From the NCBI GenBank assembly GCA_041488275.1, contig JBGPOY010000003.1, positions 78,092 to 142,091 on the forward strand: a DNA stretch of 64,000 nt, given 5' to 3'. The notes beneath the pieces were generated by a model. The model was not told the origin of the DNA. It ran no database searches and saw only the letters and a list, made by a program, of their open reading frames with translations. Positions within the stretch are counted from its first letter, which is position 1; every line of letters begins with the position of its first letter. Positions 1 to 64,000 of this stretch are shown piece by piece. Position numbers and translations under genes: made by a program. The DNA comes from Candidatus Nanoarchaeia archaeon (GTDB lineage Archaea; Nanobdellota; Nanobdellia; Woesearchaeales; ARS49).

Positions 1-2
1 AG

Positions 3-167
3 CTCATCAAAGCATATGGTGTCTGGGGCAAGAAAGTGTTTATGGGCAACAAGTACATGGGCATCCTGCGCACCACGTTCGTGATTGACGAACAAGGAAA
101 GATACTCAAGGTTTTCCAGAAAGTCAGTCCGAAAGGGCACGACGAGGAGATTCTTGCGTTGCTATGA
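3..167 (+). CDS. bcp: Peroxiredoxin (Bcp / thiol peroxidase family), C-terminal fragment; the 5' end lies outside the window
   Basis: Frame 3 reads [54 protein letters not shown] (stop TGA 165-167), which is typical of a Bcp C-terminus. It is absent from the ORF track because the window edge truncates it. Confidence 0.7.
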
Positions 168-1008
168 ATTTCTGAATCGTGCGCAAGTCCTCGAGCCGTT
201 TTTGTCCTGCGAGCGATGAGCGGAAGAAGGTCCAGAACACGTTCTGCGTCCACGCGACCCATTCGGGGTCGTAGAATTCGTAGAGGATGACGGTGTGCTT
301 GTCGAGCTCGCCTTTGCGGTATTTCGCGGGGTCGAGCTCTTCCTTGAGCCGCACAATTTTGTTGTCAACGACGAACCCGCGCAGCGGCTGTTCGCAATGC
401 CTCACTTCAATCAATTCTTTGCCTTGCTCGTAATTGATTGCAAACACTTTTTGCAGGTTGGTCACGGACGCGAGGTCGACGCGGCTGAGGACTTTGACGC
501 TGACGCCGCGCTGCACCAGTTCTTGGATGATGGACAGCAGGGGAACGCCGTTTTCCACGAGGTTGATGAATGAGCAGTTGCCGGTAAAGACCAGCACTTG
601 TTCTTGGGCGGACGCGAGCAGTGAGGCCGTGTCTTGCTGCTGAATTTCCTGCTTGTCGTTGTACGACGCTTTCCACGCCCGCCTGCGTTGTTCGGGAACG
701 TACGCGTACAGTTCAAAGGGAGAGAAGTCTTCTTTGCGGCGTCCGTGCTCGATTCGTCCGAACAGCCGCTGCTGGAATTCGCTGGAATGAATTTTTTCGG
801 CGTTGAGCCAGAACACGATTTTCAGGGCGCCGCGCGTGCCGCCGCGGAACGTACGCATGCCGAGCGAGCCGGATTCCTTGGCGATTTTTTCGACATACGT
901 GTCGGCCGTGCGCCAGTTGCGGTCGATGTGCTGCGCGATTTCCTGAATGCTGCGCGGCTGTTGGTAGACAAAGGACAGAATCTGCTTTTCGGTGTCTTTT
1001 TCCAGCAT
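124..1008 (-). CDS. Winged-helix DNA-binding protein with a C-terminal PLD-like/TrmB-C-like domain (putative transcriptional regulator)
   Basis: 294-aa ORF. The N-terminus ([33 protein letters not shown]) looks like a wHTH. A TATA-like CTTATTATAGCC (minus strand) lies about 25 nt upstream of the ATG. The function call is weak. Confidence 0.55.
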
Positions 1009-1081
1009 GAGAAAAACGCGGGCAACGGGCTATAATAAGATTTCGGGACTCTACAACACTCGATGACGAATGACTACAACG

Positions 1082-1492
1082 CTACTTCAGTGCTTTGCGG
1101 ATAACGTCGGCGTCGACTTGCAGTTCTTCAGGTGTCGAATCGCGGTGGCGCCAGTGCGTGAAGCCGTCGTTCGCGAAGCGCGGGATAAGGTGTAAGTGCG
1201 CGTGCATCACAACCTGTCCTGCCGCGGGACGGTTGTTCATGCCAAGGTTGACGCCGTCCGCCTTCATTGCTTTTTGAATGGCGACCGCGACGTGCTTCGC
1301 TCCCACGATGAGGTCTTTCAGGTCCTCTTCCGGCGTGTCAAAGATGTCCGCGTGGTGGTGCTTGTGAACCACGAGCGCGTGCCCCCGGTTCACGGGTTGA
1401 ATCGAGAGAAAGCAGTAGACGTTGTCGTTCTCAAACAGTTTTTGCGAGGGAATCTCGCCGGCAATGATTTTGCAGAAAAGGCATGACGCCAT
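1082..1492 (-). CDS. HIT-family (histidine triad) nucleotide hydrolase
   Basis: Starts CLFCKIIAGEIPS and carries the histidine-triad motif HAHLHLIPR. Confidence 0.9.
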   Translation of the reverse strand: MASCLFCKIIAGEIPSQKLFENDNVYCFLSIQPVNRGHALVVHKHHHADIFDTPEEDLKDLIVGAKHVAVAIQKAMKADGVNLGMNNRPAAGQVVMHAHLHLIPRFANDGFTHWRHRDSTPEELQVDADVIRKALK

Positions 1493-1493
1493 A

Positions 1494-2135
1494 TCAGTCG
1501 AGCATGCCTTCGATTTCGGTCAGCGACATGATTTTTTCAGGATACTCGCGCTTGTTCTTGCGGTCGATGAGCACGCCCTTGACGCCCGCGGCTTTCGCGC
1601 CCGCGAGGTCGGTCTCGACGCTGTCGCCCACGATGAGGGCTTCGGTTTTCTTGACCTTGAGTTCCTTGAGCGCGATTTCGTAGAGTTCGCCGTCTTGCTT
1701 GAGCTTGCCGTGCTGGTATGAGAGTACGACCGCGTCGAAGTATTTCGCGAGATCGTGCTTTGCCATGACTTCTTCAACGGCGTCCTTTTGCGTGTTGCTG
1801 ACAATCGCGAGCTTCAGTCCCTTGTCCTTCAAGGCCTGCAGGACTTCTGCGGTTTCAGGGTACGGCTGGGCGAACAGCTTGTTTTTGTTCCACAGGCCGA
1901 TGAGCTTGCTGATGACGATGGGTATCGGTCGGACGCGGAATTCTTCGCACAATGCGTTGAACGCGTCTTCTTGGCTCGGATATGTTTTCGTGAAAAAGAC
2001 GTTCTCGAACTTGACGATGAACTCCGTGTATTCCATCGGGATGCGGAGAATCTTGAGCGTGCCGCGCGTCGGCGAGTACGCGCCGTTCTCGGCCAGCGTG
2101 CCCCAAAAGTCGAACAAAATTGCCTTGATTGCCAT
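1494..2135 (-). CDS. HAD-superfamily hydrolase
   Basis: MAIKAILFDFWGTLAEN (motif I DxD-like) and IVGDSVETDLAGAKAAGVKGVLI (motif IV). I trimmed the 266-aa ORF to Met54 because the upstream part runs into the tRNA gene. Confidence 0.85.
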   Translation of the reverse strand: MAIKAILFDFWGTLAENGAYSPTRGTLKILRIPMEYTEFIVKFENVFFTKTYPSQEDAFNALCEEFRVRPIPIVISKLIGLWNKNKLFAQPYPETAEVLQALKDKGLKLAIVSNTQKDAVEEVMAKHDLAKYFDAVVLSYQHGKLKQDGELYEIALKELKVKKTEALIVGDSVETDLAGAKAAGVKGVLIDRKNKREYPEKIMSLTEIEGMLD

Positions 2136-2261
2136 GGTGTTTGTCTTACTCGTTTGTTTTATAATACTACCGCTCTCGTCCAACGTCCCTGGGCAGCACG
2201 TGCATGAGCATCGCGTTTCTCCCCCGGCAGGTTTGACGTTCGTCGTTACCCCAACTGCGAA

Positions 2262-2335
2262 TGGACTGGCGGGGATTTGAACCCCGAGCCTCACCGCTGC
2301 CAGCGGCGCGTTATACCGGGTTTAACTACCAGCCC
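2262..2335 (-). tRNA. tRNA-Ala (anticodon GGC)
   Basis: Manual cloverleaf: acceptor GGGCTGG/CCAGTCC with G3:U70, D stem GTTA/TAAC, anticodon stem CGCCG/CGGTG with loop CTGGCAG, T arm CGGGG-TTCAAAT-CCCCG, discriminator A. No encoded CCA. Confidence 0.85.
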
Positions 2336-2358
2336 AATAAGCAAGCTTTCGCTCGCGA

Positions 2359-2430
2359 TGGACGCGCCGGGAGTTGAACCCGGAGCCTCATCCTTGCGAA
2401 GGATGCGTCATGCCATTAGACCACGCGCCC
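2359..2430 (-). tRNA. tRNA-Ala (anticodon CGC)
   Basis: Manual cloverleaf: acceptor GGGCGCG/CGCGTCC with G3:U70, anticodon stem CATCC/GGATG with loop TTCGCAA, T arm CCGGG-TTCAACT-CCCGG. A TATA-like CTTTAAATAC (minus strand) lies about 25-30 nt upstream. Confidence 0.9.
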
Positions 2431-2464
2431 GTGAGTGAACGATGCTGAAGAAGGGTATTTAAAG

Positions 2465-2683
2465 CTACTGCTTCGCCGCAACGTGCAAATCCGCGCCCGT
2501 GACGGTCTTTCTGCCGGCGTGTTTTGCGATGGCGGCGGCGTGCGTGCCGAGCTTGTGCGCTTTCTCGGAAAGAAGCTGTTCCATCGCGTCGAGCGCATCC
2601 TGCGCGACGCGACCTGCGCCGGCACGGAGCATGAGCCGCGCGAGCGGCGCTTTCGGAATCGTGGTTTGCCGGATGACTGCCAT
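2465..2683 (-). CDS. Archaeal histone (HMf family, single histone fold)
   Basis: 72 aa: IPKAPLARLMLRAGAGRVAQDALDAMEQLLSEKAHKLGTHAAAIAKHAGRKTVTGADL matches the archaeal histone pattern, including KHAGRKTV. Confidence 0.9.
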   Translation of the reverse strand: MAVIRQTTIPKAPLARLMLRAGAGRVAQDALDAMEQLLSEKAHKLGTHAAAIAKHAGRKTVTGADLHVAAKQ

Positions 2684-2839
2684 GAGAAAAATAAGGCGGG
2701 ACCAAACACAGAAAAGGGCCCCTTTGGTCGATGTTGTGTTAACTGACCGTAACGGGATTCTGTTTATATAGTTTTCGATTGTCGAGTTTTCGGCAGAAAT
2801 TTAAGCGCGCGCTGTTTTACGCAGGCGAGAGGTGACTGT

Positions 2840-3232
2840 ATGCAAATCGTAAACCCGCCGATTCTTCCGGCAATTGTCGCGACCGTCGTGAACATCGCGC
2901 TGTCCGCGCTCCTGCACGGAATGTTATTCAAGCATATTCCTGTCGGACGAGCGAAGAGCGACGGCAAGATGGAGCCGAGCACGATTCTGATAGCGGTCGT
3001 CGCGACGTTCTTGATGATGTACACGCTGTCGCACGTCCTCGCCTACGCTGAAGCTTCCGGCTTCGTCGAAGGAATGCAGGGTGGATTCTGGATGTGGCTC
3101 GGATTCGTCATGCCTATTCAGATAGCGACGAAGTACACCAACGACCAGCAGTGGAAGACATTCTTCACGAACACATTCTGCACGCTCGTCTCGCTGCTCG
3201 TGACGGGCGGCCTGCTCGCTGCGTGGCACTGA
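2840..3232 (+). CDS. Small polytopic membrane protein (DUF1761-like)
   Basis: 130 aa with 4 predicted TM helices. The family call is from memory of the GFWMWLGF-type motif. Confidence 0.6.
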   Translation: MQIVNPPILPAIVATVVNIALSALLHGMLFKHIPVGRAKSDGKMEPSTILIAVVATFLMMYTLSHVLAYAEASGFVEGMQGGFWMWLGFVMPIQIATKYTNDQQWKTFFTNTFCTLVSLLVTGGLLAAWH

Positions 3233-3253
3233 TTTCTTTTATTTTCTTAGAAT

Positions 3254-4249
3254 TTACGCGCCGGTCTTCTTCCAGCCGGTCGGCGCGACGTCCTTGTTGA
3301 CGAGCGCGGGCGGCGTTTCGCCGTTCAGCACCGCAAGAATGTTCTTCGCGGCGAGAATGCTCATTTCGTTGCGCGCTTCTTCGGTCGCGGAGGCGATGTG
3401 CGGCGTGACGACGACGTTCTTGAGCTTCGCCAGTCCGGGCGCGAGCTTTGGTTCAAACTCTAAGACGTCAAGCCCTGCTCCGCGAATCTGTCCTTTTTTG
3501 AGCGCAACGACAAGCGCTTTCTCGTCGATGACCGGTCCTCGAGAGGTGTTGATGAGGAACGCGGTTTTCTTCATGAGCTTCAGCTTGTCCGCGTTAATCA
3601 AATGCCGCGTCGTGGGCAGCAGTGGCACGTGAATAGAAATCACGTCCGACCGTTTCAGCAGCTCGTCAAGGGAAAGATATTGCGCGCCGTACTTTTCTTC
3701 AATTTCCGGCGTGCGGTTGACGTCCGTATAAACGATTTTCATGTTGAGCGCGTTGGCAAACTTGCAGAACACGCTGCCGATGCGTCCGACGCCGACGATT
3801 CCGGCGGTTTTGCCGTCGAATTCCGTTCCCAACAACAGGAACGGGTCCCAGGATTTGTACTTACCCGCTCGAAGAAACGCATCGGCTTCCACAACGCGCT
3901 TGCCGACGGCAAGCATCAATGCGACGGCGTGTTCGGCGACGGATTCCGTCAGCACGCCAGGCGTATTTGTGACGGGAATGCCGCGCTTCGTCGCTTCGGG
4001 AACGGCGATGTTGTCGAACCCGACCGCGTAGTTGGCGATGATTTTGAGATTCGGATTGGCGTCCATCACTTCGGCGTCAATCTTGTTGGTGAGCAAGGAC
4101 AGCAGCGCGTCCGCCCACTTGACTCCTTTGATGAGTTCTTTGCGCGAAATCGGTCCTTTTTGGGGCGCGACGCGGACGTCGCACGTCTTGCGGAGCATGT
4201 CGACTCCGACTCCGGGGATGTTTTGCGTGACAAAGACTTTCGGTTTCAT
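3254..4249 (-). CDS. gyaR: Glyoxylate/hydroxypyruvate reductase (D-isomer-specific 2-hydroxyacid dehydrogenase)
   Basis: MKPKVFVTQNIPGVGVDMLRK..., NAD motif GIVGVGRIGS, and RGPVIDEKAL...GAGLDV. It appears collinear with Pyrococcus-type GyaR. Confidence 0.9.
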   Translation of the reverse strand: MKPKVFVTQNIPGVGVDMLRKTCDVRVAPQKGPISRKELIKGVKWADALLSLLTNKIDAEVMDANPNLKIIANYAVGFDNIAVPEATKRGIPVTNTPGVLTESVAEHAVALMLAVGKRVVEADAFLRAGKYKSWDPFLLLGTEFDGKTAGIVGVGRIGSVFCKFANALNMKIVYTDVNRTPEIEEKYGAQYLSLDELLKRSDVISIHVPLLPTTRHLINADKLKLMKKTAFLINTSRGPVIDEKALVVALKKGQIRGAGLDVLEFEPKLAPGLAKLKNVVVTPHIASATEEARNEMSILAAKNILAVLNGETPPALVNKDVAPTGWKKTGA

Positions 4250-4585
4250 TTATCCACTTCCCGCCCAGTCCCTGAGCGTATCGTAATCGGTTTCGCCGCA
4301 AATCCATTTCTTGGATTTCGTGTTCCAGAAGAACGGCACGCCGCCGCACATTCCGCGGTCGATGCTTTCGAGCAATTCCGCGTTCTTTGCGTTATGCCAG
4401 ACTTCGAGTTTGGTGACTTTGACGTGCAGCTCGCGCTCGGCTTGTTCGACGAGCGGGTCCATGTTGCGGCAGTGCGGACATTCGGTGCCGTGGAACATGA
4501 CGAGATGGTCCGCCTTGTGCGGCGTTACGTGCGCGGGCGCGGGATGGTTGCCGGGTTTGTGTTTTGCCGTGTGCTTGGCGGGCAT
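4250..4585 (-). CDS. Thioredoxin-fold protein (CPHC) with a His-rich N-terminal tail
   Basis: FHGTECPHCRNM active-site motif. The N-terminus is MPAKHTAKHKPGNHPAPAHVTPHKADH. Confidence 0.8.
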   Translation of the reverse strand: MPAKHTAKHKPGNHPAPAHVTPHKADHLVMFHGTECPHCRNMDPLVEQAERELHVKVTKLEVWHNAKNAELLESIDRGMCGGVPFFWNTKSKKWICGETDYDTLRDWAGSG

Positions 4586-4855
4586 TTACTCGCCCTCACG
4601 GCAGTTGCAGTGCATCAGGCGCTTGTCGCAGCCTGCGCAGACTTTGCACATCGGGCATTTCGGCAGGCGCTTGAGAATGACGTGACAGTACCCGCATTCG
4701 GGACATCGGGCGGCGGCGGGTTTGTGGCGCGCGGCGGAAACGTGAACGTGCTTCGCTTTCGCGTGATGCGTCTTCGGGTGATGCGTCTTCGCGTGCGTCT
4801 TGACGTGTTTCTTGGCGTGCTTCTTCGCATGCGAGGATTTTTTGGAGTGTTTCAC
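4586..4855 (-). CDS. Small His/Lys-rich plus Cys-rich protein (putative metal-binding)
   Basis: 89 aa. The N-terminal half is a K/H repeat (HAKKHAKKHVKTHAKTHHPKTHHAKAKH). The C-terminal half has about 10 Cys (CPECGYC...CPMCKVCAGC...HCNC). It abuts the next gene with no gap. Confidence 0.65.
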   Translation of the reverse strand: MKHSKKSSHAKKHAKKHVKTHAKTHHPKTHHAKAKHVHVSAARHKPAAARCPECGYCHVILKRLPKCPMCKVCAGCDKRLMHCNCREGE

Positions 4856-6183
4856 GCGGTCTTCACCTGATGCAGTTGTCCGATGCGCGAGCCGAGGATG
4901 CGCGTCACGGCTGCTTTCGTCATTGCCGCGCGAAGAACGTGCGCGAGCTCTTGGTCTTTCTGGATGTCCTCAATCCATTGCGCAAAGTCGTTGCGCCCGG
5001 AGTTGACGTGATAGCGGAAGGTCTTGTCGTCCATAACGAGAATCGCCCGGTGGAGTTCGGGAATGCTGCGAATGACGACGCCATTGTTGGTGCGGAACGC
5101 GACGTCGGCGGGCACTTGTCCGAGCACGCGGTCGGCGACTTGTTTCGCAGCAGGACCGCGCGGCGGAGTCGTCACTCGCGACGTGACGTGCGTGGCGTGC
5201 GCGAACTTCATGCGCATCGCTTCTTTCGCCGCCTGCACGATGTCGTTGGACTTGAGATGGTAGAGTTTCATTAATTCGTCGGGTTGTCCGGACTGTCCGT
5301 AGAGGGTTTGCACGCCGATGCGGAGCACGGGCACGGGGTATTCCTGCGCAATCGCTTCGCAGACCGCGCTGCCTAATCCGCCGATGACTTGGTGCTCTTC
5401 CGCAGTTACAACGCATCCGCACCTGCGCGCCCATTCGGTGACCGTCTGGGCGTCGAACGGTTTCACGGTGTGGCTGTTGATGACTGCCGCGCTGACGCCT
5501 TCCTTTTCGAGCTCGCGGGCTGCCATCAATGCTTCGTAGACCATCGTGCCCATCGCGACAATGAGGACATCCGCGCCTTCGACATAGACTTCAGCCTTGC
5601 CGATTTTGAACGGCGAAGCGTCCGTCGTAACGACCGGAGTTTTCTCGCGCGCGAAGCGCAGGTAGACCGGACCGTTGAGTTCGGCGGCTGCAACCGTCGC
5701 CTTGCGGGCTTCAATCGCGTCAGCGGGAACGATGATGGTCATGTTGGCGATAGCGCGCAGGATGTTGACGTCCTCGACCGCCTGGTGCGTTGCGCCGTCA
5801 GGTCCGACCGAAATGCCTGCGTGCGCGCCGCCAATCTTGACGGGCTGGTTGTTGTATCCGATGGTCGTGCGAATCTGCTCCCAGTTTCTGCCGGGAGAGA
5901 ACATCGCGTAGGAAGAAATGAACGGAATTTTGCCTGCCGCGGCCATGCCTGACGCGACGGCCGCCATGTTTTGTTCGGCGACGCCCATTTCGACAAAGCG
6001 GTCGGGGAATTTTTGCTGGAACGCGAGCGAGCGCGTGCTGTCGGTGAGGTCTGCGCAGAGCACGACGACGTTCTTGTTCTTGTCGCCCGCGAGAACCAAT
6101 CCTTCGCCATAACCGTTGCGAATGGGCAGCAGCTTGATTTCGCCGTTCAAGTCGGCGAGTCTTTCGTTTGAGTTGATATTCAT
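4852..6183 (-). CDS. tkt: Transketolase, C-terminal (pyrimidine-binding) subunit, with a roughly 110-aa C-terminal extension
   Basis: FVEMGVAEQNM, GPDGATHQAVED and HTVKPFD motifs, followed by an extra domain (VPADVAFRTNNG...RYHVNSGRNDFAQWIEDIQKDQELAHVL). Overlaps the upstream subunit gene by 4 nt. Confidence 0.9.
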   Translation of the reverse strand: MNINSNERLADLNGEIKLLPIRNGYGEGLVLAGDKNKNVVVLCADLTDSTRSLAFQQKFPDRFVEMGVAEQNMAAVASGMAAAGKIPFISSYAMFSPGRNWEQIRTTIGYNNQPVKIGGAHAGISVGPDGATHQAVEDVNILRAIANMTIIVPADAIEARKATVAAAELNGPVYLRFAREKTPVVTTDASPFKIGKAEVYVEGADVLIVAMGTMVYEALMAARELEKEGVSAAVINSHTVKPFDAQTVTEWARRCGCVVTAEEHQVIGGLGSAVCEAIAQEYPVPVLRIGVQTLYGQSGQPDELMKLYHLKSNDIVQAAKEAMRMKFAHATHVTSRVTTPPRGPAAKQVADRVLGQVPADVAFRTNNGVVIRSIPELHRAILVMDDKTFRYHVNSGRNDFAQWIEDIQKDQELAHVLRAAMTKAAVTRILGSRIGQLHQVKTA

Positions 6184-7052
6184 CCGTCAACCCCTTGCTC
6201 GATTTGTTCGCGCCAGTGCTGGAGTTCCGCGAGCGCGACGTCTCCCTGTTCTTTCGTCGGGGGCTTGCCGTGCCACTCGTGGTCGTTTTCCATGTAGCTG
6301 ACGCCCTTGCCCGGAATCACGTGAGCGATAATGCACGTCGGCTTTTCGTAGACCGCCTTTGCCTCGTTAAACGCAGCGATGAGATGCTCGTGATTGTGAC
6401 CGTCCACTTCAATGACGTGCCAGCCGAACGCCTCGTACTTGTCGCGAAGGGATTCGAGCGGCATGATGTCTTCGGTGTGACCGTCGATTTGGATGTTGTT
6501 GCGGTCGATGACGGCCGTGAGATTACGGAGCTTGTATTTTGCCGCGAACAGTACGGCTTCCCAAACGTTGCCCGCGTCCTGCTCGCCGTCGCTCATCATG
6601 CAGTACACGCGCCACTTTTTCTTGTCCATCATCGCGGCGAGCGCCATGCCCGCAGACTGGCTCAATCCCGAGCCCAGCGGTCCGGACGTGGTTTCGATGC
6701 CGGGGAGCGCGCCGCGGTGCGGGTGTCCTTGCAAACGGGTGCCGAGCTTGCGCAGCGTGAGGAGTTCTTCGCGCGGTAAATAGCCCGCGTTTGCCATCGT
6801 CGCATACAATACCGGACAGATGTGCCCGTTGCTCAGCACGAACCGGTCGCGGTCGTCCCAGTCAGGATTTGCCGGATCGTGGTTCATCAAGTTGAAGTAC
6901 AGAACCGTGAAGACGTCCGCCATCCCGAGCGGTCCGCCCGAGTGCCCGGAACCCGCGGAAACGAGCGAACGGATAAGGTCCTGACGGATGGTATTGGAAA
7001 GAAGCTTGAGCTGCTTGATATCAGTAACCTTCTGGATACGTGCCATCATCAC
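6180..7052 (-). CDS. tkt: Transketolase, N-terminal (TPP-binding) subunit
   Basis: GSGHSGGPLGMAD, LSNGH and MSDGEQDAGNVWEA motifs. This is the split-gene arrangement. Confidence 0.95.
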   Translation of the reverse strand: MMMARIQKVTDIKQLKLLSNTIRQDLIRSLVSAGSGHSGGPLGMADVFTVLYFNLMNHDPANPDWDDRDRFVLSNGHICPVLYATMANAGYLPREELLTLRKLGTRLQGHPHRGALPGIETTSGPLGSGLSQSAGMALAAMMDKKKWRVYCMMSDGEQDAGNVWEAVLFAAKYKLRNLTAVIDRNNIQIDGHTEDIMPLESLRDKYEAFGWHVIEVDGHNHEHLIAAFNEAKAVYEKPTCIIAHVIPGKGVSYMENDHEWHGKPPTKEQGDVALAELQHWREQIEQGVDG

Positions 7053-7113
7053 CCTCTTTTATGAAGCGAATGTCAGGGATTTTGTTTATAAATGTTGTGA
7101 TTGAGAAAATCGG

Positions 7114-7761
7114 CTAGCGAACGTCCCTTTTCAGCTCTCGGTACGCCTGTTTGATGTTCTTTGCTTTGAACAGCGCGCGTCCCGCGACAAAGAGGTTGGC
7201 GCCTGCCGTGCGGCACGCGCGGGCGGTTCCGGCATGGATGCCGCCGTCCACTTCGATGTCGATGGTTTTACTCCAACTGCGCAGTTGGCGGATTTTGCGC
7301 GATTGGTCGAGATACTTTTGCCCCATGAATCCGGGGTGTACGGTCATCACAAGAACTTGGTCGATGAGTTTGAGGTACGGCTTCACTTTTGCGGCAGGCG
7401 TTGCGGGATTGAGCGCGATGCCGACCTTCAGCCGATGAAAGCGAGCATGTTCAATCAGCCCGAGCGCGTGCGCTTTCGAGTGGATTGATTCGGCGTGGAA
7501 AATCAGCAGCTTTGCCTGCGCGACGCGCGCGACGTCGTGAAGGTACGCTTCTGGATGCTTGACCATCAAGTGAAACTCGAGCGTGAGAGGAGTTTTCGTG
7601 CCGGCGAGAGCCGAAGGCAAAATTGTTTTGTTTTTCGCGAACATGCCGTCAATGATGTCGATTTGCGCTCGCCGCGCGAAGGTTTGCGCGCGTTTCAGCC
7701 GGAGCAGTGCTTCCTTGCGGGACTTTGCAAGAATGGCGGGAATGACTTCAGCGCGCTTCAC
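7114..7761 (-). CDS. rpe: Ribulose-phosphate 3-epimerase
   Basis: IDIIDGMF, HLMV, MTVHPGFMGQ and EVDGGI motifs. I placed the start at the GTG at 7761 (215 aa); the longest ORF extends to 7842 and would overlap rpiB by 95 nt. Confidence 0.8.
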   Translation of the reverse strand: MKRAEVIPAILAKSRKEALLRLKRAQTFARRAQIDIIDGMFAKNKTILPSALAGTKTPLTLEFHLMVKHPEAYLHDVARVAQAKLLIFHAESIHSKAHALGLIEHARFHRLKVGIALNPATPAAKVKPYLKLIDQVLVMTVHPGFMGQKYLDQSRKIRQLRSWSKTIDIEVDGGIHAGTARACRTAGANLFVAGRALFKAKNIKQAYRELKRDVR

Positions 7762-8230
7762 GTTCGTACCGTTCGATTTTTTTGATGCGTCTGACGTGAC
7801 GGGCTTCTCCCGAGAACGGCGTGGCGAGCCACGTGTCGACAATCCGCTTCGCTTGTGCTAGAGACAGCCCGAGCCCGTGCGTTTTCTCAACCGTTTTCCC
7901 GCCCGCGAGGCAGAGGATGTTTGCGTCGTTGTGTTTGCGGCTCAACGCGGCGTTCTTGAGGCTCCACACCGGCACGGCGCGCGCACCTTTGACTTTGTTG
8001 GCGGCGATGCAGATGCCTTCGGCGCTGCCGCACACGAGAATTCCCTGCCCGCCGGTCTTGACGACCAGTTTCGCGACAGGAATCGCGTAATCAGGATAGT
8101 CGTCGCTCTTGACGTACCGCCACGCGCCCAAGTCCTTGACGATGTAGCCGGATTTTTTGAGGTAGTGCTTGAGATGCTCTTTCATCTCAAAACCGGCGTG
8201 GTCGGCGCCGAGATAAAGGACGTCACTCAC
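7748..8230 (-). CDS. rpiB: Ribose-5-phosphate isomerase B (RpiB/LacAB family)
   Basis: LYLGADHAGFEMKEHL and GILVCGSAEGICIAANK motifs. I placed the start at the GTG at 8230; the longest ORF (to 8335) would overlap the glutaredoxin gene. Confidence 0.8.
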   Translation of the reverse strand: MSDVLYLGADHAGFEMKEHLKHYLKKSGYIVKDLGAWRYVKSDDYPDYAIPVAKLVVKTGGQGILVCGSAEGICIAANKVKGARAVPVWSLKNAALSRKHNDANILCLAGGKTVEKTHGLGLSLAQAKRIVDTWLATPFSGEARHVRRIKKIERYEREAR

Positions 8231-8252
8231 AACCGCACGCTCGCGAGAAACA

Positions 8253-8507
8253 TTATGCCGCGGCCTTCTCGAGGCCGAGCGCCTTTTTGAGCGCGCCCTT
8301 GTCAAAGCCGACAATGATTTGTCCGTCGATGTCAATCACGGGAACGCCCATCTGGCCGGACTTTTCAATCATTTCTTCCGCCTTTTTCTCATCGTTGGCG
8401 ACGTCGACTTCGGTGTATTTGACGTTGTTGAGCTTGAAGAAATCCTTGGCCTGCTTGCAGTACGGGCACGTGGGCGTGCTGTAGATGAGGACCTTGTGTT
8501 CTGACAT
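8253..8507 (-). CDS. Glutaredoxin-like protein (CPYC)
   Basis: 84 aa with VLIYSTPTCPYCKQAK and GVPVIDIDGQIIVGFD. Confidence 0.9.
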   Translation of the reverse strand: MSEHKVLIYSTPTCPYCKQAKDFFKLNNVKYTEVDVANDEKKAEEMIEKSGQMGVPVIDIDGQIIVGFDKGALKKALGLEKAAA

Positions 8508-8552
8508 ATCGCACCTCGTTTTGTGTTTTGAGCGCGCGGGGCTTAATAAATC

Positions 8553-9545
8553 TTACAGTTCTCGGGAACGTTGCCATTGCCGAATCACAATCCACGCGAG
8601 CGTTCCCAGAATGACAAAGCCGAGCAGGAAGCCGAGGAACTGCCCCAGTCCCGAACTCAGAAATCCGCCCGCGGTAAGCGAGTCGTTCGCGATGTAGAAG
8701 AAGTCCATGCTCCACGGAATCAGCCGGGGAACGTAGATTTCGAAGAACGTTGTGCCCTGCCACCAAATCATGATGACGCCGATGAAGATGAGGATGATGG
8801 CGCTTGCGATGTTGTACGTGTGCGTGACGATTTCTTTGCCGAAGAGCTTGAACGTGATGACTTTTCCCTGAATCCATTTCTTGTGGGCGAGGTCGAACTT
8901 GTCGCTCAGCATCGCCACCAGCAGGAGCGGAAGCGAAACGCCGAGGGCGTAAAAGACGAGATACGCGGTGCCCGTCAGAACCGTGCCGGCGTTTGCCGCC
9001 AGCAACAGGATGCCGCCGAGGACCGGTCCGACGCACGGCGTCCAGCCGAGCGCGAAGAAAAATCCGAACAGCGTCATCGTGAACGCGCTCTTGGCTTTGT
9101 GGTGGTCGAGCTTGAACTGGAACCACGTGAAGCCCTTGTTGAGCAATGTCATGATGCCGAACGCGATGAAGATGAATCCGGAAACGACCGCGAACGGTTT
9201 TTTGAACTCGTTGATGAATACGCCGAGAATCGCTGCGCTCAATCCGAGCGTGGTGAACGCGAGTATGAGCCCGGCGCAGAAGAACGCGGTCATCAGCACG
9301 GCGCGCTTGCGTTCTTTGAACAGGAAACTGAAGAAGGTGGGCAGCAGGACAAACCCGCACGGGCTGGTGAAGCTGATGATGCCCGCGATGAACGCGATGA
9401 GGAACGTGATGCTCGCCGCGAGCTGTTCCCGATACTGAAGAATCTTGAGGACGCCGGGCGGAAACTGGGACGGCGCGACGGTCTGCGCTGCAACGATGGG
9501 CAGGGCAAGCAGGAACACCAGGAGCAGAACGCCCGTGAATTTCAT
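8553..9545 (-). CDS. ccdA: CcdA/DsbD-family transmembrane thiol-disulfide electron transporter
   Basis: Two membrane-embedded Cys motifs (FTSPCGFVLLP and GWTPCVGPVLG) in a polytopic protein. The start was trimmed to MKFTGVLLL (signal-like). Confidence 0.85.
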   Translation of the reverse strand: MKFTGVLLLVFLLALPIVAAQTVAPSQFPPGVLKILQYREQLAASITFLIAFIAGIISFTSPCGFVLLPTFFSFLFKERKRAVLMTAFFCAGLILAFTTLGLSAAILGVFINEFKKPFAVVSGFIFIAFGIMTLLNKGFTWFQFKLDHHKAKSAFTMTLFGFFFALGWTPCVGPVLGGILLLAANAGTVLTGTAYLVFYALGVSLPLLLVAMLSDKFDLAHKKWIQGKVITFKLFGKEIVTHTYNIASAIILIFIGVIMIWWQGTTFFEIYVPRLIPWSMDFFYIANDSLTAGGFLSSGLGQFLGFLLGFVILGTLAWIVIRQWQRSREL

Positions 9546-9585
9546 AGCATTACGAATCCTGTAACGGTTTATAAGCTTTATGGAC

Positions 9586-9879
9586 TCACGAAACGAACAA
9601 GAACTTCTTCGCAAGAGAGAGCAATCCCGCAATCGCGTACGCCGTGACCATCGCGGCTTCAACGGGCTGTTCTATCTGGTCCATCAGCGTCGGATAAATG
9701 TTCAGCCATTCCGCCGCAACCATCGCCGCCCAAAAGAATCCTATGACCGAAGCGACGAGAAACACCATCCAGAACAGCGAGAGATCCTTGGTCTTGGCAT
9801 AGTTGCCTCCGGCGACCAATGCAGCAAGCAGGAAGCACGCCGCGCCGATGACGTCCAGCGTCGCAATCAGTCCCGCCAT
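9586..9879 (-). CDS. Hypothetical membrane protein
   Basis: 97 aa with 3 hydrophobic helices. Start/stop is coupled with the upstream gene (shared position 9879). Confidence 0.55.
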   Translation of the reverse strand: MAGLIATLDVIGAACFLLAALVAGGNYAKTKDLSLFWMVFLVASVIGFFWAAMVAAEWLNIYPTLMDQIEQPVEAAMVTAYAIAGLLSLAKKFLFVS

Positions 9880-10250
9880 TATTTGCCGCCCTTCATTGCC
9901 TTGTTTAACTGCGCAAGATGCTCTTCACGCTGATGCTCGGGCACGGCCGCTTCCTGAACGACGGGCTTGCCCAGCGCTTGCAGTTTCAGGAAGTGCATGT
10001 ATGCGCCCAACAGGAACAGCACTCCCGCCAGCGCGACGCCAACAAGGTGCTCCACGAGATTGAATTGGTCGGGATACCAAAAACCTTCCACGACGGTCGC
10101 GATGCCGCCGATGAGCAGTGCAGTGTACGCGAAGAAAAACCAGCGCGTGAATTCCCTGCGGCGCACGGACGCGACTAACGGGACGTATCCGATAAGCAGC
10201 AGCACCAGCACGATGACTTCGTTCGGCTCAAGCGCGCTCATGACATCCAT
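9879..10250 (-). CDS. Hypothetical membrane protein
   Basis: 123 aa with 3-4 TM helices and a charged C-terminal tail. Confidence 0.6.
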   Translation of the reverse strand: MDVMSALEPNEVIVLVLLLIGYVPLVASVRRREFTRWFFFAYTALLIGGIATVVEGFWYPDQFNLVEHLVGVALAGVLFLLGAYMHFLKLQALGKPVVQEAAVPEHQREEHLAQLNKAMKGGK

Positions 10251-10308
10251 TTCCCCTCTGTCGCTTCGCCGTCTTAAATTCTTATATCACTATTAAGAAA
10301 TAGCAACA

Positions 10309-10989
10309 CTACGGCGATTCGAGCCAGTCGAGGATGTCCTGCCCGACGCCGGGCGAGGAATACAGCGCGACGCCGTGCCCGCCGGAAGGATAGACCTTGA
10401 CCGTGACGCGGGGATTCTGTTTCGCGAGCGCGCGGACGCTTTGCGCAGAGTAGACGTCGTCTTCCGCGGCAAGCAACAGCGTCGTGTTCGGCGCGCCGCC
10501 GATGCCTTGCTCGGGCGTGATGCCCCGAAAATCGAGTCCGGGAGAAATCCCGATGAGCGCCGTGACGTTTTTGTCGGTCGCGGCGTAGTTGATGGCTGCG
10601 TTGGCAGTGAAGCTCGCGCCGACGAGCAGAAGGTGCTTGGTGTCCGCCCCTTGAGCCGCGAGAAAGTCTTTTGCGGCGCGGATATCGAGAGGGAGTTTCG
10701 TGAAATCCGCGTCCGTCATGGTTTGCCAGTTGCCGGAGCTCTGTCCGTGCCCGCGCACGTCAATCGCGATGACGCTGTAGCCCGCGTCCTGCAGCTGCGG
10801 CGCGAACGCGTCGTAATCGTGCCGGTCTCGGCGGAACTGGTGCAGAAGTATCGCGCCGGGCGCTCTGCCGGGAGCGGGATAATAGGTGTACGCAATGGAC
10901 GCTCCGTCGGACGCAGTGAGTTTCGGCATGGTCTGAACAGGCGCGCACGCGGCAAGCACAATGAGCAACGCAAGCGCGTACGCACGCAT
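10309..10989 (-). CDS. Alpha/beta-hydrolase lipoprotein candidate
   Basis: MRAYALALLIVLAAC (lipobox-like LAAC), an HGQSSG-region nucleophile-elbow-like GASFTA, and a C-terminal GGHG. The 459-aa ORF was trimmed; Met at 11022 is an alternative start. Confidence 0.75.
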   Translation of the reverse strand: MRAYALALLIVLAACAPVQTMPKLTASDGASIAYTYYPAPGRAPGAILLHQFRRDRHDYDAFAPQLQDAGYSVIAIDVRGHGQSSGNWQTMTDADFTKLPLDIRAAKDFLAAQGADTKHLLLVGASFTANAAINYAATDKNVTALIGISPGLDFRGITPEQGIGGAPNTTLLLAAEDDVYSAQSVRALAKQNPRVTVKVYPSGGHGVALYSSPGVGQDILDWLESP

Positions 10990-11076
10990 ACGCTCGACAA
11001 GCGGGCGCGGGCTTTTAATCATTTCGCGTGCGAAGCTATAAATACGGGGCGGAGCTTCAACCCTCGAGAGGTACTG

Positions 11077-12027
11077 ATGGCATTTGCTCCCGAATTTCAA
11101 GGCGTTGTTGCTTGGCTGAACACCAAGCCGCTCACGCTCAAGCAGCTGGAAGGCAAGGTTGTCGTCGTTGATTTCTGGACGTATTCCTGCGTGAACTGTG
11201 TCCGCACGCTGCCCCATCTTATCGCGACGTACGAGAAGTACGCGAAGTACGGTCTCGTGATTGTCGGCGTGCACACGCCCGAATTCGATTTCGAGAAACA
11301 GATCGAGAACGTCACGGCCGCCGTCAAAAAGTTCAAGATTCCGTATCCCGTCGCGGTCGACAGCAACTGGACCGTGTGGAGCGCGTACGGAAACTCCTAC
11401 TGGCCGCGGCAGTATCTGCTGAACGGCAACGGCGAAATCGTGTGGGACCACATCGGCGAGGGCGGGTACGACGAGATTGAACAGCACATCCGCAAGGAAT
11501 TGGAAAAGCTCGGCGCGAAACTTCCTCCGGTAAACGTGGGCAAGCCCGAACACCGCGCGGGATTCCTCGCGCAGCTGCGCACCACGCGCGAAACGTATCT
11601 GGGCAGCGAGCGCAACGAGGGTTTTGGCTCCGGACGCGTCTGCGTCAAGGAAGGATGCGACCGCCACGTTGACCAAGTGCAGAACCACGACCCGGACGTG
11701 CTGTATCTCGGCGGCGACTGGAAGCAGACCGGCGAATCAGTCGAGCACGACGGCGCGAACGAAGGCCACATTCTCCAGAAATACACCGCAAAGGAAGTCA
11801 ATCTCGTGATGGACTGCGCCAAGAAACCGTGTACTGTCAAGGTGCTGCTGGACGGCAAACCGATTCCGAAGGACATGAAGGGCGATGACGTCGACGCGAA
11901 AGGCATGGTCACGATTGACGGTCCGTGGATGTACCGCCTCGTCAGCGGAAAAGCAACAGAACAGCACGAGCTCAAGCTCGTGACAAAGTCTCCCGGACTG
12001 AAGGCGTTCGCGTTTACGTACGGGTAA
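11077..12027 (+). CDS. Thioredoxin-like (TlpA/redoxin) protein with a C-terminal beta-rich domain (DipZ C-terminal-like)
   Basis: VVVDFWTYSCVNCVRTLPHL (CxxC) and GVHTPEFDFEK, followed by a roughly 150-aa second domain. The start was trimmed to MAFAPEF. A TATA (CTATAAATA) lies about 40 nt upstream. Confidence 0.85.
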   Translation: MAFAPEFQGVVAWLNTKPLTLKQLEGKVVVVDFWTYSCVNCVRTLPHLIATYEKYAKYGLVIVGVHTPEFDFEKQIENVTAAVKKFKIPYPVAVDSNWTVWSAYGNSYWPRQYLLNGNGEIVWDHIGEGGYDEIEQHIRKELEKLGAKLPPVNVGKPEHRAGFLAQLRTTRETYLGSERNEGFGSGRVCVKEGCDRHVDQVQNHDPDVLYLGGDWKQTGESVEHDGANEGHILQKYTAKEVNLVMDCAKKPCTVKVLLDGKPIPKDMKGDDVDAKGMVTIDGPWMYRLVSGKATEQHELKLVTKSPGLKAFAFTYG

Positions 12028-12050
12028 TTCTGAGAAGCATCAGTACAGTT

Positions 12051-12968
12051 CTACGCCTTTCCTTTACTTCCGAACAATTCCATCCTGTGTTCGACGACTT
12101 TCTGCATTTGGTCGCGCGCCGCTCCGAGCAGATGGCGGGGATCGAACTCTTCGGGATGCGCCGCGATGAATTCGCGCAGCCCTGCCGTGAACGCGAGCCG
12201 CAAGTCCGTGTCCGTGTTGATTTTGCACACGCCGTGCTTGATGGCGCGCACGACCTGCTCCTCGGGAACGCCCTCGGGAGCGCCGAACTTTGCGCCGAAT
12301 TTCTGCGCTTTCTGGACCAACCAATGAGGAACGGCTGACGCGCCGTGCAGTACGAGAGGAATGCCGACGGTTTCGCGGATGACCTGCAGACGCCCGATGT
12401 CGAGCGACGCTGTGCCGGAGAACTTGTACGCGCCGTGCGACGTTCCAATCGCAACAGCGAGTGAATCACAGCAGGTTTTCTTGACAAACTCAGCGGCAGC
12501 GGAAGGGTCGGTGTAAATGATGTGGCGCGCGCTCACCAAATCCTCGGCGCCGCCGATGGTGCCGAGTTCTGCCTCGACGGAAATGCCTTTCTTGTGCGCC
12601 CACTCCACGACTTGCTTCGTATTTTTGATGTTCTCCTCAAAAGGCAGGTGGCTGCCGTCGTACATAATCGACGTGTAACCGACATCAATGCATTTCTTGA
12701 CGAGCGTGAGGTCGCGTCCGTGGTCAAGGTGGAGCGCAAACGGCATCTTGGACTCGGTCGCGGCTTCGCGGACGAGCAGAAAGAGGCTGTGCAGCCCCGC
12801 ATACTGAATCGCGCCTTCGGACGTCTGGAGTATCGCGGGCGATTTCTGTTGTTCGGCGGCGCGCACGATGGCTTGGAGAATTTCGAGGTTGTTGACGTTG
12901 AAAGCCCCGACCGCGTAACCGCGCTTCTGCGCGTCCGCAAGGAGCGTCGCTCCCGTCACGAGCGTCAT
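12051..12968 (-). CDS. fba: Class II fructose-bisphosphate aldolase family
   Basis: GYAVGAFNVNNLE, LHLDHG and VLHGAS motifs. Confidence 0.9.
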   Translation of the reverse strand: MTLVTGATLLADAQKRGYAVGAFNVNNLEILQAIVRAAEQQKSPAILQTSEGAIQYAGLHSLFLLVREAATESKMPFALHLDHGRDLTLVKKCIDVGYTSIMYDGSHLPFEENIKNTKQVVEWAHKKGISVEAELGTIGGAEDLVSARHIIYTDPSAAAEFVKKTCCDSLAVAIGTSHGAYKFSGTASLDIGRLQVIRETVGIPLVLHGASAVPHWLVQKAQKFGAKFGAPEGVPEEQVVRAIKHGVCKINTDTDLRLAFTAGLREFIAAHPEEFDPRHLLGAARDQMQKVVEHRMELFGSKGKA

Positions 12969-13939
12969 GGGAGTTCCGAAACCTTGACCGCGTGCGGGCG
13001 CCGGAGCTGCGCGAACGCTTCCTTGCGCGTCGCGAGGTCGTTTTTCGCGCCCACTGCGCGGAGCGTGCTTTCCGCCTGAATCTGCCCCAAACGCAGCGAG
13101 GTCGGAATGTCTTTCTTCATCATCTGCCCCGCGACGAATCCCGAAGCGAACGCGTCGCCCGCGCCGGTCGTTTCCACGACGCGGATGGTGCGCGGCATAA
13201 TCATGTACACTTTTTTGCCGTCGGTAGCGTACGCGCCGCGGTGGCCGTCCGTGATGACGGGAATCTTGACGTAGAGCGCGAGGTCGCAGAGCATTTCGGC
13301 AATGGATTTCTCGGTCGTGCCGAGCAATGCCTGCGCTTCTTCCTTGTTGAACACGAGCACATCAAGTCCTCGGAGAACGGGCATCAGTTCCGCAAGCCCG
13401 CGGCTGGCGAGATAGAGGCTTGGGTTGAACGCGATTTTGGTTCCGTGTTTGCGCGCCTGCTTGACGATGCCGAGGAACGTGTTCCAGCTTTTGCCGAGCA
13501 TTGAACTGCAGTACAGCCATTTCGCGTGCAGTTTCGGAACGTCGCGCGGCAGGAGCTGGTCATTGACGCCTTTGAACGTGAGAATGGTGCGGTCATGTTC
13601 CAATCCGACAAGAATCACCGAATAACCGGTGCGTCCGGGCTTGTGCGCGCCGAGGAACGCTACTTTGTCCTTTTTGACGGCGTCAAGCACCGTGCGCGCG
13701 TTCGGGTCGCTGCCGACCACGCCGAGCCAGCCGGTCCTGAAACCGAGCCGCGAGAACGAAACCGCGGCATTCGTGCCGCCGCCGCCCGTGTCGAACACCA
13801 AGTCATCAATCAAGACTTTTGCGCCGAGATGGAGGCAGACGTCGTGGTGGTGCGCGTGCCGGAGAATTTCGCGCGAGGACGCTTTCGTAGTCACGAACAC
13901 GTCAACGGTTGCGCTTCCTATCGTGATAATGTCAAACAC
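12965..13939 (-). CDS. PfkB-family carbohydrate kinase (ribokinase-like)
   Basis: GGGGTNAAVSFSRLG and TGAGDAFASGF motifs. GTG start with the SD-like AAGAGGTGA upstream. Overlaps fba by 4 nt. Confidence 0.9.
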   Translation of the reverse strand: MFDIITIGSATVDVFVTTKASSREILRHAHHHDVCLHLGAKVLIDDLVFDTGGGGTNAAVSFSRLGFRTGWLGVVGSDPNARTVLDAVKKDKVAFLGAHKPGRTGYSVILVGLEHDRTILTFKGVNDQLLPRDVPKLHAKWLYCSSMLGKSWNTFLGIVKQARKHGTKIAFNPSLYLASRGLAELMPVLRGLDVLVFNKEEAQALLGTTEKSIAEMLCDLALYVKIPVITDGHRGAYATDGKKVYMIMPRTIRVVETTGAGDAFASGFVAGQMMKKDIPTSLRLGQIQAESTLRAVGAKNDLATRKEAFAQLRRPHAVKVSELP

Positions 13940-14078
13940 GCGGTCACCTCTTTAGTCATGAGGGGTTGCGGTGCTTTTTAAAGCTTGCCCAGCCGAAGGG
14001 AAAAACGTGCTGCCCAGGAGCGTTGGCAACGTCGTCTCGAACGAACCAAACTGCTGGAGAGTCTGCCACGACGTGCCG

Positions 14079-14852
14079 TTACTTGAACAGCTTGTTCCAC
14101 AAAGGCACAGACGCATTTGCAATTGCGAGCGCCACGTTGAAGTCGCCGAAATGCACTACTGCCGAAAACAGCGCCACGAGAACTCCTGCCAAAAGACCGT
14201 ACGCCAGCTGGGGAATTCTGCGCAACGGACTGGTTTTGGGCTCGATGACCATGATGGTTGCGAAGAAGAACAGTGCCGAGCTGTTGAGGAATTCCGCCAG
14301 CACGTCTCCGGGGCTGAGCGCGGCGCGGATTCCGAAATACGCGAGCAGGAAAGGAATGACAATCCACCCGCGCCGCATTCTCGTCACGACAAATATGCCG
14401 CCCAGAATAATGACGAGCAAGCCGATGGGGCCGAGCGCGCCGCCGGACACTCCCCACCACGTGGCGTGCGTGCCAAGCAAATACGTTCCAAGAAGGATGC
14501 CGAAGTTCGCGGGGTTGAAGTAATGCTTGCCGTGCCACGCGATGACGACCTTGGACAGAATCGCGATGAGCGCGACAGCGGCGACGAGCCAGAGCGCGGT
14601 TTGATAACTGAGCACCAGTCCGACGATGCTGCCCGTCACGAGCCCGGAACTCGGGAACGCCCAGCCGCCTTTCTGGAAGCGGATAATCAGCAGGTCAACG
14701 ACGCCTGCGACAAGGATGGCGGTAAAGAAAGGAATGAGTGTCGCGGCATAGCCGTACTGCGCGCCTGCAACGAGCGCGTAGACGAGGAACAGCAGTCCCA
14801 TCGGATGGCGGGTGTCGTTCCACCACCACGCAAACAACTCTTTCGGGCTCAT
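14079..14852 (-). CDS. Polytopic membrane protein (RnfD/NqrB-like, tentative)
   Basis: 257 aa with about 8 TM helices. The GKHYFNPANFG motif is reminiscent of the NqrB/RnfD family; this is a weak family call. Confidence 0.7.
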   Translation of the reverse strand: MSPKELFAWWWNDTRHPMGLLFLVYALVAGAQYGYAATLIPFFTAILVAGVVDLLIIRFQKGGWAFPSSGLVTGSIVGLVLSYQTALWLVAAVALIAILSKVVIAWHGKHYFNPANFGILLGTYLLGTHATWWGVSGGALGPIGLLVIILGGIFVVTRMRRGWIVIPFLLAYFGIRAALSPGDVLAEFLNSSALFFFATIMVIEPKTSPLRRIPQLAYGLLAGVLVALFSAVVHFGDFNVALAIANASVPLWNKLFK

Positions 14853-15298
14853 GCCGAGGCGTTGGGAGTTTGTGCTATTTGAACGTTGCTATCGCTCGCG
14901 TTCTCAGCCGGAAGGACCGTGATGTTGCCTTCCATGTCCTGCTGGTACTGGTCGCGGTACTTGTAGAATCCCGGCTTGGTGAAGATGACGCTCCACGTCG
15001 TGCCCGGCTTGAACGCAGGCGAGGGCGCCTCACCCCACATCCAGATGGATTTGATGAACGGCATCTTGTTGTCCCAGCGCACGCGGTCGCCGACGTGAAC
15101 GGTGATGTTTGCAGGCAGGAACATCCAGTCTTTGATGACGATGTCAACGATGCCGCCGTTCACGATGCCTGTTTCGACGGACGTGTCGGGGTTTTCCTGT
15201 GCAGGAGGCGTCGTCTGCGGCGGCTGCGCAGCGGGAGACGTGCACGCTGCGAGCAGCAGCAGCAGCAGACAGGCGAGCAATGCTGTGATCGTTTTCAT
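14849..15298 (-). CDS. Cupredoxin-like lipoprotein candidate (copper ligands not evident)
   Basis: MKTITALLACLLLLLLAACTSP (lipobox). It has the cupredoxin-like pattern ITVHVGDRVRWDN...GFYKYRDQYQQDMEGNITV, but the Cys/His ligand positions are substituted. Confidence 0.75.
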   Translation of the reverse strand: MKTITALLACLLLLLLAACTSPAAQPPQTTPPAQENPDTSVETGIVNGGIVDIVIKDWMFLPANITVHVGDRVRWDNKMPFIKSIWMWGEAPSPAFKPGTTWSVIFTKPGFYKYRDQYQQDMEGNITVLPAENASDSNVQIAQTPNASA

Positions 15299-15933
15299 GG
15301 TGCAACTCCGGACATCGCCGTCTGCGCGAATTTGCGCTCGCGCCGGGCAATGACGTACCCGACTGCGGTGAGGACGATGCCCACGCCGAGGATGATGGCG
15401 TAATAAAAGGTGAATGTGCTGAAGACGGTGTTCAGCAGGGGTGTAACAAAGGGGACGCTGTCCGGAGGCAGTCCGTTCATGATGGCGGTCTGCGTGACGG
15501 GCTTGAGCGCGATGTTCAGCCCCGAGATAATCGCAGGAACGCCGACCGCCCGAAGTCTGCTGCCCCACGTTTCTGCGGCGAGCAGGATGGCCACGATTGC
15601 GAGCAGCGCGACGACAATGGTATAGCCGGTCATCTGCGCGAAAAAGTCGTGCCCCGTCTTGCTGACCAAGACGACGCCAAGCCCTTCCTTGGGCGGGCTC
15701 CTGACGCAGCCGAGGATGCCGCCGCACGGATACTGCGCGAGGTAAATGCGGTCGAACTCGGCGTTCGCCGTTTCTTGGCTCGCGCCCTGACTGGCGGCGA
15801 TGGTGCCGACAAACGGGCGCAGCGTTTCCTCTGAAGTGAGCTTGCTGAATGCCAGCGAAAGCACGCTGAATCCGAGCGCGAAGGTCAGGATAAGCGTGGC
15901 GACGCTGAGCAGGAGTGTTCTCCACCAGGCCAT
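15295..15933 (-). CDS. Hypothetical membrane protein
   Basis: The start was trimmed to MAWWRTLLL. A TATA (minus strand CTTTAAATAC) lies about 24 nt upstream, so the transcript is probably leaderless. 4-5 TM helices. Confidence 0.65.
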   Translation of the reverse strand: MAWWRTLLLSVATLILTFALGFSVLSLAFSKLTSEETLRPFVGTIAASQGASQETANAEFDRIYLAQYPCGGILGCVRSPPKEGLGVVLVSKTGHDFFAQMTGYTIVVALLAIVAILLAAETWGSRLRAVGVPAIISGLNIALKPVTQTAIMNGLPPDSVPFVTPLLNTVFSTFTFYYAIILGVGIVLTAVGYVIARRERKFAQTAMSGVAP

Positions 15934-16027
15934 AGTCGCATCTGCCGAAGCGGGGTATTTAAAGATTGTGAAGCACGGTTTCGACGGAAATTCATATATA
16001 CCTCCGCCGTGCGCACGGAAACGGGGT

Positions 16028-17308
16028 ATGGCATACATTCACGATACGCTCAAGGAAGAACAGACCGCAGGCGCGAGCCCGGCGGACGTGCGCGCGCACG
16101 CCGAGCGCTGGATTCAGCACGCGGCAAACCCGATGACGTACCAGCTGCCGCACGGCTATTGGTCGCCGGGAACCTGGTGGCCGTCCTCCCAAGAAGTGCT
16201 CAGCAATCTCAACGAGATGAAGAAATTTTATGACGCGTTCCGGCCGTTTCTCGGCGAGGCGCCTTCCCTGATTCTGCAGGAAGCCGAAGCTCGTCTGCAC
16301 ACCGAAGCAGGCGCGATGTTTCGGCTCGCGGACATGGATGAACAGGCGCGCATGAAGCTGCCCGCCCACGAGTTTCCTCCGTACTGTTTCGATTTCAACA
16401 ACGCGGTGCACGAGAGCGACGATTGGGAGTCGCTCAAGCTCGTCACGTTTTTGCCGCAGCGCGTGGGCGGCGGCGGGTTCGCGGACATCTACAAAGCGAC
16501 GGGAAAAGACGGAGCGTCACTCGCGCTCAAGCTGTTCCATCTCGACCACCAGCGCTCGCGGGCGGAACGCGCCGACCGCTCGTGGTATCACGAAGTGCAG
16601 TTCATCATCCGCAATGTTTGGGAGCACCGCGAGGTCGTCCAGCAGGAACCGTTCGCAAAGTACCGGTTCGGCAGCAGCAAAGGAGGCTGGTATCTGCGCG
16701 AATTCGCCGAGGGCAAGCCCGTCGAGAGCATGCTCGAAGCGGGCTGCTCGGTGCGCGACAAGGAACTCGCGGGAAAGATTTTGCTGACGTACGCGGGGAT
16801 GCTCAAGTCACTCCACAGCAAGGGGCTTGCGTTCGCGGACAACGGGTGGAGCAACGTCGTCTTCAGCCCCGAACGCGTCACGGTCGTGGATTATGACCTT
16901 GTGTTCCCGTTCGCGCGCATCAACGAAGTGGAGAAGGACGGCGACCGCGTCTATGCGACTCACGTCCCCCGCCGCGCGGCGCACCGGATGTACGCTTCGC
17001 GCGAACAGTTCATCATGGAGGAACCGCTCACGCCGCACAGCGAGCTCGAAAGTTTCGCGCGGATGCTGGACGTGTTCTGCGTCGGCGGCCCGCTGAAGCC
17101 GTTCAAGTGGGATGAGAGCGACGCGCGCCACTCGACGGAGCTGAAAGAACGCGCCCACGCCAACAAGTCTCGATATCCGCCGAACCGCAAAGGACTTCTG
17201 CCCCGACATCTTCGCGACGTCGTGCCGCGGCTCATCACGTATCCGCGCGATGACTCCATCACGATTGATAACATCATCGACGCAATCAAGGCGGATTACA
17301 AAGTCTGA
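16028..17308 (+). CDS. Protein-kinase-like fold protein (divergent catalytic motifs)
   Basis: Gly-rich loop GGGGFADIYKA plus LALKLF (VAIK-like Lys). The catalytic-loop region is LAFADNGWSNVVF and DYD replaces DFG. The start was trimmed to MAYIHD, with the TATA CATATATAC about 30 nt upstream. Confidence 0.7.
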   Translation: MAYIHDTLKEEQTAGASPADVRAHAERWIQHAANPMTYQLPHGYWSPGTWWPSSQEVLSNLNEMKKFYDAFRPFLGEAPSLILQEAEARLHTEAGAMFRLADMDEQARMKLPAHEFPPYCFDFNNAVHESDDWESLKLVTFLPQRVGGGGFADIYKATGKDGASLALKLFHLDHQRSRAERADRSWYHEVQFIIRNVWEHREVVQQEPFAKYRFGSSKGGWYLREFAEGKPVESMLEAGCSVRDKELAGKILLTYAGMLKSLHSKGLAFADNGWSNVVFSPERVTVVDYDLVFPFARINEVEKDGDRVYATHVPRRAAHRMYASREQFIMEEPLTPHSELESFARMLDVFCVGGPLKPFKWDESDARHSTELKERAHANKSRYPPNRKGLLPRHLRDVVPRLITYPRDDSITIDNIIDAIKADYKV

Positions 17309-18069
17309 GCAGGCTGCGCGCGGCGCAGATAGAACCACAACCCTGTGCCGATGGCAATCTGCAGCAGGCTCAGCCATTGCCCGAGTTCCAGCCCCGCGAG
17401 CAGGACTTCCGGCACCTTGAAGAATTCTGAGACGAACCGGAACGCGCCGTAGAGCATCAGGAACAGCGCGAATATGCTTCCCGTGGGGAGCTGCTTCTTG
17501 CGCTGCGAGTACAGTATCGCGAAGAGCAGGATGTTGTAGAAAATTTCGTACAGCTGCACGGGATGGCGCGGCACTTCGTCGACGTGCGCGTAGATGACCG
17601 CCCACGGTCCGTTCCAGGGCGTACCGACGAGTTCTGAATTGAAAAAGTTGCCCAGTCTTCCGAACGCCTGCGCGAGCGTCGCCGGCACGATGAGTACGTC
17701 GCAAAAATGCAGGAACTCGACCTGATGCCGTTTGCACCAGAACCACACCGCGAGGATGACCCCGATGAGCCCGCCGTAAAAGCTCAGTCCTCCCTCCCAA
17801 ATCGCGATGATTTTGAGCGGATTGGCAAAATAATAGGCGGGCTCGTAGAACAGGACTTCGAACAGGCGCGCGCCGAGCACCATGGAGATGACAATCCAGA
17901 CGAACGCCGTGTCAAAGTGGTCAAGTGTGGTCTTGAACCGCCCCGCCTTGATTTCGCGCCGGCAATACCCATACGCAAACAGCACGCCGAGCGCGTAGAG
18001 AATTCCGTACCACCGAATCGTCAGGAGCCCGACCGAAAGCGCAATAGGATTGAGGTTGTTAACGAACAC
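17296..18069 (-). CDS. lgt: Prolipoprotein diacylglyceryl transferase homologue
   Basis: Lgt signatures: IRWYGILYALG, GRLGNFFNSELVGTPW and HPVQLYE. I placed the start at the GTG at 18069; the longest ORF reaches 18138. Confidence 0.85.
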   Translation of the reverse strand: MFVNNLNPIALSVGLLTIRWYGILYALGVLFAYGYCRREIKAGRFKTTLDHFDTAFVWIVISMVLGARLFEVLFYEPAYYFANPLKIIAIWEGGLSFYGGLIGVILAVWFWCKRHQVEFLHFCDVLIVPATLAQAFGRLGNFFNSELVGTPWNGPWAVIYAHVDEVPRHPVQLYEIFYNILLFAILYSQRKKQLPTGSIFALFLMLYGAFRFVSEFFKVPEVLLAGLELGQWLSLLQIAIGTGLWFYLRRAQPAQTL

Positions 18070-18922
18070 GGTCGTCACCCTGCAGCGAGCGCGAGACAAA
18101 CACGCGGCACGCGAACGCGAGCGGGCCGAGGACGACAATGGTAAGGATAAGTCCCAGCGCTTCGTTCGCAGCGACGAGAGGATTCAGGATAAATCGCGCA
18201 ATCGCGTACACTGCTACAAACGCCACTGCCAGCACGGCAGCGGAGGGAATAAACGCAAGAATCCGCTCAACGCCGAATGCCCGCTTAAAGGCGTTCACGC
18301 CGCGATGCCCCGACAACAGAGCGTACGACAAGAGAACGAAAAAAGCAAAGATGCAGAGGAAAGCAAAGCGCGCCCACGCAGGAACAACCCATCCGGCGAC
18401 ACGCGTGATGGACTGCACAAGTGCCGAGCGCAGGTCGAGGACGTCAACCGCGGATTTCGCGACAACAAAAATCAGTCCCCACCACGCGTTCAGCACGCCG
18501 AATTCCCAGAGATACGTTCCGGCGCCGCGTTTCTCGCCCGCGGTTCCTGCCGCGATGCGCCAGACGCCTCCTTGCACAAGCGCCCACAAGACGTACGCAA
18601 TAAGACCCCACACGACCATCCAGAACACCGTGCCCCAGAAATACGGGCTCGCGTCCGGGGCGAAGAGGAGACTGAATATGCTGGGCGTTTCGTAGCGCTG
18701 GCCCGCCTGCTGCAGCGCCTGCCCGAGAACGCTCGCGAGGTTCGTGAAGTCGATGGTGAGCACGTCGCGTATCGGCTGCGTCAGGAAACCATAGACGAAG
18801 AGAAACGCGACGTCGAGCAGCGTCGAGAGCAGCACGAGCCAAGGCTGTCGGACAATGGCGCGAACAGACGCAAACGCGTTGCGGAGAGCAGTATTCCAGC
18901 GGTTCATTCCATCCTCTTTCAC
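18059..18922 (-). CDS. Hypothetical polytopic membrane protein
   Basis: 287 aa with about 6 TM helices, located immediately upstream of lgt with an overlapping junction. Confidence 0.7.
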   Translation of the reverse strand: MKEDGMNRWNTALRNAFASVRAIVRQPWLVLLSTLLDVAFLFVYGFLTQPIRDVLTIDFTNLASVLGQALQQAGQRYETPSIFSLLFAPDASPYFWGTVFWMVVWGLIAYVLWALVQGGVWRIAAGTAGEKRGAGTYLWEFGVLNAWWGLIFVVAKSAVDVLDLRSALVQSITRVAGWVVPAWARFAFLCIFAFFVLLSYALLSGHRGVNAFKRAFGVERILAFIPSAAVLAVAFVAVYAIARFILNPLVAANEALGLILTIVVLGPLAFACRVFVSRSLQGDDRVR

Positions 18923-18955
18923 GCTCGAGAAAAGCGCTCGCGTGCTATATAATGG

Positions 18956-19450
18956 TTATGACTTGTACTCGATGATGAGCGTGCCTGCCTTGCTGCCGTC
19001 GCGCTCGGTCCACGTGAATTCGCCCTGCGTGAGCGGCGTGAAGTCAATCGTGACGGTGTTGCCTGCGCTGATGACGGTGTTGAGGCTCAGTTCGGAAATG
19101 ATGAACGAGTGGTCTTTGGTGTCGTCGTTGGAAATCGTGAACTTTTCGCGGTCGCCGGGCGTGATGGTCAGAATCGAGGGGTTGTAACCGCTGCGGTCGA
19201 CGCTGAAAACGTAATTGCGCGTGACGCCGGTGGGCTGGATGCCCGGCTGTGAGGCAGGTCCGCCGATGCGTCCGGAAATGCCTTGCGATTCGGGAGCAGG
19301 CGCGGGCGTTTCGGGAGCGGGAGCTCCAACGATAACCTGCTGCTGTCCGGCAGCGGACGACGCAGGAGCGGAAGACGCGGCAGGCGAGGACGGTGACGTG
19401 CACGCGGCAAGCAAAAGCACGGCAAGGATTGCGACAAAGACTCGTTTCAT
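18956..19450 (-). CDS. Lipoprotein candidate with a cupredoxin-like domain (no obvious Cu ligands)
   Basis: MKRVFVAILAVLLLAACTSP (lipobox), a Pro/Ala/Ser linker, then ILTITPGDREKFTISNDD...GEFTWTERDGSKAGTLIIE. Confidence 0.75.
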   Translation of the reverse strand: MKRVFVAILAVLLLAACTSPSSPAASSAPASSAAGQQQVIVGAPAPETPAPAPESQGISGRIGGPASQPGIQPTGVTRNYVFSVDRSGYNPSILTITPGDREKFTISNDDTKDHSFIISELSLNTVISAGNTVTIDFTPLTQGEFTWTERDGSKAGTLIIEYKS

Positions 19451-19824
19451 GGGGTTACCTCTTTGACTTGAACGGCGCCAATCATATCTGAGTGTCCGTC
19501 GCCGCAGAAGACGCTGCAGCGGAACTGGAACAGTCCGACCTTGGTCGCGTCGAACTCGACAATGGATGTGTGCCCGAGCTGCAGCGGGGCGTTGACGTGG
19601 AATTCGGGAATGCTGATGCCGTGCATCACGTCCGCGCTGGTGATGTGCAGTTTGACGTGATCGCCTTTGTTGACCGTGATGAGCGCGGGCTCGAACGCGA
19701 ACTGCTTCGCAGTCATGTCAAATTCCTTCAGCGGACCCTGCACGAACGGCTCGCTCGGAGCGGCGGAAGACGCGCAGCCGGTCAGGAACAGCGCAAGAAC
19801 CGCCACCGGAATCACCCATCGCAT
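19447..19824 (-). CDS. Cupredoxin-domain lipoprotein candidate with a CuA/type-1-like ligand set
   Basis: MRWVIPVAVLALFLTGCASS (lipobox), VMHGISIPEF and FRCSVFCGDGHSDM (C-x3-C-x3-H-x2-M, as in CoxB-type sites). The start was trimmed to Met15, with a TATA about 25 nt upstream. Confidence 0.8.
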   Translation of the reverse strand: MRWVIPVAVLALFLTGCASSAAPSEPFVQGPLKEFDMTAKQFAFEPALITVNKGDHVKLHITSADVMHGISIPEFHVNAPLQLGHTSIVEFDATKVGLFQFRCSVFCGDGHSDMIGAVQVKEVTP

Positions 19825-19911
19825 ACGTGCACTGCTGAGGTCGCGGTATAAAAAACTTGTGAACACAAAAATTTTTATATCACCTGCGCTCTTAAGGAAA
19901 CGGTGACTTCA

Positions 19912-20079
19912 ATGACTGACGGTAAAATCAAGTTCTGGTGTTCGAGCTGCAAGTACAAGTTTCAGCGCAAGGCAAAGCCGAATATGTGCCCGTATTGCAG
20001 CAAGCCGACCGTTGAAGATGACCGTTCGCGCGGCGCAGAAGATTTGCTCCGTGAAGTGAGCGAGATTGGGCGCGAGTAG
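19912..20079 (+). CDS. Small zinc-ribbon protein (55 aa)
   Basis: MTDGKIKFWCSSCKYKF...CPYCSKPT (CxxC-x13-CxxC). TATA ATTTTTATAT lies about 35 nt upstream. It is below the ORF-track length cut-off. Confidence 0.6.
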   Translation: MTDGKIKFWCSSCKYKFQRKAKPNMCPYCSKPTVEDDRSRGAEDLLREVSEIGRE

Positions 20080-20082
20080 CGC

Positions 20083-20466
20083 CTAAATCGCGTCAATAAC
20101 TTTTCTCAGGCGTTTTTCAACGCTTGCGGTGATTGCGTCGAGCTCGTCGTTGCTCAGCAATCCGGCGATTTTGGTGGGTTCCTGCACGGCGACGATGATG
20201 TTCTTTTCCTCTCGGTAAACGGCGAGGTTGAACGGCTGGAACAGCCCTGCGGTTCGGTCGAGGTGCAGCATTTCGTGCGTGACGCGCGGGTCGCACACGC
20301 CCAAGAGCAGGTACTCGGGATGGTCCTGATGGATTTTCTGCTTCAGCAGTTTTGAGAGGTCGGTTTCGGTGATGATGGCGAAGCCGCCCGCGGACAGCTC
20401 CTCGCGGACTTTCTTGACCGCATCAACAAAGGAAAGTTTGACCGAGCGCCGGATGCCATAGACCAT
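20083..20466 (-). CDS. DUF302-domain protein
   Basis: 127 aa: SFVDAVKKVREELSAGGFAIITETDLSKLLK...LLGVCDP fits the DUF302 pattern. The 283-aa ORF was trimmed. Confidence 0.8.
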   Translation of the reverse strand: MVYGIRRSVKLSFVDAVKKVREELSAGGFAIITETDLSKLLKQKIHQDHPEYLLLGVCDPRVTHEMLHLDRTAGLFQPFNLAVYREEKNIIVAVQEPTKIAGLLSNDELDAITASVEKRLRKVIDAI

Positions 20467-20471
20467 GGTGC

Positions 20472-21689
20472 TCACGCCGTCCCGCTTGCGGGCGCGGCGG
20501 TGGAAAGGATTTTGCCGTTGGTCAGGTTCTTGTAGTTCACGCCTTGCAGCAGGTTGACCTTGCGGAAGACGTACGCGCCGTCCTTCTCGACCGTGCCGAC
20601 GCTCGGCCACACGGCGACGAGCGCGGGATACGTCGCGGGGTCGCCGGTCACGATAATCGTCGGAACGAGCGAGAGGTTGTACTGCGCGAGCAGGTTCTTG
20701 CCTTCGGGCGAGCTGACATCGACTACTCGGTCGGTGGAGAACTGCGCTCCGAAATTGGACAGGAAGATTTCTTTGTGAATGCTCGCGTTGTAGCACGTCG
20801 TGCACGAGGCGTCCGTGAGTTCGAGCAGATTGAGCAGTCCGCGGACCTTGCCTGACGTGAGGTCGTAGTATGGCGGCTCGACTTGGCGCAGGACATAGCT
20901 TCCGTCGGGCGCGACGTCGCCGACTTGGTCCCATTGCCCCGCGATGAAGTCGTAGTCTTTCGCTGCAGGGCTCAGCACGACCGCGGGAAGTTTGGTGATG
21001 GAGTACGCGTTAATCAGGCGTTTGCCCTCTTCGCTGGATGCGGAAAACGATTTTTCAGACGTCAGCGCGACGCCTGACTGTTTCAGCTGGTCACCGAGCG
21101 TGCTGAGGTTGCTGCACTGCGGGCAGAGGGCGGGATCTGCGGTGACTTCCTCCAGCGAGAGGAGTCCGCCGACGCTGCCGGACTTGACGTCATAGAACGG
21201 CGCGGGCGATTCAAGCGAGAGCGCGTCGCCGATTTTGAAGAATCCCTGGAGCTGGACTTTGTCGACATCACCCTGCACGATGATGACGGGCAGGCGCGAG
21301 ACGTTGTAATCGTTCATCAATTTCTTGGAGTGCGGGTCGCTCATCGCGAGCGTGAGCGAATCAACGGCGTACTCTTTGCTGGCTGCAAGTTGTTTTGCGA
21401 CGGCCGCGAGGTCGTAGCATTCCTTGCAGTCGGCGGTGATGAGCGTCATCTTGATGCTGGGCTTTACGGGAGTCGCGGAGGCGGGTCCGGCAAGCAATTT
21501 CTGGACGCCGAGGATTTGGACGGCGTTGACAATCAGCACGACGCCGATGAGCACGGCGAGAATCAGGTGGATGGGCGCAAAGGTTTTCTTGGGCGCGTGG
21601 TGAACGGCGTGATGCACCGGATGGGCGGGGTGCAGCGCGTGGTGAGGTTCCTGGTGTTCTGCAGCATGTTCCGGTTTTTTGTCTTCCAC
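20472..21689 (-). CDS. Membrane-anchored protein with three tandem thioredoxin-like CxxC repeats and a His-rich cytoplasmic tail
   Basis: N-terminus EHAAEHQEPHHALHPAHPVHHAVHHAPKK, one TM helix, then three roughly 105-aa repeats with CKEC, CPQC and CTTC. Confidence 0.85.
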   Translation of the reverse strand: MEDKKPEHAAEHQEPHHALHPAHPVHHAVHHAPKKTFAPIHLILAVLIGVVLIVNAVQILGVQKLLAGPASATPVKPSIKMTLITADCKECYDLAAVAKQLAASKEYAVDSLTLAMSDPHSKKLMNDYNVSRLPVIIVQGDVDKVQLQGFFKIGDALSLESPAPFYDVKSGSVGGLLSLEEVTADPALCPQCSNLSTLGDQLKQSGVALTSEKSFSASSEEGKRLINAYSITKLPAVVLSPAAKDYDFIAGQWDQVGDVAPDGSYVLRQVEPPYYDLTSGKVRGLLNLLELTDASCTTCYNASIHKEIFLSNFGAQFSTDRVVDVSSPEGKNLLAQYNLSLVPTIIVTGDPATYPALVAVWPSVGTVEKDGAYVFRKVNLLQGVNYKNLTNGKILSTAAPASGTA

Positions 21690-21702
21690 GGGGTTCCCTC
21701 AG

Positions 21703-22134
21703 TTATAATGAGCAGCCGGTCAATGCGGACAGGCGCTCAAGCGATTGGACGTCCTCATACATCTCCCCGTCAATCACCCACGTCGGGGTTTTCTTGATGG
21801 GCTCGGGCGAGTCGCGATAGTCGCGGTAATCAAGATATTTGAATGACTTGCCGAACATGCCCGCCTGTTCCTGCGTGAAGTGGCACCACTCGATGGCGCC
21901 GTACATGATGGCGTTGTGGTCGTGCAGGCATTGGGCGAACGCGTCGTACTTGCCGGGAAGCGCGAACGCGACGCCGACAATGAGCAAGACGAGCAGAAGA
22001 GCTCCGCCGACGGAGAAATAAACGAACCGCTTGCGCTTCGACTGCGACTGCTGCTTTTCCTGAAGCGCAACATCACGTTCCTGATTGCGCTGCTCCTGCT
22101 TCAGCCGGAGCTTTTCGTGCCGGTCAACGTTCAT
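21703..22134 (-). CDS. Membrane-anchored thioredoxin-like domain protein (VKOR-associated Trx type) with a degenerate CxxC (CHFT)
   Basis: One TM helix, then FAQCL..MYGAIEWCHFTQEQAGMFG...TPTWVIDG...LTGC. Confidence 0.75.
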   Translation of the reverse strand: MNVDRHEKLRLKQEQRNQERDVALQEKQQSQSKRKRFVYFSVGGALLLVLLIVGVAFALPGKYDAFAQCLHDHNAIMYGAIEWCHFTQEQAGMFGKSFKYLDYRDYRDSPEPIKKTPTWVIDGEMYEDVQSLERLSALTGCSL

Positions 22135-22150
22135 AGTTCATCACGCTGGC

Positions 22151-22345
22151 TTAGAGTCCGGTCGTGACGGGCGTTGCCGCGTCCGAGCACGGGTCTTCGA
22201 TGGCGTGCGCGGGAGCGCCGACGCCGCAGCCGCCGCCGACGGGTCCTGACGGAGGCGTGTACGATGCCTGACCGGTCGCGCAGCCGGCAACAAAGAGCAG
22301 ACCGATGATGGTCAGCGCGAGAATCGCGATGGTTGTTGCTTTCAT
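22151..22345 (-). CDS. Small lipoprotein candidate
   Basis: MKATTIAILALTIIGLLFVAGCATG (lipobox VAGC). 64 aa, Gly/Pro-rich, with 2 further Cys. Confidence 0.55.
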   Translation of the reverse strand: MKATTIAILALTIIGLLFVAGCATGQASYTPPSGPVGGGCGVGAPAHAIEDPCSDAATPVTTGL

Positions 22346-22366
22346 TTCATTTCCCCCATTTAGCGC

Positions 22367-22570
22367 TTAACAGCCGCCCACCATATTGGGCAGGTTCTGC
22401 AGGCTTGCCGGCACGCTGCCGCCGCCTGCGCTCGGAGCCGCTCCGCCCGCTGCAACGGCAACGCCGCCCGTGGCGAGCTTCTCCTTAATCGTGTTGACTT
22501 GGAACGCCTGCACCACGCTCAGGAGGAGCAGGATGCCCAGCACGATCGCGATAATCAGGTTCTTGTTCAT
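22367..22570 (-). CDS. Small type-II membrane protein ending in LPNMVGGC
   Basis: MNKNLIIAIVLGILLLLSVVQAFQV...LQNLPNMVGGC*. It is paralogous to the N- and C-termini of the upstream gene product. The 90-aa ORF was trimmed. Confidence 0.6.
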   Translation of the reverse strand: MNKNLIIAIVLGILLLLSVVQAFQVNTIKEKLATGGVAVAAGGAAPSAGGGSVPASLQNLPNMVGGC

Positions 22571-22571
22571 G

Positions 22572-23435
22572 TTAGCATCCTCCGACCATATCGGGCAGGC
22601 TTCCGATGTCCGCCGTCTTGCCCGACTGCAGTTTTGCAAGCAGTTGGGCGTCGTTCAGTTTCGCAGGGTCGAGGTCGAGCCCGTTTTGCACGAGCGCGAC
22701 GCCCTTTTGAACCATGTTCTTGGGATAAAAGAGCGACTTCCAGCGCGTGAGGTCCCAGTAAATCTGGTCGTCAGTCCACGTGGTGGGGTGCGTCTTGATA
22801 ATGTACTTGGTGAGCCCGCGGAACGCCGCGGAGTGGGCGCAACCGCACAAGTCGCGGCCTTGGTTGTCCGTGACGGCAGGTGCGCTGCAGCAGAACTCGC
22901 AGGAAATTTTGGTCGTGATGCCGACGTAGCGCTTAAACTCGTCGGGGGTAAGCGTCTTGGTTGGGATGGCTTGGTCGAGTCGCGCAAGCGTTTGGAGACC
23001 GGGGACGGGGTTGTCGAACGAGACGCCGAGCTCCTTGCCATAATCCTTCGGTGTTCCGGTCGGAATGAGCGCCTTGATGACGCTGTTGACGACGTCGCCC
23101 GATGCATCGAGCTTGATGGTACCCGAGGTTTGGCCTGCGGTCGGTCCCGAAGGCGCGAGCGCGCTGCCGCCCGAGACGAGCAGCCCCGAGACTTGCGTAA
23201 TCTGGAATTGGTTGAAGAGAATCATCAAAGAAACGAGCGCGATAAGCAGGAACGAGAGTTTTTCGCCGGCGCTTACGGGTGTGTGCGCGTCGTGAGGCGC
23301 GTGCACTTCGTGAGATGCAGGGTGCGCAACCGGAACCGCGAGAGGTTTTGATTCGACCTTGGGTTCCGCTTTGACTGCCTTTTCTTTTTTTGGTTCTGCC
23401 ACAGGATGCTCCTGCGCTCCCCCGATTTTCACCAT
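22572..23435 (-). CDS. Membrane-anchored Cys-motif protein (CxxCC...CGCxH) with a His-rich tail, ending in LPDMVGGC
   Basis: His-rich N-terminus (HPASHEVHAPHDAHTP), one TM helix, the motif KISCEFCCSAPAVTDNQGRDLCGCAHS, and the C-terminus GSLPDMVGGC*. A TATA lies about 25 nt upstream of the ATG. Confidence 0.8.
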   Translation of the reverse strand: MVKIGGAQEHPVAEPKKEKAVKAEPKVESKPLAVPVAHPASHEVHAPHDAHTPVSAGEKLSFLLIALVSLMILFNQFQITQVSGLLVSGGSALAPSGPTAGQTSGTIKLDASGDVVNSVIKALIPTGTPKDYGKELGVSFDNPVPGLQTLARLDQAIPTKTLTPDEFKRYVGITTKISCEFCCSAPAVTDNQGRDLCGCAHSAAFRGLTKYIIKTHPTTWTDDQIYWDLTRWKSLFYPKNMVQKGVALVQNGLDLDPAKLNDAQLLAKLQSGKTADIGSLPDMVGGC

Positions 23436-23492
23436 GGGTTTGCGCCTTGTTGGAATCTATATAAAGATTGTGATTCACGAAACGCCACAACC

Positions 23493-23509
23493 GTTACATC
23501 TAGCGTAAC
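23493..23509. promoter_or_regulatory. Inverted repeat GTTAC-N7-GTAAC (candidate BlaI-family operator)
   Basis: Read directly from the sequence. It lies in the divergent promoter region between 23435 (-) and 23586 (+). Confidence 0.45.
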
Positions 23510-23537
23510 ATAACTGCTATTTAAGCGTTGTGAATGA

Positions 23538-23554
23538 TTTACAAGATGCGTAAA
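23538..23554. promoter_or_regulatory. Inverted repeat TTTAC-N7-GTAAA (candidate BlaI-family operator) abutting the TATA box CTATTTATAG (23555-23564)
   Basis: It has the same TTAC-N7-GTAA architecture as 23493-23509. The TATA lies about 25 nt upstream of the blaI-like ATG. Confidence 0.45.
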
Positions 23555-23585
23555 CTATTTATAGACGCTCGTCTCGTGCAACCGC

Positions 23586-23942
23586 ATGAAAGAAGTGATG
23601 GGGCGGTTTGATGAACTGCTGAGCCCGCTCGAAGCCGACGTTCTTCGCGTCCTCTGGCCCGACAAAAAAATGAAAGTGCGCCAGATGTACGACCTGCTGA
23701 AGCACAAGCGCAAGGTCGCGCTCAGCTCCGTGGCCGTGATTCTCGACCGATTGCACGCGCGCGGAATTGTCAACCGCACCGTCGAGACCGCGCGAGGAGG
23801 AATGCGCTACACGTACTTCCCGCGGCAGGACAAAAAACAGTTCGAACAAAACGTTGTCGAAACCGCCGTCAACAAACTGATTGACGCGTTCGGTCCGACC
23901 GCGGTCAGTTATTTCAACGAGCGCTTTGGGAGGAAGAAGTGA
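23586..23942 (+). CDS. BlaI/MecI/CopY-family winged-helix repressor
   Basis: LSPLEADVLRVLW...VALSSVAVILDRLHARGIVNR...YTYFP. There is no C-terminal CopY-type Cys motif. Confidence 0.9.
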   Translation: MKEVMGRFDELLSPLEADVLRVLWPDKKMKVRQMYDLLKHKRKVALSSVAVILDRLHARGIVNRTVETARGGMRYTYFPRQDKKQFEQNVVETAVNKLIDAFGPTAVSYFNERFGRKK

Positions 23943-24691
23943 GCATTCTCCAAGTGATGCTGCTGACCCTCCTCAATCCGACGTATCTGACGATTTCCGC
24001 CGGCGCGGTGTTGCTTGCGCTGCTCGTGCTTGCCGCCTCGAGAAACGCGCAACTCACGGTTGCCGCCCGCGTGTTTCTGATTTACGTCCACATCGCATTG
24101 CTGCTCGTGCCGATTGCCGCGTTATCGTACACGAGCGGATGCGCGTTGCCCGGCGTGCAGTGTACGACGCGCACGTTATTGTTTGCGCTGCCGCTCATCC
24201 TCGCGGGCATCATCACGACGACGGGCGTTGCGGGTTATTATTTACTCCCGCGTCTCTACCGCAGAAAGCTCGGCGCCCGACCGATGCACGACGCGCGCAT
24301 GCAGACGATGGTTGACCGCGTTGCGAAGAAATTCGGCATTCTCCCTCCTGCGATGTTCGCGCTCGACACCGCGGCGCCGATGGCGTTCAGCTTCTCATCG
24401 TTCAAGCCCGCGATTTTCGTCTCGATTGGCATGCTGGACATTCTCTCGCGCAAGGAACTCGAAGCGGTTGTTTTGCACGAACTCGGACATCTCTGCCAGC
24501 GTTCTTCACTGTTGAAGTTCACGAGCCAGTTGGTGCGCTTTGTCAGCCCCGTCGCGGCGTTCGCGACACGCCCGCACGACATCGACGCGGAAGAACGCGC
24601 GGCTGACGCGTTCGCGATACGCCTGCAGAAAACGTCCTTGCACGTGGGCCGTGCGCGCAGGAACGTCGAAGCATTCTTTCAATCAGCATGA
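23939..24691 (+). CDS. BlaR1-like M56-family membrane metalloprotease (no extracellular sensor domain)
   Basis: About 4 TM helices and the HExxH motif VLHELGHL. Overlaps the repressor gene by 4 nt. Confidence 0.85.
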   Translation: MSILQVMLLTLLNPTYLTISAGAVLLALLVLAASRNAQLTVAARVFLIYVHIALLLVPIAALSYTSGCALPGVQCTTRTLLFALPLILAGIITTTGVAGYYLLPRLYRRKLGARPMHDARMQTMVDRVAKKFGILPPAMFALDTAAPMAFSFSSFKPAIFVSIGMLDILSRKELEAVVLHELGHLCQRSSLLKFTSQLVRFVSPVAAFATRPHDIDAEERAADAFAIRLQKTSLHVGRARRNVEAFFQSA

Positions 24692-25077
24692 AAAGGGACG
24701 CGATTCTCGGGAGCGTCGGCGGAGTTTCCGGCGCGGCAAGCATTATCAGTTCTGCGCAGACGTGCAACACGATTTGTGTCAGCGGGTTTAGCACGCTCTC
24801 GGTCGCGGGAACAGCGATGGCGGGGCTTCCGCTTGTGTTCAGTTATCTCGCGCTGCCCGCGTGGTGGCTCGGTGTTGGACTGTTCGCGCTTCTTGCCGGA
24901 CTGTTCGTCTTCGAGAAAGGTGTTAAACCCGCATTCCTGCTGTTGAACGGCGGCATTTTGCTGGCGGGAACGCCGTTTCTCGCTGTGCACGGCAATCTCG
25001 TATTCTTTTGGATTGCAGGCGGACTGCTCGCAGTCGCGGGAGCGGGCATGCTGCTCTGGGCGCGGTTCGCGCGCTAG
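24688..25077 (+). CDS. Hypothetical membrane protein (CxxxC near the N-terminus)
   Basis: 129 aa with SAQTCNTICVSG followed by 3 TM helices. Has an ATGA overlap with the M56 gene. Confidence 0.65.
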   Translation: MKRDAILGSVGGVSGAASIISSAQTCNTICVSGFSTLSVAGTAMAGLPLVFSYLALPAWWLGVGLFALLAGLFVFEKGVKPAFLLLNGGILLAGTPFLAVHGNLVFFWIAGGLLAVAGAGMLLWARFAR

Positions 25078-25112
25078 CAACGTTTATATAGCATCTTCTT
25101 TCGGATTCCCGT

Positions 25113-26807
25113 ATGGATTTGAAGTTCGAAATTCGCAAGCAGGCCCTGCACAACGCCGTGAAGTACGGCGGCAAGGCAAATCCGGGCGCGCTTATCGGCA
25201 AACTCATCGCCGCAGACCCTGCACTGAAGGACAAGATGAAAGAGGTGTCGAAAGACATCGCCGCGATTGTCAAGGAAGTCAACGCAATGAAGCCTGCAGC
25301 GCAGCTTGCCGAATTGCAGAAAATCGCTCCTGAATTGCTCGAAGAAAAGAAAGTTGAGGAAAAGCCTCGCGAGCTTCCGGAACTTCCGAACGCCGTGCAG
25401 GGCAAAGTCGTCACTCGTATGCCTCCTGAGCCGAGTAAGTTCATGCATCTGGGTCACGCCATCGCGTTCCTGGTGAGTACTCTTTTTGCGAAGAAGTACG
25501 CGGGCAAGTGCATTTTGCGTTTTGAAGACACCAATCCCGAGAAAAGCACGCAGGAATTCCTCGACGCGATGCGCGAAGACTTGAGTTGGCTCGGGTTGAA
25601 GGGCGACGAAGAATACGTGATGTCGCAGCACATGGACAAGTTCTACGAAGCAGGCGAACGATTGATTCGCGCGGGGCACGCGTACGCGTGCACGTGCGTG
25701 CAGGACGTGATGCGCGACCTGCGCTTCAAAGGAGTTGCGTGCGCGCACCGCGACATCAATCCTCCGGATAATCTTGCGTCGTGGAAGCAGATGCTCGCCC
25801 GAAAATTTAAGGAAGGCGAGATTTCGATTCGCGTCAAGGGAGACATGGCGTCGAAGAACGGCGTCCTGCGCGACCCGGTCTTGTTCCGCATGGACTATCA
25901 CAAGCATTTCCTGCAGGGAGAAAAATACTGCGTGTGGCCGCTCTACGACTTAGCGAGCGTCGTTGCCGAGCAGGAAAATAACGTCACGCACGTGATGCGC
26001 TCCGCCGAATTTGTCCTGCGCGCGGAACTTCACGACATGCTCCGCAGGATGCTCGCGTTCCGCACCTTGACGATTTTTGAGTTCGGACGCTTCAACGTCA
26101 TTGGCTCAACGACGCAAGGCCGCGAAATCCGCCAGCTGATTGAGTCAGGGAAAATGTTGGGCTGGGACGACCCTCGCTTAGTGACAATCAAAGCGCTTCG
26201 ACGGCGCGGGATTTTGCCGCAAGCGATTCACGAAATCGTGCACGAAGTGGGACTGAAGCGCGACCAGGCAAACATTGACTGGACGATGATTGCGAGCATC
26301 AACCGTAAATTGATTGACCCGGTCGCGAACCGGTATTTCTTTGTCGAGCATCCTGTTGAGCTTTCGATTCCGGACGCGCCTGAACGCGTCGTAAAACTGA
26401 ACTCGCACCCCGACCATCCGGAGCGCGGCACGCGCACGCTCGTCGCGCGGCAGAAATACTTTGTCGCGAAGAAGGATTTCGAGGAATTGCAGATGCAGAA
26501 GCTCTACCGCCTGATGGATTGTTTGAATTTCACGAAAGCGCCGAAAGGATATTCCTTCCATTCGCAGGACGTCGAAACGTACCGCGAGAAAGGCGAGCGC
26601 ACGATGCACTGGCTTCCCGCCGAGCATCCCGCCGAATTGATTGACGTCACGGTGCTGATGCCCGACGCAACCACGGTGAAAGGATTCGGCGAGCCGTCGC
26701 TGAAGAACGTCAAGGTCGATGAAGTCATCCAGTTCGAGCGCTTCGGATTCTGCCGCCTGGACAAGAAAGACGGCAACAAGATGTCGTTCTGGTACACGCA
26801 TAAGTAA
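25113..26807 (+). CDS. gltX: Glutamyl-tRNA synthetase, archaeal type
   Basis: N-terminal YqeY/GatB-like helix bundle (ALHNAVKYGGKANPGALIGK) and a HIGH-type motif (PSKFMHLGHA). 564 aa, as in archaeal GluRS. Confidence 0.95.
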   Translation: MDLKFEIRKQALHNAVKYGGKANPGALIGKLIAADPALKDKMKEVSKDIAAIVKEVNAMKPAAQLAELQKIAPELLEEKKVEEKPRELPELPNAVQGKVVTRMPPEPSKFMHLGHAIAFLVSTLFAKKYAGKCILRFEDTNPEKSTQEFLDAMREDLSWLGLKGDEEYVMSQHMDKFYEAGERLIRAGHAYACTCVQDVMRDLRFKGVACAHRDINPPDNLASWKQMLARKFKEGEISIRVKGDMASKNGVLRDPVLFRMDYHKHFLQGEKYCVWPLYDLASVVAEQENNVTHVMRSAEFVLRAELHDMLRRMLAFRTLTIFEFGRFNVIGSTTQGREIRQLIESGKMLGWDDPRLVTIKALRRRGILPQAIHEIVHEVGLKRDQANIDWTMIASINRKLIDPVANRYFFVEHPVELSIPDAPERVVKLNSHPDHPERGTRTLVARQKYFVAKKDFEELQMQKLYRLMDCLNFTKAPKGYSFHSQDVETYREKGERTMHWLPAEHPAELIDVTVLMPDATTVKGFGEPSLKNVKVDEVIQFERFGFCRLDKKDGNKMSFWYTHK

Positions 26808-26857
26808 GCAAAGACTTTTAATCTCACAACGCTTTAAACGACGGAGAGGTGAATCGC

Positions 26858-27019
26858 ATGTTGATTGTCAAGTCAAAGGTCAAGGAACTGTGCGGAGAGA
26901 TTAATGTCGGCGGCGATTTCATCGACGCGCTGGACAAGCACACCGAACACGTCGTCAAGGAAGCCATTCGCAGGGCGAAAGAGAACAACCGGCGCACGGT
27001 TCTGGCGAGAGACGTTTAG
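26858..27019 (+). CDS. Small histone-fold-like protein (DUF1931-like)
   Basis: 53 aa: MLIVKSKVKELCGEINVGGDFIDALDKHTEHVVKEAIRRAKENNRRTVLARDV*. The SD-like GGAGAGGTGA lies 7 nt upstream. Below the ORF-track cut-off. Confidence 0.6.
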   Translation: MLIVKSKVKELCGEINVGGDFIDALDKHTEHVVKEAIRRAKENNRRTVLARDV

Positions 27020-27543
27020 GAAGAAGCGTTCAATTCCTTTAATTTTTCTTTCATCGCGTGCAACCGCTCATCGAGATGCTGCAGTTTTGTCTTGAACTTG
27101 CCGACTTTTTCGAGTTCAGAATGCATCTTCTCGAGTTTTTGGATGTCGTCGCGCACCATCGTGAGCTTCTGCGTCTTGGTGGAGAGGCGGCTGATAATCT
27201 TGCTTTCAAGTTCCTGAATGCGCGTCGCGCGCGCCTGACGTGAGGCGAGGAACGCGCCGAGCCGTCCTTCGAGCGCGTCAATCTTGTCGCGCAGCTTGCG
27301 GTGGAAGATGTCCTCGTCCGACTGGTGTCCGGCGATGCGCTGCTCCATCGCGACTGCCGCGGAAATCCTGCGTTCGAGTTCCGCGATTTGTCCTTGGAAG
27401 TCCTTGCTGCCGATTTTGCGCAGCTTGACGATTTGTTCTTCCAGCGCCTTGCGGACGTAGTCGCGCTCAATGAGTCTGCGCGTCGCGCGCCCGCAGTAAT
27501 GGTACAGCGTCTGCGCCTTCATCGAGTCGACGCTGGGAAACAT
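27016..27543 (-). CDS. Coiled-coil protein, function unknown
   Basis: 175 aa with heptad-rich sequence (LEEQIVKLRK...ELERRI...IQELESKI...LHAMKEKLKEL). Confidence 0.7.
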   Translation of the reverse strand: MFPSVDSMKAQTLYHYCGRATRRLIERDYVRKALEEQIVKLRKIGSKDFQGQIAELERRISAAVAMEQRIAGHQSDEDIFHRKLRDKIDALEGRLGAFLASRQARATRIQELESKIISRLSTKTQKLTMVRDDIQKLEKMHSELEKVGKFKTKLQHLDERLHAMKEKLKELNASS

Positions 27544-27546
27544 GGT

Positions 27547-28068
27547 TTAGAAGAATCCCCCCTTGCGCTTCGGCGGAGGCAGCGGCGCTCCGGGACCGCC
27601 CATCGGAGGCGCCATCATTCGCGGAGGAGGCATGAACGGTCGCATTCCCGGCTCGGGCGTCATATGCTCGCCGCCGGGCATCGACTCTTCCTTCTTCACG
27701 ACAAAACCTTCATCGAGGCGCGACTTCAGTTCGTTGATGAGGTCGGCGACCGCGACGATGCCTTTCGCGATTTCGGAGTTCTGCTCGAGCACCTTGTTCA
27801 TCTTTTCGAACAGGGGCTTCATCTTTTCCTGGAACGTAAGCCCGCCTTCTTCGGTCTTGATTTCGTGGCCTGCTTCCTCGAAAATCGCGGTCATGCGGTC
27901 AATCTTGGAAGCGAGGTCGTCCATCGAGACCTGCAGTTTCTTAGAAGACGGAATCGGGACGTCCTTGAGCTTCTTCAGTTCCTCTTTCAGGTCCTGAATT
28001 TCCTTGTAGGGAACCAGCTCGTACTCGTCGCCTTCAGTATGATTAGGAGTCGCGTCGTCTGCCATCAC
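27547..28068 (-). CDS. Coiled-coil protein with a Pro/Met/Gly-rich C-terminal tail, function unknown
   Basis: 173 aa. Tail: PEPGMRPFMPPPRMMAPPMGGPGAPLPPPKRKGGFF. A TATA (minus strand CCTTTATAAAC) lies about 45 nt upstream. Confidence 0.7.
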   Translation of the reverse strand: MMADDATPNHTEGDEYELVPYKEIQDLKEELKKLKDVPIPSSKKLQVSMDDLASKIDRMTAIFEEAGHEIKTEEGGLTFQEKMKPLFEKMNKVLEQNSEIAKGIVAVADLINELKSRLDEGFVVKKEESMPGGEHMTPEPGMRPFMPPPRMMAPPMGGPGAPLPPPKRKGGFF

Positions 28069-28158
28069 ATCACCCTTTTTGTATCTACTCCCGACTATGC
28101 GTTAGAGAGTTTATAAAGGTTTCGTGACGGGCGAATTCACAAACTTCTCGTGAGCTCC

Positions 28159-29790
28159 TCAGTACTCCCCATTCATGCCGTTCATTCCGGGCGGCGGTCC
28201 TTGTGAGGACGACTTGCCGCTCGCGATGACGTCGTCGATGCGGAGAATCATCTGCGCGACTTCGGATGCGGAACTGATGGCTTGCGTCTTAATCTTCAAC
28301 GGTTCGATGACGCCTGCTTTCCACGCGTCCATGACTTTGCCCGCGTTGACGTCGACGCCTGCCCAGCGCTGTTTCTTGTCGTGGGCGGCTTTCAACTCAG
28401 TGATAATATCAATCGGGTCCATGCCCGCGTTTTCCGCGAGGGTGCGAGGAATCACTTCAAGCGATTCCGCGAACGCAAGCACCGCAAGCTGTTCGCGTCC
28501 CGAAAGACTGTCGGCGAACTTGCGCAGTTCGCGCGCGACTTCGACTTCAGGGGCGCCCGCGCCGGCAACGACTTTGCCGACCTTGATGGCGGCGGCGACG
28601 TCGCCGATGGCGTCGGTCATCGCGCGCCGGACTTCGTCAACGATGTGCGTGGTTCCGCCGCGCACCAAGACCGTAACGCTCTTAGGGTTTTTGCAGCCCG
28701 TGACGTACGTGAGTTCTTCGTTGCCGATTTTTTGTTCTTCGACTTTGCCCGCGTGACCCAGGTCTTTCGCAGTCAAATCGTCGAGGTTTGTGATAATGCT
28801 CGCTCCCGTCGCGCGCGAAAGCGCTTCCATGTCGGATTTCTTGACGCGTCGGGCGGCGTAGACTCCTTTCTTTGCGAGGAAGTGCTGCGCTGAATCATCA
28901 ATGCCTTTCTGGCAGAAGACGACGTTTGCGCCGGCGTTGACAATCTTGTCGACCATCGTGCGGAGCATCCTCTCCTCTTGGTCGAGGAACGCCTGCATCT
29001 GGGACGGGTCGGTGATTTCGATTTTGGCGTCGATTTCGGTGTCCTTGATTTCAATCGCGCTGTCAATCAGCGCAATCTTTGCCGCCTGAATCAGTTTCGG
29101 CATCTGCGGGTGCACGGCTTCCTTTTCGAGCACGACGCCGTCAATCAGTTCCGTGTCTTCGACAGAGCCGCCGACTTTCTTTTCGAGCTTGATGTGCTCT
29201 TTATCAAAATGAACGATTCCTGCAGCGTCGCGGCTGAGGACTCTTTTGACTGCCTTGACGCCGATGTCGCTCAGCTTTTCTTTTGCGGTCTCGGCGCCCT
29301 TGCCGGTCAATGCGGTCATGGCGATTTTCTTGAGCAGCGAGTCGTCTTTTTCGGTGACGGGTTCTGCGATGGAGTTGAGAATCTCGAGCGCTTTCTCGTG
29401 CGCGATGCGGTAGCCGCGCGCGATAACCGTCGGATGGACCTCTTGGTCGAGCAGTTCTTCCGCGCGTCTCAAAAGCTCGCCCGCGATGACGACTGCCGTT
29501 GTGGTTCCGTCGCCGACTTCTTCTTCCTGCGTCTTGGCGACCTCGACAATCATCTTCGCCGCCGGGTGCTCAATCTGCATTTCTTGGAGAATCGTGACGC
29601 CGTCGTTCGTGACGGTGATGTCGCCGAGCGCGTCGACCAGCATTTTGTCCATGCCTTTCGGACCGAGCGTCGTGCGCACCGTTTCGGCGACGAGCTTGGC
29701 CGCCATGATGTTGTTGCGCTGGGCATTCTTGCCCGTCGTGCGTTGCGTGCCTTCAGGCAGGATGAAGATAGGTTGTACGTTGTTTGACAT
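28159..29790 (-). CDS. ths: Thermosome subunit (group II chaperonin)
   Basis: [22 protein letters not shown] and [10 protein letters not shown] motifs, with a C-terminal GMNGMNGEY-type tail. Confidence 0.97.
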
Positions 29791-29867
29791 TGGAACCCCC
29801 GATATGATGCGTATCGCGTGTCGTGCTGATTTTGCTCCCGAATCACTATATAAAGGTTATGAAGAAG

Positions 29868-30668
29868 TTATGCGTTCTTGGTCGCGCCGAGCGCTTCCAT
29901 GACTTTTGCCGTTTCGACGAACGCGATTGTCGCTTCCACCGTGTACAACGCGAACCCTTCGCGGGAAATGACCGCTTTCGGTGTGTACCAGACGGCTCCG
30001 CGGCGTTCCACGGGCCGGACATCCCTGCAGTTGGTCTCGATGAGGATGCTATCGCCGTCGCGCAGCGGCGGATGCTCCGTGCGGCTCACGGTCTGGCGCA
30101 TATAGACGGGCTGGCGGTCCCGCGCGCGCTGTTCGTCGACGGCTTTGGCACCGTCCTTGTAAAACGCAGACGAGACCAATCCGACCGCAAGGGCGTCCCA
30201 CGCGGGAACGTCGGCGGAGATGCCCTTGCCCGCTTGACGGGCGACGGCTTCGGAAAGTGTATAGGAGTGCAACACTCCGTCGTGCCGCGGCACGAACGTG
30301 GTGGGTTGCGACAGCGAACGGTAGGAGAATTTCGACGTGACGGCGGGCTTGTCCAAGCCGGGCAGGTACATACGCGCCTCGACGCCTTCGGGAATGGAGC
30401 GCGAGGTGCACCAAGCGTTGACGCCGATAGGCACGGCGTTGCTGAAGGTGGTCTCCTGCGTGGCGGGAACGGCAGGTTTGCACTTCATAGAAACGAGATA
30501 GGCGAGCACGAACTTGCTTTGGAATCCGAGCGTGGCGCCTTTTTCGTGCCCGTGAATCTCGTTCGGGTCCTGCGTGGCAAAACGGAAGGCATCTACCTTC
30601 TCGCGCGTCATCGGAACTTCTCCCAGGATGCGCTCTTCCAATCGTGTCGTATCGTTACCCATCTCCAC
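29868..30668 (-). CDS. Hypothetical protein, possibly hot-dog (MaoC-like) fold
   Basis: 266 aa. [22 protein letters not shown] resembles the MaoC dehydratase motif. Weak call. Confidence 0.6.
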
Positions 30669-30733
30669 TCTCCTCGTGAGAACAGAGGTGGATTTTTAAA
30701 GCTTGCCGTCTCCTGAAGGGGAAAAGAGGCGCA

Positions 30734-31315
30734 ATGATTATCACCATCGGCGGGGACGCCGGCTCGGGCAAAAGCACAGTCGGGAGGCTTGTGGCTGACA
30801 AGATTGGGTTCAAATTCTACTCCGTGGGCGGCATTATGCGCCAGCTCGCGGTCGCGGCAGGCATGAAAGTGGAGGAGTTCGAGCATCAGGCGGAGACGCA
30901 TCCTCAAACGGACCGCCAATTGGACGTCGCGCAGCAGCGTATCGGGCGCCTGCAGGACAATGTGGTCATGGAAGGCCGCCTTTCGTGGAAGTTCGTCCCT
31001 CATTCGTTCAAAGTGTTCCTGAAAGTGTCCGACGATGTCGCCGCAAAACGCATTTTTGCCGACCATCAGGCGGGCAAGCGCGGCTCGGAAAACGCGTTCA
31101 AGACGGTAAAAGACGCGCTCGCCGACGTGCGTTCGCGGAGAATGAGCGACCTCGCGCGGTACAAGAAGTTATACAACGTCGACCCTTTTGACCCGAAGCA
31201 TTACGACCTCATCGTTGACACGTCCAACAAGTCGCTCACGAACGTCGTGGACACCATTCTCGCGGAATTCCGCCGTCGCCAGCTGGACGCGCTGCCCCAC
31301 TCGCGCAAATCTTAA
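30734..31315 (+). CDS. cmk: Cytidylate kinase, archaeal type
   Basis: MIITIGGDAGSGKSTVGRLVADKIG (P-loop). It appears collinear with archaeal Cmk. Confidence 0.85.
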   Translation: MIITIGGDAGSGKSTVGRLVADKIGFKFYSVGGIMRQLAVAAGMKVEEFEHQAETHPQTDRQLDVAQQRIGRLQDNVVMEGRLSWKFVPHSFKVFLKVSDDVAAKRIFADHQAGKRGSENAFKTVKDALADVRSRRMSDLARYKKLYNVDPFDPKHYDLIVDTSNKSLTNVVDTILAEFRRRQLDALPHSRKS

Positions 31316-31340
31316 ATACGGAGCGCCTTCGCTCACGCGT

Positions 31341-31973
31341 ATGCCACTGCACGAGAACGAGTTTATCGAACTGGACTACACCGGCAGGGTGAAGGACGAC
31401 AACTCCATCTTCGACACGACGGAAGAAAAAATCGCGAAAGAAAACGCGCTGCGCGGCGACTTCAAACCGGTCACGATTTGCCTCGGCAAGGGACACCTTC
31501 TGCACGGTCTTGAAAAGAAACTCGTCGGCAAGGAGCTGGGCGCGCACCGCATCGAGCTGAAAGCAGAGGAAGCGTTCGGCAAGAAGGACGCGAAATTGAT
31601 GGTGCTGGTTCCGACGCAGAACTTCATCCGCGAGGGCATCCAGCCGCAGGCCGGACTTCCCGTCAACATCGACGGGCGCACCGGAACGATTCGCGCCGTG
31701 ACCGGCGGACGCACCATCGTTGACTTCAACCACCCTCTCGCGGGCAAGGAAGTCATCTACGACGTGAACGTGCGAAGAATCGTCACCGACCCGTCGCACA
31801 AGGTCGCCGCGCTGGTCAAAGTCATCCTCAATGTCGATTCTCAAGTAACTGTTGCGAAAGACGACGCGACCGTGACGCTCAAGGAAGAACTGCCGAAGCC
31901 AATTGCCGACGGCATGGTCAAGGAAATCACGCAATTGACCGGTTTGAAGCACGTCACGTTCCTGAAAGCGTAA
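31341..31973 (+). CDS. FKBP-type peptidyl-prolyl cis-trans isomerase (SlyD-like, with IF insert)
   Basis: IELDYTGRVKDDNSIFDTT and FNHPLAGKEVIYDVNV motifs. The start was trimmed to MPLHENE. Confidence 0.85.
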   Translation: MPLHENEFIELDYTGRVKDDNSIFDTTEEKIAKENALRGDFKPVTICLGKGHLLHGLEKKLVGKELGAHRIELKAEEAFGKKDAKLMVLVPTQNFIREGIQPQAGLPVNIDGRTGTIRAVTGGRTIVDFNHPLAGKEVIYDVNVRRIVTDPSHKVAALVKVILNVDSQVTVAKDDATVTLKEELPKPIADGMVKEITQLTGLKHVTFLKA

Positions 31974-32059
31974 TCACGCTAGTCCGTCACCTAAAACCTT
32001 ATAAATTCTTGAAATCCGACACTATTCTAGAAAAGTAACAAAGGGGGCGATGGGAAATC

Positions 32060-33259
32060 GTGGACTATCAACAGCCAAATGCCGCACAGCAAAGTTATCC
32101 GCAACCCTATCCTCAGCCTACGTTTGTTCCGGCGCAACCCGCTCCTTCCTACGCTCCTGCTCAACCGCAATTCTCGAACGAACCGAAAGTGACGAACGCA
32201 AGAAAACCCGCGAGCGCCGTCGACACGGAACTCGAGGAACTGCTCTCGCGCCAGCGCGCGACCATCAAGGTCGTCGGGTGCGGCGGCGGCGGCAACAACA
32301 CGATTAACCGCATCACCGAAGTCGGCGTGCAGGGCGCGGAAACCATCGCGGTCAACACCGACGCGCAGGACTTGCTCTACACGTCCGCTGACAAAAAAAT
32401 TCTGATTGGACGCGAAGTCACGCGCGGACTCGGCGCGGGCTCAGACCCGAAGCAAGGCGAAGCCGCCGCCCGCGAACAGGAACACGACCTCAAGAACTCC
32501 CTGTCCGGTGCGGACATGGTCTTTATCACGTGCGGTCTCGGCGGAGGCACGGGCACCGGCTCGGCTCCGGTCATTGCCGATCTCGCAAAGAAAATGGGCG
32601 CGCTCACCGTCGCAGTGGTCACGATGCCGTTCACGATGGAAGGCAACCGCCGCTACGAAAACGCGCTCGTCGGGCTGGAACGCCTCGAACAGCTCGTTGA
32701 CACACTCATCGTCATCCCGAACGACAAGCTCTTGGAACTCGCTCCCGACTTGCCGCTGCACACCGCATTCAAAGTTGCGGACGAAATTCTCACCAACGCG
32801 GTCAAGGGCATCGCGGAACTCGTCACCAAGGCGGGACTTGTCAACCTCGACTTCGCGGACATACGCGCCGTGATGTCGAACGGCGGTGTCGCATTGATTG
32901 GCGTCGGCGAATCCGACTCCGAGAACCGCGCCAACGAAGCCGTCGAGAAAGCCATTCACAACCCGCTGCTGGACGTCGACATCGAAGGTGCGACAGGCGC
33001 GCTCATCAACGTCGCGGGCAGCAAAGACCTTACGTTGAACGAAGCGCGCAAGGTCGTCGAATCCGTTTCTTCAAAACTCTCGCCCGAAGCCAAAATCATC
33101 TGGGGCGCCCAAATCTACGAGGACTTGGGCAACACGCTCCGCGTGATGCTCATCGTGACGGGCGTGAAGTCGCCGCAGATTTTCGGCAAGACCCACCGCG
33201 CAACCGACATCGCGAAGAAAGAAATCGAGAACGAACTGGGCATTGAATTCGTTGATTGA
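32060..33259 (+). CDS. ftsZ: Cell division protein FtsZ
   Basis: GCGGGGNN and [13 protein letters not shown] tubulin signature. GTG start with the SD-like AAGGGGG 13 nt upstream. Confidence 0.95.
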
Positions 33260-33275
33260 TTCTGACGTAAGCCGA

Positions 33276-33321
33276 GCCCAGGCAGTATTGTCATAGGTAG
33301 TCATTTCTGAACTGCGCAACC
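33276..33321 (-). repeat. Copy A of a conserved roughly 46-nt intergenic element (inverted relative to copies B and C)
   Basis: The reverse complement GGTTGCGCAGTTCAGAAATGACTACCTATGACAATACTGCCTGGGC matches 37958-38003 at all but about 3 positions. It lies 40 nt 3' of the Yip1 gene in sense orientation. Confidence 0.8.
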
Positions 33322-33360
33322 TTCGTCCAATTCCTCTGAGCAGAAATTCTGAGAGTCTTT

Positions 33361-33960
33361 TTACTGAGTAAGGGCAGGCATCACGACTTTCGACGCAATT
33401 AATGCTGCCGCGATGATGCTGATGAGCAGCGCCGCTAGAAATGCGATGATGATGCCGGGAATCAGGTAAAGCAGCGCCGCTTTCAGACGAGACATCTTGT
33501 GGATTTCCGCCGTGCCGATGACGAGCAGGGCAAAGCTCCAGATGCCGGTGACGACGCTGACGAGCGGAATCCAGCCGAGCAGGAACGTGGGCGTGTACGC
33601 GTACACGGCAAGCTGGTACGTCTGAGAGTAGCTTGCCTTGCCGCCGAAGATGAGCAGATAGAGATAGAGGATTCCCGCGCCGACAAAGCTCAGGAGCAGC
33701 GAAAACGGATACCCGATGAGCGCGAACAGCAGGCGAAGCCCCATTGACGGGCTGGCCATCATGCTCGAGCCGAAGTACGACTGCATGACGCCCATCAATA
33801 CCGAAGTGGTGTAGACTGAAATCAAGACCGTGAGCGCGAGGAAGACGAGGTAGAACAGCGCAAGATACCGGAACGCGTCGCCGACGCCTTTCTCGTTGAG
33901 CTTGCGGAAGAACGTCGTCGGCTTGGTCAGAATCGCGGAAACTTTGTCGCTGAGCGTCAT
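33361..33960 (-). CDS. Yip1-domain membrane protein
   Basis: 199 aa. The N-terminus ILTKPTTFFRKL is followed by 5 TM helices, as is typical of the Yip1 family. Confidence 0.75.
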   Translation of the reverse strand: MTLSDKVSAILTKPTTFFRKLNEKGVGDAFRYLALFYLVFLALTVLISVYTTSVLMGVMQSYFGSSMMASPSMGLRLLFALIGYPFSLLLSFVGAGILYLYLLIFGGKASYSQTYQLAVYAYTPTFLLGWIPLVSVVTGIWSFALLVIGTAEIHKMSRLKAALLYLIPGIIIAFLAALLISIIAAALIASKVVMPALTQ

Positions 33961-34039
33961 GCCATTTTCTGAAGCAGGTTGCCTAATTAAAGGTTGCGAT
34001 TCCGCAACGCTTAAAAGTAACCGTCAAGCACCGAGGAGT

Positions 34040-34651
34040 ATGGACGAAATACCGCAGCAGGAACAGGCGCCGCAGATTGCGGCACAGGAACCCGCGCCGC
34101 AAATCACGCAGGAACCGCACGCGCAGATGGCCGCCGCGCCGCATCCTGCCAAGCACCACCGCACGCGCCGGCACATCGGCCTGACGCTGTTCGTCGTTGC
34201 CGCAGCCTTCCTCATCTATTTTGTCTACCGCATGACCTCGACCGGCCGCTATGACGCGTGGTCGGTGGCCATCATCGCGTTCACGTTCATCATCTGCGCG
34301 TACGCGGGCGGCTACGCCATCAGTCAGCACCGCAAAATGCTGCGCGTTTCGAACCTCGCGAAGACGGTCGAACGCATCGGCACGGACCTGGCGCAGGAAG
34401 TGCAGTCCGTTCAGAGAGTCGCGAAAGCTGCAGTCGCCGACGCCACCAATCAGGGCAAATGGTCGCGGCGCTGGTCGCAGTTGAAGGAATTCATCCGCGA
34501 GTGCAAGCGTGTCTTTTCAATTACCAAGAAACCGAACCGCGAGGAATTCAAGACCATCGTCAAAATCGCAGGTATTGGAATTGGACTGATCGGTCTGATT
34601 GGGTTCCTCGTGCAGCTGCTCCGCGAAGGGCTGCGCGGTCTCGGCTTCTAA
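34040..34651 (+). CDS. secE: Preprotein translocase SecE (Sec61-gamma) with a roughly 140-aa N-terminal extension
   Basis: The C-terminus WSQLKEFIRECKRVFSITKKPNREEFKTIVKIAGIGIGLIGLIGFLVQL matches archaeal SecE. The N-terminus adds a Gln/Pro/His-rich tail and 2 TM helices. Confidence 0.7.
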   Translation: MDEIPQQEQAPQIAAQEPAPQITQEPHAQMAAAPHPAKHHRTRRHIGLTLFVVAAAFLIYFVYRMTSTGRYDAWSVAIIAFTFIICAYAGGYAISQHRKMLRVSNLAKTVERIGTDLAQEVQSVQRVAKAAVADATNQGKWSRRWSQLKEFIRECKRVFSITKKPNREEFKTIVKIAGIGIGLIGLIGFLVQLLREGLRGLGF

Positions 34652-34670
34652 ACTTCAGCGGGGGATACAT

Positions 34671-35618
34671 ATGGGGAAGATTGTCGTTACGGGCGGAGCG
34701 GGCTTTATCGGCAGGCACTTGATTGAACACCTTGCCTTGGCGCACAACGTCATTGTTCTCGATGACGCCAAGAAAGACCGCATGCTTTCGGTGCCCGTCC
34801 GCAGGGAAAATCTGAAGCAGTACAACATTCTTGACACATCAGCGCTGTCCTATCATTTCACGGGCGCAGATACCGTCTATCACCTTGCTGCGTTCACGTC
34901 CGTGCCGCGCTCGGTCGAAGAGCCGCTCGAATGTTACCGCCAAAATCTGGTGGGCACGCACAACGTCTTGGACGCGGCAGTCAAGGCGAGAGTCAAACGC
35001 GTCATTTTCGCGAGCTCGGCGGCAGTCTACGGCGACGCGTCCTCCCCGAACCGCGAAGGACGTGAGGGAAAAATCACGGCGCCGTACGCCATTTCAAAAA
35101 AGGCAGCGGAAGAGTTGATGCGCGGATATTCCTCGCGGCTCGAAACTATCTCGCTGCGGTTCTTCAACGTGTACGGTCCGCGCCAGCGCGAGGACGACGC
35201 GTACGCGGCGGTCATTCCGAAGTTCCGCGCAAAAATCCTTGAGGGAAAACCCGTCACGATTTACGGTGACGGCGAGCAGACGCGCGACTTCATCCACGTT
35301 TCCGATGTCGTGCGCGCATTGACGCTCGCGAACGACACGCTGAACGTCAGCCCCAACCATGATGACCCGCTGAGCGGCAAGGTGTTCAACATCGCGAGCG
35401 GGAAAACAATCACTGTCAACCGGCTCGCCCTGCTCATGCACGAGATTGCGGGCAGGGAACCGAACATCGAGAACAAACCGGAGCGCGCGGGCGACCTTCG
35501 GCACAGTTATGCTGACGTGGAACAGGCGCGCGTAAGGCTGGGATTCAAGGCAGGAATCACGCTGGAGCAAGGGCTGGAAACACTGCTCGGCCCGCCCCGG
35601 CAGCAGCAACTCGCCTAA
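34671..35618 (+). CDS. NAD-dependent sugar-nucleotide epimerase/dehydratase (GalE-like)
   Basis: VVTGGAGFIGRHL and the YAISK catalytic YxxxK. The start was trimmed to MGKIVV. Confidence 0.9.
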   Translation: MGKIVVTGGAGFIGRHLIEHLALAHNVIVLDDAKKDRMLSVPVRRENLKQYNILDTSALSYHFTGADTVYHLAAFTSVPRSVEEPLECYRQNLVGTHNVLDAAVKARVKRVIFASSAAVYGDASSPNREGREGKITAPYAISKKAAEELMRGYSSRLETISLRFFNVYGPRQREDDAYAAVIPKFRAKILEGKPVTIYGDGEQTRDFIHVSDVVRALTLANDTLNVSPNHDDPLSGKVFNIASGKTITVNRLALLMHEIAGREPNIENKPERAGDLRHSYADVEQARVRLGFKAGITLEQGLETLLGPPRQQQLA

Positions 35619-36397
35619 CGCGCGTCGTCGTCGAACGCGTGGTAGACCGCAATCGTGCCCGCCGCGCCGAGAAGTATCCAGAATAGGAATTCTTCAACAG
35701 GAAAACTCACGCCGAGAATGGTGATAAACCCGATGACTTGTCCGAGCGCAGGCCAACGCCAGTGTCCGAGGGTCACTGCCGTCAGTTCGTAGAGCAGCGT
35801 GAACCCGAAGAAGTACACGGTCGCGAGCAGCATCCTGCGCGTCAGGCGCGGCCACTTCACCACGACGAAGGATACAGGAATCACGGAAATGAGCAGGCCT
35901 ATCTTGAGGAAAAAGTAATTGATAAGCAGGATTTTGGGTGCGGTGAAGTACAGCGTGACAAAGAGCGTGAGCGACGCCGCGCCCAGCAGGCACAAATATT
36001 TCAGGTGCGGGTCAACAATCCGCAGGCGTTTGTGCGCGTCAAGGAACGTCTCGTAGAAAATTACGACGAAAAAGAAGTACAGGAACGTCCAAATGATTTG
36101 GTCAATGACGACCACGCCAAACAGCCGGTACGCGCCAAAAATGGAGTTCGGAAACACCCACCCGCCGGTGGATTCCATGACGTAATCAATCACGACCGCG
36201 AATGGCGCGCACGTGACCGCGGCAAACAATGCGGTCTTGGGCACGGCGCGCGGGTTCCGCAGCGCGAGGAATAGCGAAGGAACCGCCAAGAAGAGCAGCA
36301 TTCCGACAAAGAAATTGACGTGGAATGCGAAAGAAACGACGGCTGCCGCAATCGGCCACGCAAACAGGAAAGCAAGGTCACCCTTTTTCGCGAGCAT
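35615..36397 (-). CDS. Lycopene-cyclase-domain-like polytopic membrane protein
   Basis: 260 aa with about 7 TM helices, a SFPVEEFLFW (PxEE-type) motif and an internal duplication. The 589-aa ORF was trimmed. A TATA lies about 25 nt upstream. Confidence 0.65.
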   Translation of the reverse strand: MLAKKGDLAFLFAWPIAAAVVSFAFHVNFFVGMLLFLAVPSLFLALRNPRAVPKTALFAAVTCAPFAVVIDYVMESTGGWVFPNSIFGAYRLFGVVVIDQIIWTFLYFFFVVIFYETFLDAHKRLRIVDPHLKYLCLLGAASLTLFVTLYFTAPKILLINYFFLKIGLLISVIPVSFVVVKWPRLTRRMLLATVYFFGFTLLYELTAVTLGHWRWPALGQVIGFITILGVSFPVEEFLFWILLGAAGTIAVYHAFDDDAR

Positions 36398-36520
36398 GCC
36401 TGAACAGGCCGGCCGTGCTATATAAAGCCTGCGTGCCACCGCAACCTTTATAAACAACCCTGTGGGTTCATAGTTATTCTTCTGCATCTCAAAACACGAG
36501 CACAGAGGGGTTTCAAGACT

Positions 36521-37045
36521 ATGGCTGATGAAAAAGCTGCACCGCCGGGCATTACCACTCACATCTTTGCAGTCCGCACAACCGCGAACCGCGAAGACCA
36601 GGTGATGGACTTCCTCAGCAGCAACATCAAGAAAAAGAAGCTTGGCGTCTTCGCAATCGTCCGCCCGCACGGCATGCGCGGCTACATCTTTATCGAAGCA
36701 GTGGACCACCAAGCAGCCGAACAAGCGATTTTCGGAGTTCCCTACGCTCGCGGCATCCTTCCGAAGGAAGTCGAGTACCGCGAAATCGAGCACATGCTCG
36801 AACAGGTGAAGCACGAAGTCGACATCCGCAAGAACGACATCGTCGAAATCATCGGCGGCGCGTTCAAGCGCGAACAGGCGAAGGTCACCCGCGTCGACAA
36901 GGCGAAGGAGGAAGTCGTCGTCGAACTCCTCGAAGCCGCGGTGCCCATCCCCATCACCCTCAAGATTGACATGGTCAAGGTCATCCGCCGCGAGACTGCC
37001 GGCGAAGACGGCATCGGCCGTTCGGATGACGAGGATTCGGAGTAA
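36521..37045 (+). CDS. spt5: Transcription elongation factor Spt5 (NusG homologue)
   Basis: An NGN domain (IFAVRTTANREDQV...GYIFIEA) plus a KOW domain (DIVEIIGGAFKREQAKVTRVD). Confidence 0.9.
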   Translation: MADEKAAPPGITTHIFAVRTTANREDQVMDFLSSNIKKKKLGVFAIVRPHGMRGYIFIEAVDHQAAEQAIFGVPYARGILPKEVEYREIEHMLEQVKHEVDIRKNDIVEIIGGAFKREQAKVTRVDKAKEEVVVELLEAAVPIPITLKIDMVKVIRRETAGEDGIGRSDDEDSE

Positions 37046-37081
37046 CGTTTTTAAAGGGTTCACGTTCCCGCACAAATACAC

Positions 37082-37864
37082 ATGGCAAAGCAGACAATTG
37101 AAGCGTTGGTGGAAGGCGGCAAGGCGACGGCAGCTCCGCCGCTCGGTCCGGCTCTCGGTCCTGCCGGTGTCAACATCGGGATGGTCATTGCGGAAATCAA
37201 CAAGAAGACCGCCGACTTCAAAGGAATGCAAGTTCCCATCAAAATCAACGTCGCCGACGACAAGAGCTTCACGGTCACCGTCGGCACGCCTCCTGTTTCT
37301 GCGCTCGTCAAGAAGGAAGCCGGCATCGAGAAGGGCTCCGGCAACCCCTTGATGGACAAGGTCGCCGACATCAAGATTGAGCAAATCATCAAAATCGCGA
37401 AGATGAAGTCCGACAGCCTCTTGGGCAAGGACATGTTCAAGCGCGTCAAGGAAGTCATCGGTTCCTGCAACTCTATGGGCGTCATGGTCGAGGGCAAGCC
37501 CGCCAAGGACGTCATCAAGGACATCGACGCCGGCGCGTTCGCCGCGGAAATCAAGGCCGAGAAGACCGAGCTGTCCGCAGAGGAGCTCAAGCAGCTCGAC
37601 GAGGAGCGCAAGCGCCTCCAGGCAGAGATCGAGAAGCGCCGCACCGAATTCACGACGCTCGCGAAGAGCATCATCGAATCGATGGCAGGCAAAGCTCGAG
37701 GTCTCATCAAGGCAAAGCTCGTCGAAGCCAAGATCCCCGCCCTCATTATCGAGGAATTGCTGCCGGTCGAAGGCGCAGCGGGCGGAGCAGCAGGCGAGAA
37801 GGGCGCCGCGCCGGGCGCAGCCCCTGCCGCAGGCGCTGCTCCCAAGGCAGAAGCGAAGAAGTAA
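37082..37864 (+). CDS. rpl11: Ribosomal protein uL11 with a roughly 100-aa C-terminal extension
   Basis: GGKATAAPPLGPALGPAGVNI and TPPVSALVKKEAGIEKGSG motifs, then a coiled-coil segment and an Ala/Gly/Pro-rich tail ending KAEAKK. Confidence 0.9.
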   Translation: MAKQTIEALVEGGKATAAPPLGPALGPAGVNIGMVIAEINKKTADFKGMQVPIKINVADDKSFTVTVGTPPVSALVKKEAGIEKGSGNPLMDKVADIKIEQIIKIAKMKSDSLLGKDMFKRVKEVIGSCNSMGVMVEGKPAKDVIKDIDAGAFAAEIKAEKTELSAEELKQLDEERKRLQAEIEKRRTEFTTLAKSIIESMAGKARGLIKAKLVEAKIPALIIEELLPVEGAAGGAAGEKGAAPGAAPAAGAAPKAEAKK

Positions 37865-37870
37865 TTTTTT
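37865..37870 (+). terminator. Oligo-T tract directly after the uL11 stop codon
   Basis: TAATTTTTTG. Archaeal terminators are typically oligo-T. Confidence 0.4.
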
Positions 37871-37957
37871 GTTGCAACTTTATTCTCAGATTTTACGCAC
37901 GCCAACGACTGCTTGAGTTCAGTTTCGTAACCATGAGGCACCGGCCGTTGGGAAGTT

Positions 37958-38003
37958 GGTTGTGCAATTCAGAAATGACTACCTACGACAATACTGCCTG
38001 GGC
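37958..38003 (+). repeat. Copy B of the conserved roughly 46-nt intergenic element
   Basis: GGTTGTGCAATTCAGAAATGACTACCTACGACAATACTGCCTGGGC, located 94 nt 3' of rpl11 in sense orientation. Confidence 0.8.
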
Positions 38004-38071
38004 GCGGCGAGCCTAACTGCTGGGAAAGAAGTGTGGAGAGCCTGTTACTCACTAGGAGAACTGCTTACGAA

Positions 38072-38533
38072 CTAACTGTCGGGCTCAATCTTCGTGATGA
38101 GTTCGCCGCTGCGGATGCGCGGAACGTTCTCTTCATCGGTGTACGAAACTTGAATCGTGCCCTTGAATTTCTTCCCGACCGTGCCGGTGCTGCAGGACGT
38201 GAGCGTGAAAGTGTTCTTGTCGCCGTTGATGAGCTCGCCGGCGCCGCCGCTGTAGTCCGCGGAGCAAATGGATGAACCGCTGGGCGTGAGCAGGTCAATC
38301 TTGGTAACGGAGATGTCCTGCCCGAGGTTGTTCTGGATGACAAACACCGCGGACGTCGCGGTGGCCTTGCTGCTCAGGCACGAAAGTCCGGTCGGCAGCG
38401 CGCACCGGTCCGGGAGGAACCGGTCTGCGTTGAGGATGCCGAAATAGACGAGCGCGGAGATGGCGACGAGAATGATGAGCAAAGCCCATCCGTAGGTCAT
38501 CAGGAATTCGAGCGCGGCTTGTCCTTTCTTCAT
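38072..38533 (-). CDS. Archaeal type IV pilin-like protein (class III signal peptide)
   Basis: MKKGQAALEFLMTYGWALLIILVAISALV (a KG|Q cleavage-type motif plus a hydrophobic helix). Confidence 0.8.
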   Translation of the reverse strand: MKKGQAALEFLMTYGWALLIILVAISALVYFGILNADRFLPDRCALPTGLSCLSSKATATSAVFVIQNNLGQDISVTKIDLLTPSGSSICSADYSGGAGELINGDKNTFTLTSCSTGTVGKKFKGTIQVSYTDEENVPRIRSGELITKIEPDS

Positions 38534-38579
38534 AGCTCCTCTTTGTACGTCTCCGTTGCGGTTGCTTCCTATTTAAATC

Positions 38580-38978
38580 TTACCCTGCGAGTTCGACGAC
38601 GCCCGAGTCAAGCGCGGTTGCCTTAATGCGGTACGTTCCGCGCGAGGACTGCAGGCTGCCGGTCAGGTTCGCGAGCGAACGTCCGGGAAAATCCGTGACC
38701 TTGCCGTTCAGGTGCAGGCGCAGGTTGACGGAGCGCCCCTGAACCGTGAGCGTTGGAGACCCGCCCGGAATCGTGACGGTGGCGTACTGCACCGAGCCCG
38801 GCCCGAGAGTGTACGCGGCGTCCGCCGCCGCGACAATCCCCCGCACGGCGTCGTCCGCCTGATGGTACGCGATGTCCTGCGAGGACACGTGCGAGGCGTA
38901 CACGAGCACCACGCCGAGCGCGAGCAGGAACAATCCAGAGAACACCAGCACTTCTAACGCGACTTGACCTCGTTTCAT
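38580..38978 (-). CDS. Archaeal type IV pilin-like protein (class III signal peptide)
   Basis: MKRGQVALEVLVFSGLFLLALGVVLV. The start was trimmed to Met6. Confidence 0.75.
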   Translation of the reverse strand: MKRGQVALEVLVFSGLFLLALGVVLVYASHVSSQDIAYHQADDAVRGIVAAADAAYTLGPGSVQYATVTIPGGSPTLTVQGRSVNLRLHLNGKVTDFPGRSLANLTGSLQSSRGTYRIKATALDSGVVELAG

Positions 38979-38997
38979 GAGACAAAGATGCAATCAG

Positions 38998-39711
38998 CTA
39001 AAACTTCGTGGGCTTGAGAACTTCCATGCCCTTATCGGTCACTTTGAGCGGCACCGGTCCTTTCTCGTGCTTGGTGCGGCGCATCTTGAGCACGCGGATC
39101 GCGCGATCGCTTTCGCCGCCGATGCCGGCGTTGTGCATCGTGATGACGCTGTCGGCGATGAATTCGACGATGCCGTCCCGTGAAAGCTTGCCGCCGCCGG
39201 AGATGTCGAGCGGCGCCTCGCCCTCGATTTCCGCCGTGAACAGCGTGGTGACGCCGAGTTTCTTGAGCGTGTCGGCGAGAATGTACAATTCCTTGCGCAT
39301 CTTGAAGTAGTTGTACTCGTACATCATCGCAAGTACTGAGATAGAGTCGACGACGAGCACGTCAATCTGTTTTTCCTGAATGAGGTGGACGAACTCCGCC
39401 TGCAAGCCGGGTCCGGTGATGGGTTGGAACGTGATGAACCAGCACTTGCCGTCCTTCTGAAGCTTGCCGAAGTCCCAGCCGAATTCCATGGCGTCGCCGA
39501 CAAGCGCGTCGAGGTTTTCCTCGAATGAGACATAGAGCCCTTTTTTGCCGCGCGCGATGGCGCTGTGCATGAACTGCAGGCAATAAATCGTCTTTCCCGT
39601 TCCGGTGCCTCCCGTGACGAGGTTGACGCTGCCTTCGACAAACCCGCCGTTGCACAGGGCGTCAAAGCCGGGAATGCCGGTCGGGAACCTGTCGTGCTTC
39701 GGTTTGGGCAT
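38998..39711 (-). CDS. Single-domain KaiC-like (RecA-superfamily) ATPase, intact Walker A
   Basis: FPTGIPGFDALCNGGFVEGSVNLVTGGTGTGKT and LVVDSIS (Walker B-like). The start was trimmed to MPKPKHD. Confidence 0.85.
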   Translation of the reverse strand: MPKPKHDRFPTGIPGFDALCNGGFVEGSVNLVTGGTGTGKTIYCLQFMHSAIARGKKGLYVSFEENLDALVGDAMEFGWDFGKLQKDGKCWFITFQPITGPGLQAEFVHLIQEKQIDVLVVDSISVLAMMYEYNYFKMRKELYILADTLKKLGVTTLFTAEIEGEAPLDISGGGKLSRDGIVEFIADSVITMHNAGIGGESDRAIRVLKMRRTKHEKGPVPLKVTDKGMEVLKPTKF

Positions 39712-39773
39712 ACCTCGCTCTCGTTTTGTTTCGTATTTAAGTATGCGTAACTCCTCAATCGTGGAGAACACGT

Positions 39774-39911
39774 GAGCGAAGGTCACCGCTCGCTCGGCCC
39801 GTCGCCCAGAAACGCAAGCTGCCCAAGCCGTTTGGTTCGTCGCAGCGACGGAGAAGCGCCGAGTTCTTGGCCGTCACTGCTGCCTCGCTCGCAGATTGGT
39901 GACCTTCGCTC
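39774..39911. repeat. Perfect 14-nt inverted repeat (GAGCGAAGGTCACC ... GGTGACCTTCGCTC) enclosing 110 nt
   Basis: Arms at 39774-39787 and 39898-39911, in the 268-nt divergent intergenic region. Confidence 0.7.
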
Positions 39912-39931
39912 TCTTGGCTTTGTTCGCAACA

Positions 39932-39940
39932 TTTATATAA
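39932..39940 (+). promoter_or_regulatory. TATA box (TTTATATAA) for the V4R-FIST-KaiC operon
   Basis: It lies about 40-48 nt upstream of the ATG at 39980. Confidence 0.5.
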
Positions 39941-39979
39941 GTCGCAAACGAAAACCTGCCTTGTGCAAAAAGAGGTTGT

Positions 39980-40465
39980 ATGCTCTCGGCGTTCCTGAAG
40001 AAACTCTTGTTCGCGCGCCAATTGTTCATGACGGACGGCACCATCGAGATTCTGGGAAAAAAGCAGATTATGCTTCCTTCTGACATCATCGTCGCGCTCC
40101 AGAGCCTTGACGAGAAACGCTACTACACGCTCATCAAAGAAGGTGTGAAGACCAGTCTCGGCGATTACGCCCACAAAATCGGCTCCACGAATGAGGGCAT
40201 GATGCGCATCACCGAAGACATTTTCGAGACGTTCGGGATGGGCAAGCCCGAAATCGCGGTGCTCGACCAAAAAAAGCGTTCGGCCGTTGTCCGGTTCCAT
40301 AACCCTCCGGTCGCCGAAGCGTGCGCGGACAACAAGTTCAAGGACTGCGTCCTGCTTCCCGCCGCGCTCGCGGGCATGTTTTCATTCCTGTTTGCAAAAG
40401 ACGTGAACTGCGACCTGACTCAGTGCAACATCAAAGGCGCGGTTTGCGAGTACGTGGTGAAATGA
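39980..40465 (+). CDS. V4R-domain (4-vinyl reductase-type) small-ligand-binding protein
   Basis: LFARQLFMTDGTIEILGKKQIMLPSDIIVAL, with the C-terminal Cys pattern C...CNIKGAVCEYVV typical of V4R. Confidence 0.75.
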   Translation: MLSAFLKKLLFARQLFMTDGTIEILGKKQIMLPSDIIVALQSLDEKRYYTLIKEGVKTSLGDYAHKIGSTNEGMMRITEDIFETFGMGKPEIAVLDQKKRSAVVRFHNPPVAEACADNKFKDCVLLPAALAGMFSFLFAKDVNCDLTQCNIKGAVCEYVVK

Positions 40466-41764
40466 ATGGCAAAAAACATCAATGTGAGCGTCGGCGTGAG
40501 CACCAAAACGGATCCGTACGCCGCGGGCGTCGAAGCCGCGACAGCGTCCTTGAAAGGGCTGCCGAAAACGCCCACGATTTCATACGTCTTTTACGCGGGC
40601 GAGTATGACCCGTATCAATTGAGCAAAGGGCTCTCCGCGGTCCTGCCGAAATCGGAATACGTCGGCGGCAGCGCGGACAGCGTGTTCTTCAACGACCAAA
40701 TCTACAGCACCGGCGTCGTCGTTGTCAGCGTGCAGTCGGATTACCTGCACGTCGGCGTCGCGTCGGCGGACAACGTCAGCAAAGCGCCTCGCAAGCTCGC
40801 GAAGGAAGTCATCAAGCAGGCGCTCCAGAAAGTTCCCATCGACAAATACGTCGACCCGTACCTGATGTTCACGCGCATGAAGGAATCGCCCGTGCACTGG
40901 ATGGTCAAGCTGCCGAGTTTCTTCATCGTCCTGTTCACGCGCGGCATCAAGCTGCCCGTGATGGGCGACGAAAAAGAAATCATCAAGGGCATCAGCGACG
41001 TCACCGGACTGCAAGTTCCGATTTGGGGCGGCAGTTTCGGCACCGACGGCATGAAAGTGCTCCGCGGCGAGAAGTACAACATCACGATGCTGCACTCCGG
41101 CAAGGTCATGCAGGACGGGCTCATCACGCTGTTCAACTCGAGCGCGCTGCTGTACAGCCAAAGCATGGAGAACGGCTGCGTTCCCACCGCGAAAACGGGC
41201 TTCGTCAGCAAAGTCTCCAGCGGCGGTTTTGTCGTCGAGGAAATCTCGAACCAGAACGTCATCGACTGGTACGCGCAGCAGCTGAACCTGCCGCGCGACA
41301 AGTTCCTCAAGGACGTTCGTTTTCTTTCGCAGCTGAACCCGCTCGGAGTTCCCGACCTGTTCGGCGGATTCATCATCCGCGGCGGCGGCATTCCCGCGGG
41401 CAACGGGCTCGCGTACGTCGCTCCTCTGACCGAAGGCTGGCCCGTGTACGTGATGCAGGGCGACGCGAAACACCTGATGAACGCGTCCGACCAAATCAAG
41501 GACGACATCCAGAACTACGTGCAGACCAAGGAAGGGCCGGAGCTCGCGCTCACCACGCTGTGCGTCACGCGCAAGCTCGTCTACCAAAAGGACACCATCA
41601 AGGAAATCAAGAAGCTGCGCAAGAATCTGGGCGCGAAAAACGTGGCGGGATTTGTCTGCTTCGGGGAAACCGGCTCGCGTCCGGGACAGCAGGCGATGTT
41701 CGAGCACGTCACCCTGAACGTGCTGACGCTGTATGACAAACTGATGACCAAGATGAACCAATGA
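40466..41764 (+). CDS. FIST-domain sensor protein (FIST_N + FIST_C)
   Basis: SVGVSTKTDPYAAGVEAA...ISYVFYAGEYDPYQLSKGLSAVLPKSEYVGGSA matches the FIST N-domain pattern. 432 aa. Confidence 0.8.
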   Translation: MAKNINVSVGVSTKTDPYAAGVEAATASLKGLPKTPTISYVFYAGEYDPYQLSKGLSAVLPKSEYVGGSADSVFFNDQIYSTGVVVVSVQSDYLHVGVASADNVSKAPRKLAKEVIKQALQKVPIDKYVDPYLMFTRMKESPVHWMVKLPSFFIVLFTRGIKLPVMGDEKEIIKGISDVTGLQVPIWGGSFGTDGMKVLRGEKYNITMLHSGKVMQDGLITLFNSSALLYSQSMENGCVPTAKTGFVSKVSSGGFVVEEISNQNVIDWYAQQLNLPRDKFLKDVRFLSQLNPLGVPDLFGGFIIRGGGIPAGNGLAYVAPLTEGWPVYVMQGDAKHLMNASDQIKDDIQNYVQTKEGPELALTTLCVTRKLVYQKDTIKEIKKLRKNLGAKNVAGFVCFGETGSRPGQQAMFEHVTLNVLTLYDKLMTKMNQ

Positions 41765-42990
41765 GCACCCTCATCGAGAAAAGGCGCTTTGCGTCGGACT
41801 TCGAGAAGTTCGTGTACGATTGCGAGAGCAAATTCTACCTCAAAGCGGTTGACGTGCCATCGGCGGTTTTCAGTCTTCCCGACTGGAACAACCTGACGCG
41901 CGCCGAAGGCGAACAGTTGATGCTGCCGTACATCCGCAAGAATATCGACCGCGCGATGCGCACGATGCCGGACGTCTACGCCTCGTACGCCCGTCTGGGC
42001 ATCACCGGCGACTCCATCAAAACAATCGAAGATTTTTGGAACCTTCCCGTACTTCCGAAGGACCCGAGCTCCGGCACCAACCTCTCCTTGCGCAACAAGT
42101 TTGAAAAAAACCCGCGCGTCCTGCTGCCGTCCGACCTTTCCGGAGCCGTGGACGCGTATTTTTCCGGCGGCACCAAGGGCAAGCCCGCGCCGACGTGGGT
42201 GACTGAGCACGACCTCGACGTGGAAAGCACGGCGTTCTCGCGCGCGATGGTGACCGGCGGCATCAAACCCTCCAGCACCATCATCAATTGCTACAACCCG
42301 TCGCACAAAGGCGGCGAAGAAGTCCACCGCGCGCTCAAGAGACTGGGCTGCACGTACATCAATGTCAAAACGACCGACAAAGCGCCGGAAATTTTGGGCT
42401 ACATTCAGGATTACAAGGACAAAAACCCGGAACGCGAACTCGTCTTCATCGGCGCGCAGCCGCCCATCAACGACGGCGACAAGCTCCACAAAGGCGGCGG
42501 CCGCACGCTGCTGGACATCGTCAACACCGACGCGGCGACGTTCGAAGACAACGTCGATGTCGTCCTGCTGGGAGGATTCCGCATCATTCCCGAAGTCGAG
42601 CGCTGGGCGCAGGCGTCCGGCAAGCCCGTGTTCACGATTTACGGCGCGACCGAAATCCTGCCCGCGTTTCTCGGCACGGCGCGCGGTCCCGAGAATCGGC
42701 TGTGCACGTACAACAACCTGCACGTGATGCACGGTCCCCACTACGCCGAACTCCTCAAGAACAATGGCGGGCGCTGGATTCCCGCAGAACCCGGCGAGCA
42801 GGGTATTGTCGCGTTCACGAGCGTCTTCCGAGAGGGAACGCTCTACCACCGGTATATCATCGGCGACCAAGCCGTGCTCAAGCACCCTGAAGGCGCGTGC
42901 CCGTGCGGTGTGAAGAGCGAAATTTGGAGCGACATCAAACGCATCGACAACCTCGCAGACCTCATCAAGAGCGGCTGCTGCGCAGACTGA
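41761..42990 (+). CDS. Adenylate-forming enzyme (PaaK / F390-synthetase / LuxE-like)
   Basis: P-loop-like FSGGTKGKP (compare SSGTTGKP). Size and layout are as in PaaK-like ligases. ATGA overlap with the FIST gene. Confidence 0.8.
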   Translation: MSTLIEKRRFASDFEKFVYDCESKFYLKAVDVPSAVFSLPDWNNLTRAEGEQLMLPYIRKNIDRAMRTMPDVYASYARLGITGDSIKTIEDFWNLPVLPKDPSSGTNLSLRNKFEKNPRVLLPSDLSGAVDAYFSGGTKGKPAPTWVTEHDLDVESTAFSRAMVTGGIKPSSTIINCYNPSHKGGEEVHRALKRLGCTYINVKTTDKAPEILGYIQDYKDKNPERELVFIGAQPPINDGDKLHKGGGRTLLDIVNTDAATFEDNVDVVLLGGFRIIPEVERWAQASGKPVFTIYGATEILPAFLGTARGPENRLCTYNNLHVMHGPHYAELLKNNGGRWIPAEPGEQGIVAFTSVFREGTLYHRYIIGDQAVLKHPEGACPCGVKSEIWSDIKRIDNLADLIKSGCCAD

Positions 42991-42991
42991 C

Positions 42992-44518
42992 ATGACCATC
43001 GCAACCCTTCCCGCATTCCAGAACCTCATTCGAGGCAAGTCCGTCTCGATGAGCGGCAGGCAGTTTGAAGCGCGCAGCGCGTTCTTCCCTGACTACGCCG
43101 TGCTTGCGACGGATTCGGATGAGCGCGACCTCGAGCGCGCAATCTCCATGACCAAGCGGGGACAGCAGGAACTCGCAAAGCTCACGTTCGAGGACCGCGA
43201 GCGCATCCTGAAGGACGCAAGTACGCGCCTGAAGTTCGACGACGCGGACATCGCGCACTGCGTGCAGATGATGGGCATGCCGTGGAATTCCGTCAAGGAC
43301 TACATCAAGATGATTCCCTTCCTGATGGACGGGATGCCCGGCACCGTGCGCACCATGATGGATATTATCGACGGCGTTCCCGGGTACACGCACCCCGCCA
43401 TTCCGGGCGTTGAGCTGAAAGTGCCGCACGACGGATTCGTGTACGGCGTGATTCCGAGCAACGACCCGCGCGCGACGCTGTTCGTTTTCTCTTTCCTCGC
43501 CGTTGCGGGCGTTCCCGCGGTTCTCAAGGTCAGCAAAAATGAGCTGCCGGTCGCGTACAAGGTCGTGCAAGCCGCCCTCGACGCGGGCTACCCGAAGGAA
43601 GCCGTCAGCGTTCTCACGTGGGATACACGCGATACCGACCGAGCAACCGCATTGCACTTCAAACTCGCCAAAGAAGCCGCTCGCACGGTCGCGTTCGGTT
43701 CCGACGACACGATTGACAACCTGCTCCGCTATGAGCGAAAAAACGTCATCGACCCTACGAGACTCGCGCAGTACCAAGGACAGCAGGTGAACCAAACGCT
43801 GATTGATTCGCTGACGGAAAACATCGTCGTTACCGACCTCGAAGGGCGGCTGATGCGGCACACGTCCGGCAACTGCGCGATGATTGTCACCGAAAGTGCC
43901 GACCCTCTCAAGGCGGCAGAACTCATCATGCAGTCTGCGTATCATTATCCCATCAGCTGCAAGTCGCTGAAAGCGCTCTACGCTGTCGGCGCGGCGCACG
44001 ACGTCCTGCTGAAAGTGCTTCCTGACCGCGTGAAGGGTTTGCTCGTCGGCAATCCGATGACGCCCGGCGTTGAAGTCGGCTACGTCGACAAGGAACTCCT
44101 CGACCAGACGCTGCCGCGCATGCAGGAACTCAAAGGGCTCGGACACGCGGACATCCTCGCGGGCGGCGACCGCGCGGGACCGTATCTGGCAAGCCCGCTC
44201 CTCGTCGCGGCGCACAACCCGACGTCCGACGGACTGCTCAACGAGCACTCAATGTACTTGTGCACGATGCGCCGCTGCGATTCGCTTGCGCAGGCAGTCG
44301 ACGAATGCAATCTCGCGGCGACAAAACAGCCGCGCCTGTCCGTCAGCGTCGTGACCGGCGACTCGCCCCAAGCGCGCGCCGAAGCGCGGCAGTACGAAAC
44401 GCGCATCAAGGCGGACCTCGTCCACGTCAACCAAGTCACGAATTTCCTGCACGGCGCCATTCATCAGGGCTATAACTACGTGCACGCTCTGTGCCGGACG
44501 CGGAGCGTACGGCGATGA
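42992..44518 (+). CDS. Aldehyde-dehydrogenase-superfamily protein (LuxC-like acyl-CoA/acyl-enzyme reductase candidate)
   Basis: 508 aa with ALDH-like segments (AGVPAVLKVS; candidate catalytic Cys in HTSGNCAMIV). It is paired with the adenylate-forming enzyme. Confidence 0.7.
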   Translation: MTIATLPAFQNLIRGKSVSMSGRQFEARSAFFPDYAVLATDSDERDLERAISMTKRGQQELAKLTFEDRERILKDASTRLKFDDADIAHCVQMMGMPWNSVKDYIKMIPFLMDGMPGTVRTMMDIIDGVPGYTHPAIPGVELKVPHDGFVYGVIPSNDPRATLFVFSFLAVAGVPAVLKVSKNELPVAYKVVQAALDAGYPKEAVSVLTWDTRDTDRATALHFKLAKEAARTVAFGSDDTIDNLLRYERKNVIDPTRLAQYQGQQVNQTLIDSLTENIVVTDLEGRLMRHTSGNCAMIVTESADPLKAAELIMQSAYHYPISCKSLKALYAVGAAHDVLLKVLPDRVKGLLVGNPMTPGVEVGYVDKELLDQTLPRMQELKGLGHADILAGGDRAGPYLASPLLVAAHNPTSDGLLNEHSMYLCTMRRCDSLAQAVDECNLAATKQPRLSVSVVTGDSPQARAEARQYETRIKADLVHVNQVTNFLHGAIHQGYNYVHALCRTRSVRR

Positions 44519-44979
44519 AGACCAAGCACCTCTTCGTCCCGCTGCTGGACGTCGGCGAAGTGCTGCCGTTCGCGGTGCGCAAGACCGAAACGCTGCAGGA
44601 AAGTTTCACCGAACAGGACCGCGCCAAACAGGCGCTCGTCAAGTTCGTGGACCAGCTGGAGCGCAAGCTCAAACAAAAAGTGTATTATATGGGTCTCGAC
44701 GTTATCGGTGAAAAAGCCTATGAACGGTTCATTTTTGACAAAGGAGGGTTCCTCGAAGTGATGGTGGAGAGTCCGGTCGCGCTGAACGCGCATTTCGTGC
44801 ATGAACTGCAGGCAAAAGCGTTTGCCAAGGCGCTGAAACTCGCGCTCACGGGCGCGCTGCCGAAGAGTCCGACCTCACAGCTGCTCATCGACAGCGTCGA
44901 AGTCCAGAACCAGGACGACACGAGTCTCACGGTCGAGAAATGGCACAAGCTCAAGGACATCCGCGAGGGAACCGCATGA
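44515..44979 (+). CDS. Hypothetical protein (154 aa)
   Basis: ATGA overlaps at both ends (44515 and 44976). No recognisable motif. Confidence 0.7.
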   Translation: MKTKHLFVPLLDVGEVLPFAVRKTETLQESFTEQDRAKQALVKFVDQLERKLKQKVYYMGLDVIGEKAYERFIFDKGGFLEVMVESPVALNAHFVHELQAKAFAKALKLALTGALPKSPTSQLLIDSVEVQNQDDTSLTVEKWHKLKDIREGTA

Positions 44980-45773
44980 ACATCACCCGCGTCAAGTCAG
45001 GCATCAGGGGTTTCGACGAGCTTGTCCAAGGCGGCATCCCGCAGGGCAGCAGCGTCGTCGTGTGCGGCACGCCCGGCACGGGTAAGACCATCTTCGCGCT
45101 CGAATTCCTGTTCCGCGGCGCCACCGAGTTCAACGACAAGTGCCTCTACGTCACGTTCGAGCAGACCGTCGACGCGCTCAAACAGCAGGCGTCGATGTTC
45201 GGCTGGAACCTCGAGCCGCTGCTGAAGAGCAAGAAGCTCGAAATCTGGAGCATCCCGATTGACGACCTCGACCACACGGTCGGCGACACGATTCTCGGCT
45301 ACGTCAAGACGAAGAACATCAAGCGCCTCGTCGTCGACTCGCTTTCGACGCTGGCCATCAACGCGCCGATTTACCAGCCGGTCAAGGACATCGCGCTGGT
45401 CGACATCATGAAGCAGAAGTCGTTCTTCTCGCCGCCGATTCTCGGCGACATCATCGTCCGCAGGTACATTTATTCGCTCGTCAACGAACTGCAGCACGTG
45501 AAACACTGCACGACCCTGCTCATCTCGGAGGGGACGAACGGCGGCGAATACCTGACCCGCGATACGGTCTCGGAATTCGCGAGCGACGGCATCGTCCACC
45601 TCGCGTTCGAGAGCGTCGCGTCAGGATACGCGAGAAGCATCACCGTGCGCAAACTGCGCGAAACGAAAAACGATCCCAACACGCACCCGCTGGAAATCGC
45701 AAAGACGGGAGTCGTGGTGCACAGCATCGTGCGCCAATACGGCGAACCCGACCGTGACGGCGTGTACCGCTAG
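44976..45773 (+). CDS. Single-domain KaiC-like ATPase, intact Walker A
   Basis: VKSGIRGFDELVQGGIPQGSSVVVCGTPGTGKT and LVVDSLS motifs. Confidence 0.9.
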   Translation: MNITRVKSGIRGFDELVQGGIPQGSSVVVCGTPGTGKTIFALEFLFRGATEFNDKCLYVTFEQTVDALKQQASMFGWNLEPLLKSKKLEIWSIPIDDLDHTVGDTILGYVKTKNIKRLVVDSLSTLAINAPIYQPVKDIALVDIMKQKSFFSPPILGDIIVRRYIYSLVNELQHVKHCTTLLISEGTNGGEYLTRDTVSEFASDGIVHLAFESVASGYARSITVRKLRETKNDPNTHPLEIAKTGVVVHSIVRQYGEPDRDGVYR

Positions 45774-45782
45774 GAGGAAACA

Positions 45783-46220
45783 ATGGCAACATTTACCGAA
45801 TTTTTCCGTGACCTGCACCAAGAAATGCAGTACCAACCCAGTAACGCAGTGTTCCTGTACGTCGTGGGCAAGAATCTCGCAAAGCGCAACAAAAACACCC
45901 TGCTGCAGGGCATCCGCCAAGTGGAGACGAACCGCGACATCGCGAAATTCATCTCGCACTTCAAGAAAAGCGGCATCGGCACGCTGAAACTCGTCTCTGC
46001 GGACCCGCGCAAGAAGGAATTCTACTTCGAGCTCAAGAACTCCGTGTTCAAGACCGGACTGAAGCGCCCGAGCTGCAGCGTCGTCGGGGGAATGCTCGCC
46101 AGTCTCGTCGAAGAAACGTACGGGTTCTACGCCGGCGCTCTCGAGACGGCGTGCGTCAGTCAAGGCGACCGGCAGTGCGAATTCAAGGTCAAGATTGTCG
46201 GCAAGGAGCCGCTGAGGTGA
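45783..46220 (+). CDS. V4R-domain protein (second copy)
   Basis: The C-terminus SCSVVGGMLASLVEETYG...ETACVSQGDRQCEFKV is a V4R hallmark. Confidence 0.75.
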   Translation: MATFTEFFRDLHQEMQYQPSNAVFLYVVGKNLAKRNKNTLLQGIRQVETNRDIAKFISHFKKSGIGTLKLVSADPRKKEFYFELKNSVFKTGLKRPSCSVVGGMLASLVEETYGFYAGALETACVSQGDRQCEFKVKIVGKEPLR

Positions 46221-46224
46221 ACCG

Positions 46225-46890
46225 ATGACCATCAAGACCGGCTGCGCGGCCGTCGACCGCATTCTCAACGGCAAACTGCCCGACAAGACCGTCGTGCTCA
46301 TCGAGCGCGACACCGGCATGAAGGACAGCCTCGAGCGTTTGTTCCTCCACAACAGCGTGAAGGCGAAAAACGGCGTCGGGTATTACGCGTTCTTCAACCA
46401 AACGAACAAGGATATCGAGAGCGCGTTCAAGGACCAGGGGCTGGACGTCACGCGCGAGATGAACGAGAAGCGCCTGTACTGGATTGACGAGAGCAACCAT
46501 TCCGAGGGCGAGAACGCCATCAACTGCAAGATTGACGAGCTGTTCACGGTCGAACTGGCGATGCTCCAGCTGCTCGAGAGCAACAAGGACAAGAAAATCC
46601 GCGGCGTCGTGCACCTGCTGACGCCGGCGCTCATCGCGAACGAGCCCGTATTGATTTACCAGTTCTTCTCGTACTTAGTCTCGACGCTGAAGAAGTACAA
46701 CACGCTGACCATCTTTCTCATCGAGCAGAATTTGCACGATGCAACCACCCTCAAGGCGATTGAGGGGCTGTGCGACGTCGTGCTGGAGACCAAGCTCGCG
46801 CAGGAAGACTTTGTCGTCAAGACGCTCGTGCGCGTCAAGAAGATGAAAGGCAACTCCGACACCAAGTTCCACGCGCTCCACGTTGCGTGA
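46225..46890 (+). CDS. KaiC-fold paralogue lacking the P-loop (predicted inactive)
   Basis: IKTGCAAVDRILNGKLPDKTVVLIERDTGMKDS aligns with the KaiC N-terminus, but GxxGxGKT is replaced by ERDTGMKD. Confidence 0.7.
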   Translation: MTIKTGCAAVDRILNGKLPDKTVVLIERDTGMKDSLERLFLHNSVKAKNGVGYYAFFNQTNKDIESAFKDQGLDVTREMNEKRLYWIDESNHSEGENAINCKIDELFTVELAMLQLLESNKDKKIRGVVHLLTPALIANEPVLIYQFFSYLVSTLKKYNTLTIFLIEQNLHDATTLKAIEGLCDVVLETKLAQEDFVVKTLVRVKKMKGNSDTKFHALHVA

Positions 46891-46893
46891 GCC

Positions 46894-47475
46894 ATGGCCG
46901 TAAGTCTCCGCGCCGAACTGAGAAGTCTTCCCGAGAACTACATGGTTCTGCTGATTCTCAATGTCAAGCAGTACTTTGAAGGCGTCATTGAAGTGCTCCG
47001 AATGCTGTGCAACGAGGAAAACCTTCCGGGAATCTACATCACGGTGAACAAGCCGTACGGCACGATGAAGGAACTGCTGCGCGACCGGGGCGTCAACACC
47101 TCCCGCATCTTTTTCATCGACGCCATCAGCCAGACCGTGACGCAGCCGAAGCTCACGAACCATCAGGTCATTTATCTCCCGAACCCGCAATCGCTCACGG
47201 ACCTATCGCTCGCGCTCAATGCCGCCGCGACCGCGCTCGAAGGCAGCAAGAAATTCCTGTTCATGGACTCGCTGTCGACGCTGCTGATTTACAACGAGAC
47301 CGAAAGCGTCGCCAAGTTCGCGCACTTTCTCACCATCAAGATGCGCTCGCTGAACATCAAGGGAGTGCTCATCGCGCTCCGCCAGATGCTGGACGAAGAG
47401 CTGATTTTTGAGGTTGCGCAATACTGCGACCGCGTCATCGACCTTTCTTCCGAAGTTATTGAGCTTGACCGCTAG
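46894..47475 (+). CDS. P-loop-less RecA/KaiC-like paralogue (family shared with 53951 and 54547)
   Basis: GIYITVNKPY...RIFFIDAIS...LTDLSLAL...FLFMDSLSTLLIYN are shared with the two downstream paralogues. Confidence 0.7.
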   Translation: MAVSLRAELRSLPENYMVLLILNVKQYFEGVIEVLRMLCNEENLPGIYITVNKPYGTMKELLRDRGVNTSRIFFIDAISQTVTQPKLTNHQVIYLPNPQSLTDLSLALNAAATALEGSKKFLFMDSLSTLLIYNETESVAKFAHFLTIKMRSLNIKGVLIALRQMLDEELIFEVAQYCDRVIDLSSEVIELDR

Positions 47476-47513
47476 ACGGCAAGGTTTATGAACGCCGGCG
47501 CTTCCCTACGGCT

Positions 47514-47888
47514 ATGAAAAAAGGAGGGCAGGTCTCGGTCGAAGCGCTGTTCTCTCTCGGATTTATCGCGCTGATGTTCGGCACGATGCTGCTGTACTCG
47601 TACGAACGCCAGCAAGACCTTCGCACGGCGCGCACGGCAGCCGTGCGGCTGAACGACTGCCTCTCGGTCACGACCGCAATCATCGGACTGCTCGTAAATA
47701 GAGGCGGCACGGCGAACGTCACCGTGACGAACCGCATCGCCGTCAAGTCCGCTGCGCAGGTCGTCGAAGCGGGCGACGATGTTCCGTGCCGGCTTGCTAC
47801 GTCCGCAGTCACGAGCGGCGTCTTTGAGCCGGGCAGGCTTGTCTTCACGTCGCTTCCGAACGGCACCGTCGAGGTGTCGCATGCGTAA
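47514..47888 (+). CDS. Prepilin-like protein (class III signal peptide)
   Basis: MKKGGQVSVEALFSLGFIALMFGTMLLY. Confidence 0.7.
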   Translation: MKKGGQVSVEALFSLGFIALMFGTMLLYSYERQQDLRTARTAAVRLNDCLSVTTAIIGLLVNRGGTANVTVTNRIAVKSAAQVVEAGDDVPCRLATSAVTSGVFEPGRLVFTSLPNGTVEVSHA

Positions 47889-48357
47889 AGGGCAGATATT
47901 CAGCACCGACTTGCTGGTCGCGCTCGCAATCACTGCGCTGCTTTGGGGCTCGCTCGTCTTGGAGTTCCACTCATTCGAGCGCAGAAGTCAGGACGCGGAA
48001 ACCACGCACGCGCTCGAACTGCAGGCGATGCAAATTGTGGACCAGCTTACGCTCTCTCCCGGCGTTCCGTCGGCATGGGAAACGACCGGCGGCGCGCAGG
48101 CGCTCGGACTTGCGCAGACGCCGAACGTGCTTTCCAACGAAAAACTTGCCGCGTTCTTCGCGCTTGCTCCCGACGAGATTCGAAACCAGCTCAATATTCC
48201 TCCGCACCGCTTCCGATTCCGGATTCTTGCTTCCGACGGAACGCCGCTCGCGTCCGTCGGAGACCTTGATTCAACGAGAAAGACTCCCGTCATCGCGCTG
48301 CGGCGCCCGGCAGTAACCAATGCAACAACGACTATCGTGGAATTTACCCTGCAATAG
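47881..48357 (+). CDS. Prepilin-like protein (class III signal peptide)
   Basis: MRKGQIFSTDLLVALAITALLWGSLVL. Overlaps the upstream gene by 8 nt. Confidence 0.75.
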   Translation: MRKGQIFSTDLLVALAITALLWGSLVLEFHSFERRSQDAETTHALELQAMQIVDQLTLSPGVPSAWETTGGAQALGLAQTPNVLSNEKLAAFFALAPDEIRNQLNIPPHRFRFRILASDGTPLASVGDLDSTRKTPVIALRRPAVTNATTTIVEFTLQ

Positions 48358-48373
48358 AAACCGGCGCGGCGTG

Positions 48374-48760
48374 ATGCTGAGCCTCGACGCCACGCTCGGC
48401 GTCATTCTGGTTATCACCCTGCTCATCGCAGCAGACGTACAGATGCGCCACGCGAGCGAGGACTCATTGAGCTCCCTAAGCGTCGCGCAGTTCGGCGGCG
48501 CGGCAACCGCGACGCTCGACAAAACAGGCGTCCTCGCAACTCGGGACGCAGGAAGTATTGAAGCCGCGTTAACTCCTCTTCTCCAAGCAAATGTCGCGAT
48601 GCGGATTGCAGTGATGTGCGACGGCGGAACTAATCTCGCGACGAGCGCAACGATTCCTTCCAAACAATTCATCGCATCAGGAAAACGATACTTCGTGGTG
48701 ACCTCGGGAAATTCCATCGATGACCGGTGTGCCGCGACGTGGTGGGCGTGGACGCGATGA
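48374..48760 (+). CDS. Pilin-like accessory protein with an N-terminal hydrophobic helix (atypical signal)
   Basis: MLSLDATLGVILVITLLIAA. It lacks a basic-Gly cleavage motif if the ATG at 48374 is used. Confidence 0.55.
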   Translation: MLSLDATLGVILVITLLIAADVQMRHASEDSLSSLSVAQFGGAATATLDKTGVLATRDAGSIEAALTPLLQANVAMRIAVMCDGGTNLATSATIPSKQFIASGKRYFVVTSGNSIDDRCAATWWAWTR

Positions 48761-49554
48761 AACGCGGCGTGCTGCTTGCGTTGGGAAGTTTCTTTGTCGT
48801 TACTGCACTTTTCGCGTTTGCACTATTCATCGCGTCCCAGCAGAATGCGCACGACAAGCACGCAGTCCAGCTCGCCGCGCTCGAGCGCACTGCCGCGGTT
48901 GAGGATTCCGTGCTGAGTTCGCTTGGCGCGGTCTGGAACGCGACCGCGGGAATGAGCGTCGATGGCGGCGCAGACGACGTGACCGTGCACGATTCGCTTC
49001 CCGCCTCCGGAGTTTTGTCGTCGGAAATCAGCAATCTCAACACCTTCATCACGGCGCAGGATACCAACGTGCACATCGACATGAATGGAAACGCCGGCAC
49101 GCTCGCCCTGCCCGACGGCGTCACGTACGCGCGCACCGCCGACCGCCAAGTGACGGTCAACGCCGCGCCTCTGCCCGGCAATCGCTATGCGGTCACCGTC
49201 ACGGTCGGCGCGAACATCACGTCCTGCGCCGAAAGCGTGACCGCGGGAGCGTTCGAGCTCGCCGTGCGCGTGGACGGCGCGGGCGGAAGCGACTGCGTGA
49301 AAGAGCTCGGCGTCGACTCCGCCGCAAACAACCGCGTCGCCATTGGCACGGACGCGGGAACGATTGATGTGGACTTGAATGCAACCACGCTCATCATCAG
49401 CAGCGCGCCGGACATCGAACTCGCGACCCAGCTGCGGTACAACCGCACCTCTGGCCAGCGAGGCGAGGCGCGGCTCATGAACGTGCAAGCGACTGTCGCG
49501 ATTCCGAATCTGAAATTGGTGCGAACGGATACGCCAATTGTGGCAGTGTGGTGA
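48757..49554 (+). CDS. Prepilin-like protein (class III signal peptide), larger subunit
   Basis: MKRGVLLALGSFFVVTALFAFALFI. ATGA overlap with the upstream gene. Confidence 0.7.
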   Translation: MKRGVLLALGSFFVVTALFAFALFIASQQNAHDKHAVQLAALERTAAVEDSVLSSLGAVWNATAGMSVDGGADDVTVHDSLPASGVLSSEISNLNTFITAQDTNVHIDMNGNAGTLALPDGVTYARTADRQVTVNAAPLPGNRYAVTVTVGANITSCAESVTAGAFELAVRVDGAGGSDCVKELGVDSAANNRVAIGTDAGTIDVDLNATTLIISSAPDIELATQLRYNRTSGQRGEARLMNVQATVAIPNLKLVRTDTPIVAVW

Positions 49555-49582
49555 CGTGAACAGCTGAAGCCGTTTGGTCGTT

Positions 49583-49627
49583 CGTTGTGCAGTTCAGAAT
49601 TACGACGTACGACAATACTGCCTGGGC
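49583..49627 (+). repeat. Copy C of the conserved roughly 46-nt intergenic element
   Basis: CGTTGTGCAGTTCAGAATTACGACGTACGACAATACTGCCTGGGC, located 29 nt 3' of the pilin operon. It carries a 1-nt deletion relative to copies A and B. Confidence 0.8.
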
Positions 49628-49653
49628 AGAGCGATAAGAGCGCGCGTTTCCTC

Positions 49654-49660
49654 TTTTTTT
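49654..49660 (+). terminator. Oligo-T tract (T7) after the pilin operon and repeat copy C
   Basis: CCTCTTTTTTTGCG. Confidence 0.45.
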
Positions 49661-49722
49661 GCGTAACTACCATTCTTGAATGGTGACGAATGCTTTTAAG
49701 TATTCTTAGGGAAGGTCTGACT

Positions 49723-50277
49723 ATGTTAGACAAACGGCTCATGAGGGACGTCAGCGACCTTCTTGAGCTGAACGTAGGGGATGAGAAGATTGTCCGCATC
49801 ATGATGGTGCGGGGCTTCACGACCGAGCAGGTGAAGCGGGTCATCAAGGACATCCGCTCCAAGTCCGGCACCAAACACGAGCCGGTGGCGCATCACAAGA
49901 GCGCGCCGGTCACGGAAACCATCGAGAACAGCCCGAGCAAGCGGTTCGGCATTCTGGGCAAATTGTTCGGCAAGCAATCTGATGAAGAAATGATTGCGGA
50001 AGAGACCGCCAAGCTCGTGAAGCAGGAACAGCACTTGAAGAACGAGGAGGCGAGAGTCCACGCCGAAGTCCAGCAGCTGGTGCAAAAGGCAAAGTCGTTG
50101 GAAGGCCAAGAGCCGAAACACGCGCGCTCGCCCGCGGGCATTCCTGACGACGTCAAGGACGTCCTGCATATTGTCGACGGTTTGTTGGAAAAACTTCCCG
50201 ATACTGAAATCGAACGGTTCACGCAGTCACCGCAGTTCGAACGCTACAAAGCGGTGATGAAGAAATACCTCGGCTGA
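49723..50277 (+). CDS. Hypothetical coiled-coil protein
   Basis: The start was set at MLDKRLM, about 25 nt downstream of the TATA-like CTTTTAAGTATT. The longest ORF starts at 49690. Confidence 0.6.
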   Translation: MLDKRLMRDVSDLLELNVGDEKIVRIMMVRGFTTEQVKRVIKDIRSKSGTKHEPVAHHKSAPVTETIENSPSKRFGILGKLFGKQSDEEMIAEETAKLVKQEQHLKNEEARVHAEVQQLVQKAKSLEGQEPKHARSPAGIPDDVKDVLHIVDGLLEKLPDTEIERFTQSPQFERYKAVMKKYLG

Positions 50278-50296
50278 CGCGGCCGCGGGGGGAAAT

Positions 50297-50560
50297 ATGG
50301 GTCTGCTGAAGAAAGCTGAACTGCAAAGTACGAAGGGTGCGGGAGTACGAGACGACCGCGTTGAGACCGACATCGACCGGCTGTACGCGCTCGTGCTCGA
50401 GAAAGCGCCGCTGAAGCTCGGAGCCGCCGCCGTGTTGCTCGGCAAGCGCCGCGAACTCGTCGAGGACTGGGCGCGCACGCTCGAAGCCGCGTCGCTCATC
50501 AAAATCCACTACCCCGCCGTCGGGGAGCCTGAGCTGGAGCATCCGAATGGACGTCGTTGA
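50297..50560 (+). CDS. Small hypothetical protein (possible wHTH), N-terminal GLLKKAE motif
   Basis: 87 aa. Overlaps the ATPase gene by 14 nt. Confidence 0.55.
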   Translation: MGLLKKAELQSTKGAGVRDDRVETDIDRLYALVLEKAPLKLGAAAVLLGKRRELVEDWARTLEAASLIKIHYPAVGEPELEHPNGRR

Positions 50561-52043
50561 GGAATATCTCGTTTCCGCCGAGGGCGCGACCGCGAACGTC
50601 ACGATTCGCGGAGAAGGAACCACCGCGCGCACGTACGACGTCTCCATTCCGCGCATCGCCGCGGGAACGCAGGCATTGCTGGAGGACATCAAGCGCCAGC
50701 TCGCCGCGACGCTGAGCGTCAGTCCGGCGGAACTGCTCGACAACAACGCGGTCGCCTCGCTCAAACAGAAAGTCGCGATGGACGCGCGCACCATGCTCAC
50801 GGCGCGATTGCCCGAAACGCAGGAGCAGCTGCGCGATTTGCTCGTTACTTCAATTCTCAACAGCACGCTCGGCTTGGGCGACATCGAATACCTGCTCAAC
50901 GACCCCGTGCTGGAAGAAATCGTCATCCCCTCGGCAAACGCCCGCGTGCGCGTCTACCACAAAAAGCACGGCTGGCTGGAAACCAATGTTGTCGTCTCGA
51001 GCGAGCAGCAGGTGCAGAACTACGCGAGCATCATCGCCCGAAGAGTAGGCAAGCAAGTCACGACGCTCACGCCGCTGCTTGACGCTGCGCTCACGACCGG
51101 AGACCGCGCGAACGCCGTGCTCTATCCCATCTCGAGCAAGGGCAACACCATTACCATCAGAAAGTTCGCGCGCGAGCCGTGGACGATTGTCGACCTCGTC
51201 ACCAACGGCACGATTTCGTCCGGCGTCGCCGCCCTCCTGTGGACCGCGATTCAGTACGAAATGAACATTCTTGTCTCGGGCGGCACGGCGTCGGGAAAAA
51301 CGTCGCTGCTCAACGTCATGCTCGCGTTCATGCCGCCCAACCACCGTATCCTGAGCATCGAGGACACGCGCGAACTGCAGCTGCCCGACCATCTGTTCTG
51401 GGCGCCGCTCACGACACGCGCGCCCGGTCCGGAAGGCGAGGGCGAAGTCACGATGCTCGACCTGCTCGTCAACGCGCTGCGTATGCGCCCCGACCGCATT
51501 GTCCTCGGAGAAGTGCGCCGCCAGCGCGACGCGGAAGTGATGTTCGAGGCGATGCATACCGGCCACTCGGTATACGCGACCGTCCACGCGGACTCGGCGC
51601 AGGAGACCATTCGCCGGCTCGTGTTCCCGCCCATCAGCGTGCCGCCGAACCTCCTGCAGGCGGTGAACCTCAACGTCGTGATGTTCCGCGACCGCCGCAG
51701 GGGAATCCGCCGCGTCTCGCAGGTCGCCGAATTCGTGACGGCGGAAGAAGGCGAACGCGTCACGGTCAAGCCGAACGTCATTTACCGCTGGCTTCCGGAC
51801 GAGGACACCATCGTTCCGTTCAACAACAGCCTCCGCTTCTTCGAAGACCTGTCGCGGCACACCGGACTCACGCAGGACGACATCACCGCCAACGTGATGG
51901 ACCGCAAGGCGGTGCTTGACTGGCTCGTGCAGACGAAACAGCGCGACCTCGCGTCCGTCGGGAGAATCATGCAGGAATTCGCGCTCGACCCCGCCAAGGT
52001 CATCAGGCAGGCGCGCACCGCGCTGAAGCGTTCCGAGGGATAA
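50547..52043 (+). CDS. Type IV pilus/archaellum-type assembly ATPase (FlaI/ArlI/PilB, GspE-VirB11 superfamily)
   Basis: Walker A VSGGTASGKTS, SIEDTRELQL, RPDRIVLGEVR and HTGHSVYATVHA motifs. Confidence 0.95.
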   Translation: MDVVEEYLVSAEGATANVTIRGEGTTARTYDVSIPRIAAGTQALLEDIKRQLAATLSVSPAELLDNNAVASLKQKVAMDARTMLTARLPETQEQLRDLLVTSILNSTLGLGDIEYLLNDPVLEEIVIPSANARVRVYHKKHGWLETNVVVSSEQQVQNYASIIARRVGKQVTTLTPLLDAALTTGDRANAVLYPISSKGNTITIRKFAREPWTIVDLVTNGTISSGVAALLWTAIQYEMNILVSGGTASGKTSLLNVMLAFMPPNHRILSIEDTRELQLPDHLFWAPLTTRAPGPEGEGEVTMLDLLVNALRMRPDRIVLGEVRRQRDAEVMFEAMHTGHSVYATVHADSAQETIRRLVFPPISVPPNLLQAVNLNVVMFRDRRRGIRRVSQVAEFVTAEEGERVTVKPNVIYRWLPDEDTIVPFNNSLRFFEDLSRHTGLTQDDITANVMDRKAVLDWLVQTKQRDLASVGRIMQEFALDPAKVIRQARTALKRSEG

Positions 52044-52925
52044 ATGCGGCTTCCCGTGACGCTGCTCCCGGGGCTGGCGCTCCACCGCATTACCACCCCG
52101 CTCACGGGCGTCGCGAGCGGTCTTGAAATCGCGTTTCCTTTTCTGAAGCTGCATTTGCGGCACGCGGACATCAAAATGAGTTCCGCGGAATATCTCGCGG
52201 CAAACATCGTGTCCAGCGCGGTTTTCGGCGCTGCGGTATTCGCAATCGCGCTGTTCGTCACCTTGACTGCAGGTCTCACTCCGCCCCTGCTCATTTCCCT
52301 CGGCGCGGGGTTGATTATCGCGGTGCTGGTCTGGTTCCAGAATCTGCTCGTTCCGAAAGCGCTCATCGCGAAGAAAGTTTCGAGCCTCGAACGCAACCTG
52401 ATTCCCGCGCTGAGCGACATGCTCGTGCAGCTGCACTCCGGCATTCCGCTGTTCGACATTCTCGTCAACATCGCGAACGGCGATTACGGCGCGGTGTCCA
52501 CGGAGTTCAAGCGCGCCGTGCGCCGCATCTCGTCGGGAGAAAGCCAGGTGTCCGTGCTTGAAGAACTCGCTACGGGAAACCCGAGCGTGTTTTTCCGACG
52601 CCTCCTTTCCCAAGTCGTCAACGCGCTGAAAACAGGAGCAAGCATCAGTTCCGTCCTGACGGACGGCATCACGCGGCTGAGCGATGAACAGGTCATTCAA
52701 ATCCAGAAGTACGGCGGCTACCTCAACAGTCTGACGATGTTTTACCTGATGACCGCGGTCATCGCGCCCGCGCTGCTGATGACCGGCGCGGTTGTCCTGT
52801 CGTTCTTCTTTTCCGTGACGCCGTTCTGGACCGCCATCGGATTTGTCGTCATTTACTTCATGGTCGTCTTCATCCAGGTCGCGTTCCTCGGCATGCTGCG
52901 CACGCGGAGGCCGAACCTGCTGTGA
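52044..52925 (+). CDS. T2SS-F-domain platform protein, first half (TadB/FlaJ-like)
   Basis: 293 aa with 3-4 TM helices flanking a cytoplasmic helical domain (LIPALSDMLVQLHSGIPLFDIL). Confidence 0.85.
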   Translation: MRLPVTLLPGLALHRITTPLTGVASGLEIAFPFLKLHLRHADIKMSSAEYLAANIVSSAVFGAAVFAIALFVTLTAGLTPPLLISLGAGLIIAVLVWFQNLLVPKALIAKKVSSLERNLIPALSDMLVQLHSGIPLFDILVNIANGDYGAVSTEFKRAVRRISSGESQVSVLEELATGNPSVFFRRLLSQVVNALKTGASISSVLTDGITRLSDEQVIQIQKYGGYLNSLTMFYLMTAVIAPALLMTGAVVLSFFFSVTPFWTAIGFVVIYFMVVFIQVAFLGMLRTRRPNLL

Positions 52926-53863
52926 GACCGCACGGACTCCGCGCACGGTTTGCGATGGCGTTAGATCACGCAGGGTTGCGCGTGCGCGTCGGAAGGTTCC
53001 TCGGCACCACCGCGATGCTGTCGCTGGTCGCGGGAATTATCGTCGGGATGGTTGCAGCGCTGCTCGGGCAGAGCGGCTGGCTGTTTGGGGTGGGCGCGTT
53101 TGTGCTCGGGGAAATCGGCTGGGCGTTCTGGCTCGTGCTCCGCGCGGACGCGAAATCCCAGTTCATTGAAAGCGTGCTTCCCGACGCGATGGACCTGATG
53201 GCCGCGAATTTGCGCGCCGGACTGACGACCGACCGCGCGTTGCTGCTCGCCTCCCGGCCGGAATTCGGACCGCTACAGGAAGAGCTCGACCGCGCCGGGC
53301 GCGAAATCGCGCTGGGGAGAAGCGTTCCGGACGCGCTCGCCGCCCTCGGCGCGCGCATTTCCTCGGAGCGCGTGCGCAAGACGCTCGCCCTCATCATTTC
53401 CGGGCTGCGCTCGGGCGGCAGGCTCGCGGAACTGCTGTCGCAGGCGTCGCTCGCGCTCAAACAGCAGACGGTCGTGGAGCGCAAAGTCGCGAGTACCGTG
53501 ACCGTCTACGTGATTTTCATTTTCACCGCGGTCGTGCTGGGCGCGCCGTTTTTGTTTGCCGTGAGCGCGTTCCTGACCGAAACGCTTTCGGGAATTATCG
53601 GGAACATTGACATCAGCGACGTGCCTACGGGATTTCTTCCCGGAGTGACGCCCGGCGCGGGGCTTCCGCTCGAAGCGGTCACGATTCTTGCGGTCGCGCT
53701 GCTGCTCACCATCGGACTGGTCTCCTGCTTGGTCGCCGGACAAATCGGGACGGGCAGAATGCGATCCGGTGTCAAATACGCGCCGTTGGTGCTGCTCAAT
53801 GTCGCGCTGTTCTTCCTCATTCGCTGGGGGCTGAAGGCGGGATTGGGCGTCCTTTTCGGGTAA
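52922..53863 (+). CDS. T2SS-F-domain platform protein, second half (TadC/FlaJ-like)
   Basis: 313 aa with LPDAMDLMAANLRAGLTTDRAL. GTG start overlapping the upstream stop. Confidence 0.85.
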   Translation: MRPHGLRARFAMALDHAGLRVRVGRFLGTTAMLSLVAGIIVGMVAALLGQSGWLFGVGAFVLGEIGWAFWLVLRADAKSQFIESVLPDAMDLMAANLRAGLTTDRALLLASRPEFGPLQEELDRAGREIALGRSVPDALAALGARISSERVRKTLALIISGLRSGGRLAELLSQASLALKQQTVVERKVASTVTVYVIFIFTAVVLGAPFLFAVSAFLTETLSGIIGNIDISDVPTGFLPGVTPGAGLPLEAVTILAVALLLTIGLVSCLVAGQIGTGRMRSGVKYAPLVLLNVALFFLIRWGLKAGLGVLFG

Positions 53864-53950
53864 GCAAGATTTATAAAGCGCCCGTGCATTAAGCACGGTA
53901 AAAAGGGTGTAGTATGAACGTCACGAACCAAGTGCGTTCCTGGGGGAGTT

Positions 53951-54520
53951 ATGGCTGAGAACATCCTAAAGACCCTGCAGGACAACAAGATTGTGTTGTT
54001 TATTTCTTCGCAGAACTCTCACGCGGATACGCTGGCCGAAGTCGCCCGTCAGGCACAGCGCGTGTATGCCGCTCTGGCCATCATCAGTTACCGCACGACA
54101 TCAGGGGCGCTTGAAGCCGCGCTTTCCAAAGCGGGCGTCAAGACCAAGAACTGTTTCTTTCTTGACCCGCTGACGGGCAACGCAAAAAAAGCGTCGGCAA
54201 ACACCCTGCTCACGTCATCACCCGCAGACTTCACTGAAATGGGACTGAGCATCAGCGAACTGCTCAAGACGGGAAACTTTCCCTTTGTATTGTTTGACAG
54301 CCCCGCGGCAATGCTGCTGTACCAAGACCACGAAACCGTGCTGCAATTTATGCACAGCATCATCACCAAATGCCGCGTCGCGGGCATCCAGCTCGCGTTC
54401 GTTGCCGTCGAATCCGCCGCAAGCCAGGAATTAATCAAGGACCTGCACTTGTTCGTCGACGACGTGCTGAACCTTGAGGAAGGAACGACCGGCGCCCGCC
54501 TTGTCGAGGCGTTCAAATGA
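53951..54520 (+). CDS. P-loop-less RecA/KaiC-like paralogue
   Basis: ALAIISYRTT...CFFLDPLT...FTEMGLSI...FVLFDSPAAMLLYQ. Same family as 46894 and 54547. Confidence 0.7.
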   Translation: MAENILKTLQDNKIVLFISSQNSHADTLAEVARQAQRVYAALAIISYRTTSGALEAALSKAGVKTKNCFFLDPLTGNAKKASANTLLTSSPADFTEMGLSISELLKTGNFPFVLFDSPAAMLLYQDHETVLQFMHSIITKCRVAGIQLAFVAVESAASQELIKDLHLFVDDVLNLEEGTTGARLVEAFK

Positions 54521-54546
54521 GCCTGCTGCAGGTCAGGTGAGCGAGC

Positions 54547-55092
54547 GTGGCGGGGATGGAGCTCAGCAAGGAACTGCAAGGACTCGCGTCCGCGTTCAGC
54601 ATGCTCGTTATCACGTCCACCCGTAAACTGGGCGACGCCACGACGGAAGTAATCGACTATTTCACGCGCCAAGGAACGCCCGGCGTGCTGGTGACGTTCA
54701 GCAAGCCCCATCAGGCGCTGGTGGAACAGCTGCACCGCCAGCATATCGAAACGTCCCGTCTTTTTTTTGTCGATACCATTCCCGGAACAGGCCGCGAGCG
54801 CGAGGACAACGCGCTGCACGTGCAGAGTCCGAGCGCGCTGACCGACATCAGCATCGCAATCTCGCAGTTCGCCCACAGCGTCCCGGGCGATCGCTTTGTG
54901 TTCGTGGACGCCATCAACGCGCTGCGCGCGTACAACGATGACGCGGACATTGAGCGGTTCGTCGGAGCCATCGCGGCAAAAAGCGCAACGCTCGGATTGA
55001 AAGTCGTTCTCATGTATATCCGAGACCCCGCGCTCGAGAGTTTGGAGCGCACCGTCTATCAATTTTTTGAGAAGGTGGTCGAACTTGGCTAA
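54547..55092 (+). CDS. P-loop-less RecA/KaiC-like paralogue
   Basis: GVLVTFSKPH...LFFVDTIP...LTDISIAI...FVFVDAINALRAYN. GTG at 54547, with the ATG at 54556 as an alternative. Confidence 0.7.
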   Translation: MAGMELSKELQGLASAFSMLVITSTRKLGDATTEVIDYFTRQGTPGVLVTFSKPHQALVEQLHRQHIETSRLFFVDTIPGTGREREDNALHVQSPSALTDISIAISQFAHSVPGDRFVFVDAINALRAYNDDADIERFVGAIAAKSATLGLKVVLMYIRDPALESLERTVYQFFEKVVELG

Positions 55093-55381
55093 CACGCTCA
55101 CCGCCGCCGTGCTGATTGCGGTCCTGCTGCTGCAGGCCGCGACCGTGCTCTTTGCGTACCGCGCGTGGCGCAGGACCGCGGGCGGACTGCGCACGTTCGT
55201 CGTGCTGCTGCTCATCGCGGGATTCCTGCTGATGCTCCGCACCGTCGTGCATTCCGCACGTTATTTGCTGGGGCTGAACTACATCGCGCACGTGTTGGAG
55301 CACATCATCATTTTCGCCGCATTCGTCGTGATGACCGCGGGCGCGCTGCTCATGCACCGGCTCGCAAAGGGGATGACCTGA
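55067..55381 (+). CDS. Small membrane protein (3 TM helices)
   Basis: Uses a TTG start (55067 or 55085). It overlaps the preceding gene. Confidence 0.5.
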   Translation: MRRWSNLANTLTAAVLIAVLLLQAATVLFAYRAWRRTAGGLRTFVVLLLIAGFLLMLRTVVHSARYLLGLNYIAHVLEHIIIFAAFVVMTAGALLMHRLAKGMT

Positions 55382-55932
55382 TGATTGACGCAGCGCTTGC
55401 CGGAACGTTGATTTTCAATTTGACGTACGCGACTATCGCGCTCATCATTGTCATTCTCGCAGGAAAAACAATGCTGTACTTCCGCGTCAGGAAGTCGCGG
55501 TTCGGCACGATTCTCCTGCTGTTAATGCTGATGATGTTCTTGTTCCTGATCGCGGAACTGTTCCATTTGGCCGACATGCGGGGCGCGCTTGCGCAATCAG
55601 AACTGTATTACAGCATCACGTCCGTCGCGGGGTTCATTGTATTTGCGCTGCTGATGCAGCGCATCCAGGCATTCAGCCAGAGCGTCGGCTTTGCGCAAAG
55701 CGATTTTGCGATGGCGCTGAAAGTGCAGAACCAGCTGTGCACGGTTTGCCGCCGAGTCTCGCTCAAGGTTCCCGTGTCGACGCTGCTGAAAGAAAACATC
55801 ATCACGCCCGACGGCACGCTGAAAGAGGGCGTGACGGTCGAGCAGCTCGTTGACCGCGGCATGGCGGTGCATCCTCCGCACACCGCTCCGGCAAAAACCG
55901 CTTCCGCCAGAAAAAAGAGGCGCAGCAAGTGA
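55381..55932 (+). CDS. Membrane protein (4 TM helices) with a basic C-terminal tail
   Basis: The start was trimmed to MIDAALAG (TGATG junction). Contains the CTVC pair. Confidence 0.65.
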   Translation: MIDAALAGTLIFNLTYATIALIIVILAGKTMLYFRVRKSRFGTILLLLMLMMFLFLIAELFHLADMRGALAQSELYYSITSVAGFIVFALLMQRIQAFSQSVGFAQSDFAMALKVQNQLCTVCRRVSLKVPVSTLLKENIITPDGTLKEGVTVEQLVDRGMAVHPPHTAPAKTASARKKRRSK

Positions 55933-56957
55933 CCGACAGCGAGGAAGCGGTCCAAGGCGTTGAAGTTCCTTCCTTTGACAAGCCGCGCAAGAAAGGGCTG
56001 CTGAAAAAAGCGGAGGGCGTCAAGAAAGGTCAGGACGCCGCGGCGGATGACATCGTGAAAGCGCGCGCCGCGGAACTGACCATCGAAACTCCGCAAGAGG
56101 CGCGCGAAGAACGTTCTGAAGTTCCCGCCGCGTTTGACATGGCCGCAATCAAGGAAGCGATTGAGTCACGGCTGAAACGCAGGGAAGGACCTTCCGAAAT
56201 CTCGCTGGAGACCGGCAACGTCATCCCGGGAACCGAAACCGGCGAAGCTCGGCGCAAGGATTCAGTAATCGAACGCGTTCCCTCGGGCATTCCCGGTCTT
56301 GATAGTCAAACCGAGGGCGGCTTCGTGAAGCGGAGCATCAATCTCGTGACGGGAAGCCCGGGCGCGGGCAAAACCATCTTCGCCGCGCAGTTTATTATTT
56401 CGGGCATCGAACAGCATCAGGAGCCGGGTCTCTACATTTCTTTTGAGGAGAAAAAAGAGAATTTTCTCAAGTACATGAAACAGTTCGGCTGGGATTTTGA
56501 GAAGCACGAAAAAACAAACAAGTTCGCGTTTCTCCGCTACAGCCCCGAGCAAGTGCACAAGCTGCTCACCGAAGGCGGAGGCCTGGTCGACACGCTCGTG
56601 CGCAAGCTGGGCGTGAAGCGCATCTGCATCGACAGCATCAGCGCGTTCACCCTGCTCTTCAAAGACGAGCTTTCGGCGCGCGAATCTCTGCTGGGACTGT
56701 TCGAGATGATCGAGGGATGGGGCGCAACGACGCTCCTGACCGCGGAGCAGGAAGCGGAGCCCGAACGCCACGAACCCAGCGTCGTTGAGTTCGAGGTCGA
56801 TTCCGTCATTTCCCTGTACAACTTCCGCAAGAAGAACATCCGCCAGCGCGTCGCCGAAATTATCAAGATGCGCGGCACCCGCTTTGCGCAGAAGGTCTTT
56901 CCCATCAAGATCGGGGACGACGGGATGGTCTTCTATCCGGAAGAAGCGGCGTTTTAA
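55929..56957 (+). CDS. KaiC-like ATPase, intact Walker A, with a roughly 110-aa charged N-terminal extension
   Basis: VPSGIPGLDSQTEGGFVKRSINLVTGSPGAGKT and ICIDSIS motifs. The extension contains KKGLLKKAEG. GTG start (GTGA overlap). Confidence 0.9.
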   Translation: MTDSEEAVQGVEVPSFDKPRKKGLLKKAEGVKKGQDAAADDIVKARAAELTIETPQEAREERSEVPAAFDMAAIKEAIESRLKRREGPSEISLETGNVIPGTETGEARRKDSVIERVPSGIPGLDSQTEGGFVKRSINLVTGSPGAGKTIFAAQFIISGIEQHQEPGLYISFEEKKENFLKYMKQFGWDFEKHEKTNKFAFLRYSPEQVHKLLTEGGGLVDTLVRKLGVKRICIDSISAFTLLFKDELSARESLLGLFEMIEGWGATTLLTAEQEAEPERHEPSVVEFEVDSVISLYNFRKKNIRQRVAEIIKMRGTRFAQKVFPIKIGDDGMVFYPEEAAF

Positions 56958-57059
56958 CTCATAAGACATTCATACTCACATAGTAAGTAAATAGAATCAA
57001 GGGGTGGAGGATGTAGCTTCTCAAGAAGCCAGTTCTCGCTCCTAGAAAAGAAAGTAGGA

Positions 57060-57080
57060 AATACTTACAAGATAAGTATT
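57060..57080. promoter_or_regulatory. Inverted repeat AATACTTA-CAAGA-TAAGTATT
   Basis: Perfect 8-nt arms, read directly from the sequence. Confidence 0.6.
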
Positions 57081-57112
57081 CTCAACTCATTCAATATCAA
57101 AGTAAGAAAATA

Positions 57113-57131
57113 ATACTTACAAAGTAAGTAT
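57113..57131. promoter_or_regulatory. Inverted repeat ATACTTAC-AAA-GTAAGTAT
   Basis: Perfect 8-nt arms with a 3-nt spacer. Confidence 0.6.
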
Positions 57132-57207
57132 CATCTCCCTACAACTCCGTTCTCAGACCTGCTGAAAACTTACATAATGTGTATACTGGTTCACTAAAAT
57201 GAAAATC

Positions 57208-57239
57208 TTTATATAAGGGAATACTTACAGAGTAGGTAA
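57208..57239 (+). promoter_or_regulatory. TATA box TTTATATAA (57208-57216) followed by the imperfect inverted repeat ATACTTAC-AGA-GTAGGTAA (57221-57239)
   Basis: The repeat sits between the TATA box and the expected transcription start, which is a classical repressor position in archaea. Confidence 0.5.
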
Positions 57240-57270
57240 TTCGTTCGGCCGAAGAGAGTAGTGAGTAACG

Positions 57271-57852
57271 TTGAATAAAAAAGAGGGAGCTGCTAAGGTA
57301 CACCCTGCTCTGTCCAAAGAGCACGCTGACTTCTTACACAAGTATTACGCCAACGCCAGCAAGGAGGAACTCCTCGAAGCGTTCATCGCTCACCTCCAGA
57401 AAGAACACGCTCTCTCGAACGAAGAAGTCGACCACCTGCTGACCGAGGCAAAGCAGCACCAGGAAACCCTCCTCCCGGTGAATATCTTCCAGACCGAAGC
57501 TCTTTCTTCCCTTGAAGCCATCGTCAAGTACCTGAAGGAAAACAAGCACCTGTCCTTCCACGAGATCGCGGTCCTGCTGGCGCGCGACGACCGCACCATC
57601 TGGACGACGTACTCCAAGTCGCGCACCAAGATGATCGCGCCCTTCCATCTTCTGCCGAGCAAGCATGTCGTGCCTGCCGTGCTCTTCGCCGAACGAAGAC
57701 TGTCGGTTCTTGAGACGTTAGCTCACTACCTCAAGGACACGCTGCATCTGAGCCTGCACGACATCGCCACGCTGCTGAACCGGGATGACAGGACCATCTG
57801 GACCGTGTGCAGCCGCGCGCAGAAGAAACTCGCGAAGGGAGGTGCGCCATGA
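57271..57852 (+). CDS. Duplicated helix-turn-helix protein (two LuxR/sigma70-region-4-like HTH repeats), putative regulator
   Basis: LSSLEAIVKYLKENKHLSFHEIAVLLARDDRTIWTTYSKSRTKM and LSVLETLAHYLKDTLHLSLHDIATLLNRDDRTIWTVCSRAQKKL. TTG is the only start available after the in-frame stop at 57262. Confidence 0.65.
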   Translation: MNKKEGAAKVHPALSKEHADFLHKYYANASKEELLEAFIAHLQKEHALSNEEVDHLLTEAKQHQETLLPVNIFQTEALSSLEAIVKYLKENKHLSFHEIAVLLARDDRTIWTTYSKSRTKMIAPFHLLPSKHVVPAVLFAERRLSVLETLAHYLKDTLHLSLHDIATLLNRDDRTIWTVCSRAQKKLAKGGAP

Positions 57853-60800
57853 GACGCACCTTCCTCGTCGGGCTCTGTCTCCTGATTGCCCTGGCGGCCG
57901 CCTCGGCGGTCGCGGGACAGTCGTGGATCACGAGCGAGAGCGTGTCGGCGGGCATGCTCGTGTACGGCAGCAACAACACGAACGACACGGCCAAGTTCCG
58001 CCAGTGGAACGGAACCTCAGTTGCGGCCGTGACCAACGGAACCTTCGACCTCGAACAAAACGGAGCGGCATATGCGGGCGCGCCCATCTGGAGCATCGTG
58101 CGGGCATCGCCGACGCGCAACCAGAGGATATCGCTGATCGACTACAAGAACTCAACCAACGGCCTGGGAGTCATTTCCGCGGCAGTGTGGAACGGCTCGG
58201 TGTGGCGCGACAACATCAACCTGTCGCTGAACATCTCGACAAACAACACGGAGCTGCGCGGGTTCGACTTGCAGTACTTCTCGTCGCAGTACAACGGAAG
58301 CACCGGCAACTACAGCGCGATGGCGGTGTACAGCGTCAACACATCGAACGCGAACTTCACCATCTGGAACGGCACGAACTGGACCATGACGGGCACGATG
58401 CCGATTGACAACTGTACGAACGTCACGCGTTGGATTGAAATGTCCGCGGGACCGAACGGCACGATGTACGAGGCGGACATCGACGCGTCGGGCGACATCT
58501 GCGCCAATGTCTGGAATGGAACGCACTGGAACGCGACCGCGACCCTGTCCACCGCGACGACGGATTCCAGCAGGAAGTTCTTCACGGTCAACACGGAATC
58601 GCAGTCGGGCGACGGCGTGGTCGTGTTTGAAAGCTCGACCGCGGGCATCCTGCAAGTGTGCCAGTTCGACACCGGCAACACGACATTCCAGAACGGCTGG
58701 TGCAACGCGCTGCGCAGCACCGCGGGCGTCGGAAGCCAGAACACCTGGGTGACGTCAGGCGCCGACCCGAGCAACGACACGATTTTCATCGCCACGTTCG
58801 AAGCGACGCAGAACGACATTGACGCCATTGCCTGGAACGGCACGGCGCTCGGCAACGCGGGCACGCCTACCGCGGTTGACGCGACTGCGGGAACGGGCAG
58901 AGGACCGGTTGCAATCTCGGTCATCGGAGAAACACACACCGCGTTGCTCGTCTACGGCGACACCGGAGTGAACAACCCGAGCTTCTCGATTTGCACCACC
59001 CCTGCGAACTGCCAGGCAGGAACGTGGGCTGCGGGCGCGACGACCGGCATGACCAACTGCGGCGAAGCCTCAGCGGTTGACTTCCTCAGTCTCACCTCCG
59101 ACTCCTTCAGCAACGCTTCGATGATGGTTGAACAAAGCCAGGCAAACCACATCACCTGCACTCAGCCGTGGAACGGAACCGCGACAACCGTCGCGGGCTT
59201 CCAGAACGGCTCCGTGACGCTCGGCAACGGCACGATACTCAGCACCGCGTTCAGTGCGGATTTCGCCTTTGACCGCTACAAGGACCTGCTTGCTCCGACG
59301 GTCAACCTCATCGGACTGCCGAACAACAGCGTCACGACCAGCACGAACCTCAGCCTGTCGTACAACGTTTCCTCCTCGGCGCCGATTGTGGAATGCAACC
59401 TGACCATCAACGGAGTGGTCAATGAGACGCGCGGCGAAACGCCTTCCAACGTCACGGCAAACTTCAGTTCGAAGAACTTCACCGGAGGCCAATACTTGTG
59501 GAACGTCACGTGCCGCGACTTCTACAACTTGACCAACACGAGCGAGACGCGCAATTTCACGGTTGAAACGGCGGGCACCATCAACGCGACGATGCTCACG
59601 CCGACGCCGAATGCCGTGACCGAGCTCGTATCAAACTCCACGTTCCTGATGAGCACCAATGTGTCGTGCTCCGGCGCGGCGGGCGCGTACTGCGGCAACG
59701 TCACCGCTTACGCGCGTTACAACTTGACTTCAAACATGTCGAACATCAGCGGCGTCTTCGCAACGCCGTTCTGGACAAACTCGACGCAGCCGCAGTCCTG
59801 CATCCTGTACGCGAACCAGTCCTGCCAGTTCAACTGGACCATTAACGCGACGGGCACGTTCAACCAGACGTTCCTTGTCCAGACGAACACGTCCACAAAC
59901 CGCACGGGAGTGACGACCGTCATCAGCTCAAACGCGACCATCAAGGTCATCGCTCCACTCGGCGCTCCGAACATCTCCGTGAACGTGAGCCGCCCCGTCA
60001 CCGGCGGCACCATCACGAACGTTTCCGAGAACCAGACCTTCACGTTCAACGCGACGCTCACCTGCGTCGGTCTTCCGGGAACGTCGTGCGGGAATGTCAC
60101 GGCGACGGCGCGCTATAACTACAGCGCGGCCGGAATCCAAAACGTTCCCCACGGCGGCTCGACCATCGGCGGAGGAACGACGAACATTAACCTGCCGTCG
60201 ACGCTGGTCAACAACGCGTCCGCCGTGCTGTTCTTCAGCGGGCGGCAGAGCTCGAACTCACCGACGGAAGAGAGTGTCGGCGGGTTCATCATCAACAGCA
60301 CCACCATGCGGTTCGTCCACCAACCGGCTACAACGTCCCAGCTGAACTTCAGCTGGTATGTCCTGAACTTCAAGGACGGGGTCCGCGTCTTCAGCGAGAA
60401 CAGCCCCGCTCCCGGCGCGGGCGTGGAAAGCGCCGCGGCAATCGGAAGCCCGATTGACACGAACAAGTCGTTCGTGGTTCCGCTCACGTTCAACAACCAG
60501 GGAGCAATCACCGGCGTCGACGACTTCGCGCGTGTCAGGATTAATGACAGCAAGACGGTCGCCCTCCAACGCTTCGGCGTTGCCGACCCCGGCGACAACG
60601 TGAGCTGGCAGGTCGTGGAAATGCCGGGAGCATTTGTGCAGCGCGGCGTCATCACCAGCCCCATAGGCGAGAACTTCACGGTCATCAACCTGACCACTGC
60701 CGTGGACCTGACGCGCACGTTCGTGACGTCGTCCTTCACGTACCAAGCGGACAACCACAACGCGAGCAGCTACGGCTTCCGCGTGCAACTGCTCAACAGC

Positions 60801-63800
60801 ACCACGCTCATCTTCGCGCGCAACACGTCCGTCGGGGCGGCGAACCTGTCGTGGGAAGTGGTCCAGCTGCCGCTCGGCGAGAAGGTCTCGCAATTCGTGA
60901 CGCACTTCGCCAACGGCGAACTCGACAAGAACGTCTCCATCAACATCACCAGCGTCGATAACGTTGTCGCGTTCTCGGGCGTGGCCGGAATGGCGGGACT
61001 GTCGCTGGGCAGCACCGACTATAACTTTGACGACATCACCGGCGAATCGATGTTCTCATTCAACATCACCACGACGGCGAACGTGAACGTGCAGCGTGAA
61101 ATCGCCAACAGCACGTCGGACGTCGGCTGGTATCTCATCGAGTTCAACCCCGCGGGCATCGGCGACGGCTTCTCGGCCATCAACACGACGCCGGGCGCGC
61201 AGCCGGTCTGGAGCCAGACGCCGGTGACGCAGTCGTGCATCCTGCTCGCGGGCCAGAGCTGCATCGTGAACTGGACGCTCAACGGCACGGGGCTGCTGCA
61301 GACGTTCATGGTCGGCGTCAACTCCTCGGGCGGCGAAGTGAACATGAGTTCCTCTACGGACGGCAACGCGACCGTTTACGTCGCCGACAACACGACGCCG
61401 GTGGTCAAGAACATGAGCCCTGTTGCGGGCAGCCTGTTCTCCCCCGGAACGCTGATACAGATTTCCGCAAACGTCACGGATAACGTCGCAGTTGATGGCG
61501 TGTACGCCAACATCACGTTCCCGAACGGCACCATCCAGCCGCTCGTCCTCCTGATTGACGGAGGCGTTCGGTATAACGCGAGCTTCACCGCTCCCACGCT
61601 CGACGGCGTCTACAACGTCACGTTCGGCGCAAACGACACATCGCAGAACATGAATACCACCGAGCGAACGAATTTCACCATTGATGGTTTCGCGCCGGGC
61701 ATCACGCTCAATTTCCCGGGCAACGGCACGAACACCACGAGCGCGACCGTCACGTTCAACTGGAGCGCGATTGACAATCGCGCAGCGTCATTCAACTGCA
61801 CACTGACGGTCAACAACACGGAAACCAATGTCTCCGTGACGACCGCCAACAACACCAACACATCGGTAAACGTGGTCTTCACGTCCAACGGCACGCAATT
61901 CTGGAACGTCACGTGCACGGACAACGCAGGCAACCTCAACACGAGCGGCACGCGCAACTTCACGATTGACCAGATACCGCCGGCGTTCGCGAACAACATC
62001 AGCTTCCCAAGCTCGCCGGTGATTTACAGCGCGAGCGCGAGCTACCAGTTCAATGTGACGTGGAACGACAACGTCACCGCAGTCTCCTCCGTATCAATCA
62101 CGACGAACTTCACGGGCGCGAACACCTCAACGTTGCTGCCGGGAGTCAACAGCACCTATAACTACACCTTCGGACCGCTCGCCGTCGGCAACTACACCTG
62201 GAGCCAAAACGCGACCGACGCTGCGGGCAACACCAACAGAACGTTTACCTATAACTACGTGGTGCAGCAGGCAACGACGGGCTTGAACATCACGAGCCTG
62301 CCCAGCGACACAGTCAATTACGGAACGACCACCAACGTCACGTGCACGGCAAACACCAGCCAAGTGAACGTGTCGCTGTTCCGCAACGGAACACTGGTCA
62401 GCGTCTCGGACAAGCAAACGCTCGGCGCGGGACTCTATAACTACACGTGCCTGAGCAACGCCACGCAAAACTTCACGTCAGCAATCACCACCATCAACGT
62501 GACGGTCAACCCGATTGCCGCAATCATCAACCTCACCCTGAATGGAACTGCCGGAAACATCACCATCCCTGCGGGCCAGAGCATCAACCTCACCACGCAA
62601 ATCCAGAACGGCACCGGAAACCTCGACCTGTTCAGAAACGGAACACTACTCGTGTCCGGCGCATCTCCGCTGAGCACGAACAGCTCCTTCCTCTCGCCAG
62701 GACTCTATAATATCACCACGCGGCTGAACGCGACGCAGAATTTCACACTGCAGAACCTCACGTACTTCATCAACGTGCTTGACGTCGTGCCGCCCGGAGT
62801 CATCCTCGTGAGCCCCGCAGACAGTCTCAGCACGTCCAGCTTCACCCTCACGTTCAACTGGACAGTCATTGATGACTTCACGAACTCGAGCAACTGCACG
62901 GTCCGCGTCAACAACACGGAAACGAACGTTTCCGTGACGTCGCTCAACAACACGAACACGAGCGTCAACGTGCTCTTTGTCGGCACGGGAACCCGCTTCT
63001 GGAACGTCACGTGCACGGACAGCGCGGGCAACGTCAACACCAGCGCGACGCGCAGCTTTGTCATCCAGACGGCCAACACGATTCCCAACCTGACCCGCGC
63101 GGTGCTGAACTCGACCAATAATGCGCTGAACACGACGAATGAGAACTTGACGCTATTCCCCGTGAACGCGACGGATGTCGAGGGCGATGCGGTCATCAAC
63201 ATCAGCGACTGGCGCAGGAACGGCTCGTCCATCGCCCTCCTGAACCTGCCGTTCGTGACCAACACGACCGATGCAAGCATTGGAGCAATCCGCGACTACA
63301 GCCAGCTTCAGGCGAACGCGACGCTCGGCAACGGCTCGCTCGGTTCCGTGCCGACGTGGAACGCGTCGGGTCCGCTGAAGAGCTCCTATGAATTCGACGG
63401 CGTCAACGACTCCATCCAGACCGACAGCCAGACGCTGAAGGACTCGGGCAACTTCACCATCACGATGTGGTTTAAGACCAACACCACCATCTTCTCGACC
63501 ATGCTGCTCTGGGAGGGCGGAGCCGCCTCGAACGGATTCGGCAACGCGCTCCCCGCGAGCGACCCCGAAATGCACATCATGACGGGCTACATTCAGGGAG
63601 CGCCGCTGCCTGCGTTGAACGACACCATCGGCTTCTACCTCGGAGACACCGACCCGGCGTTCTCGAACGACACGCTGTTGCTCCTCACCAACTTCACGGA
63701 CAACCAGAACTGGACGTTCCTGACCATCACGGTCGGCGACATGAACGTGTCCCCGCACGCCGAGATGTACCTCAATGGGCGGTTCATCACGGCAGACAAC

Positions 63801-64000
63801 GGCAGCGTATTGCGCACCAACCGAACGGCGTGGAACACCAAGCTCCGCCTCGGCAGGCCGGGCGCAGTAACGCGCTTCTTCAACGGAAGCATGGGTGAAA
63901 CCATCATCTACAACCGCACGCTCACGCCGCAGCAAATCAGAATGGTGTACGAGGCGAACCTTGCGGGCAAGCACACGCCTGACTTGTTCGGCGGCGAGAC
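57849..64000 (+). CDS. Giant secreted surface protein of more than 2050 aa; the 3' end lies outside the window. It has a signal peptide, a WNG-repeat region, Ig-like repeats and a LamG/ConA-like domain, and is extremely rich in N-x-S/T sequons
   Basis: Manual translation starts MRRTFLVGLCLLIALAAASAVAGQSW. I checked the frame by hand at the N-terminus, across about 59.58-60.42 kb and at the window end. It is absent from the ORF track because it has no stop in the window. ATGA overlap with the HTH gene. The end region reads FNGSMGETIIYNRTLTPQQIRMVYEAN (LamG-type). Confidence 0.85.
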   Translation, partial: MRRTFLVGLCLLIALAAASAVAGQSWITSESVSAGMLVYGSNNTNDTAKFRQWNGTSVAAVTNGTFDLEQNGAAYAGAPIWSIVRASPTRNQRISLIDYKNSTNGLGVISAAVWNGSVWRDNINLSLNISTNNTELRGFDLQYFSSQYNGSTGNYSAMAVYSVNTSNANFTIWNGTNWTMTGTMPIDNCTNVTRWIEMSAGPNGTMYEADIDASGDICANVWNGTHWNATATLSTATTDSSRKFFTVNTESQSGDGVVVFESSTAGILQVCQFDTGNTTFQNGWCNALRSTAGVGSQNTWVTSGADPSNDTIFIATFEATQNDIDAIAWNGTALGNAGTPTAVDATAGTGRGPVAISVIGETHTALLVYGDTGVNNPSFSICTTPANCQAGTWAAGATTGMTNCGEASAVDFLSLTSDSFSNASMMVEQSQANHITCTQPWNGTATTVAGFQNGSVTLGNGTILSTAFSADFAFDRYKDLLAPTVNLIGLPNNSVTTSTNLSLSYNVSSSAPIVECNLTINGVVNETRGETPSNVTANFSSKNFTGGQYLWNVTCRDFYNLTNTSETRNFTVETAGTINATMLTPTPNAVTELVSNSTFLMSTNVSCSGAAGAYCGNVTAYARYNLTSNMSNISGVFATPFWTNSTQPQSCILYANQSCQFNWTINATGTFNQTFLVQTNTSTNRTGVTTVISSNATIKVIAPLGAPNISVNVSRPVTGGTITNVSENQTFTFNATLTCVGLPGTSCGNVTATARYNYSAAGIQNVPHGGSTIGGGTTNINLPSTLVNNASAVLFFSGRQSSNSPTEESVGGFIINSTTMRFVHQPATTSQLNFSWYVLNFKDGVRVFSENSPAPGAGVESAAAIGSPIDTNKSFVVPLTFNNQGAITGVDDFARVRINDSKTVALQRFGVADPGDNVSWQVVEMPGAFVQRGVITSPIGENFTVINLTTAVDLTRTFVTSSFTYQADNHNASSYGFRVQLLNSTTLIFARNTSVGAANLSWEVVQLPLGEKVSQFVTHFANGELDKNVSINITSVDNVVAFSGVAGMAGLSLGSTDYNFDDITGESMFSFNITTTANVNVQREIANSTSDVGWYLIEFNPAGIGDGFSAINTTPGAQPVWSQTPVTQSCILLAGQSCIVNWTLNGTGLLQTFMVGVNSSGGEVNMSSSTDGNATVYVADNTTPVVKNMSPVAGSLFSPGTLIQISANVTDNVAVDGVYANITFPNGTIQPLVLLIDGGVRYNASFTAPTLDGVYNVTFGANDTSQNMNTTERTNFTIDGFAPGITLNFPGNGTNTTSATVTFNWSAIDNRAASFNCTLTVNNTETNVSVTTANNTNTSVNVVFTSNGTQFWNVTCTDNAGNLNTSGTRNFTIDQIPPAFANNISFPSSPVIYSASASYQFNVTWNDNVTAVSSVSITTNFTGANTSTLLPGVNSTYNYTFGPLAVGNYTWSQNATDAAGNTNRTFTYNYVVQQATTGLNITSLPSDTVNYGTTTNVTCTANTSQVNVSLFRNGTLVSVSDKQTLGAGLYNYTCLSNATQNFTSAITTINVTVNPIAAIINLTLNGTAGNITIPAGQSINLTTQIQNGTGNLDLFRNGTLLVSGASPLSTNSSFLSPGLYNITTRLNATQNFTLQNLTYFINVLDVVPPGVILVSPADSLSTSSFTLTFNWTVIDDFTNSSNCTVRVNNTETNVSVTSLNNTNTSVNVLFVGTGTRFWNVTCTDSAGNVNTSATRSFVIQTANTIPNLTRAVLNSTNNALNTTNENLTLFPVNATDVEGDAVINISDWRRNGSSIALLNLPFVTNTTDASIGAIRDYSQLQANATLGNGSLGSVPTWNASGPLKSSYEFDGVNDSIQTDSQTLKDSGNFTITMWFKTNTTIFSTMLLWEGGAASNGFGNALPASDPEMHIMTGYIQGAPLPALNDTIGFYLGDTDPAFSNDTLLLLTNFTDNQNWTFLTITVGDMNVSPHAEMYLNGRFITADNGSVLRTNRTAWNTKLRLGRPGAVTRFFNGSMGETIIYNRTLTPQQIRMVYEANLAGKHTPDLFGGE
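61749..61970 (+). repeat. Internal 222-nt (74-aa) repeat unit I of the giant gene
   Basis: VTFNWSAIDNRAASFNCTLTVNNTETNVSVTTANNTNTSVNVVFTSNGTQFWNVTCTDNAGNLNTSGTRNFTID. Confidence 0.85.
62847..63068 (+). repeat. Internal 222-nt (74-aa) repeat unit II of the giant gene
   Basis: LTFNWTVIDDFTNSSNCTVRVNNTETNVSVTSLNNTNTSVNVLFVGTGTRFWNVTCTDSAGNVNTSATRSFVIQ. It shares long identical DNA runs with unit I (for example TTCTGGAACGTCACGTGCACGGAC). Confidence 0.85.

Follow-up and report, generated by a model that had tools for sequence, protein, structure and literature searches.

A divergently arranged gene cluster in the window (64,000 nucleotides of contig JBGPOY010000003.1) contains a conserved DPANN unit made of KaiC (g0), V4R (g1), FIST (g2), ligase (g3), reductase (g4) and the 154-aa protein g5, to which g6-g9 are a lineage-specific add-on. 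The module links a bioluminescence-style acid-to-aldehyde enzyme pair with predicted small-molecule sensors and KaiC signalling proteins. A tentative interpretation, which we regard as quite possible but somewhat short of probable, is that a DPANN-wide signalling module is involved, with an aldehyde-producing input layer (g2-g4) feeding a KaiC/V4R/g5 core. What the loci show is which genes are present, their motifs, their conservation and the exchange of the enzyme pair for non-orthologous proteins; the substrate, binding partners, protein contacts, output and signalling logic are inferred. No description of such a module (V4R, FIST, LuxE/LuxC-type pair and g5 with KaiC) was found in the searchable literature, where the 2017 archaeal-KaiC survey is represented by a paper that cites it.

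The original prediction described nine coupled ORFs at positions 39980-47475, and the ORF list and a junction check agree with it throughout. The nine plus-strand ORFs (g1-g9) are spaced by -4 to +9 nt: g1 and g2 abut at 40465/40466, ATGA overlaps occur at 41761, 44515 and 44976, and the remaining intergenic gaps are +1, +9, +4 and +3 nt. All nine genes have a coding-like composition (GC3 0.76-0.89, GC2 0.29-0.42), and the internal ones are preceded by Shine-Dalgarno-like motifs. A putative divergent promoter region of 268 bp (39712..39979) separates g0, on the minus strand, from g1. Within it, a TTTATA hexamer at 39932 precedes the ATG of g1 by 48 nt, and on the minus strand an AT-rich box (39733-39744) precedes that of g0 by about 25 nt. 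On the plus strand, TTTATA occurs 12 times in the 64-kb window, mostly 30-80 nt 5' of plus-strand gene starts; a sequence scan of this strand between 39932 and 53870 detected no further canonical TATA box (TTTATA). The single TATA box at 39932, the Shine-Dalgarno-like motifs and the close junctions indicate that g1-g9 is a predicted single operon. Since TTTATA does not recur until 53870 and the earliest T7 run after the g1 TATA box is found at 49654, the transcript from g1 probably extends past 47475.

Conservation was examined in 43 non-redundant DPANN loci, each of at least 8 kb and chosen by the presence of g5, from Woesearchaeota, Nanoarchaeota, Pacearchaeota and Norongarragalinales. V4R was detected in 36 of these loci, the reductase in 35, FIST in 34 and KaiC in 34; V4R, FIST and reductase are found together in 31/43, and the ligase accompanies them in 27/43. 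The set of cassette genes is maintained across loci and their order is permuted. The complete nine-gene array appears again in L044/L045 and L048; L011/L049 also have it, with another enzyme pair. The six-gene core is found in dozens of loci from uncultured DPANN archaea. The cassette is thus conserved in other genomes, as the original prediction had proposed to check. Its limits have to be redrawn, however: the nine-gene operon is real and recurs in a few loci, but the conserved unit is g0-g5 and not g1-g9. The add-on genes are scarce (g7-type V4R in 3/43 loci, inactive KaiC in 6/43). Of the further proposals in the original prediction, stoichiometric production of the encoded proteins and the sensing or making of a small molecule are putative.

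The first enzyme of the pair, g3 (41761..42990, plus strand), is identified by profile and fold matches as a PaaK-family adenylate-forming enzyme without the ANL C-terminal subdomain. Alone, g3 gives weak matches (AMP-binding 1e-3, NCBIfam PaaK 1e-14); its family profile matches PaaK structures at 1e-17, and its AF2 model matches PaaK-family structures with E 6e-18 and a TM of ~0.64. PaaK-family ligases and EhpF are its best sequence and fold matches, and the EhpF PDB chains are short too (366-369 aa vs 436-443 for PaaK). The motifs SGGTKGKP, YGATE and IGD are kept. PaaK forms CoA thioesters via its C-terminal subdomain, whereas g3 lacks the subdomain and carries a Cys-bearing tail instead: it ends about 25 aa past the CPCG motif, and its G405-C406 pair, situated four residues from the C-terminus, is shared by all 11 family members without exception. 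K244 is also invariant and lies in a low-confidence loop; the segments of low pLDDT in the AF2 model (235-246 and 404-409) correspond to this loop and to the C-terminal tail. Gly-Cys or Cys is present within the last ~20 residues of 26 of the 28 cassette ligases, and one of the two without a near-terminal Cys is a full-length PaaK with the C-terminal domain.

The second enzyme, g4 (42992..44518, plus strand, 508 aa), is an ALDH-superfamily thioester reductase (Pfam Aldedh 1e-24). It retains the catalytic Cys323 and Asn157, and H290 (HTSGN) stands in place of the general-base Glu. The catalytic Cys is invariant (21/21 cassette reductases), and the general-base Glu is confined to the three ligase-free loci (L013, L014 and L035). 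Domain calls and motifs therefore bear out the type of enzyme pair that had been proposed, able to activate and reduce a carboxylate, and the predicted acid-to-aldehyde enzymology of the module is well supported.

This arrangement resembles the LuxC-LuxE fatty acid reductase of luminous bacteria, in which adjacent genes likewise encode an adenylating enzyme without the ANL C-terminal subdomain, with a Gly-Cys acyl-carrier tail, and an ALDH-superfamily reductase with a catalytic Cys and without the hydrolytic Glu. In LuxE itself (Tian et al. 2022, PMC9157457) the ANL C-terminal subdomain is missing, Lys238 sits in a loop, and the tail, TRxxKGCxLS, is flexible. There are also differences. In their scores, g3 is PaaK-like and g4 a generic ALDH, and neither g3 matches the LuxE Pfam model nor g4 the LuxC model. 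The PaaK-family fold of g3 suggests aryl or short acids, not myristate. Finally, the cassette is archaeal, contains no luciferase or LuxD and is embedded with FIST, V4R, KaiC and g5. In certain loci, true Lux proteins occupy the enzyme slot: bona fide LuxE (1e-36) and LuxC (9e-34) in L018, LuxE (8e-20) and LuxC (6e-50) in L042, and true LuxE/LuxC Pfam members in L023. In other lineages the slot is filled by truncated PaaK and ALDH-like proteins, and L011 keeps g0, g1 and g5-g9 (69-89% identity) but has another FIST and another enzyme pair. These loci show displacement by non-orthologous proteins in a slot that is constant in its predicted function. A LuxE-like mechanism for g3 is suggested by its architecture and by displacement in the same slot. 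Accepting the analogy, g3 would adenylate a small carboxylic acid, probably an aryl or short branched one because the PaaK family acts on such acids. The acyl group might then be held on the flexible C-terminal Cys406 of g3 itself (compare LuxE Cys364), because g3 lacks the subdomain for CoA thioesterification, and would move to Cys323 of g4 for NAD(P)H reduction to a free aldehyde, as in LuxC.

The enzyme slot admits another explanation, which we consider rather unlikely: that this is an ordinary small-molecule pathway operon in which g3 and g4, with lineage-specific extras, break down or build a compound that is aromatic or derived from amino acids. FIST and V4R would then be no more than its regulators, transcriptional or allosteric, and KaiC and g5 would be unrelated or housekeeping. 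Consistent with this possibility, accessory enzymes occur in the slot: L022 has an aromatic amino-acid lyase (2e-186), L003 two class IV aminotransferases and an SDR, L093 a Beta_methylindole_red_C protein, and L017/L024 a protein resembling ketopantoate reductase. In addition, a canonical hydrolytic ALDH replaces the reductase in three loci. However, DPANN genomes are metabolically minimal, and neither a transporter nor a downstream aldehyde-consuming enzyme is consistently linked to the cassette. The behavior of KaiC also argues against it. The conserved KaiC partner of the cassette is g0 (38998..39711, minus strand, divergent from g1), a gene outside the coordinates of the original prediction. 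It encodes a single-domain KaiC-like ATPase (Pfam KaiC 2e-52) with Walker A GGTGTGKT, SFEE and Walker B VVDS, and orthologues with 41-89% identity recur alongside the cassette in related loci. A KaiC homologue of any type (queries g0, g6 and the gene at 55929) is found within 10 kb in 34/43 loci; proximity by chance would amount to ~10%, a rough, uncomputed guess for a handful of paralogues in a ~1 Mb genome. Furthermore, KaiC still accompanies g5 and V4R in the enzyme-free loci L039, L029, L072 and L080. Over 20 kb, L039 contains g5, V4R and KaiC only, and L038 g5 and KaiC only; the enzymes are therefore dispensable for the core, a point that weighs against the two-layer reading proposed here.

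Profile-HMM assignment of every ORF left the V4R, FIST, PaaK-like, ALDH and KaiC calls of the original prediction standing. The FIST protein g2 (40466..41764, plus strand, 432 aa) is a stand-alone FIST_N and FIST_C protein (Pfam 1e-17 and 2e-12, respectively). Its homologues form 54 clusters, and the few with source names are all from DPANN archaea. Homologues with 50-52% identity run about 70 aa longer, and one of them, P0209, has wHTH Pfam matches; L035 contains a more distant FIST homologue with an N-terminal HTH. Such wHTH-FIST fusions occur within otherwise identical cassettes. They would suit a pathway-specific transcription factor, in keeping with the pathway operon explanation; they also suggest that FIST is a predicted sensor. 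FIST sensors such as NosP share the FIST_N and FIST_C domains, and stand-alone or HTH-fused formats are typical of sensor modules, but g2 scores 30 bits against an equivalog cutoff of 450 for NosP and the cassette has no associated histidine kinase or cyclic-di-GMP enzyme. In the signalling module that we propose, g2, always encoded directly 5' of the enzyme pair, would be the ligand-binding partner, fused in some lineages to a DNA-binding wHTH domain.

Two V4R proteins are encoded. The first, g1 (39980..40465, plus strand, 161 aa), is a stand-alone V4R-family protein by orthologue and family-profile matches: alone it is sub-threshold for Pfam V4R (19.7 bits, cutoff 31), while 11 of 22 orthologues match (best 3e-12) and the family profile matches the stand-alone V4R protein MJ1460 (2osd) at 1.5e-4. 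Columns K7, L9, R13, G20, L25, G86, G88 and F134 are invariant. The small stand-alone V4R fold is shared with MJ1460, the phenol-sensing domains of MopR/PoxR and MsvR, and V4R sensors of known function recognise either aromatic ligands or, via Cys residues, the redox state. Unlike known V4R proteins, g1 belongs to a subfamily of its own: its N-terminal helix, FLKKLLFARQF, is conserved, and it has no DNA-binding or AAA+ output domain. The second, g7 (45783..46220, plus strand, 145 aa), is of MsvR type (Pfam V4R 1.3e-7, 32.0 bits, cutoff 31), and its C-terminal part matches NCBIfam MsvR at 8e-8.

The most conserved and most widespread component of the cassette is g5 (44515..44979, plus strand), which the original prediction passed over as an unknown. 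This 154-aa protein belongs to an uncharacterised DPANN family with the motif YERFxFxKGGFxE...NAHF, and its relatives comprise 95 clusters at no less than 47% identity (93 representatives at the 50% level). Its AF2 model has a pLDDT of 87 and a pTM of 0.79; the fold had no match in the PDB (best E 7e-3, TM <0.4), and nothing was found in Pfam, NCBIfam or PADLOC. Forms of 220-233 aa have two C-terminal transmembrane helices, and in surface proteins of 680-1550 aa the g5 domain comes immediately after the single transmembrane helix. Large surface proteins with Ig domains thus carry the g5 domain as their cytoplasmic tail, a location without an obvious metabolic role that again speaks against a pathway operon. 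For the same reason g5 might act at the membrane face in the proposed core, where V4R g1 and g5 would inform the KaiC-like ATPase g0 of the acid/aldehyde state.

An improbable variant is that the cassette is a protein-acylation or cofactor-loading system, in which the acyl group would pass from the C-terminal Cys of g3 to a Cys of V4R, FIST or g5, with g4 as an editing or removal enzyme. Parallels exist in the self-palmitoylation of Bet3/TRAPP and in photoactive yellow protein, which is loaded with p-coumarate. The combination of lyase and ligase in L022, which favors this variant, resembles TAL and pCL, the pair that makes the PYP chromophore. C-terminal Cys residues are retained in g1 and g7, and one study (PMC2253512) proposes V4R as the prokaryotic ancestor of a eukaryotic vesicle-transport component. 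Yet the alignments of g5 and g1 contain no invariant Cys, and the nearly universal reductase partner, with its catalytic Cys and nucleotide-binding motif kept, points to aldehyde release.

Active and inactive KaiC paralogues occur together, as originally predicted; profile searches and motifs agree on this, with a reservation for g6. This second KaiC-like ATPase (44976..45773, plus strand; Pfam KaiC 8e-52, PDB KaiC match 2.5e-39) has the motifs GTPGTGKT, TFEQ and VVDS, an insertion of about 25-30 aa past Walker B, and orthologues in L011, L044 and L048; its activity is uncertain because the second catalytic Glu is a Gln (TFEQ). An alternative g6 start exists at 44940. Neither g8 nor g9 has a P-loop. 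The inactivated KaiC-fold protein g8 (46225..46890, plus strand, Pfam KaiC 8e-12) aligns with ERDTGMKDS for the P-loop, FFNQ for FEE and VVHL for Walker B VVDS, and g9 (46894..47475, plus strand) is a DUF7504/inactivated KaiC-like protein (Pfam DUF7504 1e-8, KaiC 5e-5). It is paralogous to two more P-loop-less KaiC/DUF7504 genes (53951-54520 and 54547-55092, plus strand) with the TTTATA box at 53870 in front. A third P-loop KaiC-like ATPase (55929..56957, plus strand, 342 aa) has an N-terminal extension of about 110 aa, shares 36% identity with g0 in tblastn and has matches to KaiC genes in almost every related locus. Matches to the NCBIfam ArlH and KaiC_arch_3/4 models are far under cutoff.

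Archaeal KaiC-like ATPases, inactivated KaiC included, have been described as signalling hubs (Makarova, Galperin and Koonin 2017, as cited in PMC5847659), and a T4P-linked KaiC is known (PMC4858521). As in those hubs and in ArlH of the archaellum, single-domain KaiC/RecA ATPases and P-loop-less paralogues are found here, adjoining putative sensor domains and type IV pilus loci; the partner set differs, since here it consists of V4R, FIST, a LuxE/LuxC-type pair and the g5 family. In this lineage only, the duplicated KaiC-V4R pair (g6, g7) and the inactive KaiCs (g8, g9 and the two at 53951-55092) may enlarge the hub. That the KaiC/RecA-like ATPases are incidental to an anti-virus defence or mobile-element island seems very improbable. 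Although g0 weakly matches the PADLOC 'mad8' model (5e-5) and toxin-antitoxin genes lie close to the cassette in L003, PADLOC is blank for the remaining nine proteins, the neighbourhood is housekeeping (Spt5, L11, FtsZ), the GC content of the cassette is not atypical, conservation is vertical (g5 47-78% identity across phyla), and integrases and repeats are not consistently linked.

The surroundings of the cassette point to a candidate output. Two minus-strand genes lie directly 3' of g0 after a 4-nt gap (38072-38533 and 38580-38978/38993); they are pilin-like by their N-termini only (MKKGQAALEFL..., MKRGQVALEVL...), which resemble class III signal peptides, and in L044, L048 and L017 their homologues come after the orthologue of g0. 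On the other side, 38 nt after g9, four plus-strand genes (47514..49554) encode small proteins whose N-termini are hydrophobic; of these proteins, at least two are pilin-like (MKKGGQVSVEALF..., MRKGQIFSTDLLVAL...). The four genes are conserved behind g9 in L044 and L048 and are probably co-transcribed with g1-g9. A type IV filament machine follows (50547..53863, plus strand), in which precomputed Pfam calls on the identical contig identify a T2SSE-type ATPase (50547-52043) and a pair of membrane proteins of T2SSF/TadC type. Gating of filaments, the output originally suggested, is not general, as only 4/43 loci have a T2SSE-type ATPase within 10 kb, and the type IV pilus link is lineage-specific; such gating is, however, plausible in this lineage, whose cassette is located within a pilin/T4P locus. 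The pilins and filament machine, around the unit and probably co-transcribed with it, would then be the likely local output. Homologues of the filament machine adjoin the cassette in L016, L027, L035 and L048.

The nine forward-strand ORFs that the original prediction placed at 39980–47475 (here g1 to g9) are all present in the ORF listing. Their junctions are abutting or overlapping as claimed, with spacings of 0, −4, +1, −4, −4, +9, +4 and +3 nt and ATGA overlaps at 41761, 44515 and 44976. GC3 values of 0.76–0.89 and GC2 values of 0.29–0.42 give all nine the coding signature of a genome with 58% GC, and motifs resembling GGAGG or GGTGA precede the internal genes of the operon.

Operon starts were judged from TATA-box counts; the available promoter and terminator scanner models sigma-70-type bacterial promoters. 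At the high GC content of this genome the hexamer TTTATA is infrequent, and in the window organism it can serve to flag archaeal TATA boxes and the beginnings of operons: it occurs 12 times on the forward strand in 64 kb, most often 30–80 nt 5' of a forward-strand gene. Examples across the window are found at 2763, 23558, 25083, 36447, 39932, 53870 and 57208. The copy at 39932 precedes g1 by 48 nt, and none follows on that strand until 53870. Past g1, a T7 at 49654 is the earliest long T run. Downstream of g9 and up to 49554, the forward strand encodes four small proteins that begin with a hydrophobic stretch, two or more of them pilin-like. The transcription unit is likely to comprise g1–g9 plus the genes for these four proteins. 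On the minus strand, the divergent gene g0 (38998–39711) heads a KaiC-pilin-pilin unit. Archaeal housekeeping genes for Spt5, L11, FtsZ and SecE are found just upstream in a 103-kb JGI metagenome contig (3300052990, Ga0534153_0000110) that is identical over the window.

Profile, family-profile and fold matches for g1–g9 indicate that the domain parts list proposed earlier is correct, and profile searches uphold every assignment in it: V4R (g1), FIST (g2), PaaK-like ligase (g3), ALDH (g4), KaiC (g6), a second V4R (g7) and two P-loop-less KaiC relatives (g8 and g9). Among the putative sensors, g2 matches FIST_N (1e-17; 65.2 bits, cutoff 23.2) and FIST_C (2e-12; 48.0 bits, cutoff 28.5). It is not the haem-binding nitric oxide sensor NosP, which works with a kinase partner: g2 scores 30 bits against the NosP NCBIfam equivalog, whose cutoff is 450, and no histidine kinase is present in any locus gene list. 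Some FIST homologues with 50–52% identity to g2 exceed it in length by about 70 aa; one of them, P0209, shows N-terminal wHTH Pfam matches in an otherwise identical cassette, and a more distant HTH-FIST protein is encoded in another related locus (L035). Such fusions would fit a ligand-responsive regulator. The g7 protein matches V4R (PF02830) at 1.3e-7, with 32.0 bits against a cutoff of 31. Taken alone, g1 reaches 19.7 bits against PF02830, below the cutoff; V4R is matched, however, by 11 of 22 g1 orthologues (best 3e-12), and the g1 family profile matches the stand-alone V4R protein MJ1460 (2osd) at 1.5e-4.

Two of the KaiC proteins retain an active-looking site. The g0 product (Pfam KaiC, 2e-52) has the Walker A motif GGTGTGKT, the catalytic pair SFEE and the Walker B motif VVDS. 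In g6 (8e-52) the corresponding motifs are GTPGTGKT, TFEQ and VVDS, so that the second catalytic Glu is replaced by Gln. Both are single-domain proteins of 237–265 aa and score 132–148 bits against the clock-KaiC equivalog, whose cutoff is 408; no KaiB is found in the window gene list. Hence, they do not belong to the class of the cyanobacterial clock KaiC, with its double CI-CII architecture, KaiB and KaiA partners and autophosphorylation sites. By curated cutoffs they are members of the KaiC family but not ArlH. In g8 (Pfam KaiC, 8e-12), ERDTGMKDS stands in place of the P-loop and FFNQ in place of the EE pair, and VVHL lacks the Walker B Asp. The g9 protein (DUF7504, 1e-8; KaiC, 5e-5) and two paralogues encoded at 53951–55092 have no P-loop at all. 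Motif loss in the alignment places these four proteins in the inactivated KaiC (iKaiC)/DUF7504 class. The two paralogues open a forward-strand stretch (53951–56957) that continues with a third P-loop KaiC bearing an N-terminal extension of about 110 aa. In total, three KaiC-fold proteins predicted to be active and four predicted to be inactive are encoded within 18 kb. Inactivated KaiC domains and KaiC signalling hubs are published concepts (PMC5847659). A role in anti-virus defence was considered and rejected, as PADLOC yielded nothing but one weak KaiC match.

The ligase g3 belongs to the PaaK family, as indicated by a profile match to 4r1l (1e-17) and by Foldseek comparison of its AF2 model (6e-18, TM 0.64; model pLDDT 77, pTM 0.80). 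PaaK-type motifs are invariant in the g3 family: S135-G-G-T138, G295/E298 and G368-D369, which correspond to the SSGTTG-type phosphate loop, YGxTE and GD. However, the protein has 409 aa and ends about 25 aa past a CPCG motif that aligns to residue 318 of the 436 of PaaK. The C-terminal subdomain of ANL enzymes, which holds the catalytic Lys and serves CoA thioester formation, is therefore absent from g3, and no extra domain appears in the AF2 model. A homologue in another locus, L022, retains that subdomain (AMP-binding_C_2, 3e-9). Four residues from the g3 C-terminus, G405-C406 is invariant in 11/11 family members. A Gly-Cys or Cys near the terminus is found in 26 of 28 cassette ligases, true LuxE types included, and one of the two exceptions is the full-length PaaK of L022, able to use CoA. 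Confidence in the AF2 model is low at the loop of the invariant K244 (235–246) and at the tail (404–409), where pLDDT is below 50.

These features resemble LuxE, which lacks the ANL C-terminal subdomain and has a Lys238 loop in place of the missing catalytic Lys; in its flexible tail, TRxxKGCxLS, Cys364 delivers the acyl group to Cys296 of LuxC (PMC9157457; PMC12648314). By analogy, C406 of g3 is a candidate acyl-carrier Cys of the LuxE type. Membership of the LuxE family was rejected: Pfam LuxE (PF04443) gave no match at E ≤ 1 in any of the 11 family members scanned, g3 and 10 relatives, which argues for a PaaK-family protein that would be LuxE-like by mechanism only. A truncated PaaK with a Cys-bearing tail would widen known CoA-independent carboxylate reduction beyond bioluminescence.

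The partner enzyme, g4, is a member of the aldehyde dehydrogenase superfamily (Pfam Aldedh, 1e-24). In ordinary ALDHs, a general-base Glu hydrolyses the thioester. The g4 protein retains the catalytic Cys323 and the oxyanion Asn157, and His290 replaces the general-base Glu. The catalytic Cys is invariant in 21/21 cassette reductases and the Asn is mostly kept. The Glu is replaced in every reductase that has a ligase partner; the three loci without an encoded ligase (L013, L014 and L035) are the only ones to retain it. No match to Pfam LuxC (PF05893) was detected for g4, which matches only Aldedh; PF05893 matches do occur in proteins of the same slot in five related loci (L008; L011, 7e-8; L018, 9e-34; L021, 4e-12; L042, 6e-50). 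The g3/g4 pair thus appears to resemble LuxCE in mode of action, while both proteins fall outside Pfam LuxE and LuxC.

Related loci were collected using g5 as bait in genome and metagenome collections, and 43 non-redundant loci of at least 8 kb were obtained. Neighbours were typed by tblastn with the window proteins and divergent same-slot proteins as queries. The g5 gene is accompanied by a g1-type V4R in 36/43 loci, by a reductase/ALDH in 35, by FIST in 34 and by KaiC also in 34. V4R, FIST and reductase occur together beside g5 in 31 of the 43 loci; with the ligase added to these three the count is 27, and with KaiC added to them instead it is 25. Contig ends account for most incomplete loci. 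Gene order is permuted (for example, KaiC-g5-V4R-FIST-ligase-reductase) and the gene set is kept. The named relatives are DPANN archaea: Woesearchaeota, Nanoarchaeota/Nanoarchaeia, Pacearchaeota and Norongarragalinales. The g3 family itself is rare, with 11 clusters among 5.8 billion proteins; the word-indexed search found no relatives beyond these, and more divergent same-slot ligases were reached only via synteny. The V4R-FIST-ligase-ALDH-g5 set is kept in all five independent g3-family contexts, with KaiC genes nearby. The g5 gene is far more widespread and better conserved than g3 (95 clusters at ≥47% identity).

The conserved KaiC partner is the orthologue of g0 (41–89% identity), not of g6. 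All nine genes, together with the pilins that flank them, are retained in L044/L045 and L048, and in L011/L049, which makes g6–g9 a lineage-specific extension. The expectation that the cassette is conserved elsewhere was borne out, widely for g1–g5 with a g0-type KaiC and in the loci just named for the entire array. A few loci have a reduced set across 20 kb, with only g5, V4R and KaiC in L039 and only g5 and KaiC in L038. These minimal loci suggest that g5, V4R and KaiC are a signalling core onto which FIST and the enzymes were added.

The position between FIST and g5 is almost always occupied by a protein of 360–450 aa followed by one of 435–540 aa. Bona fide LuxE (PF04443; L018, 1e-36; L042, 8e-20) and LuxC (PF05893 matches as above) fill these positions in L018 and L042, and close homologues of the L018 pair do so in L023. 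Most other loci carry a truncated PaaK-like and an ALDH-like protein, several with secondary LuxC matches, and L022 carries a full-length PaaK, a canonical ALDH and an aromatic amino-acid lyase. In L011, g0, g1 and g5–g9 are 69–89% identical to their window counterparts, FIST is 28% identical and the enzyme pair is unrelated by BLAST, a pattern indicating that the input module has been swapped within a conserved scaffold. The case for carboxylate activation followed by reduction as the function of the slot rests most firmly on this non-orthologous displacement. Judging from the ligase and reductase signatures, what the slot variants share would be the interconversion of acid and aldehyde, for the most part as reduction.

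Aryl or short branched acids are the substrates of all the solved structures closest to g3 in Foldseek, and accessory enzymes hint at aromatic or amino-acid-derived compounds as candidate substrates of g3/g4. Lineage-specific extra enzymes encoded within the cassette include the aromatic amino-acid lyase (L022:7249–8874, 2e-186), a Beta_methylindole_red_C protein (L093:9312–10892) and two class IV aminotransferases (L003:12735–14862). A fusion of a ketopantoate-reductase-like protein with a C-terminal receiver (REC) domain lies right after the enzyme pair in L017 (4996–6774) and L024 (5129–6823) and links the cassette to two-component-type signalling in these lineages. A 1032-aa slot protein of L030 (3483–6581) was considered as a ligase-reductase fusion and discarded: only residues 798–868 are ALDH-like, the ligase profile gives no match, and the N-terminal 700 aa gave none in any comparison made.

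The 154-aa g5 protein has no match in Pfam, NCBIfam, PADLOC or PDB sequences. Its AF2 model (pLDDT 87) retrieves no significant fold from the PDB by Foldseek (best E 7e-3, TM <0.4); weak matches to SirA, the spermine synthase N-domain and roadblock/Ragulator all have TM <0.4, and no assignment was made. A profile search detected 93 clusters among 1.84 billion representatives, in three forms. The first comprises stand-alone proteins of about 150 aa, and the second, proteins of 220–233 aa with two C-terminal transmembrane helices. Members of the third (680–1550 aa) combine Ig-like domains and Cys-rich repeats with numerous N-glycosylation sequons and a signal or anchor sequence; a single transmembrane helix then leads straight into the g5 domain. 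From the topology of the membrane-bound forms we infer that g5 is a cytoplasmic, membrane-proximal domain. It is a new conserved domain that links the cassette to membrane and surface proteins.

The original prediction also proposed a filament output. Downstream of the small-protein genes lie a T2SSE ATPase, two T2SSF proteins, the two inactive KaiC paralogues and the third KaiC, and linkage of KaiC to type IV pili is already known in archaea (PMC4858521). A T2SSE homologue is found within 10 kb of the cassette in only 4/43 loci. A filament connection is thus plausible for the window lineage but does not define the module. Just downstream of this pilus/KaiC locus, an ORF of more than 2049 codons (57852–64000, forward strand) runs off the window end, beyond which its C-terminus lies; its hydrophobic N-terminus and numerous NxS/T sequons suggest a giant protein of the surface or adhesin-like type.

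KaiC-like ATPases have been proposed as the main signalling hubs of archaea, and to our knowledge almost nothing is known of what they sense or through which partners. The cassette offers a compact, widely conserved test case, with a chemically tractable input (an enzyme pair with a screenable substrate), two candidate ligand-binding proteins and the new g5 domain. DPANN archaea are host-dependent and have very few recognisable regulators; retention of the cassette in so many reduced, regulator-poor genomes makes it likely to be important for their lifestyle. The predicted enzymology is well supported, and the signalling logic is a reasoned but hypothetical model. A bolder speculation, which we consider improbable as a whole, is that g5 is a new DPANN cytoplasmic signalling domain that forms, with V4R and KaiC, a transduction pathway with an enzymatically made input. 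The substrate of the LuxE/LuxC-style pair would be an aromatic or short-chain acid that the cell scavenges, possibly from its host, and the product an aldehyde; the aldehyde would be an intracellular signal read by FIST and V4R; and g5 would act on the cytoplasmic side of the membrane as a free protein, an anchored one or the tail of giant adhesin- or receptor-like surface proteins. If true, the host chemical environment would be coupled to pili and adhesins in episymbiotic DPANN. The literature search found no paper that joins FIST, V4R, KaiC and LuxE/LuxC or describes the g5 family, the KaiC paper of Makarova (2017) lying outside its coverage.

Other observations concern the surroundings of the cassette. 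In two distant lineages (L005 and L008/L036), it adjoins a second conserved block made of a protein of about 385 aa of no named family, a tiny ORF, a rhomboid protease and two KaiC genes. In several Woesearchaeota loci, a conserved protein of about 113 aa (containing KRKLSEMEKQVIF) precedes the cassette KaiC (L020:8796–9134, L030:55–396, L037:8267–8611); it has no Pfam assignment and no window counterpart. Some contigs with the DPANN cassette, among them L011 (DATILO010000018.1), L010 and L013–L016, are labelled 'Candidatus Binatia bacterium' or 'uncultured Methanosarcinales archaeon', probably through a binning or taxonomy error. In the window itself, small minus-strand ORFs at 4250–4855 and 20472–21689 are very rich in His and Lys (for example, KHAKKHVKTHAKTHHPKTHHAKAKH and HHALHPAHPVHHAVHHAPKK), and their products could be metal-binding or low-complexity proteins.

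Follow-up and report, generated by a model that had tools for sequence, protein, structure and literature searches.

A candidate CoA-independent acid reductase of the LuxE/LuxC plan in a KaiC-linked signalling module of DPANN archaea

Introduction

The closest described counterpart of the gene pair reported here is the LuxE-LuxC system, whose cryo-EM structure includes a LuxE that lacks the C-terminal subdomain and carries a tail of approximately 20 amino acids with the motif TRxxKGCxLS (PMC9157457). LuxE Cys364 bears the acyl group, which is then passed to Cys296 of LuxC, and LuxE requires a Lys238/Arg355 pair in which Lys238 belongs to a 234-246 loop and Arg355 lies nine residues N-terminal of Cys364 (PMC9157457). 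LuxC for its part lacks two glutamates and an asparagine, and this has been offered as the reason why acyl-LuxC escapes hydrolysis (PMC9157457).

Related chemistry is found elsewhere. The reductase domain of ProA and P5CS (1vlu, 2h5g, 1o20) belongs to the aldehyde dehydrogenase (ALDH) superfamily and likewise reduces an activated carboxyl group via a cysteine thioester. In CAR and in the alpha-aminoadipate reductase Lys2, ANL adenylation is combined with a thioester on a swinging thiol and NADPH reduction to the aldehyde; these enzymes are single polypeptides with a phosphopantetheinyl carrier and an SDR-type reductase. In a separate field, archaeal KaiC-like signalling hubs have been described in which KaiC paralogues, both single-domain and inactivated, occur in linkage with sensor-type domains, V4R among them (Makarova, Galperin and Koonin 2017, as cited in PMC5847659).

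Here we describe a ligase and an ALDH-fold protein encoded side by side in a 64,000-nucleotide stretch of DNA (the window) from a DPANN archaeon. The pair forms the enzymatic part of a module, conserved in DPANN archaea, that also comprises FIST and V4R proteins of ligand-binding type, an orphan protein that we call P5 and KaiC-like ATPases. On balance we favour the view that the ligase and its partner, following the LuxE/LuxC plan, together reduce a carboxylic acid without the involvement of CoA.

Results and Discussion

The ligase (409 amino acids, 41761..42990) and its 508-residue partner (42992..44518), both of which exist as originally predicted, are encoded on the + strand within a nine-gene, translationally coupled operon with the order V4R, FIST, ligase, ALDH, P5, KaiC, V4R and two degenerate KaiC genes. 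Read from the sequence, the junctions around the ligase and ALDH genes are ATGA overlaps or 1-nt gaps, and a candidate TATA-like box, TTTATATAA (39932..39940, +), lies approximately 40 nt 5' of the first gene. This first gene (39980..40465, +) encodes a V4R-like small protein of 161 amino acids with a weak Pfam V4R match (E 9.4e-4), and its stop codon abuts the ATG of the gene for a 432-residue FIST_N plus FIST_C protein (40466..41764, +; Pfam FIST 65 bits, FIST_C 48 bits), which in turn shares an ATGA overlap with the ligase start. Downstream of the ALDH gene lies that of P5 (154 amino acids, 44515..44979, +), which has ATGA overlaps at both ends, the second of them with a single-domain KaiC-like ATPase (44976..45773, +; Pfam KaiC E 8.4e-52). 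P5 has neither a Pfam family nor an Atlas match; its assignment as a further V4R protein was rejected at an hhalign probability of 0.3%. The operon tail (45783..47475, +) consists of the second V4R gene and the two degenerate KaiC-like genes (45783-46220, 46225-46890 and 46894-47475), with Pfam matches to V4R, KaiC and DUF7504. A further KaiC-like ATPase (38998..39786, - strand; Pfam KaiC E 1.8e-52) is divergently transcribed. The Pfam matches thus confirm the FIST and KaiC neighbours that had been proposed from the DNA letters.

The ligase belongs to the PaaK-like adenylate-forming enzymes but is truncated and ends in a tail that bears a cysteine. It resembles PaaK-type ligases in sequence (PDB 4r1l, E 2.4e-08) and in fold (Foldseek E 6.6e-16), and it shares with PaaK, BT_0428 and 2-hydroxyisobutyryl-CoA ligase (4r1l, 2y27, 6hdw) the N-domain fold, the P-loop, the G.TE and GD motifs and the CxCG hinge. 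The P-loop that had drawn attention to this protein, FSGGTKGKP, is present, with SGGTKGK at residues 135-141 (42163..42183, +) and S135, G136, G137 and T138 invariant in 11 family members. Structural alignment of model residues 10-400 with 6hdw (VIA Z 27.3) reaches chain residue 363 of 475 and that with 4r1l (VIA Z 25.3) reaches residue 332 of 433; the protein corresponds to the PaaK N-domain and, unlike its PaaK relatives, lacks the C-terminal lid, a subdomain of approximately 100 residues. From the CxCG hinge to the C-terminus there are approximately 30 residues, compared with 103-137 in most full-length relatives, and the chain ends in a tail of approximately 25 residues that bears Gly405-Cys406 (42973..42978, +). 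The cysteine-rich C-terminus noted previously is therefore real but conflates two separate elements: ACPCG is simply the hinge motif usual in PaaK, with both cysteines present in 61 of 61 full-length PaaK-like proteins, whereas Gly405-Cys406, located four residues from the C-terminus and invariant in 11 of 11 family members, is family-specific and supplies a putative acyl-carrying thiol.

Among 124 representatives, a cysteine occupies the Cys406 column in 52 of 55 short-tailed proteins and in none of the 61 full-length PaaK-like proteins. Two basic residues show a similar bias: a lysine is found at the Lys244 position (42490..42492, +) in 51 of the 55 tail-Cys proteins compared with 8 of 61 full-length ones, and an arginine at that of Arg394 (42940..42942, +), 12 residues N-terminal of the tail cysteine, in 48 of 55 compared with 16 of 61. 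Lys244 may take the place of the lysine lost with the lid, and it sits in a loop, residues 236-246, that is predicted with low confidence (pLDDT <50). In a FastTree phylogeny a branch with SH-like support of 96-97 separates the short-tailed proteins from the full-length PaaK-like proteins. The grouping with catabolic phenylacetate-CoA ligases that would have counted against the original idea is thus not seen, and a search of the 0.92-Mb host genome found neither PaaA/C genes nor a paa pathway. Against NCBIfam PaaK models with cut-offs of 700 and 646 the ligase scores 54 and 43 bits.

The truncated N-domain, the short flexible Gly-Cys tail and the Lys/Arg pair at comparable positions are all features that the ligase has in common with LuxE (7XC6). 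However, it misses the threshold of the Pfam LuxE model, and a search of solved structures with a profile of its family yielded no LuxE at E <= 10. Homology to LuxE beyond common PaaK-like ancestry is thus unproven, and the loss of the lid and the gain of a tail cysteine could be convergent.

The solved structures nearest to the ligase are without exception those of CoA ligases, a point in favour of a CoA-dependent pair, in which the lid-less ligase makes an acyl-CoA and the partner is a CoA-acylating dehydrogenase or reductase of the EutE/PduP/MSDH type working in either direction. The subdomain that the ligase lacks is the one that forms the thioester-forming (CoA) conformation of ANL enzymes, and the tail cysteine, useless to a CoA ligase, is specific to the lid-less clade. 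Moreover, the host genome (0.92 Mb, 93.8% complete) shows no other AMP-binding enzyme or acyl-CoA synthetase and no second ALDH. We consider this reading unlikely, even with the points in its favour that emerge from the partner.

The partner is, as originally proposed, ALDH-like in layout (Pfam Aldedh 87.5 bits), and its predicted model comprises a full aldehyde-dehydrogenase fold (pLDDT 88.5). It is nearest to classical ALDHs, aligning with GAPN of T. tenax (1ky8) at VIA Z 39.8, with LuxC (7xc6_A) at Z 32.8 and with gamma-glutamyl-phosphate reductases of the ProA type at Z 24.4 to 20.4. The catalytic nucleophile is assigned to Cys323, which ends the YPISC motif of the segment YHYPISC (43958..43960, +), which is conserved in 18 of 18 partner ALDHs and aligns with both GAPN Cys297 and the YPxxC cysteine of the reductases. 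The nucleophile had previously been sought in the segment HTSGNCAMIV, which was mistaken: this segment aligns with ELGGGDPAIV of GAPN, the general-base motif, and its Cys295 is not conserved. The oxyanion-hole asparagine has its equivalent in Asn157 (43460..43462, +), which aligns with the PFN motif of GAPN, is invariant in alignment A2 and occurs in 17 of 18 partners; Glu418, equivalent to Glu399, is also retained. By contrast, the position of the general-base glutamate, Glu263 in T. tenax GAPN, is taken by His290 (43859..43861, +), and across the 18 partners it holds histidine in 13, tyrosine in two, phenylalanine in three and glutamate in none. The original prediction would have taken absence of the catalytic Cys/Glu as evidence against a reductase; the cysteine is kept and the glutamate is gone, and since loss of the glutamate favours a reductase, that joint test was mis-specified.

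The same active site recalls enzymes that reduce activated acids. When the fragment spanning residues 282-345 is compared with PDB sequences, its best matches are the gamma-glutamyl-phosphate reductases 1vlu, 2h5g and 1o20, followed by the acetylating acetaldehyde dehydrogenase 5j78, all with weak E-values of 0.033 to 0.78. The pattern H-x-x-G-x-C ... YP-x-x-C is common to the ALDH, 1vlu and 2h5g, while the 1o20 alignment spans only G-x-C ... C, and histidine likewise occupies the 290 position in the gamma-glutamyl-phosphate reductases of yeast and human. Like these reductases, the archaeal protein keeps the cysteine nucleophile and the asparagine and has lost the hydrolytic glutamate. It differs from ProA in possessing N-terminal oligomerisation elements and in being paired with activation by adenylation rather than by a kinase; it scores 22.7 bits against NCBIfam proA (cut-off 317), and ProC was not found in the host genome. 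The match to 5j78 is a point in favour of the CoA-dependent pair, as is the fact that CoA-acylating ALDHs are likewise without, or independent of, the hydrolytic glutamate.

The proximity of fold and sequence to GAPN and other conventional oxidative ALDHs raises a second alternative, namely that the enzyme oxidises an aldehyde to an enzyme-bound thioester, which then passes to an accepting thiol, be it that of the ligase tail or another, in aldehyde detoxification or sensing. Asn157 and Glu418 are kept, and His290 might take over as the base, making an oxidative or thiol-dependent acyl-transfer role possible. Nevertheless, it is hard to see what an AMP-forming ligase would do after an oxidation, none of the 18 partners retains the general-base glutamate and the active-site motif best matches reductive enzymes, which makes this direction very unlikely.

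With regard to LuxC, the archaeal protein shares the ALDH fold, the cysteine nucleophile, the absence of the hydrolytic glutamate and linkage to the ligase gene, but it retains the asparagine and second glutamate and misses the threshold of the Pfam LuxC model, which only 2 of 11 family ALDHs match. The original idea of a LuxE-like activator and a LuxC-like reductase therefore holds at the level of architecture, given a ligase without the C-terminal subdomain and with a Gly-Cys tail and an ALDH that has kept its cysteine and lost its glutamate, whereas neither protein has detectable membership in the Pfam LuxE or LuxC families. Other departures from lux systems are the absence of luxD, luxAB or any other light-producing gene, the DPANN host, the FIST/V4R/KaiC setting and a substrate that is probably not myristate.

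In the acid-reductase reading that we prefer, the ligase would convert a carboxylic acid and ATP into an acyl-adenylate, with Lys244 and Arg394 replacing the lysine of the absent lid. The acyl group would then move to Cys406 on the ligase's own flexible tail, which would swing into the ALDH partner and pass it to Cys323. This thioester would remain unhydrolysed because His290 replaces the water-activating glutamate of hydrolytic ALDHs, and hydride from NAD(P)H would reduce it and release the aldehyde. The predicted overall conversion, acid plus ATP plus NADPH to aldehyde without CoA, is that of LuxE-LuxC, and its logic of adenylation, swinging thiol and reduction is that of CAR and Lys2, executed with a cysteine tail and an ALDH fold. 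NADPH may be the likelier cofactor, as Lys182 occupies the Glu195 specificity position, although this lysine is not conserved in more distant partners. Where PaaK-type ligases have an aromatic residue in the pocket, the archaeal ligase has the invariant His182-Lys183; this, together with an active site resembling that of gamma-glutamyl-phosphate reductase, hints weakly at a polar or acidic acid, for example an amino or keto acid, over a fatty acid.

Physical association of the two proteins receives weak backing from co-folding. The pair scores an ipSAE of 0.36, compared with 0.00 for the best control, and passes a mark that 58 of 80 solved complexes attain, as against 2 of 110 mismatched pairs, yet at scores of 0.60 or under only 7 of the 80 solved complexes pass, as do both of those mismatched pairs. 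The runs share at least 84% of contacts, with a partner pLDDT of at least 82, and memory of the solved 7XC6 structure may lie behind the pass.

The core of FIST, ligase and ALDH, accompanied by V4R, P5 and KaiC, is found repeatedly in Woesearchaeota, Aenigmatarchaeota, Micrarchaeota and Altiarchaeales. Orthologues are nevertheless uncommon: of 401 genomes sampled from the phylum, 2 have them. Nearly all related loci have the ligase and ALDH genes adjacent or one gene apart; L012 carries its ALDH gene nearby on the opposite strand, and the stretch examined of L024 shows V4R, ligase, P5 and FIST and no ALDH. The FIST gene lies directly 5' of the ligase in most loci and in the same locus in all except L014. 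Orthologues of the first V4R-like protein (38-79% identity) adjoin FIST in six loci, and those of P5 (30-78% identity) occur in seven.

That the ligase is linked to FIST, V4R and P5 as tightly as to the ALDH, and that L024 appears to do without the latter, could be accommodated if the tail cysteine acylated FIST, V4R, P5, KaiC or a small thiol and the ALDH were a regulator or editor, for instance one that reductively clears mis-loaded thioesters, rather than the main route. A further point in favour is the kinship of V4R with the Bet3 family of acyl-chain-binding proteins. Such an acylation system is nonetheless quite unlikely in our estimation, given that hardly any locus lacks an adjacent ALDH gene, that the ALDH nucleophile is intact in 18 of 18 partners, that P5 orthologues have no conserved cysteine and that no acceptor site was identified. 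We regard as highly improbable a further possibility prompted by surroundings composed wholly of signalling-type proteins and by the degenerate KaiC copies in the same operon, that both proteins are non-catalytic, ligand-binding sensor subunits of a KaiC hub. The adenylation motifs (SGGT.G, G.TE, GD, Lys244, Arg394) and the residues of thioester chemistry (Cys406, Cys323, Asn157) are kept, and the pattern is therefore unlike that of a dead enzyme.

Returning to the two-protein acid reductase, the signalling context originally suggested for it is reinforced by the constant setting of the pair among FIST, V4R and KaiC genes and by five family ALDHs, from one lineage, that carry a C-terminal receiver domain. 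Both receiver-domain contigs examined (n=2) have the order V4R-FIST-ligase-ALDH::REC, and the longer one runs on into a protein with HATPase_c, a histidine-kinase-type ATPase. From this linkage, the receiver fusion and the neighbouring kinase-type ATPase, we infer that the aldehyde, or a product made from it, is probably formed or consumed under signalling control rather than as a bulk metabolite. The module resembles archaeal KaiC hubs in coupling single-domain and degenerate KaiC paralogues with V4R; the hub concept as cited in PMC5847659 does not include an acid-reductase core of enzymes. Among the KaiC paralogues, the divergently transcribed copy has the most constant linkage to the module, with orthologues (51-81% identity) adjoining it in five loci, and the order of the three operon-tail genes is identical in two.

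Operon and genomic context of the ligase-ALDH pair

The 409-residue PaaK-like ligase (41761-42990) and its 508-residue aldehyde dehydrogenase (ALDH)-like partner (42992-44518) are encoded by the third and fourth genes of a plus-strand operon of nine genes lying end to end (39980-47475), in the order V4R-like, FIST, ligase, ALDH, an orphan of 154 residues that we refer to as P5 (the fifth gene, 44515-44979), a KaiC-like ATPase, a second V4R and two degenerate KaiC-like genes. As read from the sequence, the FIST/ligase, ALDH/P5 and P5/KaiC junctions are ATGA overlaps, the V4R and FIST genes abut directly, the remaining gaps measure 1 to 9 nt, and a TTTATATAA box lies approximately 40 nt upstream of the first gene. 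A further KaiC gene (38998-39786) is divergent from the operon. The P5 protein is well conserved, lacks a conserved Cys, is seen only with the module and is translationally coupled on both sides; Pfam and Atlas searches returned no family for it, and the idea that it is a divergent V4R was ruled out by hhalign (probability 0.3%).

The genome assembly, which is 917 kb in size and 93.8% complete, holds a single gene of the ALDH superfamily and a single member of the ligase family, and searches of it for other AMP-binding enzymes and for PaaA/C, LuxE, LuxC and ProC came back negative; catabolic phenylacetate and simple proline-synthesis roles are therefore unlikely. Phenylacetate catabolism was rejected on the lack of PaaA/C (PF05138), PaaK scores far under cut-off, placement in a separate clade and the lack of a C-terminal lid. 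Proline synthesis, with the ligase standing in for ProB and the ALDH for ProA, was considered in view of a ProA-like active site and is not supported, as ProC was not found and the module occurs patchily even within the genus. Elsewhere, the window encodes homologues of FtsZ and SecE as well as a type IV filament system, of which a T2SSE ATPase gene and two T2SSF platform genes (50547-53863) lie approximately 3 kb beyond the operon on its downstream side. The proximity may be a local feature, since the module lacks neighboring pilus genes in the other loci examined.

The ligase lacks the ANL lid and ends in a conserved cysteine tail

Both sequence and structure group the ligase with PaaK-type adenylate-forming enzymes (phmmer to BT_0428, PDB 4r1l, E 2.4e-08; Foldseek E 6.6e-16), and structure comparison with VIA gave Z scores of 27.3 to 2-hydroxyisobutyryl-CoA ligase and 25.3 to 4r1l. 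The AMP-forming P-loop that the original prediction had read in this protein is present, and is invariant in an alignment of 11 family members. The ligase nonetheless scores far below the cut-off of every curated equivalog model, with 54.1 bits versus a cut-off of 700 for the PaaK model NF041878 and 43 bits versus 646.3 for TIGR02155. Its structural matches extend no further than residues 332-363 in targets of 433-475 residues and thus cover N-domains only, and the protein terminates approximately 25-30 residues past the ACPCG (CxCG) hinge, so that nothing of the C-terminal lid typical of ANL enzymes remains. A CoA-dependent ligase/ALDH pair would fit the structural match to a CoA ligase and is fairly unlikely for a protein from which the C-terminal subdomain responsible for CoA thioesterification in PaaK is absent.

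In place of the lid is a short tail (residues 402-409, pLDDT < 50) ending in Gly405-Cys406-x-x-x; 5.8 billion proteins yielded 11 family members, and every one of them has this Gly-Cys motif. When 1.84 billion representatives were searched exhaustively with a profile, 31 clusters matched with E < 1e-30 and 164 with E < 1e-10, and 124 full-length hits from this search were classified by their tails. A Cys lies 4-8 residues from the C-terminus in almost every relative with approximately 30 residues after the hinge and in no relative with a full lid of 103-137 residues. Accordingly, the Cys406 column is conserved in 52 of 55 short-tailed proteins versus 0 of 61 full-length PaaK-like proteins, and three further columns separate the two groups: Lys244 (51/55 versus 8/61), Arg394 (48/55 versus 16/61) and His182 (47/55 versus 0/61, the full-length proteins being mostly aromatic there). 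His182 and Lys183 are invariant in the ligase family and stand at the aromatic pocket residue of PaaK-type ligases. A quick FastTree phylogeny, built without an outgroup and limited to the 150 best hits of a profile of the ligase family, separated the short-tailed proteins from the full-length PaaK-like proteins by a branch with SH-like support of 96-97. One short-tailed relative, the 722-residue protein P0082, carries a small-molecule O-methyltransferase with a dimerization domain as an N-terminal fusion.

The partner ALDH keeps a catalytic cysteine and lacks the general base of hydrolytic ALDHs

The partner protein scores 87.5 bits against the Pfam Aldedh model (PF00171; cut-off 23), and classical ALDHs match its AF2 model (pLDDT 88.5) over the whole length, with VIA Z scores of 39.8 to Thermoproteus tenax GAPN (1ky8; 448 residues aligned, rmsd 3.0), 32.8 to LuxC (7xc6_A) and 24.4 to 20.4 to gamma-glutamyl-phosphate reductases. 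The original prediction had proposed a nucleophile within HTSGNCAMIV, at Cys295, and this assignment had to be abandoned: in the phmmer alignment to GAPN and in alignments of partner proteins, Cys295 is not conserved and sits in the equivalent of the ELGG motif. Specifically, HTSGNCAMIV pairs with ELGGGDPAIV of GAPN, a pairing that puts His290 at the site of the water-activating Glu of hydrolytic ALDHs (GAPN Glu263). From the same alignments, the catalytic nucleophile is predicted to be Cys323 in the motif YPISC, which pairs with GAPN Cys297. Cys323, Asn157 of the oxyanion hole, Lys179 and Glu418 are all invariant in the ALDH family alignment, in which Cys295 varies. Across a wider set of 18 partner ALDHs, drawn from both related and more remote loci, the Cys323 equivalent was present in all 18 and that of Asn157 in 17, and position 290 was occupied by His in 13, Tyr in two and Phe in three, with Glu in none. 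Lacking the general-base Glu (Glu268 equivalent), the protein belongs to the ALDH superfamily but is not a hydrolytic ALDH. Operation of the pair in the oxidative direction, with which the likeness to GAPN could be squared, is thus a distinctly improbable alternative at this active site. The signaling-type surroundings and the degenerate KaiC copies of the operon would suit a pair of pseudo-enzymes, which is highly improbable alongside the invariant ligase P-loop and a Cys323 retained in all 18 partners. Lys182, at the cofactor-specificity position (Glu195), hints at the use of NADP(H), and this residue varies among distant partner ALDHs. An insertion of approximately 30 residues (about 250-285) between the GS cofactor motif and His290 is absent from ordinary ALDHs and from the Woesearchaeota homologue at locus L006.

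The LuxC profile (PF05893) does not match the window ALDH; it matches 2 of 11 ALDH family members (best E 8.2e-12) and the partner of the distant ligase relative P0066. The escape of acyl-LuxC from hydrolysis has been attributed to the loss of catalytic Glu residues (PMC9157457). The window ALDH resembles LuxC in having an ALDH fold with the Cys kept and Glu268 lost and, unlike LuxC, retains the Asn and the second Glu. When residues 282-345 were compared with the PDB, the best matches, at weak E values (0.033 to 0.78), were three gamma-glutamyl-phosphate reductases and an acetylating acetaldehyde dehydrogenase, enzymes that handle thioesters without hydrolysis. The pattern H-x-x-G-x-C ... YP-x-x-C is common to the window ALDH, 1vlu and 2h5g, and the alignment to 1o20 begins past the His and contains P-x-x-C. 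This active-site motif is all that is shared with ProA, whose equivalog model TIGR00407 gives the window ALDH 22.7 bits versus a cut-off of 317.

The pair probably functions as a LuxE/LuxC-type carboxylate reductase

LuxE lacks a C-subdomain and carries a C-terminal motif of approximately 20 residues, TRxxKGCxLS, in which Cys364 takes the acyl group from the adenylate; its Lys238/Arg355 pair is essential, its 234-246 loop and tail move in catalysis, and the acyl group goes on to Cys296 of LuxC (PMC9157457). The ligase likewise consists of an ANL N-domain without the C-terminal subdomain, followed by a short tail with a conserved Gly-Cys that, by analogy, would be acylated. Lys244, in the disordered 236-246 loop, and Arg394, 12 residues before the tail Cys, lie at positions near those of the LuxE pair; both are specific to the lid-less clade and were matched to Lys238/Arg355 by position in the published description. 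Neither profile nor structure searches connected the two families: the Pfam LuxE model (PF04443) matched 0 of 11 ligase family members at E <= 10 and nothing in a six-frame search of the genome, and LuxE was returned neither by a search of the PDB with the ligase-family profile nor in the wide VIA list. A distant short-tailed relative, P0058, matches PF04443 below the cut-off (E 0.011). The design common to LuxE and the ligase may be inherited or convergent.

We consider it probable that the pair is a carboxylate reductase of the LuxE/LuxC type. The directly supported layer of this reading consists of architecture, residue conservation, fold and synteny, from which we infer the chemical steps. 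The ligase would adenylate an acid and become self-thioesterified on Cys406, the acyl group would then pass by trans-thioesterification to Cys323 of the ALDH, and reduction with NAD(P)H would release the aldehyde. Co-folding of the ligase and ALDH families lends weak support to a predicted pairing, with an ipSAE of 0.36 versus 0.00 for the best control, contact agreement of at least 84% across runs and partner pLDDT of at least 82. Fifty-eight of 80 solved complexes attained the mark used, against 2 of 110 mismatched pairs, and those reaching it with scores <= 0.60 comprise only seven of the 80 solved complexes together with both passing mismatched pairs; the pass may also reflect memory, since a similar complex, 7XC6, has already been solved, and we place little weight on the result. 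As substrate, a polar or amino-acid-derived acid seems somewhat more likely than a fatty acid, a weak preference that draws on the His182-Lys183 pocket, the ProA-like active site, the amino-acid binding that has been proposed for FIST and the aminotransferases of one lineage.

To our knowledge, reduction of acids to aldehydes without a CoA or phosphopantetheine carrier is rare, and LuxE/LuxC, the textbook CoA-free case, is confined to bioluminescence. What is new here is a Lux-type reductase design in different families, in archaea and coupled to signaling proteins: a lid-less adenylating enzyme with a cysteine tail and a non-hydrolyzing ALDH, both from families that Lux profiles miss. The host, a DPANN archaeon with a 0.9-Mb genome and hardly any metabolism of its own, has no ALDH or ANL enzyme besides this pair. 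In addition, a carboxylate reductase as compact as two proteins could serve biocatalysis.

Distribution and variants of the module

In nearly every related locus, the ligase and ALDH genes are direct neighbors or have a single gene between them; at L012, the ALDH gene is nearby on the opposite strand. FIST lies directly upstream of the ligase in most loci, the order differing at L024, and V4R, P5 and one or two KaiC-like ATPases belong to the cluster in most of them. The nearest relatives of the module occur in Woesearchaeota/Nanoarchaeia MAGs, and overall it was found in MAGs labeled Woesearchaeota/Nanoarchaeia, Aenigmatarchaeota, Micrarchaeota and Altiarchaeales. Its occurrence is rare and patchy, with matches at E <= 1e-10 in 8 of 401 sampled genomes of the phylum, two of these eight being close orthologues, and with the module present in two of the five genomes available for the genus, counting that of the window. 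Among the six weaker matches, five were inspected; four are FIST-ligase-ALDH trios in which the ligase has the tail Cys, and the fifth, L024, encodes V4R, ligase, P5 and FIST, with no ALDH within the available stretch. A protein acylation system, in which the ligase would charge proteins, could accommodate a locus such as L024 and is unlikely for a ligase so regularly accompanied by an ALDH. A contig binned as Anaerolineales (L014, DATDRQ010000039.1) carries ligase and ALDH with no detectable FIST, V4R, P5 or KaiC; it may be mis-binned, or the enzyme pair may have been transferred alone.

Several lineages add domains or genes to the putative reductase. Five family ALDHs (P0018-P0022) end in a receiver domain whose acidic pocket is of the usual type, and the two contigs of this type examined both have the arrangement V4R-FIST-ligase-ALDH::REC. 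In the longer of these, a 476-residue HATPase_c protein, likely a histidine kinase, is encoded convergently beside ALDH::REC (L031:4639-6600), in the place that KaiC takes elsewhere. Two class IV aminotransferase genes (BCAT/D-amino-acid type) directly follow the ALDH in a Nanoarchaeia MAG (L001:10735-12862), which suggests that in this lineage the aldehyde or a precursor is transaminated. A distant KaiC-FIST-ligase-ALDH cluster (L033:8609-11443) includes an ApbA/PanE-type reductase and, as a further redox protein, a 532-residue product with PF27054 (Beta_methylindole_red_C), and continues with V4R and a second FIST gene. Taken together, the receiver, aminotransferase, reductase and O-methyltransferase variants conform to the pattern expected of a small-molecule pathway that is tailored differently from lineage to lineage and connected to interchangeable signaling hardware.

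A literature search, to which the KaiC-hub survey (Makarova et al. 2017) did not belong, returned no description of this gene combination. One doubtful, wider reading, which we put forward tentatively, is that the module is a self-contained small-molecule signaling circuit of DPANN archaea. The pair would make an aldehyde that either serves as such or is converted to an amine or alcohol by the aminotransferases or ApbA-type reductases of particular lineages, with synthesis controlled by KaiC or a two-component system. The molecule or its precursor would be sensed by FIST and V4R, with output to surface structures used in host attachment, for example the neighboring type IV pili. If so, this would be an archaeal chemical signal system with a synthase that represents a new, cofactor-free type of carboxylate reductase. 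The constant company of FIST, V4R and KaiC and, in one lineage, of a receiver domain makes the pair an enzymatic handle on the archaeal KaiC hub and FIST stimuli, and on whether DPANN symbionts use small-molecule signals. The internal order of the module also varies: at L003, a 325-residue gene without a Pfam family (L003:9194-10171) lies between ligase and ALDH, and P5 and V4R are swapped around the core.

Follow-up and report, generated by a model that had tools for sequence, protein, structure and literature searches.

KaiC-family ATPases have been predicted as regulators of archaeal type IV pili (PMC4858521), and two kaiC genes are present in nanohaloarchaeal pilus clusters (PMC9563170). 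For iKaiC, DUF835 and MEDS, a role as signaling output domains is described (PMC5847659). The iKaiC concept, which includes DUF835 and MEDS, is attributed to Makarova, Galperin & Koonin 2017, as cited in Galperin et al. 2018 (PMC5847659).

Here, we analyzed a window of 64,000 nucleotides from a Candidatus Nanoarchaeia archaeon (contig JBGPOY010000003.1), in which four KaiC-like proteins with disrupted ATPase motifs, P1–P4, lie on both sides of a set of pilus genes. We favor, with a probability of roughly 0.55, the reading that P1–P4 are iKaiC pseudo-ATPases kept by selection, which serve as non-catalytic adaptors of a KaiC-centered, partly membrane-tethered module controlling the pilus. The finding is real and moderately new, as iKaiC domains and the linkage between KaiC and pili have already been published.

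Results

Gene organization of the locus

The four open reading frames described by the initial annotation are present on the forward strand with the boundaries given there (Table 1). Their arrangement as two pairs flanking the filament machinery also holds, with P1–P2 upstream and P3–P4 downstream of the four pilin-like genes, the FlaI-like gene and the two TadC genes. An intact KaiC had been placed directly beside each pair. K1 and K2 are indeed nearby, but neither is adjacent: between K1 and P1 lies a V4R gene, and between P4 and K2 lie two small membrane-protein genes. The K2 orthologue in the related locus L070 occupies the same position (73% identity). K3 is divergently oriented from the operon start.

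Among the upstream genes, the aldehyde dehydrogenase is LuxC-like in an orthologue. The upstream gene order is also found 5' of K1-V4R-P1-DUF7504 in L008 and L009, and the V4R-P1 gene pair is kept in L006–L009. The translated N-termini of the four pilin-like proteins read KKGGQVSVEAL.., RKGQIFSTDLL.., RRGVMLSLDATL.. and KRGVLLALGSFF.., and a Pfam scan of these four proteins returned zero matches. Judged from their sequences, the four genes probably encode pilins. Relatives of the 87-aa protein sit before FlaI in most related loci. The FlaI/VirB11-type ATPase scores 281 bits with the NCBIfam FlaI model, under the equivalog cut-off of 550.

Table 1. Features of the window discussed in the text, in order of position.
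Feature	Coordinates	Strand	Description	Evidence
K3	38998..39786	-	third intact KaiC-like ATPase	Pfam KaiC 178.5 bits; Walker A present
Upstream genes	39980..44979	+	co-directional: V4R-like, FIST, PaaK-like adenylate-forming enzyme, aldehyde dehydrogenase, 162-aa protein	
K1	44976..45773	+	intact KaiC-like ATPase (GTPGTGKT)	Pfam KaiC 176 bits
V4R	45783..46220	+	V4R-domain protein, directly 5' of P1 (conserved)	Pfam V4R 32 bits vs cut-off 31
P1	46225..46890	+	single KaiC domain, full length, all ATPase motifs degraded	Pfam KaiC, alignments, PH0284 match
P2	46894..47475	+	canonical DUF7504: P-loop-less KaiC-like domain, C-terminally truncated	PF24336, AF2, Foldseek
Four pilin-like genes	47514-47888, 47881-48357, 48374-48760, 48757-49554	+	pilin-like	class III signal-peptide-like N-termini
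Two small proteins	49690..50560	+	5' of ATPase (195 aa, 87 aa)	
FlaI-like	50547..52043	+	FlaI/VirB11-type secretion ATPase, type IV pilus system	Pfam T2SSE 123 bits
TadC1, TadC2	52044-52925, 52922-53863	+	TadC/T2SSF-type platform proteins	Pfam T2SSF 49.7, 57.8 bits
P3	53951..54520	+	divergent DUF7504 paralogue, several family-conserved residues gone	family profile, L070 orthologue
P4	54547..55092	+	divergent DUF7504 paralogue, opens P4-TM1-TM2 triplet	family profile, orthologues
TM1	55109..55381	+	small 3-TM membrane protein, start approximate	translation; L070/L071 orthologues
TM2	55378..55932	+	3-TM protein, cytoplasmic tail with ..SQxVGFA.. motif and CxxC...HxxH	
K2	55929..56957	+	intact KaiC-like ATPase (GSPGAGKT), N-terminal extension	Pfam KaiC 199 bits

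P1 is a full-length KaiC domain with degraded motifs

The Pfam KaiC profile (PF06745; cut-off 26.6 bits) covers the whole of P1 and scores it at 45.5 bits, and PH0284 aligns end to end with P1 alone (E 2.5e-4). The predicted model of P1 is poor (pLDDT 59), and a weak PAXNEB match of 26.9 bits stays below the cut-off of 28. Aligning P1 with the intact neighboring KaiCs puts its ERDTGMKD opposite the Walker A motifs of K1 and K2, confirming the earlier claim that this segment replaces the KaiC P-loop; P1 orthologues carry ERDPGM[KR]D at the same position. The catalytic glutamate has become an asparagine (YAFFNQ, compared with YVTFEQ in K1 and YISFEE in K2), and the Walker B aspartate has become a histidine in P1 and in all P1 orthologues (GVVHLLT). 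The arginine-finger motif KMRG has changed to KMKG in P1 and is retained by some orthologues. The motif losses of P1 are common to four orthologues with 67–84% identity.

P1 is nearest to a group that we refer to as KaiC-x, whose members have a P-loop and are encoded 5' of DUF7504 in other DPANN pilus loci. Scores with the DUF7504 profile form a graded series, in which canonical KaiCs reach 1–8 bits, P1 reaches 25.7 bits and KaiC-x reaches 20–41 bits. On sequence grounds, P1 appears to be a further-degraded member of this lineage, which normally precedes DUF7504. The initial annotation had counted four paralogues; P2–P4 are mutually homologous, but P1, being a full-length KaiC closest to KaiC-x, does not join them as a simple fourth.

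P2–P4 are DUF7504 proteins without a P-loop

P2 matches DUF7504 (PF24336) with 36.3 bits, above the gathering threshold of 27, and has every family signature residue. P3, at 25.9 bits, and P4, at 21.4 bits, do not reach this threshold and lack several conserved DUF7504 residues, and a profile built from 108 homologues recovers them at E 1e-40 and 1e-46, respectively. Pairwise BLASTP among P2–P4 gives E values of 1e-26, 4e-15 and 1e-14, a homology well beyond chance. The three had been described as a tight family. Their homology stands, but with a mutual identity of 23–27% the tightness does not, and the four motifs quoted for them are matched literally by P2 (4/4), mostly by P4 (3/4) and only once by P3 (1/4). 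A P3 orthologue (43% identity) lies at the same position in L070, and P4 has orthologues with 62% and 58% identity. Public gene calls start P4 at 54556.

The AF2 model of P2 is confident (pLDDT 89.7, pTM 0.87). A Foldseek search of the PDB with this model ranks PH0284 first (E 1.3e-7, TMq 0.73), ahead of SSO2452, PH0186, KaiC and FlaH. Fold recognition by Pfam and PDB searches therefore agrees with the initial annotation in matching P1 and P2 to KaiC/RecA-fold proteins, P3 and P4 being included through their homology to P2, and the model indicates that DUF7504 is a shortened KaiC-like fold.

The reported absence of a nucleotide-binding loop from P2–P4 is borne out by pattern search. Neither GK[ST] nor [AG]x4GK[ST] was found anywhere in the entire P1–P4 sequences, so that no cryptic intact Walker A is hidden in them, and the Walker A pattern search over 110 homologues gave one positive (1/110), at an unrelated position. 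In the alignment, the position of the catalytic glutamate after strand β2 falls within YITVNK in P2, IISYRT in P3 and LVTFSK in P4, while the Walker B aspartate is retained in all three. The KxRG motif on the C-terminal hairpin of KaiC has an arginine-finger role, and this hairpin is missing from P2–P4, which stop before that region. Lacking both the P-loop and the KxRG hairpin, P2–P4 could neither bind ATP nor complete the site of a neighbor in a ring.

Conservation and distribution of the DUF7504 family

Pfam assigns no function to DUF7504, and the literature searched contained no mention of it. Across 108 sequences, D76, D125 (the Walker B aspartate) and F142 are invariant, 19 more positions are at least 90% conserved, and asparagine is at least 90% conserved at the catalytic-glutamate position. 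In DUF7504, the KaiC core has lost the P-loop, the catalytic glutamate and the C-terminal arginine-finger hairpin but has kept an invariant Walker B aspartate. Profile searches with the same 108 members cross-match PF24336 in 106, KaiC in 92 and DUF835 in 37. The family is large, with 887 clusters below an E value of 1e-30 and 2600 when the limit is relaxed to 1e-10, and is mostly confined to DPANN archaea. Its phyletic distribution, a check proposed by the initial annotation, covers 60 species-level loci, nearly every one of them from DPANN. Fusions join DUF7504 to a cyclase domain, KaiB+V4R, DUF835 and WD40, and a V4R-DUF7504 fusion is present in P0129. The fusion to an adenylate/guanylate cyclase domain is seen in one cluster representative.

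In the model, the most strongly conserved residues, Y27, N52-K-P54, D76 and D125-S-x-S-T, map to the C-terminal ends of the core β-strands, where the newly fixed DUF7504 residues would sit. RecA-fold proteins bind ligand at such strand ends. It is conceivable, if unlikely, that the remodeled nucleotide pocket is a ligand or peptide site, which would make DUF7504 a sensor or receptor rather than a passive scaffold; the site might accommodate a messenger derived from a nucleotide, or else the cytoplasmic tail of the small membrane protein described below. The invariance of the Walker B aspartate despite the loss of the P-loop, the existence of the cyclase fusion and the conserved tail of the membrane partners are consistent with this idea. 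On the other hand, several of the conserved residues are gone from P3 and P4, which means that these two copies, if no others, would be without the shared site, and the cyclase fusion is a single representative. We prefer to view P1–P4 as non-catalytic adaptors.

Gene neighborhoods of DUF7504 in relatives

Of the 60 species-level loci, 29 have an intact KaiC no more than 2 kb from DUF7504, and 31 have none within 5 kb. FlaI is found within 10 kb in 20/60 loci, or 15/27 among the loci of at least 15 kb; the chance of a FlaI gene per 20-kb stretch is a few per cent, an estimate rather than a computed control. The lack of KaiC within 5 kb in those 31 loci and of FlaI within 10 kb in 12 of the 27 long loci shows that the family is tied to neither partner. 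Hetero-oligomeric rings with an intact KaiC, as suggested by the initial annotation, are hypothetical, and about half of the loci have no such KaiC gene nearby. A recurrent order is KaiC-x - DUF7504 - small TM - KaiC - h87 - FlaI - TadC - TadC.

The most constant neighbor of DUF7504 is no ATPase but a small membrane protein (2–4 TM, typically 3-TM), encoded directly 3' of 41/72 genes and often overlapping the DUF7504 gene by 4 nt. These partners have a conserved C-terminal tail, ..YGF / ..LGFAS... In the window, TM1 occupies the place of this partner after P4. L070/L071 carry the P4-TM1-TM2 triplet in duplicate, copied as one block, and their TM1 orthologues have 36–47% identity. Comparison by hhalign with the canonical small-TM family shows a moderate relation for TM2, over TM3 and the tail (P 1.5e-4), and no detectable relation for TM1 (P 0.01). 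P2 is followed by a pilin-like gene instead of a small TM gene, and P3 is also without a TM partner.

The neighborhoods include signaling genes. The V4R and FIST genes belong to the same gene string of the window as P1–P4, and L002 contains HisKA-REC-DUF7504 and PAS-DUF7504-KaiC.

Another reading, to which we give a low probability, takes P1–P4 as structural accessories of the pilus motor, analogous to ArlH/FlaH and docking on the FlaI hexamer or TadC, instead of upstream signaling adaptors. In favor of this reading, FlaI/TadC genes are frequent within 10 kb in the long loci and mostly belong to one gene string with DUF7504, FlaH is among the structural matches, and P3-P4 come directly after TadC2 both in this window and in L070/L071. 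However, many members are far from pilus genes, lying among housekeeping genes in L001/L004 and beside two-component systems in L002, and the fusion partners are signaling domains, not pilus parts. The NCBIfam ArlH model, whose cut-off is 215, gives 18 bits at best. ArlH also needs nucleotide binding, according to PMC4858521 citing Chaudhury 2016, whereas P1–P4 have no P-loop.

P1–P4 are under purifying selection

Over the orthologue pairs of P1–P4, dN/dS is 0.085–0.21 (P1 0.12, P2 0.21, P3 0.14, P4 0.10), compared with 0.10 for TadC2 and 0.16 for K1. These values indicate purifying selection on each of the four genes. That P1–P4 are functionless, decaying duplicates of neighboring KaiC genes, as the loss of all catalytic motifs and the high divergence of P3/P4 might suggest, is highly improbable and already contradicted by the conservation data: the low dN/dS, intact frames of conserved length in orthologues at 43–84% identity, and hundreds to thousands of clusters over DPANN phyla with invariant residues.

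Discussion

Most likely, P1–P4 are docking or regulatory subunits without catalysis. The physical contacts of P1–P4 are inferred from gene order and fusions, and membrane tethering and pilus control are likewise putative. In such a module, P1–P4 would couple the sensor proteins (V4R, FIST) and the small membrane proteins TM1 and TM2 to the ATPases K1/K2, through which the signal may be passed on to the type IV pilus assembly machine formed by FlaI and TadC. P1 would pair with the V4R protein, and TM1/TM2 may hold P4 at the membrane.

Among known systems, ArlH/FlaH (PDB 4yds) resembles P1–P4 in being a single KaiC-like domain encoded beside a FlaI-type ATPase gene, and FlaH is a structural match. 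In contrast, ArlH binds ATP by an intact Walker A and belongs to the archaellum operon. With the NCBIfam ArlH/FlaH models, P1 scores 18.1 bits against 215, P2/P3 score at most 19.3 against 194, and P4 has no match. Among the locus proteins, scans with Pfam and NCBIfam models found no archaellin, ArlF or ArlG, and the platform protein is split here into two TadC-like genes.

The best structural and sequence matches are KaiC CI and the single-domain KaiC-like proteins PH0284 (2dr3), PH0186 (2zts) and SSO2452 (2w0m); the common features are the fold and the Walker B region. P2–P4 are set apart by the loss of Walker A and the catalytic glutamates, together with the KxRG hairpin at the C-terminus. 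In Elp4/5/6 (PAXNEB) and the Rad51-paralogue complexes, RecA-fold subunits whose ATPase sites have degenerated work as parts of hetero-oligomers. P1–P4 may share with them the principle of an impaired RecA-fold scaffold, an analogy with no shared context.

The Pfam family DUF7504 itself matches P2 and nearly all homologues, while P3 and P4, with many signature residues gone, are sub-threshold. With iKaiC, P1–P4 have in common a KaiC-superfamily domain with disrupted ATPase motifs and signaling neighbors or fusions. The cross-match of about one third of the family to DUF835 adds to this likeness, and the HisKA-REC-DUF7504 neighborhood parallels the published REC-DUF835 fusions. Compared with iKaiC, the proteins here are stand-alone, mostly from DPANN, linked to pilus loci and usually followed by a small 3-TM protein.

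Organization of the pilus locus

The four KaiC-like proteins lacking a P-loop (P1–P4) lie in one long co-directional string of genes on the + strand. Both placements of such genes are combined in the window, with P1 and P2 ahead of the pilins, and P3, P4, two small membrane proteins (TM1 and TM2) and the intact KaiC K2 after TadC. The ATPase K3, absent from the initial annotation, is transcribed divergently and faces the start of this string. The locus encodes a type IV pilus system. An archaellum was rejected: the FlaI-type ATPase reaches 281 bits where the NCBIfam equivalog model requires 550, two TadC-like genes take the place of a single platform protein gene, and neither Pfam nor NCBIfam matched any scanned locus protein to archaellin, ArlF or ArlG.

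Features of the pilus locus, and KaiC-x proteins of related loci (L numbers)
Feature	Position	Strand	Remark
K3, intact KaiC-like ATPase	38998–39786	−	Pfam KaiC 178.5 bits, Walker A present
V4R-like protein	39980–40465	+	first in string
FIST protein	40466–41764	+	weak NosP similarity
Distant PaaK-like adenylate-forming enzyme	41761–42990	+	
Aldehyde dehydrogenase	42992–44518	+	precomputed LuxC match in orthologue
162-aa protein	between aldehyde dehydrogenase and K1	+	
K1, intact KaiC	44976–45773	+	GTPGTGKT
V4R protein	45783–46220	+	
P1	46225–46890	+	
P2	46894–47475	+	
Four pilin-like genes	47514–49554	+	
Two small proteins	49690–50560	+	
FlaI-type ATPase	50547–52043	+	
Two TadC/T2SSF genes	52044–53863	+	
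P3	53951–54520	+	
P4	54547–55092	+	
TM1, small membrane protein	~55109–55381	+	
TM2, small membrane protein	55378–55932	+	
K2, intact KaiC	55929–56957	+	GSPGAGKT
KaiC-x	L011 98–922		directly upstream of DUF7504
KaiC-x	L013 9076–9897		directly upstream of DUF7504
KaiC-x	L014 3382–4209		directly upstream of DUF7504
KaiC-x	L017 7520–8335		directly upstream of DUF7504
KaiC-x	L019 4210–5070		directly upstream of DUF7504

The genes at 39980–44979 run directly into K1–V4R–P1–P2. The order FIST, PaaK-like enzyme, aldehyde dehydrogenase ahead of K1–V4R–P1–DUF7504 is kept in the related loci L008/L009, and these genes could form a branch that senses or modifies small molecules and delivers input to the KaiC module. 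The V4R gene lies directly ahead of P1 in the window and in L006–L009, with a 4-nt overlap in the relatives. Downstream of K2, 57271–57852 encodes a protein bearing two repeats of the sigma-70 region 4 / HTH-like type, which may regulate transcription of the locus; it is 81% identical at the same position in L070 and is found too in L006/L007. A short GLL[KR][KR]AE-like motif occurs in the N-terminal extension of K2 (55929–56020), at the N-terminus of h87, the 87-aa protein encoded ahead of FlaI (50297–50325), in the KaiC of L006 (11284–) and in L070 (200–). In L006, an ORF given as 8661 codons (14033–20672) starts some 1.3 kb past the KaiC module; no Pfam match is on record for it. Two adjoining tRNA-Ala genes on the − strand (2261–2430; anticodons GGC and CGC) were the sole RNA genes found in the window.

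P2–P4 have a KaiC-like fold and no P-loop

P2, P3 and P4 are mutually homologous (BLASTP E 1e-26, 4e-15 and 1e-14), and at only 23–27% identity the "tight family" of the initial annotation was an overstatement. The four motif blocks it described as shared are present, as literally written, in P2 (4/4) and mostly in P4 (3/4), with just one of the four in P3. Its central claim of four P-loop-less KaiC-like proteins is confirmed: no GK[ST] pattern was found in P1–P4, and a cryptic Walker A, sought in P1–P4 and their homologues, was rejected, which favours the finding.

Against Pfam DUF7504 (PF24336; cut-off 27), P2 scores above the threshold at 36.3 bits, and P3 (25.9) and P4 (21.4) score just below it. 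A profile built from 108 homologues recovers P3 at E 1e-40 and P4 at E 1e-46; both are fast-evolving members that have lost many of the family-conserved residues. Among the 108 members, 106 match DUF7504 in Pfam, 92 KaiC, 37 DUF835 and 25 DUF7090. The AlphaFold model of P2, built on the alignment of these homologues, is confident (pLDDT 89.7, pTM 0.87), and its top PDB matches are all KaiC-like RecA-fold proteins, namely PH0284, an archaeal KaiC-like ATPase (E 1.3e-7, TMq 0.73), SSO2452, PH0186, KaiC and FlaH. By sequence, the family profile matches KaiC (E 2.8e-5) and FlaH (E 0.023) with the Walker B region aligned. Fold recognition thus upholds the KaiC/RecA-like assignment.

P1 and KaiC-x, a proposed intermediate

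The Pfam KaiC model covers P1 over its full length (45.5 bits, cut-off 26.6), and P1 alone aligns end to end with PH0284 (E 2.5e-4), in agreement with its annotation as a KaiC-like protein having ERDTGMKD in the Walker A place. Aligned with K1, K2 and K3, P1 also has Asn for the catalytic Glu after strand 2 (YAFFNQT), His for the Walker B Asp (GVVHLLT), and KMKG for the KMRG motif. The Walker A, catalytic Glu and Walker B changes are common to four orthologues of 67–84% identity, one of which has Arg replacing even the Walker A Lys; P1 therefore has no cryptic P-loop. Word-indexed searches returned only five relatives of P1 and only three of P4. The predicted structure of P1 is a poor model (pLDDT 59) from an alignment of only eight sequences, and its KaiC-like Foldseek matches are weak evidence because that alignment included intact KaiCs. 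The profile of the same alignment against the PDB was dominated by intact KaiCs and uninformative on P1, and the search with P1 alone was used instead.

Beyond its own clade, the closest matches of P1 are KaiC-x proteins (E 2e-7 and 4e-7, versus 9e-4 for K1), a P-loop-containing KaiC group of other DPANN pilus loci. The P-loop of KaiC-x is degenerate in L019 (GEPGTSKT), and TN[RK][SP], resembling the TVNKP of DUF7504, replaces the catalytic glutamates. These sequences suggest that KaiC-x may bind ATP and is unlikely to hydrolyze it. The DUF7504 profile gives KaiC-x 20–41 bits, P1 25.7 and canonical KaiCs 1–8, and these scores suggest a graded series, presumably running from KaiC through KaiC-x to P1 and DUF7504, which have no P-loop. 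We also notice that KaiC-x ends in a basic-hydrophobic tail (e.g. KKKRFLGLFR), like a MinD-type amphipathic membrane-targeting helix.

Distribution and neighbourhoods of DUF7504

Searched against 1.84 billion cluster representatives, the family profile matched 887 proteins at E<1e-30; relaxing the threshold to E<1e-10 gave 2600, and to E<1e-3, 4188, the weakest of which probably include true KaiCs. When one genome per species was scanned, which bears on the phyletic spread raised by the initial annotation, 60 DUF7504 loci were found, almost all DPANN (Micrarchaeota, Iainarchaeum / Diapherotrites, Woesearchaeota, Aenigmatarchaeota, Nanohalarchaeota and Altiarchaeota), with a few from other archaea. 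The nearest relatives of the window genes come from soil and other metagenomes. The contig of L009/L010 (DATILO010000018.1, GCA_035476335.1) is labelled 'Candidatus Binatia bacterium'; it bears archaeal-type SecE, Spt5-NGN, KaiC, V4R and DUF7504, syntenic with the window, and is probably mis-binned or mis-classified.

Neighbourhoods were counted by calling ORFs in all loci and searching them with the window proteins. A gene for a FlaI-type ATPase is found no more than 10 kb from DUF7504 in 20/60 loci, and in 15/27 loci of at least 15 kb; our own estimate of the chance expectation, not a computed control, is a few per cent for genomes of ~1 Mb with few such ATPases. The order KaiC-x–DUF7504–small TM–KaiC–h87-like–FlaI–TadC–TadC recurs in L011, L013, L014, L017 and L019. 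Aenigmatarchaeota have a KaiC divergent from DUF7504 with TadC–TadC–FlaI a few kb off, and Iainarchaeum has h87–FlaI–TadC–TadC–KaiC–DUF7504. One locus holds both PAS-membrane protein–DUF7504–KaiC and HisKA–REC–DUF7504. DUF7504 is also fused to adenylate/guanylate cyclase, KaiB (weak) with V4R, DUF835, WD40 repeats, N-terminal membrane segments, or a second DUF7504. Fusion-bearing members are P0129, P0229, P0154, P0118 and P0189, among them KaiB (weak)+V4R+DUF7504 and DUF7504+WD40 propeller proteins.

A small membrane partner

The most constant partner of DUF7504 is a small membrane protein. For 41 of the 72 DUF7504 genes, the gene that follows on the same strand specifies a protein of 100–125 aa with 2–4 predicted TM segments, and the two genes often overlap by 4 nt. 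A cytoplasmic tail (..YGF.. or ..LGFAS..KKLKKILK) is conserved in this protein, which matched no Pfam family. The pair also occurs with no pilus or KaiC gene nearby (L001, L004).

P4–TM1–TM2 is the equivalent of this pair in the window. TM2 aligns with the canonical small-TM family over the third TM segment and tail (hhalign P 1.5e-4), and TM1 gave no significant hhalign alignment to it; phmmer searches with TM1, TM2 and V4R reached no further than close relatives. In L070 and L071, where the P4 orthologues are 58–62% identical, two tandem copies of the P4–TM1–TM2 triplet separate the P3 orthologue from K2. Because the three genes are duplicated as a unit in relatives, there is good evidence that they work together. 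Between TadC2 and the P3 orthologue, these relatives also encode a polytopic membrane protein of 259 aa (L070 3904–8992 and L071 5548–10465 span this gene and the triplets); the window has neither this protein nor the tandem duplication. The cytoplasmic tail of TM2 has a conserved CxxC ... HxxH (e.g. LCTVCRR...VHPPH; window 55378–55932, L070 6077–6595 and 7444–7947), which may be a zinc-binding module.

Possible role of P1–P4

On the best-supported reading, P1–P4 would be subunits without catalytic activity, with a docking or regulatory task, in a signalling module built around KaiC that controls the pilus machine; TM1/TM2 would tether P4, and the V4R sensor would pair with P1. The analysis establishes the fold, the motif loss, the selection and the gene linkage, and all physical contacts are predicted, so that the interpretation given in the initial annotation has partial support. 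One possible form of such a module would be the mixed ring with an intact KaiC put forward in that annotation. In 29/60 loci the DUF7504 gene has a P-loop-containing KaiC no more than 2 kb away; against a ring of this kind, about half of the loci have no intact KaiC nearby. KxRG is the trans-acting arginine finger in KaiC. P2–P4 stop about 50 residues short of the intact KaiC domain end and therefore have no C-terminal hairpin bearing this motif, which is a further point against the mixed ring.

P1–P4 might instead act directly on the motor as accessories like ArlH, an explanation we consider unlikely.

Equally doubtful on its own, and overlapping with the regulatory-subunit reading, is a receptor role, in which a remodelled pocket would bind a ligand or a protein tail. 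Three residues never vary among the 108 family members, namely D76, F142 and D125, the Walker B Asp; 19 further positions are at least 90% conserved, including Y27 at the start of the helix normally bearing GK[ST] and N52-x-P54 at the catalytic Glu position. Relative to the secondary structure of the P2 model, the conserved residues are at the C-terminal ends of the core strands, where RecA-fold proteins bind their ligands.

Nei–Gojobori dN/dS between L070 and L071 is 0.14 for the P3 orthologues, 0.10 for the P4 orthologues, 0.085 for the second P4-like copy and 0.10 for the neighbouring TadC2; between the window and L008, it is 0.21 for P2, 0.12 for P1, and 0.16 and 0.23 for the neighbouring K1 and V4R. 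Given the values of 0.085–0.21 for P1–P4 orthologues, we reject pseudogene decay and regard non-functional products as very improbable; by their substitution pattern, P1–P4 are maintained pseudo-enzymes.

Discussion

We know of nothing on how DPANN pili are regulated. Makarova et al. 2017 (mBio) reportedly defined iKaiC. It is an established term for an inactivated KaiC-like signalling output domain, including DUF835 and MEDS (PMC5847659, citing Makarova et al. 2017). DPANN archaea are thought to contact their hosts via pili, and two kaiC genes have been noted in nanohaloarchaeal pilus clusters (PMC9563170). KaiC-family ATPases are strongly associated with archaeal type IV pilus loci as predicted regulators (PMC4858521), and another KaiC-like protein, CirA, acts as a repressor of motility in Haloferax volcanii (PMC10983859).

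DUF7504 is listed in Pfam without a function, and our literature search found no mention of it. As far as our searches show, its DPANN-wide spread, its recurrent placement between two KaiC genes upstream of FlaI, the small 3-TM partner and the KaiC-x intermediate are apparently undescribed, a novelty claim limited by our knowing the iKaiC definition via citing papers. The gain is incremental, because iKaiC signalling and the KaiC–pilus link are already published. A P-loop-less KaiC-like family recurs beside intact KaiC ATPases and FlaI/TadC across DPANN phyla with a conserved membrane partner, and DUF7504, its neighbours and this partner narrow further work to three or four specific proteins. 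We speculate, with low confidence, that DUF7504, the 3-TM partner and KaiC could form an undescribed DPANN-specific, membrane-anchored pseudo-ATPase/ATPase switch gating pilus assembly and hence host attachment, in which the remodelled ATP pocket would sense either a ligand or the membrane partner's tail. The series from KaiC through KaiC-x to P1/DUF7504 would illustrate the origin of a pseudo-ATPase inside the archaeal KaiC signalling network, and the tandem double DUF7504 domains recall the CI–CII arrangement of KaiC.
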